Below, piece after piece: positions 1 to 64,000 of a DNA stretch of 64,000 nucleotides. Where the stretch lies: assembly GCA_043228905.1 (NCBI GenBank), contig JBHGNT010000018.1:4836001-4900000 (forward strand), written 5' to 3'. Positions within the stretch are counted from its first letter, which is position 1, and the number at the start of each line of letters is the position of its first letter. The position numbers and the translations under genes were made by a program. The stretch comes from Azolla caroliniana. Taxonomy: Eukaryota > Plantae > Polypodiophyta. The notes beneath the pieces are model-generated. The model was not told the origin of the DNA and did not search any database. It saw only the letters and a program-made list of their open reading frames with translations.

Positions 1-904
1 TACTACAATGCAATATTATTACTCACAACATTGTGACATGATGCTTACACCCACTTTGTTTGTTCTCATCCTTGTGGCATTTCCTAGTGGAACCAATATT
101 TTTTTATTCTGAGCAGAAATGCCAATGTGAAGAAAATGACATTGGCATTGCATTGTAGAATTATGTTTAAAATTTCCATTTTTAAGTTGTAGAAGTTAAT
201 ATGTTAAAATAATATTGTGCTTTATATGCACTTTGGAGTAACTTATGTTAGGGAAAAGCTACTTTCAAGACACTTTGATTGCAACACAAGCTAGGGAGAA
301 TGTCACAATCATTCATTGTTTCGTATACAAGGTAGCTAAAAAAATATATGATCCACTCGATCAATATCCTATTTGTACCTTTGATAGTATAAACATGTTG
401 AATTGATTATTCATCCTTCATTGCTTATCAAATTGAGTCATAAGGTCATGTCCTAAATCAATTATGAGTTACATAAAACAATTAGTTTGTGGCATGTCGC
501 TAATAGTTAGAAGTCATCACATCATGTACTAGTAGCTCTATGTATTTTCATTAAGAAAAACAAACTCTTTATAGAGTCCAATTTTGAATAATTATATCAT
601 TTCTAATGGTACAAAGTACTAAACCAAACTTGTTGTGTTTTGTTCTAGAAGTCCCTTTCCACGAGTTTGTTATAAAGGTGAGAGTTTTGTCAATGCCAAA
701 TAACTTTATTCATAGACACACCACAAAGAAAATCTTAGCCCTCTTAAGACTTATTCATATCCTTCCCAAAAACCCATTGTGTTTAAACTTTACCTATTTG
801 TACATGTTTGAAAAGAGGCTTCCTATGTGTAATGTTAATGTATTAGGTTAGGGTAATCAACATTTGAAAATTTTATGGAGTGTTCTTTGATTTCTTGTGA
901 CTAC

Positions 905-1620
905 TTTCTAGAATTGCTTGGGAAGCAAGCAAAAGATACAAAAGGTGCATAAAAGTAAAATTTTGTGTTCAGGTTGGATACAAGATATGGAAAAATAGTT
1001 TGGTAGACGGGATACAATACACTTGCTTCATGATGCATCACTAGATTCCTTTGTAAACGAGGTCTTTTTGTAATGCCAATGTATCATAACATGAGACAAA
1101 TGTGGAGGTTCGCGCTTCACCCATTATACTACACAGATTGCTCCTAACTACAAAACCATATTCTTCGCAAAATGGGGAAATTGCACACATCGATACATGT
1201 TAGAGCCTATCCTATTGTCTGCTATTCAGACCATTGCTTCCATGTGACTTAGCTCACATACATTGTGATGTGAGACGGGGCTTTGGGGCACAAGTGATGA
1301 GAGTGGTCAACTATGCATACTTTGCCCTAAACAAATTCAAGAGTCCATGTATCATACATTGATACAACACTCTGCCTTTGATCATATTCGACCATGCTTT
1401 CCACACATCTTCAACCAAACCCAATCTTTGCACAATTCTTCTCTTGACCATAATCTACACTCTCGATTACAACATTCATTGGTAAAGTTCTTGAACATCA
1501 AGAGTCGTTACTCACTTTCAAATCTACTATGTGAAATGTAATATTTTTGATCTCATAGATCACATTTGACCTCCAACGACGATAATAGAATCTCTCTCTT
1601 TCTCTTTCTCTCTCTCTCTC
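905..1620 (+). mobile_element. Degenerate 3' end of a non-LTR retrotransposon (RTE/RTEX-like LINE family 1), copy 1, ending in (CT)n
   Basis: Co-linear with 2010-2554 + 10772-10897. Decayed C-terminal Cys-x2-Cys...His...Cys knuckle. Shared 3' end 'atttgacctcc...ataat.aaatct' followed by a microsatellite. Confidence 0.7.
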
Positions 1621-1639
1621 TTATATATATATATATATG

Positions 1640-2554
1640 CTTCAAATCATAGCTGGAATGAATGTGTTGCACGCCGCTTAGAGGCGGGAAATCGAGCATA
1701 TTATGCATTTGAGAACACATGCAATCTTGGAGATATTAAGTGTTGGGTTCTCAAGAAATACCTTTTCAACACTTTGGTGACACCAATGCTTCTCTAGGGG
1801 GTTGGAAGTATGGGGTGGTAGCGTCCCTAAATCTACTTGGAAAGAGTTTGAAAATGTCCAAAAACATTTTCTTACAAAGTTTCTACAATTTAAAGAAACA
1901 AATGCCCTACACCCTCCTCCTTGAGACAGGATCACTTCCCATTGAGATCATGACCATGGAAAGGGTTGTTGAATACATGCTTAAGGTTAAAAAAAGTCCC
2001 TCACATCAACTTCTTAGAATTGCATGGGAAGCAAGCAAAAAAAATCCAAAAGACACATAAAAGCAAAATTTTGTTTTTTTGGTTGGATGCAAGATATGGA
2101 AAAATGGTTTGGTAGATGGGATGCAACACACTTACTTCATGATGCATCTCTGGTTTCCTTTGTAAATGAGGCCTTTTTGCAATGCCAATGTATCATGACA
2201 TGAGACAAATGTGGAGGCTCGCACTTCACACATTATACTACACATGTTACACCTAACTACAAAACCACATTCTTCACGGAACAAGGAAACCTTACACATT
2301 GATACATGTTAGAGCCCATCCCATTGTTTGCCATTCGAACCATTGCTTCCATGCAATGTAGCTCACATGCATTGCGATGTGAGATGGGGTGTTGGGGCAG
2401 AAGTGATGAGAGTGGTCGACTATGCACACTTTGCCCAAAATAGGTTTGAGAGTTTGAGTATCATACTTTGATACAAACACCCCCTTGTCTTTGATCATAC
2501 AAACCCTATCTTTGCACAAATTCCTCTTACAACCACAATCTGCACTCTCGATCG
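1640..2554 (+). mobile_element. LINE family 1, copy 2, 5' part (interrupted by copia A)
   Basis: ORF 1740-2060 (YTLLLETGSLPIE...LLRIAWEAS) and a downstream decayed 'SSHALRCEMG...RLCTLC...EYH' resemble the C-terminus of the LINE ORF at 7781-9385. The element resumes at 10772. Confidence 0.75.
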
Positions 2555-2960
2555 TGTTGAGAATCAAGCTCAACCTAGTCTAGTGTGTGAACACACCCTT
2601 GAGAGTGTGCACTCAAAGGTCAAAAGTCACCACTCTTATCCACACATTAACTATGTGTGATAGAATCATATTCTATGACACATAACTAATGAGCTTTCAC
2701 ATTCCCCATGACCCATGAGCTTCGGTAGTTAATGAAGAGAGAGAGTGACTATATAAAGCACTCTCCTCCTACTTTGTAATTGTTCGGTTAATCTCCTTTG
2801 TAATATACATTTGTCTTGAGTACTCTATTCTTGTTCAAATCTATCTATCTTGTGTTTCTCTCTCTCTCTCTCTCTCTCATACACACACACACACACACAC
2901 ACTCACAACACATATCTCTAGTCTATTCCGCTGCACAAGAGTCACCACCGATTCTTTACA
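2555..2960 (+). repeat. 5' LTR of copia A
   Basis: Near-identical to 7402-7587 + 10530-10771; TATA 'tatataaa' near 2750. Confidence 0.95.
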
Positions 2961-2972
2961 TGGTATCAGAGC
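2961..2972 (+). promoter_or_regulatory. Primer binding site (tRNA-iMet)
   Basis: TGGTATCAGAGC directly after the LTR; complementary to the 3' end of the tRNA-iMet at 18120-18191 plus CCA. Confidence 0.95.
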
Positions 2973-3115
2973 GGTTTGGTAGCTCCATCTAGCCCATCCA
3001 TGTGTGTTGAGCTCTATGCCGACGTTCAAGAAGAACCGGCTCATCGCTATCGTAGTGCGACTACATAGCTCGTATTCAAGAGAGAAGAAGAAGGAAGAAA
3101 TCTACATCGAACACC

Positions 3116-6100
3116 ATGAATACTCAAATGGGGAGCGATCTCCCTAGCGAGAAGTTGGACCGAAACAACTTCGCATCTTGGGAGTACAAGATGCAACAAT
3201 ACCTTGTTGGCCAAGGCTATTGGGTTTACATCAAGGGTGCACAAGAAAACCGACCCGACCCGGAAGACACCAACTACTCAACATGGGAGCAAGCGGTGAG
3301 TTGAGTAATGTATTGCTTGGCGACATGTGTTCACGACCATATGCTCGGTTACATTCGAGAAGCCAAGACGCCGAAGGAAGCGTGGGAAAATCTACGAAAG
3401 ATTTTCGCCGCCAACACGACTGCGAGGAAGCTTCAACTCCGCCAAGAGTTGAACAACATCCAACAACAGGGTATGTCCATCACAAGCTACACCTTGAGGA
3501 TCAAGGAGCTTTGTGACTCGCTCGGTTCAATAAGAGTCAATGTGGATGATGATGAGATGGTGCAAATATGCCTCGGCGGCCTTGCACCACGGTTCGGTTC
3601 GATGAGAACCGCCGTCCTAGCAAGGGAGAATCCTCCCTCTTTCTTTGATCTTCAATCTATGTTATTGGTCGAAGAGAATCATGTTCGAACAAGGAGCAAC
3701 GCCCCGGAAGGCCACATGCTCTACACGCATTCGAATGGAGGAAGAGGACGCGGCCGATTCGGCCAAGGACGAGGTCCGACTTACGACAACAACTCCCAAA
3801 TTCGGCAACAAGACGGAAGCCATTGAGGAACCTTTAGAAGAAGGGGGAGCTTCCATTTCGGTTCGAGTCGACAAAACTCGATCGAATGCGGTTATTGCGG
3901 GAAAATCGGCCACCATGAAGAAGAGTGCCGAAAGAAGTAGCGCGAGTTGGCTTCCACAAGCCAACAACTCACCAATTACGCCACCAACTCCGACTATGAA
4001 GATCATTGCAGAATGTTTGTAATGAGATGTAGAGAAAATCCTATGTTGGCCTCTACTTCGACTAATGCCTCCAATCAGGAAGATGTATGGTTCGTCGACT
4101 CCGGTGCTTCGAACCATATGACGTCCCATCAAGAATGGTTCAAAGACCTTCGAGAGCCGGATTGACCCGGTTATGTCGAGACCGGAGACGACACCACTTA
4201 TCCGATTCGGCATGTCGGCAATGTCCCATTCGGGAAAGAAGGTGAACAAACTTGCATAAAAAATGTCTTACATGTACCCACCATAACGAAGAATTTGGTC
4301 TCGGTGGGCCAAATTGTGGAGCAAGGGATGCAAGTTCGATTCAACCAAGGAGGTTGCTTCATCGAGAAGGAAGGCCGACTAATTGCTCATGGTCGAAGGG
4401 AAGGGCGAATGTTTATCCTCGAAGCGAACAAGGTAAAATCAGCCATGTTTGCAAAGGGCCTCAAACACAACACCAACATAGAGCTATGGCATAAAAGAAT
4501 CGGCCATATCAATCTCAACAAACTCAAGGTGATGCAATCGAAAGGAGTCGTTATTAGGCTCTCGACCTTCAAAGAGAAAGAGATTGAAGGAGTATGTGAA
4601 GCATGCCAATTCGGCAAGCAACATCGACACCCGGTCCCGAAGGAGAGGAACGTGAGCAAAGGCCTATTGGACGTAGTCCACTTGGATGTGTGGGGACCGA
4701 CACAAACGGCTACGTTCGGAGGATGTCGGTACTATGTTACCTTCATCGATGACTTCTCTAGATACACATGGATCTTTCCCATGAGGATGAAGAGCGAAGT
4801 ATTTACACACTTCCAAAAATTCAAAAGCGAAGTCGAAAAGACAACTGGGCGTCATGTACGATGTCTTCGGTCAGACGGAGGAAAGGAATACTTCTCTGAT
4901 GCGTTCACGACATACCTTCGACAAGAAGGAATTCGACGAGAATTCACTTGCCGACACACCACAACAGAACGGTGTAGCCAAACGCAAGAATCGGCACATC
5001 CTCGAAGTAGCAAGGGCCATGCTAAATGAGAAGCATATGCCCAAGTCATATTGGGTAGAAGCTGCAAATACCGCTGTCTACCTCATGAACAGGTGCACAA
5101 CATCCGAAGTGCACGAGGTCACCCCGCACGAGAAATACTATGGGAAGAAGCCAGATCTATCCCATGTAAGGATATTCGGCTCCATTGCATACGTGCACAT
5201 TCCCGATGAGAAGTGGCAGAAGCTTGACCCAAAATCAGAGAAGTGCATCCTCGTGGGATACTCACAGGAGCAAAAGGGGTACAAGTGCTTCAACCCCTCT
5301 ACTCGGAAGACTCGTGTAAGTTGGGATGTTGTCTTTGACGAATCGACATCATGGTACAAACCCGAGCCGACTCCTCCTGAACCATCTATGAACGACCTCG
5401 ACAACACAGAAGACGATGATCAACTAAGGTCAATACTCGAAGAGAGTCCGATCTCAACTAGATTGAGCGGACCACAAGAGCCTCCGAGCAACCAAAGCTC
5501 ATCTCGGACAAGTCCAAAGATGGACAAAGGGAAGGCCAAAATGCCGAAATATGAGGACGATCACTTCAATGGCAACGAATCAACTCATTCACTCGATAGT
5601 GAGTTCGATGGCTTTAATGTGCCTCTTATGAGGTCACCCGGAGTTGAGAAAGCACTCACATCGGCAAATGTGAAACTCCGTCACTCCACCCGAGAGAAGA
5701 ATCCAATTAGCTGATTCGGCTACAACGACTATATGGCATACCACTATGCCTCTATATGAAGGTGGCAACAGTTTGAGAACCGAAGAGCTTTGCCGAAGCC
5801 GCTAAAGATCCTCGATGGGTCGAAGCCATAAACGAGGAGATGCAAGCTCTCAACAAGAATGAGACATGGGATCTCGTCCCTCACTCACCGCACAAGAAGG
5901 CAATCGGCTATAGATGGATATACAAAGTGAAGTATAATGCTGACAGTTCCGTCAACCGCTACAAAGCTCGACTCGTAGCAAAGGGCTACGCACAAACACA
6001 GGACGTCAACTATGAAGAGACCTTTGCCCCGGTGGCAAAGATGACAACCGTGCGAACCGTGATAGCGTTTGCAACAGCGAAAGGGTGGCACCTCCACCAG

Positions 6101-7300
6101 ATGGATGTCAAGAACGCTTTTCTTCAAGGTGAATTAGAAGAGGAGGTGTACATGGTACAACCACCCGGCTTAGAATCCAACATTCATCCGAAAGCCACCT
6201 GCTGACTCAAGAAGTCTCTCTATGGCCTTAAGCAAGCACCACGTGCTTGGCACTCAAAGATAACACAATATCTTCATCGAATTGGCTTCCGAATGTCAAA
6301 ATCCGACAATTCTCTCTATGTAAGAAGCGATTCCGAAAGTCTGATCGTCATCATCCTGTACGTGGATGATCTGGTCATTGGAGGTGAGCATCTAATCGAC
6401 ATCAACAAGGTCAAATCCCTCCTTTCCAACAAATTCGAGATGACGGACATGAAAGAGCTCCACTACTTCCTTGGCATCGAGGTAATTCGAACTCCAGCCG
6501 GGATTATGATCTCCCAACGACACTACATTCTCAACTTGTTATACAAGTTCGGGATGACTGAGTGCAAGTCTGTGGCAACACCTCTCAACCGAAACCTCAA
6601 ACTAGATGCTAATTTTGGCACCACAGAGTGTGAGCTGATTCAATATCGACAACTGATCGGTAGTCTTATCTACCTCACGATCACTCGACCTGACCTGAGC
6701 TATCCGGTCGGCCTTCTTAGCCAGTTCATGCAAACGCCACGAGATATCCATTTGGATTGTGCTAAGAGAGTGCTACGATACATGAGCGGAACGATGGATT
6801 ATGCAAACGCCAATTCAACTCGAGGGGTACATAGATGCCGACTGGGCAGGCTACAAAGCCGACCGATGATCAACCTCTGGTTTTGTCTTCTCCCTTGGAA
6901 ATGGAGCCATCTCCTGGAGTAGCAAGAAGCAACCAACCGTCGCTCTTTTGAGCATAGAGGCCGAATATAGGGGCACGACGGTGGCAGCATGTGAAGTCGT
7001 ATGGCTCAAGAGGATATTAAAGTATCTGGGCGTTCCCATCAAAGATCCGATTCTCCTTTACTGCGACAACATGAGCAGTATTTATCTGGCTTGGAACCTG
7101 GTGTTCCACGTACGCACGAAGCATATCGAAGTGCACTATCACTTCATTCGAGAGTGTATTCAGGTTGGCGATGTCGACCTTCAACATATGTCTACAAATC
7201 TTTAGACAACCGACATCTTCACCAAAGCCCTAGGAGCCGACAAGCTTTTGGCAATTCCTTTCAGACCTTGGGTTGACGGTCCTTGACTTGCCAAGCTTGA
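3116..7300 (+). pseudogene. copia gag-pol (gag, protease, integrase, RT, RNase H) with several stops and frameshifts
   Basis: WFVDSGASNH (PR); WHKRIGH/CEACQFGK, DVWGP, RSDGGKE (IN); [24 protein letters not shown] (RT); YCDN, KHIEVHYHF (RNase H). Split over many ORFs. Confidence 0.95.
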
Positions 7301-7587
7301 GGGGGAGTATGAGCCAGATGTACTGGATACCATCTGAACCGGATACAAGCCGAAGCGGACATCAACCGAAGTAGCCGACCAAAATTGAGCTTGAGGGGGC
7401 GTGTTGAGAATTAAGCTCAACCTAGTCTAGTGTGTGAACACACCCTTGAGAGTGTGCACTCAAAGGTCAAAAGTCACCACTCTTATCCACACATTAACTA
7501 TGTGTGATAGAATCATATTCTATGACACATAACTAATGAGCTTTCACATTCCCCATGACCCATGAGCTTCGGTAGTTAATGAAGAGA

Positions 7588-10529
7588 AAGAAAGAAAGAT
7601 ATATTAACGTCTTCTAAGGCCAAATTTGGCCCATGAGACAATTGGTTTACAACAAAAGAGTATTTATCCAGTCATCATAACTAAAATAAAATAAAGTAAA
7701 AAATAGAACTTAAACTAAAAGAGTTCTAGTAGTGTACAATACGTAGTATACTCGAAAGTGACTATACACTAAGCCTAATTTTATTTCCACCCAAGCCTCT
7801 CGAAAAGAAGTGGGGGGTCAAAGGGTCTTGATGTGGGTGTGACCCGTGGTTCCAATGTAGAGAGTGCCCTAGCCATGGCTTCTAGGCGGTGTAGCTCACG
7901 TTCCCTTATTTTCAATATTGCTTCCACATCACGTCGAGTTGCTTTGAAACCCGACACCCGAGGACGTCTGGTTCTTCTCTGGTTTTCTGCCTCATCAATG
8001 GAAAGGCCGAGTGGTGCAAGTGTGTCGGCATTCGTTGTCTCCCCTTGTTCCTGAAAAACTTCATTTGTTACATGTTCATGATCATTAGCAACATTATTGT
8101 CAACATTTTGTAACTTATTCTCTCTGTGTTGTTTTAGCTCTAGAATGTATTTGCCTAATTTCTTTATATCTAGAGTATCTAATAGTTTGGGAAGGGTGGG
8201 AGACGAACCAAGTATGTCTTGGTATTTTGCCCTTATCTCGGCATAGGTTGGACACTTGCATGTAAAGTGGTACTCATCCTCTATCTCTATGTGACATAAC
8301 CTACATATCCTTTCCTCCCTAGGGACTCCACTAGTACGACCATTCTCAATCTCAAGTTGGTGAGATGATATTCTAAGTTGTCCAATAGCAACCCTTAGTG
8401 CATGTGGTAAGAATACATCTAGATATTTTGGCCGCGTGATAAAACCTAACTCAGAGAAGTGCATGAAGTGTTTCTTATAGTACAACATTTTAGATGGGAG
8501 TGGCTCTAGTGGGGTGATCCATTTACACCGAGTGTAAATTTGCCATATTTCTTGGCGTATTACTTTATTGCGGTCCTCATGAGAGATTAAAGTGTTATCA
8601 CTCGTGTGGTTGTACCTAAGGGGAGGTAGGTTATTAATGTCTAGACCATTCGCAAGAAGCCAACTCACCATCATGCCATACCATGAGCTAGTATAGCCGG
8701 ACTCATACAATGATCGAGAGGCCTTAAAGGCTTGATGAGATATTCTATCATGTGGTTGGCTATGTATCCTGTGAATGAAGACTACAAGTTGAAAAAGTGC
8801 CTCTACTAACATTGGGGGTAACGTGAACTCAACCCTAATAATGTCATGTGGTACAGTCGATTTGCTTCGGAGTTGGTGTGATAGCATCATCACCAATGGT
8901 CTCTCTAATTGCGTCCACATGAAAGATGGTAATCCTGGAGCCCAAACCGCTGATGCATACATGAAGGAGGGGGTCACTAATGAGTCAAAGAGCCACCCTT
9001 TAGTCCATGGCTCTTGAAAGTGTGCTTGGTGGCATTGTCTCTCTAGGAGTGAGAGGGATGCATGTCCTCTCGTGAGTCTATCCTTCGCTGCCTGTGTCAT
9101 CGAAAATTTACCTGAGCGGGCACTAAAAGTGACTCCGAGATAGACGTATGATCCAATCACCTCGACTGGGCTATGGGAGATAGTTAGGTGACACTTAGCT
9201 CTAACTTGGGCCGATGTGTGGAAGATAAGGACTTTCATTTTCCCTAGATTCACTACCAATCCTCGTTGTACACAAAAGTCATCTAAGGCATTAAGGTGCC
9301 TTTGTAGGTTGTGTTCGAATTCAGAGAGCAAAACTATGTCATCCGCATAGAGCAAGATACGAACCTGCGTATCCCCAAGGACCACTCCGGTGCCTCCCTC
9401 ACGAGCAATAAAATCTGTGATCTCATCAATGTAGATCCCAAAAAGCGTCGGTGATAGGGGGCAACCTTGTTTTACACTAATAGTGCTAGTGAAACGATTA
9501 GATAGGCCACCTGGGCATCAGACACTTGTTCATATAGTGCGTAGATGGCCCATACCATATCATCTGGTATCCTCAAACTTTTAAGTCTATCAAACAACCA
9601 CTCTCTAGGGACTGTGTCAAAGGCTTTGCGGAAGTCCACAAAACAACAATATAATTTCTTCTTGCGAGCCTTAGTTTGGTCAATTAGGCATCTAAGTGTG
9701 AAGATATGATCAATAGTGGAGAAGGCTCGTCTAAAGCCAGCTTGTTCAGGTGCACGAAAGTTTAGGGTCTCCATATAGTCGCTAAGCTCTACTTCCATTA
9801 CTGCACCATATAACTTAGCAAGGGTATGGCCTATCATAATGGTCCTATATGTATTTGGGTCCATGGGGTCCCCCCCTTTATGTATGGGAGCCACTGTATT
9901 CATAGTCCACTGTGGTGGAAAACCCTCCGCAAGGGCACGATTGAAGATTAGAGTTAGCAAGGGAACTAGGCACTCTCTCGCATATATAATGTGTTCTGCT
10001 CGCAATCCTGTGTGGTCCATGGACTTCCTATGTTGTAATTTCTTTATGACCTTCACGACCCTAGAGGTCGTGAAAAGTGTCCCCGTGGTAGGCCGGGGTG
10101 TGGAAGGCATTGGAATGGGTGGTTGGTTTGGGATTTGGTAAAGTTTCTCTGTATATGTGTGCCAAGTTTCGGGATCTTCGATGGGTGTTTGTGGTCTTGG
10201 CTCCCGTAGTCTCTTCCATGCCGTGGCGCAATCGCTACTCATGAGCATATGGTAGAGTTCCCAATATTGGGATGCCTCCCACGCTCGTCTCTTACGACGT
10301 GTCATCTTGCGCATTTCTTTGCGAGCTTGTATGGAGGTAATACTACCATTGAGTTGCGATACTATAAGTTGTCTATGTAAGTCCCTACAATCCTCATCAT
10401 ACCATTTATTTTGTGGCATTGATCCTGATCTACCTTGATTTGAGTGTTTTGTATATGGGAAACTGCTAGCTGCTGCGGAGTGAAGGATGTGTGTGAGTTT
10501 CGTACTAAGGCTTTCTAACGGTAGGGAGG
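7588..10529 (-). mobile_element. 5'-truncated LINE (RTE/RTEX-like family 2) inserted in the 3' LTR of copia A; (CTTT)n tail
   Basis: RT motifs EQAGFRRAFSTIDHIFTL, FVDFRKAFDTV, GCPLSPTLF, LYADD; C-terminal CRLC..EDEYHF..CP knuckle; tail aaagaaagaaag at ~7587-7598. LTR sequence resumes at ~10530. Confidence 0.93.
7781..10529 (-). pseudogene. LINE reverse transcriptase ORF (frameshift near 9470-9520; endonuclease missing)
   Basis: ORFs 9472-10548 and 7781-9385 are consecutive parts of one RT protein. Confidence 0.9.
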
Positions 10530-10639
10530 GAGTGACTATATAAAGCACTCTCCTCCTACTTTGTAATTGTTCGGTTAATCTCCTTTGTAATATACATTTG
10601 TCTTGAGTACTCTATTCTTGTTCAAATCTATCTATCTTG

Positions 10640-10718
<79 letters not shown>

Positions 10719-10771
10719 ACACATATCTCTAGTCTATTCCGCTGCACAAGAATCACCACCGATTCTTTACA

Positions 10772-10893
10772 GATCGCAACATTCATTGGTAAAGTTCTTG
10801 AACATCAAGAGTTGCTACTCACTTTCACATGTATTATGTGAAATGTAATATTTTTGGTTTCATAGGTCATATTTGACCTCCAAAGACAATAAT

Positions 10894-10940
<47 letters not shown>
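10772..10940 (+). mobile_element. LINE family 1, copy 2, 3' end with (CT)n tail
   Basis: Continues exactly from 2554 after the GATCG TSD; matches 1465-1620. Confidence 0.85.
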
Positions 10941-10943
<3 letters not shown>

Positions 10944-11039
10944 CACATGCACCTACAATACATGCACACATGCATAATGTCTGGACTTGAGAAAGACCAC
11001 CAAACAAACTGGTGCGCGTAAGCATTGAGACTAAATCCA

Positions 11040-11096
11040 AACAACACCTCTCCCTCCCTCTCTCCCTCCCTCTCTCTCACGGGTGCGCCGGCGCGT

Positions 11097-11143
<47 letters not shown>

Positions 11144-11300
11144 TGCATCGGGCAGGCGTTTGCGGAGTCATCCTCTCATCCAAGTCGGATGGGAGAGTCA
11201 TCATTCTCTCTCTCTCTCTCTCTCTCTCTCCCTCTAGCATCGAAGAAATCACACACACACACATACGCGCGCGCGCGCACACACACACACACAGAGTCTG
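11040..11300. repeat. Microsatellite cluster (CT)n, (CA)n, (CG)n upstream of the coiled-coil gene
   Basis: Directly visible tandem dinucleotide runs. Confidence 0.9.
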
Positions 11301-11568
11301 TGTCTGTGTCTATGTTTGTCTCTGTGTCTTTGTAAGTGAGAGAGGAAGGGTCATAGACTGTACTGATAGTGTGAAACCAAGACGCCCCAAAATACAGTTT
11401 TTTAACTAATTCCTCTCTCTCCAACACTCCCATGCTCTCTCTCTTTCCTTCTTCTTTCCTTCTTCTTTCCTCTTTTAACTCCTCCTCTGTTTTCATCCCC
11501 CCCCCCCCTCAAACATTCATTCATTCATTCATTCATTCTCTGAGCGAGCGTCTTGCCTCCTCCCATCG

Positions 11569-14500
11569 ATGACTCGCATCTACTTCACCCCCACCAAACC
11601 CAAACCTCACATCCCATTAGCCAAAGGAGGAGGAGCAGCTTCTCTGCAGAAAAGAAATCACAACAAAGACACTGAATCTGTAAAACCCAACCACAATGGC
11701 ACTCATCACAACACCAGAAACCCTAATAACACTAGCAGCAGCAGTAATCACAATAACCGTAATAGTCTCAATCCTTCCGCGATCGAACAGATCGCCGATG
11801 GCCTCGAGAAAATGGTCCGTTCGTGGAGCCACCCGCATCAATACGTTGTTTCCAACCACTTCCGATGCACTGATCTTATAATCGAGAATTCTGGTAATAG
11901 TAATGGCGTTGTTACTGATGGTGACAGTGAGGCAGTAAATCAATATGCTGGTCAGGAAGGCAATGCTAGCTTGATTTCTTCGGATACTGTTAAATCAGCT
12001 ACTATGGAACTGCATGAAGATGGTGAGTTCTCTATAGGAACTAAGGAGACCACAATTAGCTATATACATCAAAGAGATCTGCATCATCAACAACATCATC
12101 CACAACATCATGTACACAATGTGCATCATCATATACATAATCCACATCATCACCACCAACAACAACATTTTCAACAAACCCGAATCGTAGATGTAAGTGA
12201 TGAAAATGATGGATTTTTACATGAGGTATTGGGAGGAAGAGGAGGAGACAATGTTGAGAATAGACTGTTGAGTATACAAAACGGTCAGTCATGTGAGGCT
12301 ATGGATAGTTACCCTTCAATGGGAAATGGTATATGGTACCTTAACCCACCCCTCATGACGCCTAATACTGCAATTTTCTCTGCAAAAGAGCACGAAAATT
12401 GTGATACATGTCAAGCAAGTATGTGTGATGATGACGGTGATGTTAATAATGGGAGAGCTGATTTACAAAGACAAAATGTTAAGGTTGGTTCGGGTTGTCT
12501 TCTCCAAGAAAAAAGAAGGAAGAAACCTGAGAAGCTATCTTGCAAACTTGAGGTCGGTGACACCAACACTTGGAGTGAGACTGTTGAGATCAATGGTATG
12601 TATATTTATTCATATTATTATTCTTATCGTTTTTTTGGTTTAAACAATCTATATGGAAATTAGTGATATATAAAATACTTGATTTTATGCTAAGAATGGT
12701 TTCAAATATATGGATGACATTGTTGTGACGAATTTTATGGAGTGTGCATAATACTTTTGACTATGTCTGCTTTTGGACAATTATGATCTGGTATATTAGC
12801 GGCTGGTTTGATATCATCTTGTTTCGTTTCACCAGTCTTTACATGATGATGTTTGTATGCTAATTATATATTACATAGATGAATCACATAGGCGATTGGC
12901 TCATTGCATGGTGTCCATCGCAACCTAATGGTCTTGTGTATTGATACCAAATAATGGTAATGGTCCTGTACCTATAGATTATAACAATGTGGACCATGGA
13001 TCTGATCCATGAGTCATCATCTGTCTATCACATAATTCTAAACTATGTAAAATATGAATGATTAATGGATCCCATACATGCATCCGATCCATTACTTGTA
13101 TAGAATAAACTAAATCATGTCTTTGGTGCACTATAAACCACACAAGAAATGGATGATTAGTGGATGTATCAGGTTCATTAAATCATCCATTCATCATCAT
13201 GCACCTACTAGAAGGATGTTCCAACAACTTCTGAGTGTTTTTTGTTTTCTGCTTCAATAGGGGGAAGCAAGATTAAAGAATTGCTCGGTAAGAAACTGAC
13301 AACGAGCAGCAATGACATGGGTTCCATTCAAGTATGCCACTACATACACATTGTTGTATAAGACCACATATATTGTTTATAAGTTTACATATTTGTTTTA
13401 TATAAGCTTAATTGGTTTGATTACATTATGTTGATAGGGAACAAACACACCAGATTTGGAGTATTATAAGAAGAAGGTAGAGGAGCTTCAAATTGCTTTA
13501 TTAGAATGTGCCATGGAGTATGAAGTGAAGGTAGATTCTTTGTTTAGTAGTTGCAATCAACATGGAAATATGAGAAATTCCATGTGTTCTTATATTACAA
13601 AAACAAAATGGCTATATAGATTGTGGAGATGAAGATGGAGGCTTTGCAAACAAAATCTCATGAACAACGGATTGAACCCTCAAAAGAGAAGGTAAGATTG
13701 AGTGATAAGAAGCCACCAACGGGTATATATGTGTATGTGTGTGCACATTGATCTTAGTAAACATGTGTTTATCGATATTGATCTATACGTATGTACAAAT
13801 GTATGTTTGTTTTTATGCATGTATAATCTACATTTATATACGCATAATTCTTTTCTATGATCATTCCGCACAAGGAGGTGGCAATGGTTTTATTCTCAAC
13901 TAATCTGTACTAGCATTAGGATGCTGAAAACAGTCGTAAAGGAAATCGACATGAGGCTCAGAGAGTGGAATACCTCAAGAAACAACTGTCCCGATTACAG
14001 CATGAGAAAGCGATGTCAGCTCGGCAGCTCGGTGATCTCCGGAAAAGAGAGAGGTCTGGAAATGTTTCTCGGAATGTTTGATCATCGCTGGAAAACAAAG
14101 AAACATCCCTAACTTTTTTTGGATATTTGTTAGAATACCCCCTAAATTAAACACACTTACCAGTATATCGCGGTGCTGGACAAGAAATGAGAACTTAAGA
14201 GGCATTCTTTTAAAACACTAGCAAAGCAGAGACTAACCATAAGGGCATGCTGGTAATTTTGAAACTTGGGGGGTATTCTGGTAAATATCCCAAAAGCTAG
14301 GGATAATTTTTTGTCTTCTTTGATCAAGCATTACATCATGGGTGATTTGCACATTACCTCATTAACTATAGGCAGTGTATTGTGACCATCATCTACCGAT
14401 TTTGCTCTTTTTAAGTTGTGCATGACTTAAAAACCTTTACAGGCAATTTGATTTGCAGCGCCGAAGCTTAGATGATGCATTGTGCCGAGTTAACTTCCTT

Positions 14501-14995
14501 CAGAGGTAAAAGGCTAAATAAACATCACCTTTACAGTCTCATCATATATATATGCGGAAATGATCCTTTTCTTGGTAAACTTTCAAAAATAGCCTCCTAA
14601 TTGGATTGGTCTTACACAAAAACCGATCTTACCTATGCCCTTGTTCCGAAAGATCTATATAATTCATATGAGGTAGCTATTCTGTGATAGGCAATTAGAC
14701 ATTTGGTGCATGCATACAAGCTAAATGAGATTTCTGTAGAATATTTCTCGGGAAATGAGAGTTCATTATTTCTTATTATTGATAGTATCACAATTGTTGT
14801 AGTGAACTTGCCAAGAAGGAGCAAGACATTCTGGATTGCCAGTTGAGAGAAAAAGAGGCCAAGGCTCAGCTCTATGAGCTTCAATTAGGTCTACAAAAGG
14901 CACAAGCGGCCCAAATCGAGCCTCGGAAATTGCTAACGCTCCTCCCTGCATTGAAAGATTGGATACATTCTACAAAAAAGGTTGAAAATGCATAA
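11569..14995 (+). CDS. Uncharacterised protein: long low-complexity Asn/His-rich N-terminus plus C-terminal coiled coil (7 exons)
   Basis: Exons 11569-12595, 13261-13331, 13438-13530, 13620-13691, 13920-14053, 14443-14505, 14803-14995 join in frame with GT-AG introns (DLEYYKKKVEELQIALLE..., RVEYLKKQLSRLQHEK..., ELAKKEQDILDCQLREKEAK...). The 3' end is uncertain because of a possible donor at 14981. Confidence 0.75.
14090..14320. mobile_element. MITE-like element in intron 5
   Basis: ~55-bp imperfect terminal inverted repeats (atccctaacttttt.ggatattt..agaatacccc / ggggtattct..aaatatcc.aaaagctagggat). Confidence 0.6.
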
Positions 14996-16881
14996 TTTAA
15001 GGGTCACTAATTTGTTTCCTGATGATGGCTTTTTGTTATCTAGATATGGTGTTTATGCTCATCATTAGTAGCTTGATTGATCCCAGGGGCCTGACAATCC
15101 ATCTGATCACAACCCTCCGATTGACAACATTGTTTATGCTATTACAAAGGAAATCCAGATGCTTCAAAGTGCACTCTCTCATATTTCAAACAGAGCATGA
15201 AGAAAAGAAGTTAAAGTCTAGTCCTTAGAATCTTTATCAGTGTTCGAGCAAACCCTCGAGACCTTTTTGTGTAATTGTGTATTCTAGCATCCCTTAAGAG
15301 ATATGGTGTAAGCTTGAAATTAACGAAAAAAGGTTTGTAAACTTGTCACAAGTGATCGATTGCCATGGGTGATGAAATCTGCTAATAGTCATTATTTAAA
15401 AGATTGGTCATTACCATTTTTTTCAAAACAATTCGTAAAATTAAGGCCAAAAGGATAATTGTATATGATAGGTTTCAATGAAAGAACACTGTATTAAAAT
15501 TGAGGGAGCCAAAACTTGAGTGTAATATTAATAATGTCTCTTAAAAACATAAAATTGCCTATAAAATCAAAATTTACAACCATCATTATGGACGATACGA
15601 ATATTCGATATAAAGATTAGCCAATGTATGGAGGTGCAACTACGAAACCCCAAAATTGGCATCTAAGGCTGAATATATGTAGAGATTCAAAATCAGAAAC
15701 GATACAAAATTCACTCTTGGATATAAAAACATTGGTATGTATGAGATGTTTTATTATGTCTCTAGTTAGATGTGTATTGTTCTTAGGGTAGAACAATTAT
15801 GAGATTTAGTATAATGATCCAATCTCACAAAAAATATATAGCTAGTTCTAGCCATAAGTAGTTAGTGGGCCTGGAATGAAATACATGGGTGGGGATGAGA
15901 AGGTAGCATGGAAATTGTAGGGTTGCAACCACCATAGTAGGTGCAATATTGGATATGATCTCTACATTCTACTTGTGATGGAACCTAGGGGCGCTTTGCC
16001 TTGGAGGGTTGTCTCTAAGCTCTAACTGATTGTGCTTGTAGTTGGGAAACCTTACTATGTGCCACTATGGGTGGAGATGTTGCTCTACAAAATAAATATG
16101 TATGGTGCTACATGTCCAACCTTAGTTCAATTGTGGTATGTATCAATTCATCTAGCATGTAGATGTCCAAGTTGTGACATTACAAATTGAACCCATTAGC
16201 TAAAAGTCTCATGATGTCATTTCAAAATATAATATCTTCTAAGAGAGCACTCTAGGTTTGGTCAAGTCTCCATTATGTAAAGTTCACAAAGTAGTATGGG
16301 GCAACATAGACGATAAAACCTATGATAAGAATGCTTTTTATATAGCCAAGTGCTCTCTCATACCCTCTTTATCTAGCATGAGTTGAACTCAACCTCAAAC
16401 ACTTAACCACATAATGTAGCCATTGTTGGTGGATCACTTACCATAGGTCGGGAATAACTCTTGCTACAATTCCTAGAATGAAGAAGACAAAGCTTGAAGG
16501 TAAAGTGGTTCAAATGGTAGCGTAGAAATATTGGGGTTGGCCTATGGATCTCTTGATAACATTGTGCATAACCTTGTCATGGTAGTGGGTCCTCAATAGG
16601 GGCAAGAGGAGGACGTGGCTTTCATTTTTAATTGATTATGTGGTGGATATCAAGTTCTTGTGCCTCCACAAAGGCATATATTGTGACCTACTCATGAGTA
16701 GCCTTTGTTTATCATTTTTTGGCCTTGTAACTTGCTCTAGAGCAAGCATTCATTTGTCATGGGACATAGACTATAGGGAAGGGAGAAGGGCAAAAGTCTA
16801 TGGGAGGGACCTAATTGACGAGGTGTAAAGGACGTTTACTAGTATTTGGTTGATTAGTGTGGACAATAGTTGACAATAGAA

Positions 16882-16954
16882 GATCCTATTGCCCAAAGGA
16901 TAAGGCACTGGTCTACGAAACCAAAGATACTAGGTTTGATCCCTAGTAGGATCG
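16882..16954 (+). pseudogene. tRNA-Arg(ACG)-like, probably a pseudogene
   Basis: Acceptor stem GATCCTA/TAGGATC; T-stem CTAGG/CCTAG; anticodon loop CT-ACG-AA. T-loop is mutated (TTTGATC) and there are mismatches in the D and anticodon stems. Confidence 0.75.
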
Positions 16955-17422
16955 GTTAGGATTAGGTTCCTCTTCTTGAGAATGGAAACACAACAATGGC
17001 AAAGTACTCGGCAATGTTATGCAATCAATACATGCATGTATTGGGGAAGGGCTAATATTATGTATTTGAATGTAATCATCAATCACAACGATGCCGTTTA
17101 GATATTTTTAATGCACATTCTCTCAAGGGAACATATGAACAATGCCTTTCTTGGTTGGGCTCGTCGTGCTCTTGTTTGGCGCCTAGTTGTTGTATGCTAT
17201 GTATTTGAATGTAGTCGTCAACAAGGATGACATCGTTTAAAATTTAGAAACAATATACACGAAGGCCCCCGAAACAAAAGGACTTTAACTTGTTAGAATT
17301 AGAATTAGAATTGTCCATAAAGAGGCCAATTTTGATCTATGGGACTAGAGTATACATGTGTTCTTGATATGTGTCTCCTTCCTAAAAAGGGGTATTTATA
17401 CATTTAACTAATAGTTAATTGA

Positions 17423-17494
17423 TTAAAGAGCCAAGTTTTGATCCTTGGACCTGCGGGTTATGGGCCCACCACGCTTCCACCACGCCACTCTGAT
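17423..17494 (-). pseudogene. Degenerate tRNA-iMet(CAT) copy
   Basis: Reverse complement reads ATCAGAGTGGCGTGGTGGAAGCGTGGTGGGCCCATAACCCGCAGGTCCAAGGATCAAAACTTGGCTCTTTAA; D-arm, T-arm and acceptor are damaged. Confidence 0.85.
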
Positions 17495-18119
17495 TTTGAC
17501 AACAATTGAACTTGTTCCCTTATAGTACATGAGTCGAGGCCTTACCATTAATATTTTGATGGGTTGAGGCAAAATGGGTGAAGCAAATGGCATTAGAAAG
17601 TCTAACATTGTCTTTGTGAGATCTTTGATTTGATCCCATAGCATGGTTGAAGTTCTACCTTTCATTGCCTTGGGGCATGGAATTTCTTCTCAACAAATCT
17701 GGTGATCCTAGTGTGTAAAGCTATCAACAAAATACATATCACATGGTCTCCCGCCTACTAGAGCAGAGTGGAACAGGAAGAAAATCGTAAGAATTGTGCT
17801 TATTCAAAAGAAATAGGTATTAGAACTTAATTCATTGCAATTTAAGATTGATGCATGGAGATAGAGAAGGGTAGGACAAAAGATGTGCTAGGGAGGGTAC
17901 GAAAATAAGAAAGGATTTGGTCAATTGGTGTGGAGCATTTGGGGCCCTTGGTATAGTCAAAATATACATATGAATTTGATGGCTTGAAATACACATAAAA
18001 TGGAAGAGCATACATATGTGAAATGAGTTACTGTCTCTTATATATATATATATATATATCAAATATATTTTCTATGGAATAACAATAAATAAACATTTAA
18101 AAAGAAATCTGACATCAAA

Positions 18120-18191
18120 ATCAGAGTGGCGCAGCGGAAGCGTGGTGGGCCCATAACCCACAGGTCCGAGGATCGAAACCTCGCTCTGATA
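18120..18191 (+). tRNA. Initiator tRNA-Met (CAT)
   Basis: Matches plant tRNA-iMet (A1:U72, GGG/CCC anticodon stem, T-loop ATCGAAA), with a compensatory CGAGG/CCTCG T-stem, an upstream CAA and a downstream T-run. Confidence 0.96.
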
Positions 18192-19824
18192 AAATTTTCC
18201 TTTTGCAGGGTTCTTATGTTTCAAATCCTTTGCATTGTTTTAATTTTAATTTCAATTTCATTTTATTCCATCCATCTATCTTGCAGCATAAGCACTTTCC
18301 TTTTTTTCCCACCCCTTCCCGAAACCCTAATTTTTACTTCTAGTTTTTTATCTCTTATCCCTTCCTATGCATTTCACAATTTGCATTTGGGTTGTTCACA
18401 TCCCCGTGAGCTAATTGCAACTTCAACAAACTCTATACAGCTTGAAAATGATCTTTGATTTACCGACTGGTGGGCTCCATAATTGTAAATTCCGAATCAC
18501 AAATATTACTCATCACAACCTGAATTCGGGTTTTGGTAGCCTAAGGATTTTGGCACATTGTGAGCTCTTTTTGCAGCTATTACTCTCCATTGATTTGCCT
18601 TTCTAAACATTGAAAATGATTAATTTCTACAAACTAACTGCTAAACAACCTTAAATTTGGCCCAATACAGTTAAATGCTACATCAATTGTGTGGATGTAT
18701 ATATACACACACATATATATACATGGATGAATGCAACCAGTGACACTCAAATGAGAGCATTGTCTCTATGATGAGTTGATGAGCGCTTAGACTAGAAAAT
18801 ATGACCAATTGTGATTTGCGAGAAAATGTGTTCTCGTTTGCTAAAATGCCAATTGCGTTTTTCAGCCAGAAATGTATGTATATTGACTAAAACTCCTACC
18901 TATGAGTATGTCTGTAGAAATCTCCACAAGATATTTGTTTTGAGTTTAGAGTTTCTGTTGTTGAGAAGGAAAACTCAACGCTGATTAGTAAAGAAAATGA
19001 TTGCACGAGGAGATTATTCATTCGATGATATTCTTAGATTTTGTGCATTCATGTCGGAAACCATATCGTTTGAAGGTATTATTACAACCCACTAGTCAAC
19101 AGGATCCAAAATCTCGCTCTGACGTAAAGCCTACTTTCTATGCTTTCATTTTTCTCCATCTTTTGATACTTCATTTACTGTACTTGATTTTCTTCAGATC
19201 TAGGTTACCTTCTTTTATGGCTTAGATTTGCTTTACTATTTGTTGACATTTTGAAAATGCACCGACTTATCGTAAAAACAATTTATGGTTCTTTTTTAAT
19301 GGTCCTAATTCTGATGCAGAATGGATTAATCCCATATTTACTTCAAGGATCGTTATGTTCCTCATCCCGTGCTAAATTTCTTTCTATTACAATCAAACAT
19401 TGAGAGGATATGAAATGTTCATGTCTAAACCCTAAACCCTAAACCTAGGGTAGAAAGTCTAGACTCATTGCTTTCCATGTGTGAAGGAGTTTTCCACAAA
19501 GTCTAACTTCCTGAGCTAAAAAGATTGAAGAGTTATTGCTCTGTATGATATGTGGCTATTCTTTCATGAGACAAATTCCTTCTCAAGGATGCAATCATGA
19601 AGGAAATATGACACATGTCAATGCATCCTTGAAAAAGGTTAACATATATCATCAATGCATTCATGAATTAAAGATAAGACATATCAATGTATTAGGCACA
19701 AAAGAATGTAATGAAGGACACCAAGCAAATTAGTAAAAAAAATACACAAAAATAAAGGGAACTACAAAAAACATGATCACAAAAACAGTAATTAATTGCA
19801 GTGCTAATCAGAAATTTATTTCAA

Positions 19825-21263
19825 TCATGAAGGAGGGTGTTCTATATACAGTTGTACATCAAGAGGTTTGCAGGTCATGGATTTGATTGGTGTGATCATA
19901 GGTGGCTGGTCCCAAAACTTGGCTTCAGCTGGTACCCACATATGACCTCTCCCATCTGCATCCCCCGGTAGTTTCTTTGAGAACATAACTATCTCCCATG
20001 AAGTCTCTGCAGCACAAAAAAACATTTCTGCCATGTCCCACAAAGCTATAAAAATCTTTAAACCCTTTTTTTTCTCAGGAGAGAACCAGCAAAAAGCAGC
20101 TCATTTTTTATGAAGCATTGTGACCTTAAACTATATGTGCATATACATTACATTCGTAAGAACATAAACGCATACATCAAACATCCCATCTTTGTGTGCA
20201 TATGCATCTATCCCAAGTATGTACATCAATAATACATACTGATGAACACAGACAAACACATCGACACATAGTATTTATTTGTGCAAACACGAACATATGT
20301 GTTTTATACCTGGCATTAAAGTTTTAAGTAAAGTCCATGATCAGTAAGAGTGGAATGAACCTGGTGGCAAAGTTCGCAAAAGGGGAGCTGAAACAGAAAG
20401 TTTGAGGAAGAATGCTCGTAACGCGTACCCGATTTCTGTTACTGGTAAGTGATCATCGATATGCTCCGGATGAACTCTTACTTGGAATGTGAATTTCTCA
20501 AAGACTTGATTACCTTTGTCTTTGAAGACCACGGCAAGCTTTTCCACAAAACCCTAAGTACAAGAGAAAACAAACAATTGGTTACCCTAACCATAAAGAA
20601 GAACATAGAGATAATCGACATGAATCGCAGGGAAAAAAACCTGTATACACACATTCTGAATCCAAGGCAAGGCACTGGAGATACTCGAATTTATGTATTC
20701 TCTTAAATCCGGATGTCTTGGCCATTGAACAGGAACATTCAGATATCTTCTTCTCTCGAAAACCTCTGTGTCAAAATATAAGTTGTTGTTCCAACCCTAA
20801 GTATGGTTATAATAAAGATTTCCAATCGATAAAGCGTAATCATGAAGTAAAGAAGGGGAAGGGGGGGGGGGGGGGATTGGGGAAATATGCAATAACAATG
20901 ACAAGAAAAGATGTAATTGATACATCTCTCATTCTCGCTGCCTTCCTGTGTAAATTAATTCAAAAACCAATAAGGATGAATGAAAGAGAAAACAGACAAA
21001 ACCTGATGGATAAACCCCTCTGACAGACAGCAACAGAGTGATGGAAACTTGAAGAAACTCCCCAAGCAAGGAAGCCATTTCATCTGGATGTTTTTTTTTG
21101 TTTGTTTGTTTTGTTTCTCAAAAAGCAAGTGAGCCACATATGTTGAATACATATACATATACACAACACCAAAAAAAAAGAACATTTGCAAGGGAAGAAT
21201 GAGAAGAAGAAAAAGGAAGAGAGAGGTTCAACCTGAGGGAGACAGTTGGCGGTTGCGATCCAT
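19825..21263 (-). CDS. REV7: DNA polymerase zeta accessory subunit REV7 / MAD2L2 (HORMA domain)
   Basis: Exons 21263-21233, 21083-21003, 20765-20653, 20553-20361, 20006-19825 give MDRNRQLSPSDEMASLLGEFLQVSITLLLSVRGVYPSEVFERRRYLNVPVQWPRHPDLREYI...ALRAFFLKLSVS...PPMITPIKS...VQLYIEHP, co-linear with plant REV7. Confidence 0.93.
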
Positions 21264-21405
21264 GGAGCAGGCTGAAAAGGATCAACAGAAGAAGCTTTTA
21301 AACCCACATAATTAGTTGCCTCCTTTCTCCTTCTTGTTGGGCGATGGAGTGAAGTGACTGACTGATTCATTACATCTCTCTGTCTGTCTGTCTTCACCCT
21401 TGAAC

Positions 21406-21828
21406 TAACAATCTGCAACGGTTCGGTTCGAGAGGGTCAAAACCGAACCGGATTGGAACCGAACCAGTTAAAATTTTTTTAACCTGAACCGAACCACGAA
21501 ACTGTTAAACCGCGGTTTCGGTTTTCACTTAGGTCAAATTTTAAATTTTAAATATTTCATTTTTTTAAAAATTTTTTAAATTTTAAAGATGTTCGTAAAT
21601 ATGTGAGAATAAGGTCTAAAAATGAAAAATGAAAAGATTGTTTAAAAACAATTTTTAAAACAATTTTAAAATAAAATAAAAATAAAAAACCGTTAAACCG
21701 CAATTTCTAACTGTTGAAACCAAACTATTAAAAAAAACCTAAACCTGAACCAAACCAATTTGTTTTAACTGTTAAGTTGCGGTTTTTGTGGTTCGGTTCG
21801 GTTCAAACCGAACCGTTGCCAATTGTTA
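21406..21828. mobile_element. Non-autonomous hAT-like MITE immediately upstream of REV7
   Basis: TIRs taacaatctgcaacggttcggtt / aaccgaaccgttgccaattgtta; many subterminal AACCG repeats; imperfect 8-bp flanks ccttgaac / ctcttgac. Confidence 0.8.
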
Positions 21829-21878
21829 CTCTTGACTCTATTTCTATGATAGGAATGCTATACATACATACGTCGTTG

Positions 21879-22120
21879 TTAGAACACATTCCATTAGAAG
21901 CGTTTGATTGGCCATACTTTTAGAACGCCTTCAATTAGTAGCGTTTGATCGTCCATACTTTTATAATACGTCCAATCGCCCCATATGTACTTACTTACAA
22001 CACATTTGATCACAAGTGTTCAATTGGCCATACTTTAGAACACAATTCTATTAGAAGCATTCGATCGGTCATAATTCTAGAAACACGTTTGATCATAAGT
22101 GTTCGATTCGCCATACCTCC
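21879..22120. repeat. Degenerate ~41-bp minisatellite (~6 units)
   Basis: Recurrent ttagaacac...ttagaagcgtttgattggccatact units. Confidence 0.7.
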
Positions 22121-24044
22121 TCATATGCCCATCATGATACATACATACATACATGCGGAAATATACATGTGTTTGTGTTTGTAAGAATAGAATAGATGTT
22201 CTATAGCCCATGACGAGGCAAATCTTGACCTATGGGACCAAATCAACATGTCGTCTTGTATATGTGACCCCTTCCTCAAAAAGGGGGTTATTACTGTGGA
22301 GTAAAAAATTCTCCCTATTGGGAAAATAATGCATGCACATATGTGCCCACCCTTCTTGGTGGAAATTTGAGCACGTGCCTGAATCAATCCTTACCCGAAG
22401 AAGATGAGCTAGTTTGGGATGATGGAAGTGCATATCTGGAAACTTGTTTGGATCAGTTTGCTCCCATGGTTGTATAAGTATGAGCATTAGCGTGGTTATG
22501 TGGTGGATTGTGTATTTATGGACTCATCGGGCTTTTGGCAGTATGGAATGACAAGACTTCAAAGATGCCTTATGTTGCAAAGAAATTTCCCTACAATAAC
22601 CTTCGAGTTGAGCTTTGTGAAAAGCCTTGAATCATTATAAAAAATTGTGTTGTAGTGTTCATGGAGCTTCATGTATGATTAGGATGCTATCAATAAGAGT
22701 ATTTGGTGTTTGATACTACCATTGGCAAGACATACAATTCCTCAGACCAAAGAGAGATTGACATTAGGAGATACAAATTTTATCAAACTTGTTAAAAAGA
22801 TCAAACAATGGCATGCCATCACATTTGGAGTGTTTGGCCTATTGCAAGATACCAAAGGGTGTTTTTACTACCCTTTTGAAGAAGATTTTCGACCCTTAGA
22901 TCAATTCACGTATCATTTAGAGAGATGTTTAGAATTCTATCTATAGAAGATTCACGTACATATATGTTTTCCATGAGAGAGTGGAGCCACCCATGGAGGT
23001 ACTACTGCCCAATGACAGATCATGGACTTCTTCAGAGGGATCACACATAAACTCCTTGACGACACCATGCACAATGGCACATCCACACCATCCTCCTTGG
23101 GGGAACCTAGATGATAGAATCAACCAACTAGATTGTTCTCATCAACCTCTAATGCACGGTTTTGCACCATTTAGAACAACTACATTGATGGATCTAGACC
23201 ATCATCATATGTCACCAAGCACGCTCAAGCATCTTTTACCATGGAGGATATTGAGATTGTTATTCTAGAGAGACCACCGGGGATCTCATGAAATGAGTTC
23301 CACTGATCTCTATGTTAGTAGTGGGGTCACCATCCTCTTCGTTTATGTTTAAGGATTTAAGTTTTTTTATGTAAAAGAACTATAGGAAAAGTTTCTTTAC
23401 CATAGAAATGTTTCTTTTCTCCTTTTGTTTTGCCTTGTTATCAAACAGTGTATCATATTTCACCTTGATGTAATTTCTTTAGCTTAATAGGTCATTATGG
23501 CCTTTCAAAGATGCCATGGATCTAGGTTAACTTCAATCATTCCTCAACAATGAGCTTTATGTACTTGGATAGGATATGGTGGATGTATTATTCTATTTCA
23601 TTTTTCTCACTCCTTTTGAATCATTATCAGAGGATTCCCTACATTGTTTTCCATGGCAAGAAGCCATTTTTGCATGGGAATTTTCAATACAAGTAGCAAT
23701 CAACAACAATTATGTTTGAGTCGAGCCAAACTACATAAACCACGGCTTAATGGCTTAACGGTTTAAATGGTTCAAATTGGTTTTGTTCCAGTTTGAATAT
23801 TTGTAAACAGTTCGGTTTTATTCAAGTTTGAATATTTATGAATGGTGTGTTTTGGGGGTTCAACGGTTTGGTTTAAGCCTTTATCAACTTAATTTGTTTG
23901 CACTTTAAAGAACATAACACCTAATCAACACACTAGCAAGTGAGTCTAACTAAGAGAATGGAAACTAATATAGTCCGAGACTCTTAAAATGAGAACATTT
24001 GCCACTTTAGTAAAACCCAAAGGTGGGATAATAGAGCAAATTAT

Positions 24045-24369
24045 GGTAGATATAGATATATTTGGAGGTCAAGTATGACCCCTAAGACCAAAAAATATAA
24101 CATTTTCACATGTAATACACGAGAAAGTAAGCAGTGAGTCTCAATGTTCAAGAATGTCGCAATCAAGGTGCATTATTCTGATTGTGAGAGAAATTTGTGC
24201 ACGGATTGGGTTTGGTCGAAGATGTGTGGAAAACATAGTTGGATGTGATCAAACACAAAGCATTATATCAAAGTGTGATACTAAAACACTTGAACTTGTT
24301 TAGGGCAAAGTGGGCATAGTCAATTAATCTTACCTTGTCTCACATCGTAGTGAGTGTGAGCTAAGTCAC
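24045..24369 (-). mobile_element. LINE family 1, 3' end fragment
   Basis: Reverse complement of 1250-1590 / 10772-10890 (ggaggtcaagtatgacc...tagggcaaagt). Confidence 0.75.
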
Positions 24370-25123
24370 TTTGTCTTTTTCTTTTTCCTCTAAACCTTTC
24401 TTCTTAACATTAATTTTGTCACCAATTGCAATTTTTCATGTGAGTGTGAGCTGGTTTTTTGCAATGCACTAAGACATGCTTTACTTTGCAAGATAAAACA
24501 TGTTTAAGAGACTAATGTACAACAAATGATACACAACAAATGATCAATATATCATTATGTACATACACAAGTAAAGCAAAAGCTCATTTTTTGCAATGCA
24601 CTAAGACATGCTTATTTTGCAAGATAAAAATATTTATTTTTAAGAATGACAATTAAGTGAAAGGTAAATTGGGAAATTTGAAAGACTAAATCAGTTCATA
24701 AAAAACAGAAACACACTTGTAACAACCATTAATAATTGATGTTACTATATCCCACAGCTCATAAATTCATACTCTTACTATTTTGCGCTACAATTTCATT
24801 AAATTCATCCTATTATATGCTGATAAAGATAGGAAGATAATATTTTTCAGAATCCTTTCACGAAGAATACAAAAACTTCATGGTTTGGGATAGACCTGCA
24901 AAATTAGGGGTCTAAGGCACCATGATTATTCCAAATATAGAAACAAGTGTCACGGTGGATAACTCATGTATAACAATTCCGAGTATAGTAACGGCAGCAT
25001 AACTTATAGTGAATAAGTTGTTCATACATGTATTTATATATATTTTTTCTGATAATGGATAACTTATATATAGCCAATGGCTATAAGATGTTACTTAATA
25101 ATAACACCATATACTAGCTAAAC

Positions 25124-26501
25124 TTAACAATGGAAATATTCATAGATATCACCAGTGAGAGCTATAGCACTAGCTCCAGTTGCCAGTATCACCATAAACC
25201 ATGCTTTCAGCTTCTCTTGCCATGTGGCAATGCCATAGATATCCCTACAAATTAAGCTTAGAAATTAATATGCAATGCAATCATCATGTTTTCTCTAAAG
25301 AGAATATAAAGACAGAAAATCTAAAACAGAGAAATACTAAATACTTTTACAAAAAAATTAGACTTCAATGTAAAAGGTTTTTTATGCATAGCATTATGAA
25401 AGAGACATACCAAATACCTAAAGAAAGAGAAATACTAAATATTTGTACAAAAAAATTAGGGTTCAATGTAGCAGTTCTTTTATCGCATAGCATGGTGAAA
25501 GAGAAATACAAATACCCTAACATTAAAAAAATAGAGGCTTATTAAAAACCATGATCTGAAAAAAAGTCTCAATTTCACCTAATCAAACAAGGATTTGCTT
25601 TTAATTAATTAAATATTCTTGAAATCCTAAATATTCAAGAAAGTTCCTGTTAGGAGATTTTAGTAAATGTTTTAGAAAAGAATATGGCTGTGAATTTTAT
25701 TAAAAACATGCGTGAGTGTTTTTCTCCACTCTTCAAAAAATTGAACACAAAAGCTACTCTCAAAAATGTAGTCGTCAAGGTGGGTTACGGTGAATCATGA
25801 AGAATGGGAACTGGAAGGTAGCCTAATGTATCACATGTTCTAACTTAGAATCAGCGGTATATAAACATATTGTATATTCTAACAAAGAAAAATTAGAACC
25901 TATAATAGGAATGATAAAAACTTCCAACCTTAGTACAAGTATCCCAGGAAAGACAAAACCAAGACAAACTGCCGAAGTAGACCCTGTCAATTGAAAAGCA
26001 TGCCAGATATCGGGAATAAATGAAGCACCGACAAACGATGAAATAACAAGGCAAAATGTGAGAAATGAGAATCTCCGGATATCTCGTGAAAGTGGTCCAG
26101 CCCTTGGGAAGATCAACCCATCTAAGTTGATCCGAAGCGAGAAATTCAATAATGGGAACACGAGCATTAGATGGATTGCATATCCAACACGTATGATGCA
26201 TGATAATATGGCACTGTATGGCACTCCAAGATCATGATCAAAGTTGGACAGGACATCAGTTAGAGTGTCCTCTCCGAACAATAGATATCCGAATACACTT
26301 GTTGCCAGGTAGATCGATGTGCATAGTACCAATGATGTTTGAATCACTGTCTTTGAGTCAGATGACTTCTCCAATTCATTCAGTATCGGATGTACTGTAT
26401 AAAAAAACATAAGAACAGATTCCAATATATAACTCTCTCTCTCTCTATCGCTCACTCCCACATATTTGGCAATTGGGATTTAATAATTTTTTTATATAAA
26501 A

Positions 26502-26535
<34 letters not shown>

Positions 26536-27687
26536 TAGTATTTGCCAATCGGGATTTAATAAATTTTTACCAGAGTGATGGCAAACATATGATGTTACTA
26601 CAACTGGTACCACTGAGAAGTAGGTGAAGATGGTTGATGCGTTGCCAAGATTCGGGAAAAATAAATTTGGTATTTCAACCATCCCAATAACAACCTTGTA
26701 CATTACAACAGTAGCTGTCGCAACAACAAATAAAACTGCCAATGCAACTGAGACGGCTGAAGAAAGCTTTAACGAATCTGGAAATTACGCAACTGTCACT
26801 GATCTAGGCAGTGTGAATCAATAAAAACACATTCATGTCTCAGAGTATTGCCTCAAAAATGCAACACTCACATAAAAGACTTTTACACACTCATTTATAA
26901 CGGAATGGTTTGTGTGTGAAGGGGAGATCTACTCAATGCACACAAGGAATGGTTTGTATGTCAAAACAAAGATATTTACCAACGTGACGGAAAGACACCA
27001 AAGGAACAAGAATGAAAACTGTTGTAAAAAGCATCACAGTTGTTCGCCCATTCCACCATGTCTGGCCCCTGGCCCATTCTTCTAAAACCCCGGAGTGGTG
27101 AACAGATGACGCATCAGTTCCAGACAACACATCCGCTGAAAAAAAACTTTAAAACATATAAGGCCTCTAATAAGAAGTACAAAAATGGACAAGGAAGAAA
27201 TAGGAAAAAAACAAATATCAAATAATAACAAAATAAATGTCTGTAAGAACACACTATATAGTAGTAGTATTGGCTTGGTTGGAGATGTTATACCAATAAT
27301 GATGAGGTAGATAACAAGGAGCCCAAAATTGTTGATAATAACACAGATTTGCAAGACAATGCGTCCAGGTCGACCAAATGAATCAGACATTACACCACCA
27401 TATGATATGGCCTTGCCCGAAGATGAGTATCTCATGAGGAAATCAATCGAAGTATATGTGAGGAATCCAACGAATATAATCATAACAAGGCCAGGGATCA
27501 AGCCAATGGTTCTCATTGTGGCTGGAAGACCCATAATGCCTGCCCCGACAATGCTTGTGGAGAGACTAAATATAGCACTGGGAACTGATGCAGCATTGTA
27601 ACCATCATGGAGTAGATCATCTCGATACTTCTTTGGTAACAACAAGGGAGAAGATGGTTTAGATGTACTGTCATCACCAAATGCCAT
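25124..27687 (-). CDS. AVT6: Amino acid transporter, AVT6 family (Aa_trans / SLC38-like), 5 coding exons
   Basis: Exons 27687-27294, 27135-26980, 26777-26571, 26394-25929, 25244-25124 join in frame: AIFSLSTSIVGAGIMGLPATM, LQICVIINNFGLLVIYLIIIADVLSG, YVCHHSVHPI, FGYLLFGEDTLTDVLSNFD, TGSTSAVCLGFVFPG. Confidence 0.93.
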
Positions 27688-29169
27688 CAGTGGCTAGTTT
27701 CACCTTTTTCTCTCGTTATTTATGTTTTTTCCTATTGAATGAATTAGAAGGAAAAAGACAACTATTTCTAATGCTTTCTTTTTGTAGTTCCCCTTCCTGA
27801 TCGATCTGCTTCTGAGACAATCCTTATGCTTTCTTGTATTTCACTTTCAGTGGCCTCTTTTCTTCTTAATCACAAAAACTCTTATGATTTTTGTGTTCAG
27901 CTCCTTTGCTTTCTTCTTATTGAAAAATTTGGTTGATCAACAACATTTTTGCCTTCAAAGTGAATGCTTCTCCACAAATTCTCTTATTGAAAAGATTGGT
28001 AAATCTTTTACCGTATTGCATATCCAGATAATCTTCTATTTCATTTCTTTGCTTCTTTTCTCTTATTGCCTGAGAAGGCAAATCAAGCACTGTTGGATCC
28101 CTGGTATAGCAATAGATTAATATCCAAAACACATTTCTCCACAGGGTTTCCTTTTTCTTTTCGATTCCTTCTTGTTTCTCTCTACATTCCAAGAAACACA
28201 GTGTTCAGATGTATACATAAGCATGGAAAGGAAGACAAAACAGAAAACAACCTCAGAAGAAAATTGAAAAAGCAAAACATGATATCAAATGATCAACGAG
28301 AATGAAATGCACAAGAATTAACCTTTTACATGTGTATATTATAAAAACGACAAGATAATATTATGATGTGAGATTATGTAAAAATCCAGGCAACATATTG
28401 TAGAAGAAGATGATCATGTGAAATTATGTGAAAAATGGAAAGAGATTGGAGCAACCCAATGTTGCTGGTGGTGACATTACTATCCAAAAATTATGTGAGA
28501 AATTGGTGCAAAAACTTCTGCAGAAGATGGTAGTCCAATGCGAAATTATGTGAACAATGATGAAGAACTCTACATGAAAATGACGGCTCAAAAAGGCGAT
28601 TGAATCATCCAAAAAAGATACAAAAAAAAACCACAATATTTCTTGCCTTCAAATTATTATCATTTAAGCTTCACAATAATGCAGATGAATTCGGATTGAG
28701 AATATCAGAATATTTGTAGCAGAAACAGAAAGTATGATGTGAAATCATGACTCAAAATGATATAAAAAATGCAGGAAAATGAGCCCCAAACTAAAAAGAA
28801 GCACAAGAGTAACAAAGACAAAATAACTAACCACTTTAGAGAAGAATTAAAATGTTGACTAGGAATCAATTCTCGGAATCACATGAAATGATGATGATGA
28901 CGGTATAAATGACATGAAAAACACAGAGATTTGTGGCAAGTATACAAAGACCTCTAAATTCTTACCTCCAAATGAAGACTTCCAAAAACCAGCCTTCTTA
29001 CTATAAACAAGTGAGGAAGGAAAATCCAAGGCCTGAATCCATGGCGAAAAAACTTGCCAAACAACTTTCTTTGTGTTCCCATGGTTTTCCTTGTCTTCTT
29101 TCTTTCTTTCTTTCCTTCTTGCTAAATCTGTACATAGGAAATACATATAGTGGCAATGTCAAACAGCCT

Positions 29170-29600
29170 CATATCATCATCATCATCACCATCACCATCA
29201 CCATCACCATCAGTGGCAACTAAGACCCCCCCCCCCCCCCCCCTCATGTTTTGGTATATTCTCCACATGCCCTTAAGCTTCCCATGGCTCGGATCATCAT
29301 CACCATCACCATCATCATATCACCATCACCATCATCATCATCATAATCACCATCAGTAGCAACTAAGACCCCCCCCCCCCCCCCCCCCCCCTCATGTTTT
29401 GGTATATTCTCCACATGCCCTTAAGCTTCCCATGGCTCGGATCATCATCACCATCACCATCATCATATCATCATCTCCATCACCATCATCATATCATCAT
29501 CTCCATCACCATCATCATATCATCATCATCATCACCATCAATGGCAACTAAGACCACCCTCACGTTTTGGTATATTCCCCACATGCCCCTAAGCTTTTTA
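29170..29600. repeat. Three tandem ~150-190-bp units: (CAT/CAC)n + gcaactaaga + poly-C + conserved 45-bp block
   Basis: Unit 'gcaactaagaCCC...ctcatgttttggtatattctccacatgcccttaagctt' occurs at ~29215, ~29359 and ~29543. Confidence 0.85.
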
Positions 29601-30703
29601 TACCCTTTGTATGATGCCCCATGTACGCCCGTCCTTGTTGGATATAATCTTGGCGCCCAAATTGTCTGCACGAGTTTACGGGTTGCCCTAGCTCACTACA
29701 TACCACGCTGATAACATTCGCACATCCCTGCGGCGATAGTGATCAGGTCATGGAGATTTCCGGGTTCACCACGCGTTGGTGCTCCATGTCCGCACACATG
29801 ACCACATTTTGCTATGGTTTTGAGCCAATGTTGTTTGGTCGGAGCTCATGGTTTCACATAGCGTCGCTTGTTGGATGCCATCAGTAAACATTAAGTGATT
29901 CGTGAGGTCATAATTCGTTATATCCTGGCTAATTGGATGCAGACTTTCCTTTTATCCATCTCGTTGTCAAGCAACAATAATGATTCATGGTGATAACAAC
30001 AGTGATTCATTATTCTTGGCAATTGGATGTGGAGTTTTATGATCCACCACCACGTTGTTGCTCTTTGGGCAAACAATATGCACACAACCCCATCATTAGT
30101 CCGAAATTGTACCTAAATGTTTCATGGACACACCAGCCCATGTCTTTGATTTTCACAAATACTTCCCCCTTCGTAAGTTCTCTCTCCCAACGCACTTCTC
30201 TCCAAGAACATAGAAAATAAGTTTGATATTATCTGATGACACCTCATCACGTAACCCTACAATCGCGACAGTTAGAGAAAAATGAAACTAGGCAACTCAA
30301 AGTCAATGACCTCGTTGGATTATCACCCCATGAATAGCTATTAAAAGTCAGAGTGGATCTATATATAGTGGAATTCCAAGGCACAAGTTAGGTAGGATCA
30401 AACTAAAACGTATGGAGATGTGGTTCCACATCATGTCAAGGAAGTGAAAATGAAAGGCAATTAATTATTTCCCCAAATGCCCTTTCTTATCCTCGTGTTT
30501 TGCTTACCCCACATGCTTGTGGCTTTTCGTTATTGCTAGGAAGTAAAGGAAAACTCGCTATCATTTTTGAGATTTCCCCTAAGTATGGTCATTAACCGAA
30601 ATTGTTTCCAATTTTCACAAATATTCTCCCCTCCATAAATTCCATGCATTTTCTTTTTCTTTACATTTTGAAAAACGCGAAGAAGAACATTGAGAGAGAT
30701 CAA

Positions 30704-30850
30704 TATATTTTATCATTGTCCGTGGAAGTTTGATATAGCCCACCTATGAGATGAAATAAAACATGTTAACCTTGTGAGCTATATATTTTATCATTGTCCT
30801 TGGAAGTTTGATATAGCCCACCTATGAGATAAAACTAAAACATGTTAACA
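30704..30850. repeat. Tandem duplication of ~70 bp
   Basis: tatattttatcattgtcc.tggaagtttgatatagcccacctatgagat...aaaacatgttaac occurs twice. Confidence 0.8.
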
Positions 30851-32791
30851 TTGCATTGCAAACCTTATCTGTTTGGCCTCAACCCTATGTTAACATTCAA
30901 TTGACATCTTTATTAATGAACTTGCAAGTGGAGAGTGCACATTATGACCAAGTGCAATGTGTTTAATGATACATCAAAGCTAGAAATGTGGGAAAGGTAA
31001 GGTTGAAGCTAGATAAGTGCAACAAGATCATGATACTAGAGTCACAAAATTCTTCGGGGCAAAACATGCATGGCTGATGAATCTCAACACCCTATCTCAC
31101 ATCAAAGGTATTGAAATCTAAATCATATGGAATCATCAATATTACTGAGATTGTAGGCTAAGGATGAAGTCAAACATGTATGAGTGACATGATTTCTGCA
31201 TTCCAACAATATGATGGTTTTGGAGTTTAATGTAACATTTGTAATATAACTTTTGAAGTGTGACCCTCCACGCCTCGTGAAGTCGTTGATACATTGATGT
31301 TGCAATTCCCTGAGGCTAGATAACCTCATGTATCTTTAATATTACTATACCACTATCCCCATGCACATAATCTCTATGGAAAGGTATCCAATCATGGGAA
31401 GTAGGAGTATATATGGTGTTTGTATCTTAGCTTCATCAATACACTTCATGGAACAACATTTTTTTACATTTTAAAACTATTTTTGAGTGGAGTAGAGATG
31501 TCAGCAATTAGGACTCCTCATTTCAATCTCATAGAGAAGCACCATAGTTATCAAAGCGCCATATATGTATTTCTCGACTAGTGATAAATCTTTGGCAAAT
31601 GTTTTCATTCTTTCCCGCTTCTTAGCTACACATAGTAGATCCATCCTATTTATGTTAGAAAGGAATCTCAGGGTCAAGATATTTGAAGCTTTATATCATT
31701 GATTAATTTCCAATGACCCATCATTATACATGATGCCTAGTTTATACCTATTGACAAAGGTAGATTTTGTGGACCCTATTTCTACAATGTTGTGTGTCAA
31801 GAACAACAAAGTCAAAAAAAAAATGTTGGAAATCTCTCTCTTCACTACATTCCATAGTTGTGTTGGATGAAAACCTAAAGTATTTGTTGTTGAATCTAGA
31901 TAGTGGTTTCTTGTCTCTGGAATTCCAAAGTACATTTGAATTCTTCAAGGTAATGGACATGTACAACGTGAACCCACCGATGCATATTTGAATAAGAAGA
32001 ATGATATTGATTTCAATGTGTTCCCTAACTCTTATGTTTCTCAAAATTTGATTAATCATCTTAGTGCCCTATTCGTCATTCAACATCCTCTTCCCTATCA
32101 TCAATTGTTCACATTTTCCCTCACCATCCTATTTCAATAACCTCGACCTTAAAATATTATCAATAGCTATCCCCACCCCATCATTCACTAAATAATACAT
32201 TGTTTTTTCCTAAAATTTGTGTCAACTTTTTAAATAATCTCCAATCCATTTTGTACTAATGTGTTAGTTCTCAAGTTTATGTTACATAAAATTTAGGCAT
32301 AGTCAATTAAGGAGTAATGTCACACAAGCCATTTAATTCTTATCAAAATAAAGTATACAATGATAGAGAAATAAAAACATAATCAATTAATGAATAACCA
32401 TAACAAAAATAATTCCACCACGGTAAGCACTTATTTGAAGCAAAAGCATGAAAAAGGGAGCACATTTATTTGATGCACCTTAATGTAATGGTGAAATAGG
32501 GTATAAAATCAAAACAAACATACATGTACATATCTATATATTTGTGCTTTCCAAATATTACATTTAAAATGGCATTCTATGTGGCATTCTATGAAATGGT
32601 ACACCATTTTTCTTAAACACGGGGAAAGAATTCTAAGGCATAAAAATCCATATTTGATTGGTCCTAGATCATCTATTAAGAACATCTTTTCCCTCTTGTA
32701 AAGAAATGAGGAGGCAAGAGTGATTGTAATGCAGTGGAAGATGAGTGTGTGTGTGAGTCCCAAGACAGAGAGAGAGTGAGTGTGTGTGAGA

Positions 32792-33242
32792 GAAAGCTCT
32801 TACGACAGAGATAGATAAACTGTATATTACCCAAGATTACATCAAAACATAAACATCCAACAACAACTAAGTTACAATGTGTTAGTTTATATACCAACTA
32901 AGCTAGGGCAAGTGCCCTTTCTACTATTTACAAAACTAGCTCAACATGTCCATGAGCTAGTGTGAAACCTATCTATGGGAAGTTGAGTTCGATTCTCAAC
33001 ACGCCCCTTCGAACATAACTTCCATATGTCAAAAAGTTGTTTCGGTCTTTGGAGTACTTCGATTTAAGGAATCAGATTCCGGCTTTATTGCTTTACGCTT
33101 CTTATTGCGTGTTGCGTAGTCTATCCGTGTTGCGTATGCTGCGTACTCCCCCTCAAGCTCGGCAATGTAGATGTCGTGAGACCAAGGTCCGATGCAAATT
33201 GCCCGAGCTTGTCGACGCCTAGAGCTTTCGTAAAAATATCAG
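32792..33242. repeat. Direct repeat copy 1 (partial LTR + PPT + pol end)
   Basis: About 6 differences from 35240-35689 by eye. Confidence 0.95.
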
Positions 33243-33286
33243 CAGCCTTCATCACGCACTTAGAACGTGCGAAATATGAGAAGAGA

Positions 33287-34476
33287 ATGACCAAAGGGAA
33301 GGAAATGGAACTGCTCGAGGATTCGGAGACTGTAAAGAGTTTTTTGCATAGGTCCGATCCTTTCAAACAGCTTCATTATAGTGTTTTCAATGGCGAAGTA
33401 TCCCAGATGCTCGAACTGTTACCGAGAAGGCACTACACTTTGCTGATAGTTGACATACCATATGGTTTCCGTATTGCGGGATCAACATATGATGATGTGC
33501 CTTTCAAGTACCCTCAGATCGAGAAAATGGTAAAGGATTTCGCAGAACTGACATTGGCCCCCTTGTGGAGGATAGTTATATTTCATAGCATGGGGCAATC
33601 ACTGTCAGTCACAACAGCTTTGAAGTCTCGTTGTCATGCCACTGAACACATGCATTGGTGTGTTATAATTCGCTTTTACTCATTACAGTACTTCTTATTA
33701 TATGTACACATTTACACCTCTAATACTTGATTTTCTTTCTCTATAGGATCAAAACAAATATTACACGTAGCCCTGGCGATCGAATGGTTAGTGCGGTCGA
33801 ACATTTTTGTGTGGGCTACTATGATTCAATTACAAAGAAGAAGGCTAGAGCACATGTCAATGAGCGTAACGTGGTTAACTACATCATGTGCCCAGCCGTA
33901 ACCAAAAAATTAAGACATGTGTCAGGGGATAAAAGTATGGTGAACCCTTATCAAAAACCTCAAAGATTGATCAACCGCCTCATAGAGCTCTTCTCGAATC
34001 CAGATGATTGGGTCCTAGACTTGTTCTCTGGCACAGGTATAATATATATATTTAATTTCAATCTTGTCTATCAAGTTTAAGACGTTACTTCTTATATATA
34101 CTTGTTTGTGTTCATGCGACCATTAGGTACAACGACAGCTTGTGCATTGAAGATGTTTAGAAATTGTGTTGCATTGGAGAAGGACCCTGCTCAAGTTAAC
34201 TTCATCAAAATGAGGATCACAGGAATCTGGGACTGTCCAGATCAGGATCAAGAAGTCGGAGCAAAACACATCAACGAGACAGAGATGTTCCAGATGACTT
34301 CACGAGAACCAATGGAACCAATTGATGAAGAAGCAGGGGAGCTGGTGGACCTGGAAGATGTAGCACAGTTTGACCATACATCAGATTCAGGAGAGCTTGG
34401 AGATGACACGAATGAAAACAGTCTAGAACAATCAGCGCCAGAGGAGCCTGCTCTGCCTGATTTGCTTATAGATTGA
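33287..34476 (+). CDS. Beta-class DNA amino-methyltransferase (N6-adenine/N4-cytosine, N6_N4_Mtase-like), intron-containing; ~336 aa from the first ATG, possibly 5'-truncated
   Basis: Exons 33287-33657, 33747-34036, 34127-34476 with GT-AG introns of 89 and 90 nt. Spliced protein has LLIVDIPYG (motif IV), W-IKTN...EHFCVGY, NPYQKPQRLINRLIELFSNPDDWVLDLFSGTGTT (motifs X-I), RNCVALEKD (motif II) and an acidic tail. No stops or frameshifts. Confidence 0.88.
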
Positions 34477-35239
34477 TGTAGATGGCGTAATGTAAAAATT
34501 GAGGATTTTGAGGTATAATGTTCACCATCACTTCATATTATATTTGTATATGAGAACATCTGTAATTGTTTATCGTTTAATTAAATTCACCTGTTCATAA
34601 TTTCCCTTTTTAATCATTATTGGAACCGTTGTTTGTATTTACATATAATTGGTCACCATGCTCTTCTTCAGTTTGAGATATTAACATGATATTGTAATTT
34701 CTCATTTCCGTTAGCATGACTGCATATGAAAAGGCGAATGTTTTTGATAATAAGAGGTTTTTAGTTACCTACGGTTCAACTCTACTGGTTCCACATAGTA
34801 TAAATGAATGTTGTACGTAATTGTTACTCTTACCAATTACATTGTCATGAACTATATGACATTATACAATGAAACTATCGATATACCCGTCCAACAAGTG
34901 GGGTACTACTTTATTCCTAAACCCAAAACCACATATTTATAATTACGGTTTATGTAGTTTGACTCTACAATTTGAATATGGATACCAATTTTAGAACTTT
35001 ATATTGAACCAAGTCTTCAATTGTGCTCCATGATATGCAAATTGACACGAATGTGAACACATATACAATTTAGTAATTGCTAGGTTTTTTTTGTTCTATA
35101 TTTAACCATCAAGTCGCAAAAGGGGTACACATGCATCATATATTTTCGATATCAGGCTAAAATAGGGTACTTTTCTACATCTGGCCAACTATGCCAAAAG
35201 AGAATACGACATATTACCTGTTTCAAATGACCCGGTGTT

Positions 35240-35689
35240 GAAAGCTCTTACGACAGAGATAGATAAACTGTATATTACCCAAGATTACATCAAAACATAA
35301 ACATCCAACAACAACTAAGTTACAATGTGTTGGTTTATATACCAACTAAGCTAGGGCAAGTGCCCTTTCTACTATTTACAAAACTAGCTCAACATGTCCA
35401 TGAGCCAGTGTGAAACCTATCTATGGGAAGTTGAGTTCGATTCTCAACACGCCCCTTCGAACATAACTTCCATATGTCAAAAAGTTGTTTCGGTCTTTGG
35501 AGTACTTCGATTTAAGGAATCAGATTCCGGCTTTATTGCTTTACGCTTCTTATTGCATGTTGCGTAGTCTATCCGTGCTGCGTATGTTGCGTACTCCCCC
35601 TCAAGCTCGGCAATGTAGATGTCGTGAGACCAAGGTCCGATGCAAATTGCCCGAGTTGTCGACGCCTAGAGCTTTCGTAAAAATATCAG
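35240..35689. repeat. Direct repeat copy 2 (truncated LTR + PPT + pol end)
   Basis: Matches 32792-33242 and continues into copia RNase H. Confidence 0.95.
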
Positions 35690-36611
35690 TAACCTAGAGG
35701 TGCTTACTGATGTGTTGTAGATCGATCTCTCCGGCTTGTACGCGCTCGCGGATGAAGTGGTAGTGGACTTCGATATGCTTAGTCCACGCATGGAATACAG
35801 GATTCCACGCTAGGTAGATACTACTCATGTTGTTGCAGTAGAGACGAATTGGATCCTTGATGGGTACGCCCAGATCCTTTAGTACACGTTTGAGCCAGAC
35901 GGCTTTGCATGCAGCAATTGCTGCGCCCCTATATTCGGCTTCCATGCTCGACAGTGCAATTGTCGGCTGCTTCTTACTACTCCAGGAGATCGCTCTGCTA
36001 CCAAGAGAGAAGACGAATCCGGATGTGGATCGCATGTCCGCTTTATATCCTGCCCAATTCGCGTCTGTGTACCCTTCGAGTCGAATGATCACATTGGTCT
36101 TGTACATAATGTCGTAGTCCATTGTCGTACTAACATACTGAAGTATCCTCTTAGCGTAGTACAAATGAAGATTTCACGGATTCTGCATAAATTGGCTAAG
36201 TAGGCCGACCAAATAATTGAGGTCGGGTCGCGTAATGGTCAGATAGATCAAACTACCGATCAATTGTCGATACTGAGTCGGCTCGCTCTCGGCGGTTCCG
36301 GAACTGGCAATGATCTTGAGATTACAATCAAGAGGGGTAGTAACAAGCTTGCACTTGGTCATTTCGAACTTGTAGAGTAAGTTAAGGACGTAGTGCCGTT
36401 GTGAGATCATTATCCCGACTGGTGTCCGAATTACTTCAATGCCTAGGAATTAATGGAGTTCATGCAGGTCTTTCATTTCGAATATGCCGAAGAGAAGTGT
36501 TTTGACTTTGTTGATCTCGGCAAGATCCTTTCCTCCGATGACCAAGTCATCCACGTATAGGATGATGATGATCGGGCTATCCGACTCATTTCGGATGTAT
36601 AGAGAAGTGTC

Positions 36612-37660
36612 TAGAAGCGCTTGGGGGGAGCTCGAATATTGGACTTATCTATGCATATTATGGCTCATACACTTTCATTGTTGCAAGACATGTGTTCAAA
36701 CTCACAACCATGGATATCTATTATTCAATATTTCATTGGGAACAAGGGTTTAACACATGGGAGGACAATGATTAAGGCTTCATGGTGGCAATTATGGAAC
36801 ATATGTATTTTACTTAAGATTCTTGACTCTTAATGTGTTCAAAACTTGGTTATCTCATGGCAAGAAGCACTCTCGTTATGTGTATGGAAACCATCATCTA
36901 GTAGAGAACATTGTAATTCTTTGCAAAAAGAATTACTTGTGTCTTCTTAGTTATTATTTTGGCCTAAAAAGGAGAGATTGTGTTCTTTTTCAATTTAATC
37001 GTTTGTTTCGGTTGGGAGTCAAAGAAGTGGGAGATATAGTTGAGGCTCCATCTCAAAGAATTTTGGAGCTTGTTGAAGTGTGACAATTATTACACATCCC
37101 ACCTAATTATGAGTTTATCTTGAAACAACTACAAAATATTGCATTGATTCAAGGTCCTTTACCTTTACAAATAGAAGAGCACGCGTGGATTGATTGGTGT
37201 TTACGAGGTTATACGCAACTTTTACAAGTGACTACTAATCTTTTGTATCATTACTCCGTTGATTCTCTTTGATGGCTATCATCTAAGGTTGGCGAAGAAG
37301 GGAAAATACATAACTCTTATCATGGATGGTGCCAAATCTTAAAACTTAGTTAACATTCTAAATTGCCACTTGTAGCGAAGGTCTTCGTTTGGAGAATTTT
37401 GATTGGGGGTTTGTCTTTGGGATTAACTCTAATGCAATGTGGACTAGCAATGGGCAATTGCTTCTTTTGCACTATTCAAGTGGAAGATGGTACTCAAAAT
37501 TTCATACAATGTTTAGATTGCTTGTCATATTTGGAGTTACATTTCTAAATTTGTCAAGTTTTGTCACGATGTTATTTGACGCCTAGATAGTGGGTGTTTG
37601 CACAATTCACACAGGTTGACCCAAAATCAGAGATGGAGAGGTATTGAGGATTGCACCATA
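36612..37660 (+). mobile_element. Highly degenerate L1-like LINE remnant (zf-RVT region)
   Basis: PLVAKVFVWRILIGGL...CFFC...EDGTQNFIQC resembles the plant L1 zf-RVT motif. Confidence 0.55.
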
Positions 37661-37928
37661 ATCGAGATATCCACAATGCTTTTGTGTTTGATGGTTGGCA
37701 TGGAGTCAATGTATCTACAAAAATTGAGGGGAGTACTAATGTGTCAATTTTCTTTATTGGAGTGAGTGGAAATTCTTTCTTTAGTGGAGTGTTCGTCTTG
37801 CCTATTGGCAATTCAACATGTTCCATTACCCATGTAGTTAGTGGGTGACCATACTCCATTGTGACACCCATTGTAAATAGTGTTTTTCACACACAGCTAT
37901 TTATATAATTGTGTGTTTTCACCCAAAG

Positions 37929-38423
37929 AGATAGATGGATAGATAGATTTATAGATTATATTATCATCATCGGAGGTCAAATATGACCTATGAAACAAAA
38001 AATATTACATTTCACATGATACATGTGAAAGTGAGTAACGTCTCTCAATGTTCAAGAACTTTTCCAATGAATGTTGCAATTGTGGTTGAAGATGTGTGGA
38101 AAGCATGATCGAATATGGTCAAAGGCAGATCATTGTATCAAAGTTTGATACTCAGACTCTCAAACTTGTTTAGGGCAAAGTGTGTATAGTCCACCACTCT
38201 CATCACTTGTGCCCCAACGCCTTGTCTCACATCGCAATGCATGTGTGATAAGCCGCACAGAAGCAATGGTTTGAATGGCAAACAACGGGACATGTTCTAA
38301 CATGTATCGATATGTATGGTTTCCTCGTTCTGTGAAGAATATGGTTTTGTAGTTAGGTGCAACATGTGCAGTATAATGTGTGCATCGTGAACCACCACAT
38401 TTGTCTCATGTCATGATACATTG
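37929..38423 (-). mobile_element. LINE family 1, 3' end with (ATCT)n-like tail, interrupted by copia B
   Basis: Reverse complement of 2185-2550 + 10772-10890. Confidence 0.85.
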
Positions 38424-39167
38424 TGTTGAGAATCAAACTCAACTTCCTTAGTGTGGGAACACACCTTTGGAATACCCAAGTGTGAACATTCCACCTCCTT
38501 CTATCATAAACTAAGTGTCATAAAAGTTACGTCCTATGACACATATTTAGTAGCTAGGTAAGTCTCCACCTCTTTTCCAAGTGGTGGTTGTAGTGAGAGA
38601 ACATAGATAGAAGGTGACGACATAAGCACCTTCTCATCCTATTGGTAACTGTTGGTTGTTTTATTTTCTTGTTACTGTAGTTTTTACTATTTTCTTTGTA
38701 TACTCCATGTTTTTTCTCCCGCTCCCTCTCTCTCACACACACATGCATACACCTTCTGCTACACAGAATCACACCCGATTCTTTACATGGTATCGGAGTG
38801 CTTGGTAGCCTGATCCAAGCCCATCTGCATGTGTTGTGTCTAAGCCCACATTCACAAAGAACCGACTGACAATTGTAGCAACAACCTGCTAAATTCTTAT
38901 CGCAGAGAAGAAGAAGAAAACTTGCAACAAACAAATCAGTTATCATGAATACTTAGATGGGAAGCGCTCTTCCTACCGAGAAACTCGACAAAAACAACTT
39001 CACATCTTGGGAGTACAAGATGCACCAATACCTTGTCGGGCAAGGCTATTGAGGTTACATTGAAGGAGCTCAGGAAAATCAATCCAACCCAACACACGGT
39101 GATTACCCAACATGGGAGCAAGCGGAAAATTGTGTGTTGTATTGCTTAGCAGCATGTGTTCATTATT
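38424..39167 (+). mobile_element. Ty1/copia element B, 5' part (LTR 38424-38787, PBS, start of gag)
   Basis: TGTTGAGAATC...TTCTTTACA, then TGGTATCGGAG and gag EKLDKNNFTSWEYKM. Only ~10 bp of gag resume after 49190. Confidence 0.88.
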
Positions 39168-40434
39168 TGTTGAGAATCAAGCTCAGCCTAATGCAACGTG
39201 TGAACACACCCTTTGAGAATCTATGATCACTCAAAGGTCAAGAGTCACACCACTACTCTCTACACATTAACTATGTGTCATAGAATCATATTCTATGACA
39301 CATAACTAATGAGTTCTATATTCCCCATGACTATGAGTCTTCACGTACCCCAAGACAGAGTAGTTGTTGTAGTGAGTTAATGAAGAGAGAGGGTGACCTT
39401 ATATAAATCATCCTCCTCCTACTTCATACTAAGTCGGTTGTGACTCCTTGTAATGCTACATTTTGTAATTCATATTCTCCTTGTGAATATACATCTTCTT
39501 CTTCTTGAGTATTCTATTTTCCATTCTATCTAATCTATCTTGTGTTTTCTCTTCTCTCATCTCTTTCCTCTCACACATACACATAACACACATCTCTTCC
39601 TCTACACAAGAATCATATCCGATTCTTTACATGGTATCAGAGCGGTTTGGTAGCTCGATCTAGCCCATCCGCGTGTGTTGTGTTCTACGCCAACGTTCAA
39701 GAAGAACCGGCTCATCGATATCGTAATGCGACTACATAGCTCGTGTTCGAGAGAGAAGGAAAAGAAGAAAGAAAGCTTATTGACAATGAATGCTCAAATG
39801 AGGAGTGCTCTCCCTAGCGAGAAGTTGAACCAAAACAACTTTGCATCTTGGGAGTACAAGATGCACCAATACCTTGTCGGTCAAGGATAGTGGAGCTACA
39901 TCAAAGGAGCACAAGAAAATCGACCTGACCCGAAAGATGCCGACTACTCAACATGGGTGCAAGCGGCAAGCCGAGTGATGTATTGCTTGGAGACATGTGT
40001 TCATGATCACATGCTTGGCTACATTCGAGAAGCCGAAGGAAGCATGGGAGAATCTCAAGAAGATATTCGCCGCCAACACGACGACATGAAAGCTTCAACT
40101 ATGCCAAGAGTTGAACAAAATCCAACAAAGGGATATGTCCATGAGAAGCTACACCTTGAAGATCAAGGAGCTTTGTAACTCTCTCGGCTCAATAAGTGTT
40201 AATGTGGATGATGATGAGATGGTGCAAATATGCCTTGACGGCCTTGCACCACGGTTCAGCGCGATGAGGACCGCTGTACTAGCACGGGAGAATCATCCCT
40301 CTTTCTTCAATCTTCGATCCATGTTGTTGGTTGAAGAAAACCATGTTTGGACAAGGAGCAACGCCTCGGAAGGCCACATGCTCTACACGCATTCGAACGG
40401 AGGAAGAGGATGTGGCCAAGCAAGAGGACGATTC

Positions 40435-43400
40435 TGTTGGAAGCAATGTCGTCAGTGCGGAAGATCTTGAAGCACTCGATTCCTGTTTATTCCCTGTGTA
40501 TGACAGAATGTAGGTCGTTGCACAGAGAGAGAGAGAGAGAGACACAAAAGACTCTTTATTTCACAAAGCAATAATACAACAACCAACCTCACAAAGAGGT
40601 TACAAGGTCACTATATATAGTGACCGACTTAGGGCAACTACCCTTTATGCTAATTACATAAATGGCCAAAACGGGATGGTGTGAATACGTCCATTATACA
40701 CATGTATTCGACACTCCCCCGTAATGGGCGTATACATGGGTTATCTAAGATTACAGGTATAGACTTAGGTTCTCGGACATATCAGCTTTGTTCGAGTCGG
40801 CAGGATCCGAAGACAGAAGACCGAACTGGTCGGGTCGGAACAGTTGAAGCCGATCATTAAGGAGCTGATGTCGGTTGTCGGGAACCATCCTGCTCTGTGT
40901 CCGGCTCTAACCGGACTGGTTTGTCGTTACGCCCATCTGATGCCGAAGAGACCGAAAACGGTCTGCCGAGAGACATTTGGTCATTCCATCTGCGACATTA
41001 TCGGTTGTGGATATTTTCTCTAGACCGATTTTCCCTGAAATGACGCAGTCCCGAACGAAGTGATATCGAACGTCGATATGTTTGGAGGCGTTGTGGTGAA
41101 CCGGATTTTTCGACAAGGCAACAGCACCTTGACTGTCGCTGTAGACAACTGGAGCCGAGTCATGTTCGACTTGTCGAAACGTGTGCGCCAGCCGACCGAG
41201 CCACAAAGCTTCTTTTGCTGCGTCGGACGCAGCTACATATTCTGCTTCGGTCGTTGAGGTCGCTGTGCACTCCTGAAGTTTCGACTTCCACGAGATTGCT
41301 CCATTGCCGAATTTGAAGCAGTATCCGGTTGTTGATTTCCGACTGTCTATACAGCCGGCGAAGTCCGAGTCGGTGTAACCGACTACGCCTGAGGTTCGGT
41401 TCGGTCCGAAAAGAATGCCATGGTCTTTTGTGCCAGCCAGATATCTGAACACATGCTTGACTGCGTTCCAATGCGATCGGCCAGGATTGTGCATAAATCT
41501 GCTAACGACTCCTACGGCATGAGAGATGTCAGGCCGTGTCGCGACCATCAGGTACATAAGGGAGCCGACTGCCGGTGCATACGGTACCGACTTCATATCT
41601 TCCCCCTCCGAACCGGATGTCGGGCAGTCTCGCTGAGAGAGCCGAAGATTCATAGGGAGTGGGGTTGAAGCAGATTTGGCTGATTGCATGTTGAAGCGTT
41701 CCAAGACACGTCCGATATAGTCGGTCTGAGACAAAAAAAGATGTCGTTTATTGCGATGCCGACTAATCTTCATGCCAAGGATGTGTCGTGCCGGACCGAG
41801 GTCCTTCATGGCAAACTTCAACCGCAGTTGCCGAACGAGATCGGCAAGTTCGCCCGCGTGGCGTCCAGAAATTAGCATGTCGTCCACGTAAATGATGAGG
41901 AAGATGGGTGATCCATCTCGAGCTGTGTTGGTGAAGAGACAATGGTCCTCATCGCTTTTGGAGAAGCCGATTGATTGGATGAAGTCGTCGAACTTCTTGT
42001 ACCATTGTCGCGGTGCCTGTTTGAGGCCGTATAGACTCTTCCTGAGTCGGCAGACTAGATGTTCTTGGCCAGTTGCCACGAAGCCTTTTGGCTGCTCCAT
42101 ATAAATTTCCTCCTCGAGATCACCATGGAGGAAGGCTGTTTTGACATCTAGCTAAATCAGCTCCAAGTTGTCGGCTGCCACGACGCCGAGCAGAAGACGA
42201 AGGGTTGTCATTTTCACCACTGGTGAAAAAATCTCGTCGAAGTCGACGCCATATTCTTGTCGGAAGCCCTTCGCAACTAATCTGGCCTTGTACTTTGGGG
42301 TGGTCGAATCAGACGTCTCTTTTAGTCGATAAACCCACTTGCAAGGAAGAGCACGTCGGTTCCTAGGTAATTCGACCAGATCCCAAGTCTTGTTTGCCCG
42401 GATGGAGTGCATTTCCGACTCCATCGCCAGATGCCAGGTGGCCGAATCGACAGATGTCGATGCTTCTTCGTAAGACGTCGGTTCGCCGGCGTCGGTGAAG
42501 AAAATTCCAGGAGAATACCTCTCCGGAGGTTGCGACAGTCTCTCGGATCGTCGAGGTATGATTGGACTGGTCGCATCGGGTATCGAGGTCGGATGGTCCG
42601 AAAGCTGCTGTGCCGAGTCAGAGTTGTCCGAATCGGTAGTGTAAGGTTCAGCTACCCGTGAAGCTGACCGTGTGTTAAGAGCGGGGCCTTCTTGAAGGGT
42701 CGGCACATCGGAAAATGTGACCCTTCGGACTTCGATCGGTGTTTTGACTGATGGATTCATAGCCGACTCGTTGAACACAACGTCCGAACTTCGGACGATT
42801 TGTCTGCGTTCGGCATCCCAGAGTCGGTATCCCATTTCACCGTCGGATCCATATCCAAGGAAAATGCATTTCCTGGACCGAGGTGCAAGTTTTCGGCGAT
42901 CATCTTTCGGAATAAGGGCGTACGCCTCGCATCCGAAGATCCTCAGCTTGTCGTAATTCGGCTTACTGCCGATCCATAGTTCCTGAGGAATTTGAAGTCC
43001 TAGAGGTCTGCTTGGCGACATATTGATTATGTGTACTGCCGTGAGTAGAGCCTCTGCCCAGAAGCCATCTGACAGTCCGGAGTGTTGGAGCATGGAAACT
43101 ATCCGTTCTTGGATTGTCCGATTCATGCGTTCGGCAATCCCGTTTTTCTCCGGACTGTGTGGTGCCGTAAATTCACGTCGGATGCCGCGTTGTCGGCAGA
43201 ATTTGACGAATTCTTCTGATTTGAACTCTCCCCCATTGTCGGTCCGAAAGCATTTCAGTTTTCGGTCGGTTTGATTTTCTACCATAGCGAGCCAATCGGA
43301 GAAGATCGAGAAGACACGATCTTTGGTGCGAATTGGATAAGCCCACACCTTTCGAGTCGAATCGTCAATAAAACTGACGAAGTAAGAGGCACCGCCGAGA

Positions 43401-45742
43401 GACTGATGCGGCATTGGGCCACAGACGTCCGAGTGGACCAAATCGAGAGGTCTCGTTTCTCTTGGTGCTGATGTCGGGTGTGATGCGGCTGCTTGTTTGC
43501 CATACTGGCAATGCTCGCAGAATTGATGGTCGGAGAAGGAGAGTTTAGGGATGTATCCGGCTCTAGATAGATGCGTAATGCCGGCCTTGCTGAGGTGTCC
43601 TAATCTTCTGTGCCATAGTGATGACACAGGAATATCCACCAAAAACAGGTTACCCTCTCTGAGCGTAACATGTAACGGATACAGCGAGTGTATCTTGGGT
43701 CCTCTAGCAAGCAGGAGGTTCCCCCTGTGGAGTGTCCACCCTCCCGAAGAAAAACCGGCACGAATGCCGTCTTCATCTAGTTGTCCGACTGAGATCAATG
43801 GCCTTGAGAGCTCAGGTACATGTCGGACATTGTGAAGTACAAGTGTAGAGCCACCTGCAAGGTTGAGCTCTACTGTGCCGATTCCAATGATGTCACAGTG
43901 TTGCGAGTTACCGACTCGAACTGAGTCGGAGTGACGGATCGTATATTGCCAAAATTGGGATCGATGAGGAGTCACGTGAAATGACGCGCCCGAATCTAAG
44001 AGCCATGTGCTCGATTCTTCAGTCGTGAGCAGAACTTCTGATCCGACTGGATTTTCGATTGATAGTATATTCGGGTCGTTTGGTAGCACATCAGCTGAGA
44101 AGCTGACGTAATTGATCTCCTCATGCCGGCCACTCTTCTTGTCTGATCTCTGAGACTTGTCGTTCTTGTTCTTGAGTGCGCGGCAGTCGGCTTTGATGTG
44201 TCCGGGTTTCTTGCAATAGTTGCAGATTCGATTATCCCGTGACTGGCTCCGTCTTCGCTGATTGTTCGGCGGCCGTGAGGAATCTCTTCCTCGTATGTTC
44301 GATCGGTCTGTCGAACCTTGTACTACGTAAGCGTCGTCTGTTGAGTCTTTGGCGAAAGACTTTCTCCGAGCTGCTTCGGTCAGGATTGCGCTCGTGACTT
44401 CGGAGTATTTAACAGCCGTGGTTGACGCATTGCACACGGTTGTGACGAAAGTTTCCCATGATGAGGGAAGGCTGCTCATGAGTATCATTGCTCTGAGTTC
44501 ATCCTCGATTGCCGTCCCCTGTGACGAGATTTGGGAGCTTATGCTTTCGTACTCATTGAGGTGTGCTTGAACCGAATCGGATTCTTTCATCCGCAAGTTG
44601 TAGAGGCGCCGGATCAGAAACATCTTCGTTGCAGCGACCTTCTTTTCGTAGGTGTCCGACAGTGTTTTCCACAGTTCGAATGCTGTCGTACACGATTGCA
44701 CCGTAAAGTATACCGATTCCGATAGGTGCATCCGAATCGTGGCGCGGACGATTCTGTCCAGCTTCTGCCACTCAATTGGTTTGTATCCTTCTGGAGGTTC
44801 TTCATTTTCGATGGGATCGATTTGCCCCTTGACTATGAGATAGTCCTGCATTTGCTCCTTCCAGAAGTTGAAGTTCGATCCATCGAACTTTCGTAGACTC
44901 ATTTCTGACGAGCCGGATGTTGATGCCATCAAATTTGGTTTCGGTTGACGAAGCTCGGTTCGGAGTTGACTACGAACCTTGTTGGAGTGCAGCCGGTTGG
45001 CTCACCCGATATCGTTCTAGTCGGATTTGAACCCGAGTCGGTTCGGCTTCGGATATATGTATTGTTGAACTTGCTCGAATTGACTCCGGTAACTTGAGGG
45101 ACAGAACCGACTGGTCTTCCCGAATGTTGCCGAGTCGGAGTGAGCCCGGTTCGCTTCCGAATATATATGCCAAATACCGATTATTGAATCCGATTGTTTG
45201 GACCGATTCTGCTTCGGGTGACTGCAGCGACGAGAGAGACGGATCCAACTGATCCTCTCGAATGTCGATCAGCCGGATGAAGCACGAATTGGGGTTGTTG
45301 TCTTGAGACCGATCTGCACCGAGTGGTTACAATGAGCGGCGAGCAGCGTTTGATGACCTCTTCGGATGCCGTTTAACCGAGTGGAGCACGATCGTGTCAA
45401 TGTTGCACAAGGGGATTTCACCTCGAGCGGTTACGATCACAAGAAACAGAGTACAACCAGCTGGCTTACTCCAAGCGAAGATGATCTAACGCGATGAGAT
45501 GCAAGCCTCGTTTTTTTTTTTTTCTTCTTCTTCTCTCTTCTTTGAATGACGCAGGAAACCGAATGCTGTGCAGGCTGAGACGACGTCCGACAGCGGATTG
45601 AAGGACCGAATACTGTGCAGGCTCTGATACCAGATGTTGGAGACAAGGTCGTCAATGCGGAAGATCAAGAAGCATTCGATTCTGTTCTGTACCTGCGTAT
45701 GACAGTTTCTAGGTCGTTGCACAGAGATAGAGAGAGAGAGAT

Positions 45743-45773
<31 letters not shown>

Positions 45774-45973
45774 CACACACACACACACAAAATGACTCTT
45801 TCTATTCCATAAAGCAATAATACAACCCCCAACCTTACAAAAAGGTTACAAGGTCACTATATATAGTGACCGACTTAGGGCAACTACCCTTTATGCTAAT
45901 TACACAAATGGCTCAAACTTGATCTATACAAAGGGATAGTGTGAATACGTCCATTATACACTTGTATTCGACA
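40435..45973 (-). mobile_element. Young Ty1/copia element C (Tnt1/Tork-like), mismatched LTRs, no TSD
   Basis: 5' LTR 45635-45973; PBS at 45621-45632; PPT at 40714-40721; 3' LTR 40435-40713. Confidence 0.96.
40907..44932 (-). pseudogene. copia C gag-pol, intact except for one nonsense codon at 42152-42154
   Basis: 926-aa + 397-aa ORFs in the same frame: CNYCKKPGHIKADC, WLLDSGAS, HSDVCGP, RTDNGGE, YVDDML, YTDSDFAG. The sibling copy has CAG where this copy has TAG. Confidence 0.95.
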
Positions 45974-48900
45974 TGGGGACCAACTCAAACGGCTACATTT
46001 GGCGGATGCCGATACTACATGGCCTCATTGACAACTTCCCCAGACACACCTGGATCTACCCCATGTGGCAAAAGAGCGAAGTGTTCAGACACTTCCAAAG
46101 TTTTATGAATGAAGTCGAGAAAGCCACGGGCCGACATGTATGATGTCTTCGGTCGGATGGAGGAAAGGAGTACTTCTCCAACGAATTTTCGGCTTTTCTT
46201 CGGAAAGAAGAAATTCAGCGAGAGTTTTCGTGTCGACATACACCACAACAGAACGGAGTAGCTGAACGAAAGAATCGGCACATCCTCGAAGTAGCACGGG
46301 CCATGCTTAACGAGAAGCACATGCCGAAGTCGTACTGGGCAGAAGCCGCTAACACAACTGTCTACCTAATGAACCGGTGTGCACAAGGTTACCCGGCATG
46401 AGAAGTTTTTCGGAAAGAAGCCGGATCTACCACATGTTCAGATATATCGGCTCCATTGCATACGTGCACATCCCCAACGAGAAGCGATAAAAGCTCAACC
46501 CGAAGTCGGAGAAACGTATCCTACTAGGATACTCATTGGAACAAAAGGGGTACAAGTGTTATAACCCCTCAACTCGGAAGGTTCGTGTGAGTCGAGATGT
46601 AGTCTTCAACGAATTGGCATCATGGTATGAACCCAAGCCGACTCCTCCCGAATCATTTCTAGTCGACCTAGAATCCGTTGAACAAGAGGTAGAAGATGGA
46701 GATCGACTTGAACACATGTTCGAAGGAAGCCCGATTACGACAAGGCTTAGTGGGCCACAAGAGGCTCCGAGCGATCAAAGAATATCTCGGCTGAGTCCGA
46801 AGCTTGACAAAGGGAAGGCCAAAATGCTGGAATACGAAGATTAGATCGAAATCGAGTCGACTCACTCCCTCGATAGTGAGTTCGAAGGCCTCGACATCCA
46901 GACAAATGGAGCAAAGAAAGTCTTACTATCCGCAAACGAGAAGCTCTGCCGATCCGCCCAAGAAAAGAATTCGGTAACCTGATTCAACTATGAAGAGTAT
47001 ATGACGTACCATTATGCTTTTATGATGAAAGTAGCGACTGTACGAGAGCCAGAACAGTTTTCCGAAGGCGTGAAGGATCCCAGATGGGTTGAAGCGATGG
47101 ATGAGGAGATGCAAGCACTCTCCAAAAATGAGACATGGGATCTCGTCCCTTCTTCACCTCACCAAAAGGCGATCGGTTGTCGATGGATATTCAAAGTCAA
47201 ATATAATGCCGATGGTTCTGCCAACTGCTACAAAGCTCGACTCGTAGTGAAAGGATACACACAAACACATGGAGTCAACTATGAAGAGACATTTGCCCCG
47301 ATGGCAAAGATGATGACTGTGCGAACCACAATTGCACCTACATCGGCGAAAGGTGGTACCTCCATCAAATGGACGTAAAGAATGCCTTTCCTCAAGGCGA
47401 ATTAGAAGAAGAGGTGTACATGGTACAACCACCCGGCTTCGAATTGAGCATCCATTCGAAAGTAGTCTGCCGACTGAAGAAGCCACTCTATGACCTCAAG
47501 CAAGTACCGTGTGCTTGGCATTCGAAGATAACACAATATCTTCATTGAATCGGCTTTCGAATGTTGAAATCCGACAACTCCCTCTACATACAAAATGACT
47601 CAGGATGCTTGATTGTCATCATCCTATACGTGGATGATCTGGTTATTCGAGGTGAGCATTTAGTTGACATCAACAAGGTGAAGTCCCTCCTCTCCAACAA
47701 ATTCGAGATGATGGACATGAAGGAACTCCATTACTTCCTTAGAATCGAAGTTATTCGGGTTCCGACTAGCATTATGATCTCTCAACAACACTACATCCTC
47801 AACTTGCTATACAAGTTCGGGATGACTGAGTGTAAATCTGTGACAACCCCTCTCGATCGAAACCTCAAACTCGTGCCGACTTCGGCATGGAAGCGTGCGA
47901 TCCGACTCAATATCAACAACTAATCGGGAGTCTCATCTATCTCACGATCACTCGACCCGACCTCAGCTATCCGGTCATCCTCCTTAGCCAATTCATGCAA
48001 ACTCCGCGAGATATTCATTTCGATTGTGGTAAGCGAGTATTATGATACATGAGTGACACAATGGATTGTGGTATTCTCTACGAATCGGCCACACCAATTT
48101 GACTCGAAGGATACACAGATGCCGACTGGGCCGACTATAGAGCCGATCGACGATCGACCTCCGGATTTGTCTTCTCGCTCGGCAGCGGAGCAATATCTTG
48201 GAGTAGTAAGAAGCAGCCTACCGTCACACTTTCAAGCACAAAGGCCGAATATAGGGGCGCAATTGTAGCTGCATGTGAAGCCGTATGGCTTGACAAGAGG
48301 ATTTTAAAGGATCTGGGCGTTCCCATCAAGGATCCGACTCCCCTCTACTGAGACAACATGAGCAGTATTTATCTGGCTCGGAACCCGGTGTTCCACGCAC
48401 ACACAAAGCATATCGAAGTGCACTATGACTTCATTCGAGAGCGTGTTTAGGCCGGAGATTTTGACCTTCAATACATCAACACAAATCTTCAAACGACCGA
48501 CATCTTCACCAAAGCCCTAGGAGCCGACAAGCTTCGACAATTCATGTCAGACCTTGGATTGACGATTCGTGACTTGCCATGCTTGAGGGGAGTACAAGCG
48601 AGAAACGGATAATGTCTGAACCAGGTATGAGCCAAAGCACACACCGGAGATTGTCCGAACCGGATACTAGTCAAAGCGGACATCAACCGAAAGGAACCGA
48701 CCCGAGTTGAGGTTGAGGGGGCGTGTCGAAAATCAAGCTCAAACTAGTGCAATGTGTGAACACACCCTTTGAGAATCTATGATCACTCAAAGGGTCAAGA
48801 GTCACACCACTACTCTCTACACATTATCTATGTGTCATAGAATCATATTCTATGACACATAATTAATGAGTTGTATATTCCCCATGACTATGAGTCTTCA

Positions 48901-49199
48901 CATTCCCCAAGACAAAGTAGTTGTTGTAGTGAGTTAATGAAGAGAGAGGGTGACCTTATATAAAGCACCCTTCTCCTACTTCATACTAAGTCGGTTGGGA
49001 CTCCTTGTAATGCTACATTTTGTAATTCATATTCTCCTTGTGAATATACATCTTCTTCTTCTTCTTGAGTATTCTGTTTTCCATTCTATCTAATCTATCT
49101 CGTGTTTTTGCTTCTCTCATCTCTTTCGTCTCACACATAACACACATCTCTTCCACTACACAAGAATCATATCCTATTCTTTACATGATCATATGCTCG

Positions 49200-49976
49200 T
49201 CCCCTTTAGATTTCCCCAAAATTTAGCACATGCATGTGCTTTCTTTTGTGTTTGGAGAAATTGTTGAGTAACTTCCCATATTCTTCTCTTTCGTTGAATA
49301 AGCCTTTTATACTCTTGCAAATGCTTTTGGTAATTTTCTTTATCCTTAACTACATCCTAAACGATAAGGCACTTTCGAGCTTCATGACATTCTTTATCAA
49401 ACCATTTTTTCCTAAATTTCTTGGTGCATTTCCAAGATGTGTGGTTGGTCGAAAAACATTTGTTTGTACAAGAGAGAATGACTTTCTTAAAAGCTTCCCA
49501 TTTGCATTGTAGTGTGGCACCATATTGTATCTTTGTCATTTGTAACATATCCTCAACCATCTTAGAATACTGGGCGCTCACTTAAGGTTCATTCTCAAGT
49601 GCGGTTATTTATTATCTTCAATGGCCTTCTCACAATCAAACCTATGCATACATTTGAGAACAATACATAAAAGCCCTATGATCAGATTTCGGTGTCCATT
49701 CACCAAGTGAGAATTGATGTATACGATCCAAAATTCCTTCGGAAAGTAGCATATAGACAATCACACTATTTCCGTTGATATGTTTTCTACATGTAAAACC
49801 AATAGTGTTGGGCCATAAGGAAACACCATTTGCAATAAGCAATCCGGTGCTATTGCACATTTGTAGGAGTAACTTCCCAAATTGGTCCAGATCTTTTTCA
49901 TTGCTAGAAGAGCGACTATACATTTGTATATCCTCTTGCATCCTTGAGATAAGTGCCATAAAAGATTCTTGTGAAT
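49200..49976 (-). mobile_element. LINE fragment with AP-endonuclease C-terminal part (RTE/RTEX-like)
   Basis: GKLLLQMCNSTGLLIANG...FTC...SVIVY...SDHRA; KWFDKECHEARK. Confidence 0.8.
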
Positions 49977-50709
49977 TGTAAAGGAACGGATTAATTCTGT
50001 GTAGTGGAAGAATTGTGTGTGTGGGTGGGAGAGAGAGAGCTCACGACTACAAAAAATCAGAAAATTGTACTTCAAGAAAGCAAGAATAATCAACAACTTT
50101 ACAAAGAGAAGGACTCGAAGGTGCTTATGTAATCACCTTCTCTCTAGATTCTCTTATTAGAAGCGTCTCTTGGGAAAGAGGTTGAGTCTTAACTACCTAA
50201 AGAATATGTGTCATAGAACATTAACTTCTATGACACACTAGTTACTATACAAGGAGGTGGGCTGTTCACACACTTGAGTATCCTAAAGTGTGTTCCCACA
50301 CATGGGAAGTTGAGTTTGATTCTCAACACGCCCCTTCAAACATAACTTCCGATCATGAGATGGTTGGTTCGGACTAGTCTTCGGGTTGACGAGTCGATTT
50401 CGGATGACCGCAATAGTCCTGGTCACTACTCCCCCTCAAGCTCGACTGGTCGACGGTCAAAAGACTCAGGTTCGTCGTGAACTGTCACAACTTGTCGACT
50501 CCCAAGGCCTTGGTGAAGTTGTCGGTCGTCTGTAGGTTTATGCTGATGTGTTGCAGGTTGACATCCCTAGATAGAACACGCACTCGGATGAAGTGATAGT
50601 GCACTTCGATGTGCTTAGTCTGAGCATGGAAGACTGGGTTACGAGCGAGGTGAATATTGCTCATGTTGTCACAATAGAGGAGAATAAGATCCTTGATGGG
50701 AACACCCAA

Positions 50710-51185
50710 TGTTGTCCATGGGCCAAAATTGTAATTCTAAGAAACGTAATAGGATGTAGGTCAAAGTAGGTGAATAACCGTAAGGAACGAAGACAACCAT
50801 AATATGCGCAACCAAGAACGGGAAGAAGCAAAGCACGCTGAAGCAAAGAGGAAGAGAAGAAGGGAACTATAGCCCGTGATTATGGGATTCTGAGGGTCTA
50901 GGCCATACTATTATTTTGCTGTTAATTCCGGCTGTGGGCCGTGTAATTGTATTCATCACATACTCATAATACATATAGTTTTGGGTCTATTTCTTTTGTT
51001 GGTATTATGTGATTGCTATCCCTTATGCAAATGATGTGGTGAAACATTCTCTAGGAAGAGACCTACCTTATGTAACGTATTTGAAATCCTGTTTTCCGGT
51101 ATCACTCTGACCACCACCTATCACATCTCTTGGTCCGAGTTCGGCTAGGAAATCGAAGGTGTCACCTCCGGGAAGGAAGGCAACA
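50710..51185 (+). mobile_element. Solo LTR (probably gypsy; termini like 57767-58205)
   Basis: TGTTGTCC...GGCAACA with TSD cccaa/cccag, interrupting copia RNase H at 'LG|VPIKD'. Confidence 0.85.
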
Positions 51186-53002
51186 CCCAGGTCCTCCAAT
51201 ATTCTCTTAAGCCAAACAACTTCACATGCGGCTACGACCGCGCCCCTGTATTCGGCTTCGGTGCTCGACAATGCGACTATCATATGTTTCTTACTACTCC
51301 AGGAGATGGCTCCGCTGATGAGGGAGAAGACAAATCCGGATGTCGATCGTTGGTCGGCTCTGTAGCTGGCCCAGTCGGCATTGGTATACCCTATGAGCCG
51401 AATCGGTGTGTTTGATCTGTAGAGGATGCCGATATCCATCATTCCACTCACATAACGTAACACTCGCTTAAAACAGTTGAGATGGATGTCTCACGGAATT
51501 TGTTAACTGGCTAAAGAGGCCAACTGGGTAACTCAGGTCAGGTCGGGTAATTGTGAGGTAGATGAGGCTTCCGACTAGTTAACGATAGTGTGTCAGCGCA
51601 CACTCTCTAGTGCCTGAGTCAACATCTAGCTTTAGATTTCGATCGAGAGGAGCATTGACGTGCTTACATTGTGTCATCATAAACTTGTAAACAAGATTGA
51701 GAATATAGTGCCTTTGAGAAAGCATGATGTCGTCAGGAGCCTGTATTACTTCTATTCCTAGAAAGTAATGAAGCTCCTTCATGTCTTTCATTTCAAATCG
51801 GTTAGAGAGGAGCTTCTTAATATGCTCTATATATGGTAAATGCTCTCCTCCTATGACCAAGTTGTCCACATAAATGATGATAAATACCTTTCCTCTAGAG
51901 TCGCTTCGGATGAACAGAGACTTGTCGGACTTGGACATGTTGAAGTCGATTTGATGAAGATACTATGTTATCTTCGAGTGCCAGGCGCTAGGTGCCTGCT
52001 TGAGGCTGTAGAGAGGTTTCTTGAGTCAGCAGACAACAGTTGGATGCGTAGTCGACCTGAATCCAGGTGATTGTATCATATACACCTCCTCGTCTAACTC
52101 ACCTTGTAGGAATGCATTCTTTATCTCCATTTGGTGGAGGTTCCACCCTTTTGTTGCTGCAAGCGCGATCATGGTTCGAATTGTAGTCATCTTTGCCACC
52201 CGGCCAAAGGTCTCTTAGTAGTCGACACCGTGCGTTTGTGCGTAGCCTTTCGCCACAAGCTGAGCCTTGTACCAATTGATAGTTCCGTTGACGTTGTGCT
52301 TCACTATGAAGATCCACTGACATCCAATTGCCTTTTGGTGGTGTGAACAAGGGACGAGATTCCATGTCTCGTTCTTGGAGAGTGCTTGCATCTCCTCATT
52401 CATTGCTTCGACTCATCGAGAGTCCTTCGCAGCTTCGGAAAAGGTTTCTTGTTCTTGAATTGTCGCCATCTTCATCATGAACGCATAATGATATGCCATA
52501 TAGTCGTTGTAGGCGAATCAGCTGACTATGTTCTTCTCTCGAGTGGAGTGACGTTGTTGTGAAGATCCGTCACTAGGCGCGGATCGCGAGGTGGAATCGT
52601 CGGGGTTCTGGACCGAAAGGATCGAAGTTCGCAGCAAGCTTAGCGAGAAAGTATTTAGGATAGATTGAGAGAGAGAAAGAGATTAAGATTAAACGCTTGA
52701 CTTAGATTGAGAAAGATTGATATGGCCAAGAGAGAGATATTGAGATTAAGATTTTAACTCTTGATTTAAGAAACAAGATATATCATCAATGAATTTTCTT
52801 CTCATTAATTTCTTAGTTCATACATGGATCCATAATACATTTTCATCCATCCTTTTATAGATGCCCCCATGCATATGATGCATGTTTGCCATTTGGCGGT
52901 CGTGTATTACATGTGGTGCATGATAACCATGTCACTCATTTGAGCTCTCATGCATAAGAATTTACATGTAAGAGTACGATGATAGAAATATAATTTCAAC
53001 TA

Positions 53003-53075
53003 AATATCATGGCTTAGTGGTAAGCCAATTGACTCTTAACTTGGAGGTGCAAGGTTTGAATCCTTACTTGCCCTC
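53003..53075 (+). other. tRNA-Lys(CTT)-derived sequence (SINE-like head) followed by (TA)n
   Basis: A box TGGCTTAGTGG, loop CT-CTT-AA, B box GGTTTGAATCC; no acceptor stem. Confidence 0.55.
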
Positions 53076-53079
53076 CTTG

Positions 53080-53111
<32 letters not shown>

Positions 53112-53893
53112 TTTATTTATTTATCTAGACACCGGATGACGGTGCGCCGCCGGTTACCGGTGGCTGCCGCCTCACCGGTTGCCGTCATCTCCCCAGCCCG
53201 TCAGATGCGGGTATCGCCGCCCCGTCGAATGCCGATTCCGCCAGATCACCGGCTTCGCCGCCGCCTCACCGGCTCCGTCGGATGCCAATACCGCTGGATC
53301 ATCGGCTTCGTCGTTGCCGGCACATGTCGATCACCGGTTACCGTCCAGTTCTGTTTTGGTTGGCCAAAACCTATACGAGTGGCTAGGCCACCACCACTCT
53401 TAGTTCAAGTTACCTTGAACTCTCTATGCTCCACACATAGACACAAAGATAATAACTTTTGCTCTACCTTATATATGGTGAGAGCCTTATTCGTCCTGTC
53501 TATATGGGATATCTCACAATTTTCTCTTTTTCTTTTGCAACTTCTTACCCACATAAGTTGACACTTAGATGTCTGTTTCTTATGTACAGTAAACATTCGG
53601 TTAAGTGCGCACTTTGATTTGAAGGGAAACATGTGCACTTAACTGAGCCGCACACTTAGGGCTTTTTACACACATAATTTGTTTTCCCCCTATTTTTCTT
53701 TTCTCTGCACATTTGAGTAAGCGTAGCCCCAATAGCCACCGATCAGACCCTCTTTGCACCTTAATCAATCCCACGTAGCTGGTCACAAGGCTGCAGCTTC
53801 ACCACGTTGTTGCTCAAGACACTATTGTGCACCTACAGTCTTCTTCGGGTATGTAGAGTTTCTGCGCATTTTCAAGTTTTTTAAGGCCAAATG

Positions 53894-54590
53894 TTTAGGG
53901 AATTAAAAAATAATTTCATTGTGGATGAGTATGTGGATGTATTTGTGCTCTTTTTACTGCTGAATTTGAGTAAATTTGTTGATTAGGTTCATAAATTAGA
54001 TTGCGGGTTTAGGGAATTAGAAAAAAATTTGATAATGGATGGGTATATGAATGTATTTTTTTGTTTTTACTACTGAATTTGAGTAAATTTGTTGAATAGG
54101 TTCATAAATTAAATTGTGGGTTTAGGTAATTAGAAAAAAAATTGATAGTTGATGAGTATGTGAATGTATTTTGTTGTTTTTACTACTGAATTCGAATAAA
54201 TTTGTTGATTAGGTTCATAATTAGATTGTGGGTTTAGGGAATTAGAAAAAAAATTGATAGTGGATGAGTATGGGAATGTATTTTGCTGTTTTTACTGCTG
54301 AATTTGAGTAAATTTGTTGATTAGGTTCATAAATTAGATTTCGAGTTTAGGGAATTAGAAAAAAAGTTGATAGTGGATGAGTATGTGAATGTATTTTGCT
54401 ATTTTTACTGCTGAATTCGAGTACATTTGTTGATTAGGTTCATAAATTAGATTGCGGGTTTAGGGAATTAGAAAATAATTTGATTGTGGATGAGTATGTG
54501 AATGTATTTATGTTGTTTTTACTGTTGAATTTGAGTACATTTGTTGATTGGGTTCATAAATTAGATTGACGATTTAGGGAATTAGAAAAT
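53894..54590. repeat. ~113-bp tandem repeat, ~6 copies, inside the pogo element
   Basis: Unit tttagggaattagaaaaaa...tggatgagtatgtgaatgtatttt...ctgaatttgagtaaatttgttgattaggttcataaattagattgcggg. Confidence 0.95.
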
Positions 54591-54638
54591 AATAAATATA
54601 AGTCAATGTGAAATTAGCTCATTAGCCTTATTACAGAG

Positions 54639-56364
54639 ATGAATTCAACCCATAAGCGAGGTGTTGAACCTTGTTTGAATGATGAACAAAGGCTACAAAT
54701 TTTGGAGATAGTGGAACAACCATTGGCTCCTTCTCTTCGCAACATAGGTAGAAATTTTGGTGTAAGTGAATCATCGATTAGAAGTTTGATCAAGAAGAAG
54801 GATGAGATACGAATGCGTGTCCAATTAAAAGATCATAATACAAGGAAAACAACTTTTAGGGGATCCAAAGGGAACGCTTGTATGCTTGGATTGATGCATC
54901 TCGTCGATTGTCAATTGCATTGCCTCCATCCGTTATTATGGAGAAGGCTCGGCGATTGGCTACACAAATGAATATTTGTGATGATGATTTCAAAGCAACT
55001 TGGGGTTGGTTTAGGAAATTTCGTCATAGCCAATGTTTGAATACTATTAGTTTGTATGGCGAAGGAGGGGCAGTTAATCGAAATGACCCAGAATTGTTGG
55101 CTTCTTTTGAAATGCTCTATGCTATAATCAACGAGTATGATGCTAGTTGCGTTTACATAGGGATGAAACAGGCTTACTTTTTCGATTAGTTCCAAGGTAT
55201 ACAGTGCTTTTGCCTAGTGAAGATCCTACAACAATTCGAGGTAAGAAAAAATTGCTAGATAGAGTTACCTTAGTTGTTTGTTGTAATGCGACTGGAACTG
55301 AAAAAGTTCCCATTACAATGATTGGAAAGGCTAAGGAACCAGCTTGTATTGTTGGAAATTCTTGGCCATTGCCCTATTTAGCACAAAAAAATGCTTGGAT
55401 TGATATCCCTACTTTTAATAAGTGGTTTGATCATGTGTTTGTACCTTTTGTTCGTTCTCGAACTAATCGCAAAGTGCTTCTAATCCTTGATAATGCTCCT
55501 GGTCATGCCGAAACATTTGAGCGTGATGCTATCAAAGTGATTTTTTTCCCAGCCAATGTCACATCATGGAAGCAATCAATGGATATGGGAATTATTGAAG
55601 CGTTGAAAAAGAGGTACAAATATCATTTGATAAGAGAAATTTTGACATATCATGATAGTCCAGAAAATGTTAAGATTCGTTTGGAGGATGTTGCTAAACG
55701 AATGAGAAGAGGTTCTATTGGTTTAACTTTTGGAAAGTTGGCACATTTGCTAGATGCTGCCAATCTCATTGTTATTGCTTGGAATGAGATCAAGCAAGAA
55801 ACACTTTTTAATTGCTATAGAAAGGCAGATATTATTCCATCATTCCGCATTAATGATGTTGAAGTTGTTGAAATGGAAGATCAATGCCTTGATGATCTTG
55901 TTGCTTTGTTATGTAACTGCAGTTTGCTTGAGAATGCACATAATGTAGAAGAAATTCGAGAGGAAATCATGGAATGTGTCAATGCAAATGCAAATGAATC
56001 AAAAAAACTAAATCAAAATCTCCTTGAAGAGATTGATGAAGTTATAGCGCAAGCATCCAACATCAATGAACCACTTGCATATGATGAAAATGATTCAGAT
56101 TCTGAGTTTGTTGAGATGCAAGATATGCATGGATGCTTAAAGCAAGAAGATGTGATTATTCCTGAAGTATTGCAAAATATTGTTGATACCGAACTCATGC
56201 TCAACTCGATAATGACAACTTATTTGAGTTCCGAGAAAACAAAGCAAGTAAATTCAGCTTTATCGAGTGCTTGTAGAATTATTCAAGAAGCAAATTCTGC
56301 CATTGTTTCTAAGCGTATCGCTAAAAGTAGGCAAATGACCTTACATGATTTTGGTATGAAATAG
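54639..56364 (+). pseudogene. pogo/CENP-B-like DD30D transposase with two frameshifts (~54875, ~55160)
   Basis: HTH (IGRNFGVSESSIR); FKATWGWFRKFR; DETGL; LILDNAPGH and QSMDMG with 30 residues between the last two Asp. Confidence 0.92.
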
Positions 56365-57766
56365 CAAAAGACATAGAAATCCTATTTTTGTTCAAATTTT
56401 GCCATTTTTTGTAAGTTCTCGCTAAAAGTAGGCAAATGACCAAACATGATGTTGGTATGAAATTGTGAAAGAACTTAGAAATCTGATTTTTATTGATGAT
56501 TTTGTTGTTTTTTGAATTTTTGGAACATAGTTTCCATTTGGTTCAATGTATTTTGTCATAAAACAATGTAATTTTTTTGAACAGGATTTTGACATCTATA
56601 AAAAGCGCACTTAATAGAATGGCACACTTAATTGGACACACACTTAACCAAATGGTTACTGTAGTAAAGTGCACCTCTTCAAGATCTTCGTCTTTTATAC
56701 TAAGATATTAAACTTACTTAGAAATAGTATATTCACTATTATTGTTTTATATGATTGACACTTGATTTCGTACGTCTTATGTGATTTTCACACCATTGCC
56801 AAAAATCTTCACGACAACGTGGTTCTCCTAGTGTCCTCATGATGGACGCATCCAATCTACCAAACTCATTGTCGGGTGAGTGACCTGGTTTGATTTCATC
56901 TGAGTCTTCATACTAAAGCATTTTGGCCTTTCCTTTGTCCTATTTCGGACTAGGCTGCGACGTGCTTTGGTCGCTTGGAGGCTCTTGTGGTCCACTCAAC
57001 CTGGTTGACATTGGACTTTCATCTAATGTGAGCCTCGATCGATCCTCCTCCACATTTGTGTCAAGTTCGGTTTCGATTGTGTCAGATGGGGTTGATTCGA
57101 CTGTATACTAGGATGTTGATTCGTCGAATACGACATCCCTACTTACGCATACCTTCTTGGTGGAAGGGTTGAAGCACTTATACCCTTTTCGCTCGAGTGA
57201 GTACCCTACGAGTATACATTTCTCCAACTTGGGATCGAGCTTCTCCTACTTCTCGTCGGGAATATCTACATATGCAATTGAACGGAATATTGTTACGTGG
57301 GATAGGTCATGTTTCTTCCCATACAACTTTTCGCAGGGGGTAACATCGTGCACTCCTGATGTTGTGTAGTGATTCATCATATAGACGGTCGTATTCGCTG
57401 CTTCAACTATATATGACTTTGGCAAATGGTTTTCGTTCATCATTGCCCTTGCCACCTCGAGTATGTGTCGGTTCTTGCTTTCGGTTACTCCGTTTTGCTT
57501 AGGTGTGTGTCAACAAGTAAACTCTCACCGAATTCCTTCTTGTCCAAGGTATGTTGTAAAGGCGTCGAAAAGTACTCTTTTCTGTAGTCCGATCGAAGGC
57601 ATCGGACATGCCGACCAGTTGCCTTTTCGACTACGTTTTTGAACTTTTGGAAGTGTCCCAACACTTCGCTCTTTTGCCGCATAGCATAGATCTAGGTATG
57701 TCTAGAGAAGTTGTCGATGAACGTAACGTAGTATCGACAACCATCGAATGTTACCGTTTGGGCTGG

Positions 57767-60700
57767 TGTTGTCCGCCGGAATAGTAACCGACGGACAAGA
57801 GCGTAGGAATAAGAAATAATATAAGATCATAACGCATGTAATGGTTCACGCAGGAAGCGTGAACGGCTAAATAGACCCTGCGTATATAAAGGGCAGAAAA
57901 CCGTTGATAGAGGAAGCGTGTAATTTTGGGAATGTAAGAAACATCTCATAATAGAATTCTATCTTCTCTGATTCTCTGTGTATAGCTACGGCTAATCCAC
58001 TATGTGTGTCTTGAAGACCTAAGCACGTAAGAACATAAGTGTAAGCTTTGCTAAGGATTCGGTTGTAGCCGTCTCCCTTATACGCTAATAGGTTACAGGG
58101 AACATTCCCCTACGCATTACGCTTAGGCGCCTATTCGTTGTTCCACACCCACTTGGAGGTCTAGGTCGAAGGATTGACCGCGGACCGTGTTCCTAATCGG
58201 CAACACTTTTGGCATGCTTGATGGTCTGTGTCTTCTCACAGATGAACAACGACGAATGGATGTTTAGCCGCAGACGCCCCAGAGAACCAACACGGCAAGA
58301 CTAGCCAATAACAAGGTTTGTCACACGCCAGGCAGAAGAACGCTCACGGCAAAAGCCGCGCCTCAGCAACCTCAGTACTACCTACCGTGAGTACAAAGGT
58401 GATTCTTCGCTCTCCAAATACCTCGACGAGACGCGGGGACTACGCTCACCGCAGCCACCTGGTGGTCTTTCCCGGCCCGTCGTAGCCCCCACCATGGCCT
58501 TTGCCTACCCCCGCTTTAACGGCGAAACCGACGCCGCAACACATATTCGCATGTTCCTGAATGTCTGGAATGCGAACCACATGGCGTAGAGCCTTTCGGA
58601 GGCGGTAGCACACTAGTCGAAAATGACGGAGTTCGGGTTAACATTAGATGGGCGAGTGACGTTTTGGCATTCACAGATGGCTTTACCAGCAATAACAACC
58701 TTCGATCAGCTACAGTCCGCTTTCTTGCGATTCTTCCATTGGAGGATTCCACAACGTGAAATCCTCGGACAGTTTTATACGATTAAGCAACTACCAACCA
58801 AGACGATAGCGGACTTTAGCTTACGTTTCCAAAATTTACGACGGAAATTGGAACGGAGCCCCGTGGAAGACGAGGCTTGGGAAACATTTCTGGCAGCTTT
58901 ACGCCGGCCCATTCGGGCAACGCTCAACAACAATAGCGTGAAAGGGGAAACGACAGATATGGTAATTGAACGAGCGTTACAGCTCGAGTTGGATGACGAG
59001 GAGGAAAGGTTTTCTATGTCCTCCTTACGATAAGCGTTACCTCAGGATGAGGAACGCCAGTTTCGTCAAGCAATCCAGTGCACAATTTGCTTGAACTCGG
59101 GGCATTCCGTAGTGGACTGCAATATGCGAATCCACTGCCCAATCTGCCACTCGAAGGCTCACACAGTCGACCAATGCGAATACAATATGTTAAACAGAGC
59201 CACTCCCGCAATCCGCAGCATGGACACACAACATCAACCACACTGGACTGAACAAAGGAGGCAAGAAGACCGACCCCGGTATAAGGATCGCAACCCACGG
59301 GAGGACCGGTACCACCGGAATCGCCAAAACCACAACGATTCCGAGGAGGACGAACCAGAGGACGAGGATTATCGTGGACATCCGAGTTATGCCAAAGGGG
59401 GTCGACGCTACGAGAATCAACAGTCGACAAACAAACGGGGCGGTTTCAATGGTTATCGTGGTAAGCCACGGCAATATCGAGATCACCGGCGTTACGACGA
59501 AAGCTTAGGGGATGAGCGGCACCAGGAACAACGACGGGACCAACAGCAGCCACCGCGTACGTTCTGACAAACGAGGCCGGACCGCGAGGAGCAAGTAGCA
59601 CCAAGGGAGCGGCACACACCACCAGGAGCCGAGAAGGGTGAATCAAGCATCCATTGTTTTATTTGTCAACAACCCAGACATTATGCCACGCAATGCCCAG
59701 CACGTAAGGGAAAGGGGCCTGCTGTCAATACGATTACGACGAAAGTGCAGCAAGTCACGACACGCCAGCAAACAAAAACGGTTGATTGGGTTGTGCAAGA
59801 TGAGGTACGCTGACAAGCCCAAGCGTGGGTGGAAAAAGCAAACGCGACAAATACGGAACGTATGTGGAAGGAGTCCGCGAACACAATGGAGCGAGAAGAG
59901 GACGAAAGACCGGTCCCAAACCCCATTTGGTAGGCGTTAGCGGGCTGTGAGATAACGTTAACTATGGAGAAACTGCTGCAGCTAGTCCCACGCTTCCGCC
60001 AGACCATGGAAGAACGGGTGACAGGCATACCCGAGGTGAGTATCGCTACAAACCTTACAGACGTTAGCAGTGGACCGCCAGTAGTGGATCAGCACAACCC
60101 GGCTATTACATTAATATTACATGGACAGGAAATTCCTGAATGCATAATCGACGGCGGCTCAAGCGTCAATGTAATTAGCGCGAAAACTTGCAAGCAGTTA
60201 GGCATTTCAGAATGGGAGGCTTGCCCATTCTGGCTCCGAATGGCAGATACCCGCTCAGTACGACCATTACGGTTAATTCACAAAATAGGCATTATCGTGG
60301 GCGGACACCGATTCGACATCTCGGCGGTCTTCCTCGCCTTGGACGCCCCAGGGGCGTACCCAGTGCTTCTGGGCAGACCATGGCTTCGGGCAGCAAATAT
60401 CAAGCAGAGCTGGCAACACAAGTGTATTAGTTTCCGACACGGACGCACCAAGGTTCGCGTACCTACGGAAGGAAGCACGCCACAACCGAAGGGTATAACA
60501 CCATTATACGCAAAAGATATAAATATGTTGGCTGGGGTGGAGGATGCAGAATTAGAGGCATACCTCGACGAGCACCCTTGGATTATTCCGTTGTTTGAAA
60601 TAGACGTCATCGCAACCGCAGTAGAATTTGCCACGACCACTGTTCTCCACGACGAGCCTTACGAACCAAACCCAGAGTCCATATTGGAACTCAGCAGAGC

Positions 60701-61721
60701 ACGGGCGGCATTCGAAAGGGAAATGGAGATTTCACAACGAGTCACCGCTTCCGCCCTCGAAGAAGTAAATATGGGTACGGAATCGGAGCCTCGTTTCCTC
60801 TCCATCGCAAAGGAATTAAGGTCGGACCAGCGAAACACGATGATCGCACAAATACGGTGGCATAGTCGGATGATACGGTATTTGGCGGACTTCACCACGC
60901 CGTTACACGCTGTCGTACATCGGACTCCTTTCCAATGGACTACAACAGAGGATAAGGCCTACGAGGCACTTAAGATAATGCTCACACAGGCTCACGTCGT
61001 ACAACCACCAGTTTGGGCGAAGCCATTCCACGTGTTCGTCGACGCCTCAGACATAGCAATAGGAACTGCACTAATGCAGCTCACCGAACCAAGCTGGTAC
61101 CGGCCAGTATACTACGCTAGTCGCAAATTATCAACAACAGAGCGTAACTACTCCACAACGGAGCAGGAGGCGCTAGGGATGATCTATAACATCAATCAAT
61201 TTTGGCACTATTTATTAGGAAGGAAATTCACGTTCCACGTGGATCATTCGGCGCTACTGTATTTGGTGGAGAAACAAGCCCTGACAGGGAAATTGGCGCG
61301 GTGGATGTTGCTGCTCTTGGAATTCGATTTCGTAATCCAACACCGACCAGGGATGCAACACGCAGTGGTGGATTTTTTGAGCAGACTCGAGAATGGAGAA
61401 ACAGTACAAAAAGATGACGACGATTTTCCGGACGCCGATATCCTGCGGGTAACGACACTAGCAAAAAGAACGGAATCGATCTTTCCGGACCGGTGGCTTA
61501 TGTAAATGACGTACTTTTTGACTACGAGACTGCCTCCACCACAATTACACACGGACAAGAAGAAACGACTAGACGTCCGAAGTCGTCACTTCTGCCTCGT
61601 CGAAGGCGTTTTATATCACAAAGGAAGTGACGGCATTTGGCGACGTGGGGTACGGCAAGATGAGAAGGAAGCAGTTTTACGAGAAGCATACTGCGGCATG
61701 GCAGGCGGCCATTACGCGGGC
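57767..61721 (+). mobile_element. Ty3/gypsy element (non-chromovirus-like), decayed, RT largely deleted, interrupted in integrase by copia C2
   Basis: LTR 57767-58205; offset PBS-like tggcatgc.. at 58210; gag with CCHC knuckles; protease IIDGGSSVN; RNase H FVDASDIAIG...VDHSAL; start of the integrase zinc finger. Confidence 0.9.
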
Positions 61722-64000
61722 TGTTGGAAGCAATGTCGTCAGTGCGGAAGATCTTGAAGCACTCGATTCCTGTTTATTCCCTGTGTATGACAGAATGTAG
61801 GTCGTTGCACAGAGAGAGAGAGAGAGAGACACAAAAGACTCTTTATTTCACAAAGCAATAATACAACAACCAACCTCACAAAGAGGTTACAAGGTCACTA
61901 TATATAGTGACCGACTTAGGGCAACTACCCTTTATGCTAATTACATAAATGGCCAAAACGGGATGGTGTGAATACGTCCATTATACACATGTATTCGACA
62001 CTCCCCCGTAATGGGCGTATACATGGGTTATCTAAGATTACAGGTATAGACTTAGGTTCTCGGACATATCAGCTTTGTTCGAGTCGGCAGGATCCGAAGA
62101 CAGAAGACCGAACTGGTCGGGTCGGAACAGTTGAAGCCGATCATTAAGGAGCTGATGTCGGTTGTCGGGAACCATCCTGCTCTGTGTCCGGCTCTAACCG
62201 GACTGGTTTGTCGTTACGCCCATCTGATGCCGAAGAGACCGAAAACGGTCTGCCGAGAGACATTTGGTCATTCCATCTGCGACATTATCGGTTGTGGATA
62301 TTTTCTCTAGACCGATTTTCCCTGAAATGACGCAGTCCCGAACGAAGTGATATCGAACGTCGATATGTTTGGAGGCGTTGTGGTGAACCGGATTTTTCGA
62401 CAAGGCAACAGCACCTTGACTGTCGCTGTAGACAACTGGAGCCGAGTCATGTTCGACTTGTCGAAACGTGTGCGCCAGCCGACCGAGCCACAAAGCTTCT
62501 TTTGCTGCGTCGGACGCAGCTACATATTCTGCTTCGGTCGTTGAGGTCGCTGTGCACTCCTGAAGTTTCGACTTCCACGAGATTGCTCCATTGCCGAATT
62601 TGAAGCAGTATCCGGTTGTTGATTTCCGACTGTCTATACAGCCGGCGAAGTCCGAGTCGGTGTAACCGACTACGCCTGAGGTTCGGTTCGGTCCGAAAAG
62701 AATGCCATGGTCTTTTGTGCCAGCCAGATATCTGAACACATGCTTGACTGCGTTCCAATGCGATCGGCCAGGATTGTGCATAAATCTGCTAACGACTCCT
62801 ACGGCATGAGAGATGTCAGGCCGTGTCGCGACCATCAGGTACATAAGGGAGCCGACTGCCGGTGCATACGGTACCGACTTCATATCTTCCCCCTCCGAAC
62901 CGGATGTCGGGCAGTCTCGCTGAGAGAGCCGAAGATTCATAGGGAGTGGGGTTGAAGCAGATTTGGCTGATTGCATGTTGAAGCGTTCCAAGACACGTCC
63001 GATATAGTCGGTCTGAGACAAAAAAAGATGTCGTTTATTGCGATGCCGACTAATCTTCATGCCAAGGATGTGTCGTGCCGGACCGAGGTCCTTCATGGCA
63101 AACTTCAACCGCAGTTGCCGAACGAGATCGGCAAGTTCGCCCGCGTGGCGTCCAGAAATTAGCATGTCGTCCACGTAAATGATGAGGAAGATGGGTGATC
63201 CATCTCGAGCTGTGTTGGTGAAGAGACAATGGTCCTCATCGCTTTTGGAGAAGCCGATTGATTGGATGAAGTCGTCGAACTTCTTGTACCATTGTCGCGG
63301 TGCCTGTTTGAGGCCGTATAGACTCTTCCTGAGTCGGCAGACTAGATGTTCTTGGCCAGTTGCCACGAAGCCTTTTGGCTGCTCCATATAAATTTCCTCC
63401 TCGAGATCACCATGGAGGAAGGCTGTTTTGACATCTAGCTGAATCAGCTCCAAGTTGTCGGCTGCCACGACGCCGAGCAGAAGACGAAGGGTTGTCATTT
63501 TCACCACTGGTGAAAAAATCTCGTCGAAGTCGACGCCATATTCTTGTCGGAAGCCCTTCGCAACTAATCTGGCCTTGTACTTTGGGGTGGTCGAATCAGA
63601 CGTCTCTTTTAGTCGATAAACCCACTTGCAAGGAAGAGCACGTCGGTTCCTAGGTAATTCGACCAGATCCCAAGTCTTGTTTGCCCGGATGGAGTGCATT
63701 TCCGACTCCATCGCCAGATGCCAGGTGGCCGAATCGACAGATGTCGATGCTTCTTCGTAAGACGTCGGTTCGCCGGCGTCGGTGAAGAAAATTCCAGGAG
63801 AATACCTCTCCGGAGGTTGCGACAGTCTCTCGGATCGTCGAGGTATGATTGGACTGGTCGCATCGGGTATCGAGGTCGGATGGTCCGAAACCGAATCATT
63901 CGGCTGTGCCGAGTCAGAGTTGTCCGAGTCGGTAGTATAAGGTTCAGCTACCCGTGAAGCTGACCGTGTGTTGAGAGCGGGGCCTTCTTGAAGGGTCGGC
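61722..64000 (-). mobile_element. copia C sibling (C2), 3' part; runs off the window
   Basis: 3' LTR 61722-62000 matches 40435-40713 by eye; PPT at 62001. Confidence 0.96.
62194..64000 (-). CDS. copia C2 pol (RT-RNase H), open reading frame, partial
   Basis: 505-aa uninterrupted ORF from 63711; frame appears open upstream to the window edge. Confidence 0.9.
   Translation of the reverse strand, partial: PTLQEGPALNTRSASRVAEPYTTDSDNSDSAQPNDSVSDHPTSIPDATSPIIPRRSERLSQPPERYSPGIFFTDAGEPTSYEEASTSVDSATWHLAMESEMHSIRANKTWDLVELPRNRRALPCKWVYRLKETSDSTTPKYKARLVAKGFRQEYGVDFDEIFSPVVKMTTLRLLLGVVAADNLELIQLDVKTAFLHGDLEEEIYMEQPKGFVATGQEHLVCRLRKSLYGLKQAPRQWYKKFDDFIQSIGFSKSDEDHCLFTNTARDGSPIFLIIYVDDMLISGRHAGELADLVRQLRLKFAMKDLGPARHILGMKISRHRNKRHLFLSQTDYIGRVLERFNMQSAKSASTPLPMNLRLSQRDCPTSGSEGEDMKSVPYAPAVGSLMYLMVATRPDISHAVGVVSRFMHNPGRSHWNAVKHVFRYLAGTKDHGILFGPNRTSGVVGYTDSDFAGCIDSRKSTTGYCFKFGNGAISWKSKLQECTATSTTEAEYVAASDAAKEALWLGRLAHTFRQVEHDSAPVVYSDSQGAVALSKNPVHHNASKHIDVRYHFVRDCVISGKIGLEKISTTDNVADGMTKCLSADRFRSLRHQMGVTTNQSG

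Follow-up and report, generated by a model that had tools for sequence, protein, structure and literature searches.

How does a gene for a prokaryote-type DNA amino-methyltransferase come to lie in a fern genome, and is it a working gene of its host? This question is raised by a 64,000-nucleotide stretch of the Azolla caroliniana assembly GCA_043228905.1 (contig JBHGNT010000018.1, positions 4,836,001 to 4,900,000; hereafter the window), in which a first-pass annotation had described an intact, intron-containing methyltransferase gene. We found that the window copy is a 5′-truncated relic of a multi-copy DNA transposon and no stand-alone intact host gene. Overall, we lean towards the reading that the parent was a Sola-type transposon with a methyltransferase as cargo, and that in intact copies this cargo would be an N6-methyladenine (6mA) writer serving the element.

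The methyltransferase gene model

Three exons on the plus strand, each free of stop codons in its own frame, are joined by two GT-AG introns. Exon A (33245–33657) carries the catalytic motif IV (DIPY, 33452–33463); exon B (33747–34036) encodes the target-recognition region, NPYQKP and, as its last residues, the DLFSGT of motif I; exon C (34127–34476) contributes the end of motif I, the ALEKD of motif II, an acidic tail and the stop codon TGA (34474–34476). Intron 1 (33658–33746, +, phase 2) interrupts the W-x-K motif and intron 2 (34037–34126, +, phase 1) the SAM-binding motif, with the split codons TG/G and G/GT restoring Trp and Gly. The intron coordinates, the motifs and the open frame given in the first-pass annotation were correct. 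Frame continuity was read from the split codons, and homology searches were run exon by exon or with natural annotated proteins. Exon B alone exceeded the Pfam gathering threshold for PF01555 (34.2 bits versus a cut-off of 26.7, E = 3e-8), the family that had been expected. The donors and acceptors of both introns lie at identical positions in the fern-type copies compared (L001, L014, L006, L016, L023 and L022), down to about 56% amino-acid identity. Since these positions recur in copies with saturated synonymous sites, the gene model is not a product of chance.

The description as an intact gene did not hold, as only the methyltransferase domain is whole: compared with complete relatives, three upstream exons and about 17 codons at the 5′ end of exon A are missing. 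The reported length of 336 aa is right when counted from the earliest in-frame ATG at 33287 (123 + 1 + 96 + 1 + 115, summed from the exon lengths), but the complete protein is about three times longer and has a large N-terminal part. The reported start at 33243 falls within a junction, and the DNA to the left of about 33244 belongs to a minus-strand Copia retrotransposon, of which it forms the 3′ end.

A transposon fragment fused to a Copia retrotransposon

We mapped this junction by comparing the window with L017, a complete copy of the transposon, and with a second Copia copy. On the left, outside the transposon, lies a complete Copia LTR (LTR1, about 449 bp, 32697–33145, minus strand), which terminates in TG on the plus strand at 32697 and whose 5′ 352 nt match 35240–35591 at 98.6%. 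It is followed by the polypurine tract and the last ~30 codons of the Copia RNase H (ADIFTKALG..., 33146–33244, minus strand), fused to the methyltransferase exon through a 9-nt imperfect microhomology between the RNase H end and the transposon (33240–33248, crossover at 33244/33245). To the right of exon C, the transposon goes on with its 3′ untranslated and subterminal region (34477–35202, +), at unbroken 98.95% identity to L017, and then reaches the right terminal inverted repeat (TIR; 35203–35239, 37 bp, ending GTGTT), whose inverted counterpart is found at L017 180–216. The transposon interrupts a Copia 3′ LTR (LTR2), of which the first ~352 nt follow at 35240–35593 (minus strand), and behind it lie a decayed polypurine tract, RNase H and part of the reverse transcriptase (35594–36611, minus strand). 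This Copia ends at about 36611, and the window holds no 5′ LTR. The 457-bp segment 32792–33248 recurs as 35240–35695 at 98.2% identity, and LTR1 shows, at 32791/32792, how the insertion site of the transposon reads when empty.

Over the right 2 kb of the transposon, the window (approximately 33240–35240) and L017 (5774–7774) are 98.95% identical, which together with the right TIR bears out the earlier suggestion of carriage by a mobile element. The two sequences show 21 differences, 15 of them C-to-T, and their methyltransferase exons differ by five synonymous and two non-synonymous changes; private amino-acid changes of the window copy are P>L (33314) and A>V (33449, adjoining DIPY). The transposase, the promoter, the 5′ exons and about 640 N-terminal codons are lost. 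The window piece (33245–35239), about a quarter of the element taken from its right side, is thus non-autonomous, with its entire catalytic domain kept and its promoter and N-terminus gone, and most likely a silent relic.

As the empty site in LTR1 shows, the transposon first inserted into the Copia 3′ LTR. In a second step, a microhomology-guided switch replaced the left 5.6 kb of the element with the RNase H end, polypurine tract and full LTR of a Copia of the same family. Insertion and fusion are of similar, recent age, since the divergence between LTR1 and LTR2 (1.75%) and that between the transposon piece and L017 (1.05%) are alike. The switch could have happened by template switching while a read-through RNA was reverse-transcribed, by repair using the empty allele, or by deletion between two adjacent Copia copies. 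The introns would survive the first route, since gene and Copia transcript run in opposite directions; target duplications cannot choose among the three, as the Copia breaks off at about 36611 and lacks its 5′ end. The Copia/methyltransferase junction sequence was not found in the metagenome collection, so there is no sign of the chimera having multiplied, and the rest of the 64-kb window yielded no further transposon copy, transposase or upstream exon.

As a separate observation, the layout of 32697–36611, a Copia 3′ end followed by an antisense transposon fragment and an interrupted LTR of the same family, fits retroviral-style capture by template switching and DNA repair equally. In both copies, the Copia LTR that directly follows the polypurine tract apparently starts with TA, not TG (33144–33145 and 35592–35593). 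Other transposon copies lie in or beside Copia elements related to that of the window (L008 5341–5960, L006 6008–6220, L017 21–180), and the L008 copy sits in an LTR related to the window's Copia family.

The complete element and its transposase

L017 is a complete DNA transposon of 7.6 kb, bounded by 37-bp TIRs (180–216 and 7737–7773, 97% identical), and carries two divergent genes, namely an 890-aa DUF7869 ORF and the multi-exon methyltransferase gene. Upstream of exon A, complete relatives have a short exon that is a candidate for the first, followed by exons of ~550 and ~46 codons, and from the exon lengths the L017 product should comprise roughly 950–1000 aa. The complete product consists of an acidic region, a conserved ~180-aa domain and the C-terminal methyltransferase; gene models of Ginkgo likewise hold the N-terminal domain and PF01555 within one protein. 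Throughout the family, elements measure 6–10 kb with TIRs of 22–37 bp, and the right TIR end is adjoined by a differing flank in nearly every locus.

The transposase ORF matches DUF7869 at E = 1.7e-52. An AlphaFold model of this protein (96-sequence alignment, pLDDT 89) matches ISCth4, Mos1 and P-element transposases, integrases and RNase H, each weakly (best E = 4e-3) yet in a mutually consistent manner. The conserved residues D266, D347 and D389 map to strand 1, after strand 4 and to the last core helix of the model, by which the protein is an RNase H-fold DDD transposase. A 4-bp target duplication, the divergent gene pair and AACA..TGTT-type TIRs are seen in each of the three copies from genome assemblies in which both ends are present: L020 of Riccia sorocarpa (TGTT), L021 of Adiantum nelumboides (TTTA) and L022 on chromosome 18 of Ceratopteris richardii (ATCT, at a site within a TATC-type repeat). 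Short-read metagenome contigs showed no target duplication, as expected from collapsed repeats. A Kolobok element with TTAA target, considered in view of the AA..TT flanks, was rejected: the empty site in LTR1 assigns the TT to the element, and the duplications vary.

DUF7869 is probably a Sola transposase. The element is called Sola-like here on the basis of two features that define Sola, the DDD transposase and the 4-bp duplication. Sola elements have been described as combining a DDD transposase and 4-bp target duplications with TIRs of 11–1124 bp and a length of mostly 2–9 kb, up to more than 15 kb (PMC10741241, summarising Bao et al. 2009), and they are reported to be much commoner in Azolla than in Salvinia (PMC6786969).

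Between the two genes and near the ends we observed palindromic arrays (L022 7896–8395, L014 3757–3922, L007 1201–1504, L016 3933–4661 and L020 8300–12054). The array of L022 consists of 13.5 copies of a 31-bp unit, and related GCATCG-containing palindromes (GCATCGA-type) occur in L014, L017 and L023. These arrays, which are rich in TCGA/CG, are candidate methylation sites and equally candidate binding sites of the transposase or of the N-terminal domain.

Distribution across streptophytes

Close relatives of exon A number in the dozens in ENA metagenome assemblies, two series of which contain the copies closest to that of the window; distant relatives were found in Diphasiastrum, Ginkgo, Chara, Adiantum and Riccia. 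The two-gene element with 4-bp duplications is present in Ceratopteris, Adiantum and Riccia, and the nearest named relatives come from Ceratopteris (62% for the transposase, 72% for the N-terminal exon). The first-pass annotation had proposed a writer in this plant and a long eukaryotic residence; the latter is right, and the former has to be widened to a streptophyte-wide family that is not peculiar to Azolla.

How tightly are the two genes linked? An upstream exon was seen in 70 of the 73 loci with at least 1.2 kb of upstream sequence, and a divergent transposase in 14/17 loci (12/15 distinct) with at least 4.5 kb. In three long loci, namely L015 (Ceratopteris), L202 and L220 (Chara), no transposase lay within reach. 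Across 11 elements, the identities of the transposase and of the methyltransferase-gene exons co-vary (Spearman 0.81–0.90), a pattern that fits co-inheritance, though among kin it proves neither this nor co-evolution. The transposase tree separates the plant proteins from animal DUF7869 proteins by a branch with 100/99 support, with Chara on a long branch. Transposase and methyltransferase have travelled together as a pair, at least in ferns and a liverwort.

Many animal proteins annotated as uncharacterized (P0291–P0332, from lancelet, coral, bivalve and echinoderm) are DUF7869 proteins with the same DDD core. Furthermore, the gene models P0013 (Diphasiastrum O6H91_23G046600) and P0098 (Adiantum) are fusions of methyltransferase fragments with either cytochrome P450 or Copia integrase, which probably reflects the annotation of nested relics.

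Methyltransferase class and base specificity

The order of the motifs, with the catalytic motif IV followed by the target-recognition region and the SAM-binding motif I, had been read as that of a beta-class amino-methyltransferase, and by its sequence matches the domain is indeed one of prokaryotic type (PF01555); relatives in Ginkgo score 66–69 bits against PF01555. Exon B matches beta-class adenine methyltransferases in the PDB and PHROG DNA methyltransferase families, and it also matches the CcrM/YhdJ-type NCBIfam models, far under their equivalog cut-offs. A family profile built from ten natural full-domain relatives was compared with the PDB and found CcrM (1.6e-12), MboIIA (2.3e-12) and DpnA/M1.HpyAVI (2.4e-11) well ahead of rotifer N4CMT (1e-6) and PvuII (9e-3). 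RNA methyltransferases reached only about 1e-2, and an RNA methyltransferase was rejected on this account. The best structural-database and phage matches are about 25% identical over the domain, and on the phage side adenine methyltransferases make up many of these best matches.

The DIPY of the window is a variant of (D/N/S)-P-P-(Y/F/W) and is aligned by the family profile to the DPPY of CcrM and MboIIA. Among the approximately 97 motif IV sequences of the family, 63 read DIPY and most others DAPY, DVPY or NIPY; SPPY does not occur among them. The nearest prokaryotic matches carry DPPF, DPPY or DIPY, and phage methyltransferases with the same IADIPY exist. Several annotated relatives have a decayed motif (DIPH, DAPH, DLPR). 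In CcrM, contacts to the target amine come from the Asp of DPPY and from its first Pro, at the position where N4CMT employs the main-chain carbonyl (PMC10406627), so the Ile of DIPY is plausibly tolerated. We expect with good confidence that the spliced protein of intact elements would be an active SAM-dependent DNA methyltransferase.

If active, the enzyme would probably write 6mA rather than N4-methylcytosine (4mC), in line with the lean towards N6-adenine already seen in the window. Motif IV gives only a lean, since N6_N4 domains have repeatedly switched between the two products (PMC8885841). For this same reason one may consider that the cargo writes 4mC, as the enzymes of Marchantia and rotifers do: rotifer N4CMT still matches the family profile, and the candidate arrays are rich in TCGA/CG. 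However, with no SPPY in the family and with adenine enzymes as the best matches in the PDB, NCBIfam and phages, we consider a 4mC writer unlikely.

The N-terminal domain

A conserved GGxH motif is present in the ~180-aa N-terminal domain of the plant proteins. Its GGSH form aligns with the GGH of phage ParB and with sulfiredoxin, an alignment that is not significant, and the faint matches of the domain are to DUF6551 (E = 0.004 in 7/10) and sulfiredoxin (E = 1.2). Comparison with phage ParB by hhalign, PDB search and phage tblastn gave nothing significant. The domain possibly has a ParB/Srx fold. Two phage matches of the methyltransferase that we examined are ParB-MTase-type genes, one of them directly upstream of a terminase.

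Selection and the proposed role of the enzyme

Between element lineages, the dN/dS of the methyltransferase exons is 0.016–0.036 where dS is measurable, that is, purifying and not neutral; therefore, the element has kept the methyltransferase protein functional. Such strong purifying selection, estimated from the exon sequences, speaks for function and not specifically for catalysis. What might this function be? We propose that in intact elements one bidirectional promoter region would drive both the transposase and the methyltransferase gene, that the methyltransferase would mark the DNA of its own element, with the intergenic palindromic arrays as candidate sites, and that through this self-marking the transposase promoter or the element ends could stay in use despite 5mC silencing by the host. 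That the enzyme acts for the element, likeliest by such self-marking, has in our view an even chance of being true. The CpG/CHG content of the elements gave no sign of an escape from 5mC. A more far-reaching version, to which we give clearly less credence, would see an ancient streptophyte Sola-type lineage with an active, self-targeting 6mA writer, perhaps taken from a phage ParB-MTase, acting as a shield against 5mC and open to domestication by the host. If true, seed-free plants and some gymnosperms would own a real, transposon-supplied 6mA writer.

Instead of acting on the element in cis, the enzyme might mark the host genome broadly, either selfishly or after co-option, for example in sperm or spores. 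The genome-wide 4mC of Marchantia sperm provides a precedent (10.1101/2021.02.12.428880), copies without transposase occur in Chara and at L015 of Ceratopteris, and Ginkgo has annotated multi-exon genes. Most copies with sufficient flank nevertheless lie within elements and many are decayed, and a trans-acting, genome-wide writer would be harder to select for on a selfish element than a benefit in cis, making this role rather improbable. A further explanation is that the methyltransferase fold no longer catalyses and instead assists transposition by binding DNA or flipping bases, comparable to the inactive methyltransferase domains of DIRS elements, with the N-terminal domain as the main worker. 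Motif IV lacks its first Pro across the family, with more changes in some relatives, and Iyer et al. (PMC4738411) consider the DIRS1 methyltransferase domains likely inactive. On the other hand, fern-type copies show hardly any variation in the SAM-binding motif or in D-x-P-Y despite saturated dS, and phage methyltransferases share DIPY, so that we think it improbable that catalysis was given up.

It is very improbable that the host expresses the window copy as an intact gene of its own for a 336-aa methyltransferase: its domain is complete from ATG 33287 without stops or frameshifts and synonymous changes outnumber the non-synonymous ones, but an open frame is expected from youth alone since divergence is only 1%, the promoter and N-terminus have given way to an antisense Copia end, and the predominance of C-to-T differences is that of methylated, decaying repeats. 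We return to a transposon cargo that would act for its element, and what deserves attention is the family rather than the truncated window copy.

Comparison with known systems

With Sola, the element shares the RNase H-fold DDD transposase, the TIRs, the 4-bp duplication, the size and seed-free plant hosts; it differs in its second, divergent and intron-rich gene ending in an amino-methyltransferase. The bacterial beta-class 6mA enzymes CcrM, M.MboIIA, M1.HpyAVI/DpnA and M.RsrI have the same motif order and PF01555 domain, whereas the plant gene has DIPY for DPPY, spliceosomal introns, a ~640-aa N-terminal part and an acidic tail, and comes without a restriction partner. Phage ParB-MTase fusions next to terminase are similar in providing the best phage matches of the methyltransferase domain, while the N-terminal ParB match is non-significant. 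The kinship suggested earlier to Marchantia DN4MT1a/b and bdelloid N4CMT holds insofar as all are eukaryotic beta-class amino-methyltransferases of bacterial origin. It does not extend further: those enzymes carry (T)SPPY, write 4mC and are low-copy host genes, unlike a D-x-P-Y family with a large N-terminus on a multi-copy transposon. The Marchantia enzymes have no extra domains and the rotifer enzyme has a chromodomain, neither of which is the arrangement found here.

Eukaryotic transposable elements with a prokaryote-like DNA methyltransferase that is proposed to help the element are also known among DAM- and DNMT-carrying retrotransposons. DAM enzymes are carried by DIRS and LTR retrotransposons, with DAM-LTRs in AMT1-bearing unicellular lineages (10.64898/2026.05.21.726589); this paper makes no mention of N6_N4, Sola or land plants. 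Those carriers are retroelements, whereas here the carrier is a cut-and-paste TIR element of streptophytes, and the contact with Copia in the window is secondary and antisense. The clades listed in the passages of Iyer et al. (PMC4738411) covered here include none matching this methyltransferase.

Another comparison is offered by the VANDAL DNA transposons. Rather than acting as a methyltransferase, their anti-silencing cargo VANC removes 5mC. By functional analogy, both may be accessory genes of DNA transposons that alter methylation on their own copies. In the literature outside Repbase and subscription papers, we found no report of a beta-class amino-methyltransferase as standing cargo of a streptophyte cut-and-paste transposon.

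The family thus widens the circle of methyltransferase-carrying transposons beyond retroelements, to cut-and-paste elements and land plants. Genuine DNA 6mA and its writer are disputed in multicellular plants, and major multicellular lineages are held to have lost 6mA of the AMT1 type; the family offers a candidate plant 6mA writer and a predicted place to look for its mark, namely the element and chiefly its intergenic repeat arrays. Ceratopteris, Riccia and probably Azolla are tractable hosts. In addition, the family suggests a route by which bacterial amino-methyltransferases enter and persist in plant genomes, and DUF7869 gains a tested transposase assignment.

Other features of the window

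The only clear host gene seen in the window is an intron-split amino-acid transporter gene (PF01490, 25826–27693, minus strand). Contamination was rejected in view of this plant gene 5.5 kb away, the conserved introns, the exact Copia LTR junctions and the retroelement-rich context. A 394-codon open frame without Pfam match (11479–12660, +) adjoins the remnant of a LINE reverse transcriptase (7784–10611, minus strand). Within 53040–56361 (+), a pogo/Tigger-type DDE_1 transposase ORF (55147–56361, E = 4e-38) is preceded by a 113-bp tandem array (53893–54622) and a 173-codon ORF. Finally, the segments 40434–40733 and 61721–62020, 21.3 kb apart, are 100% identical over at least 300 bp and are probably the LTRs of a very young Copia family, with a 949-codon ORF at 42155–45001.
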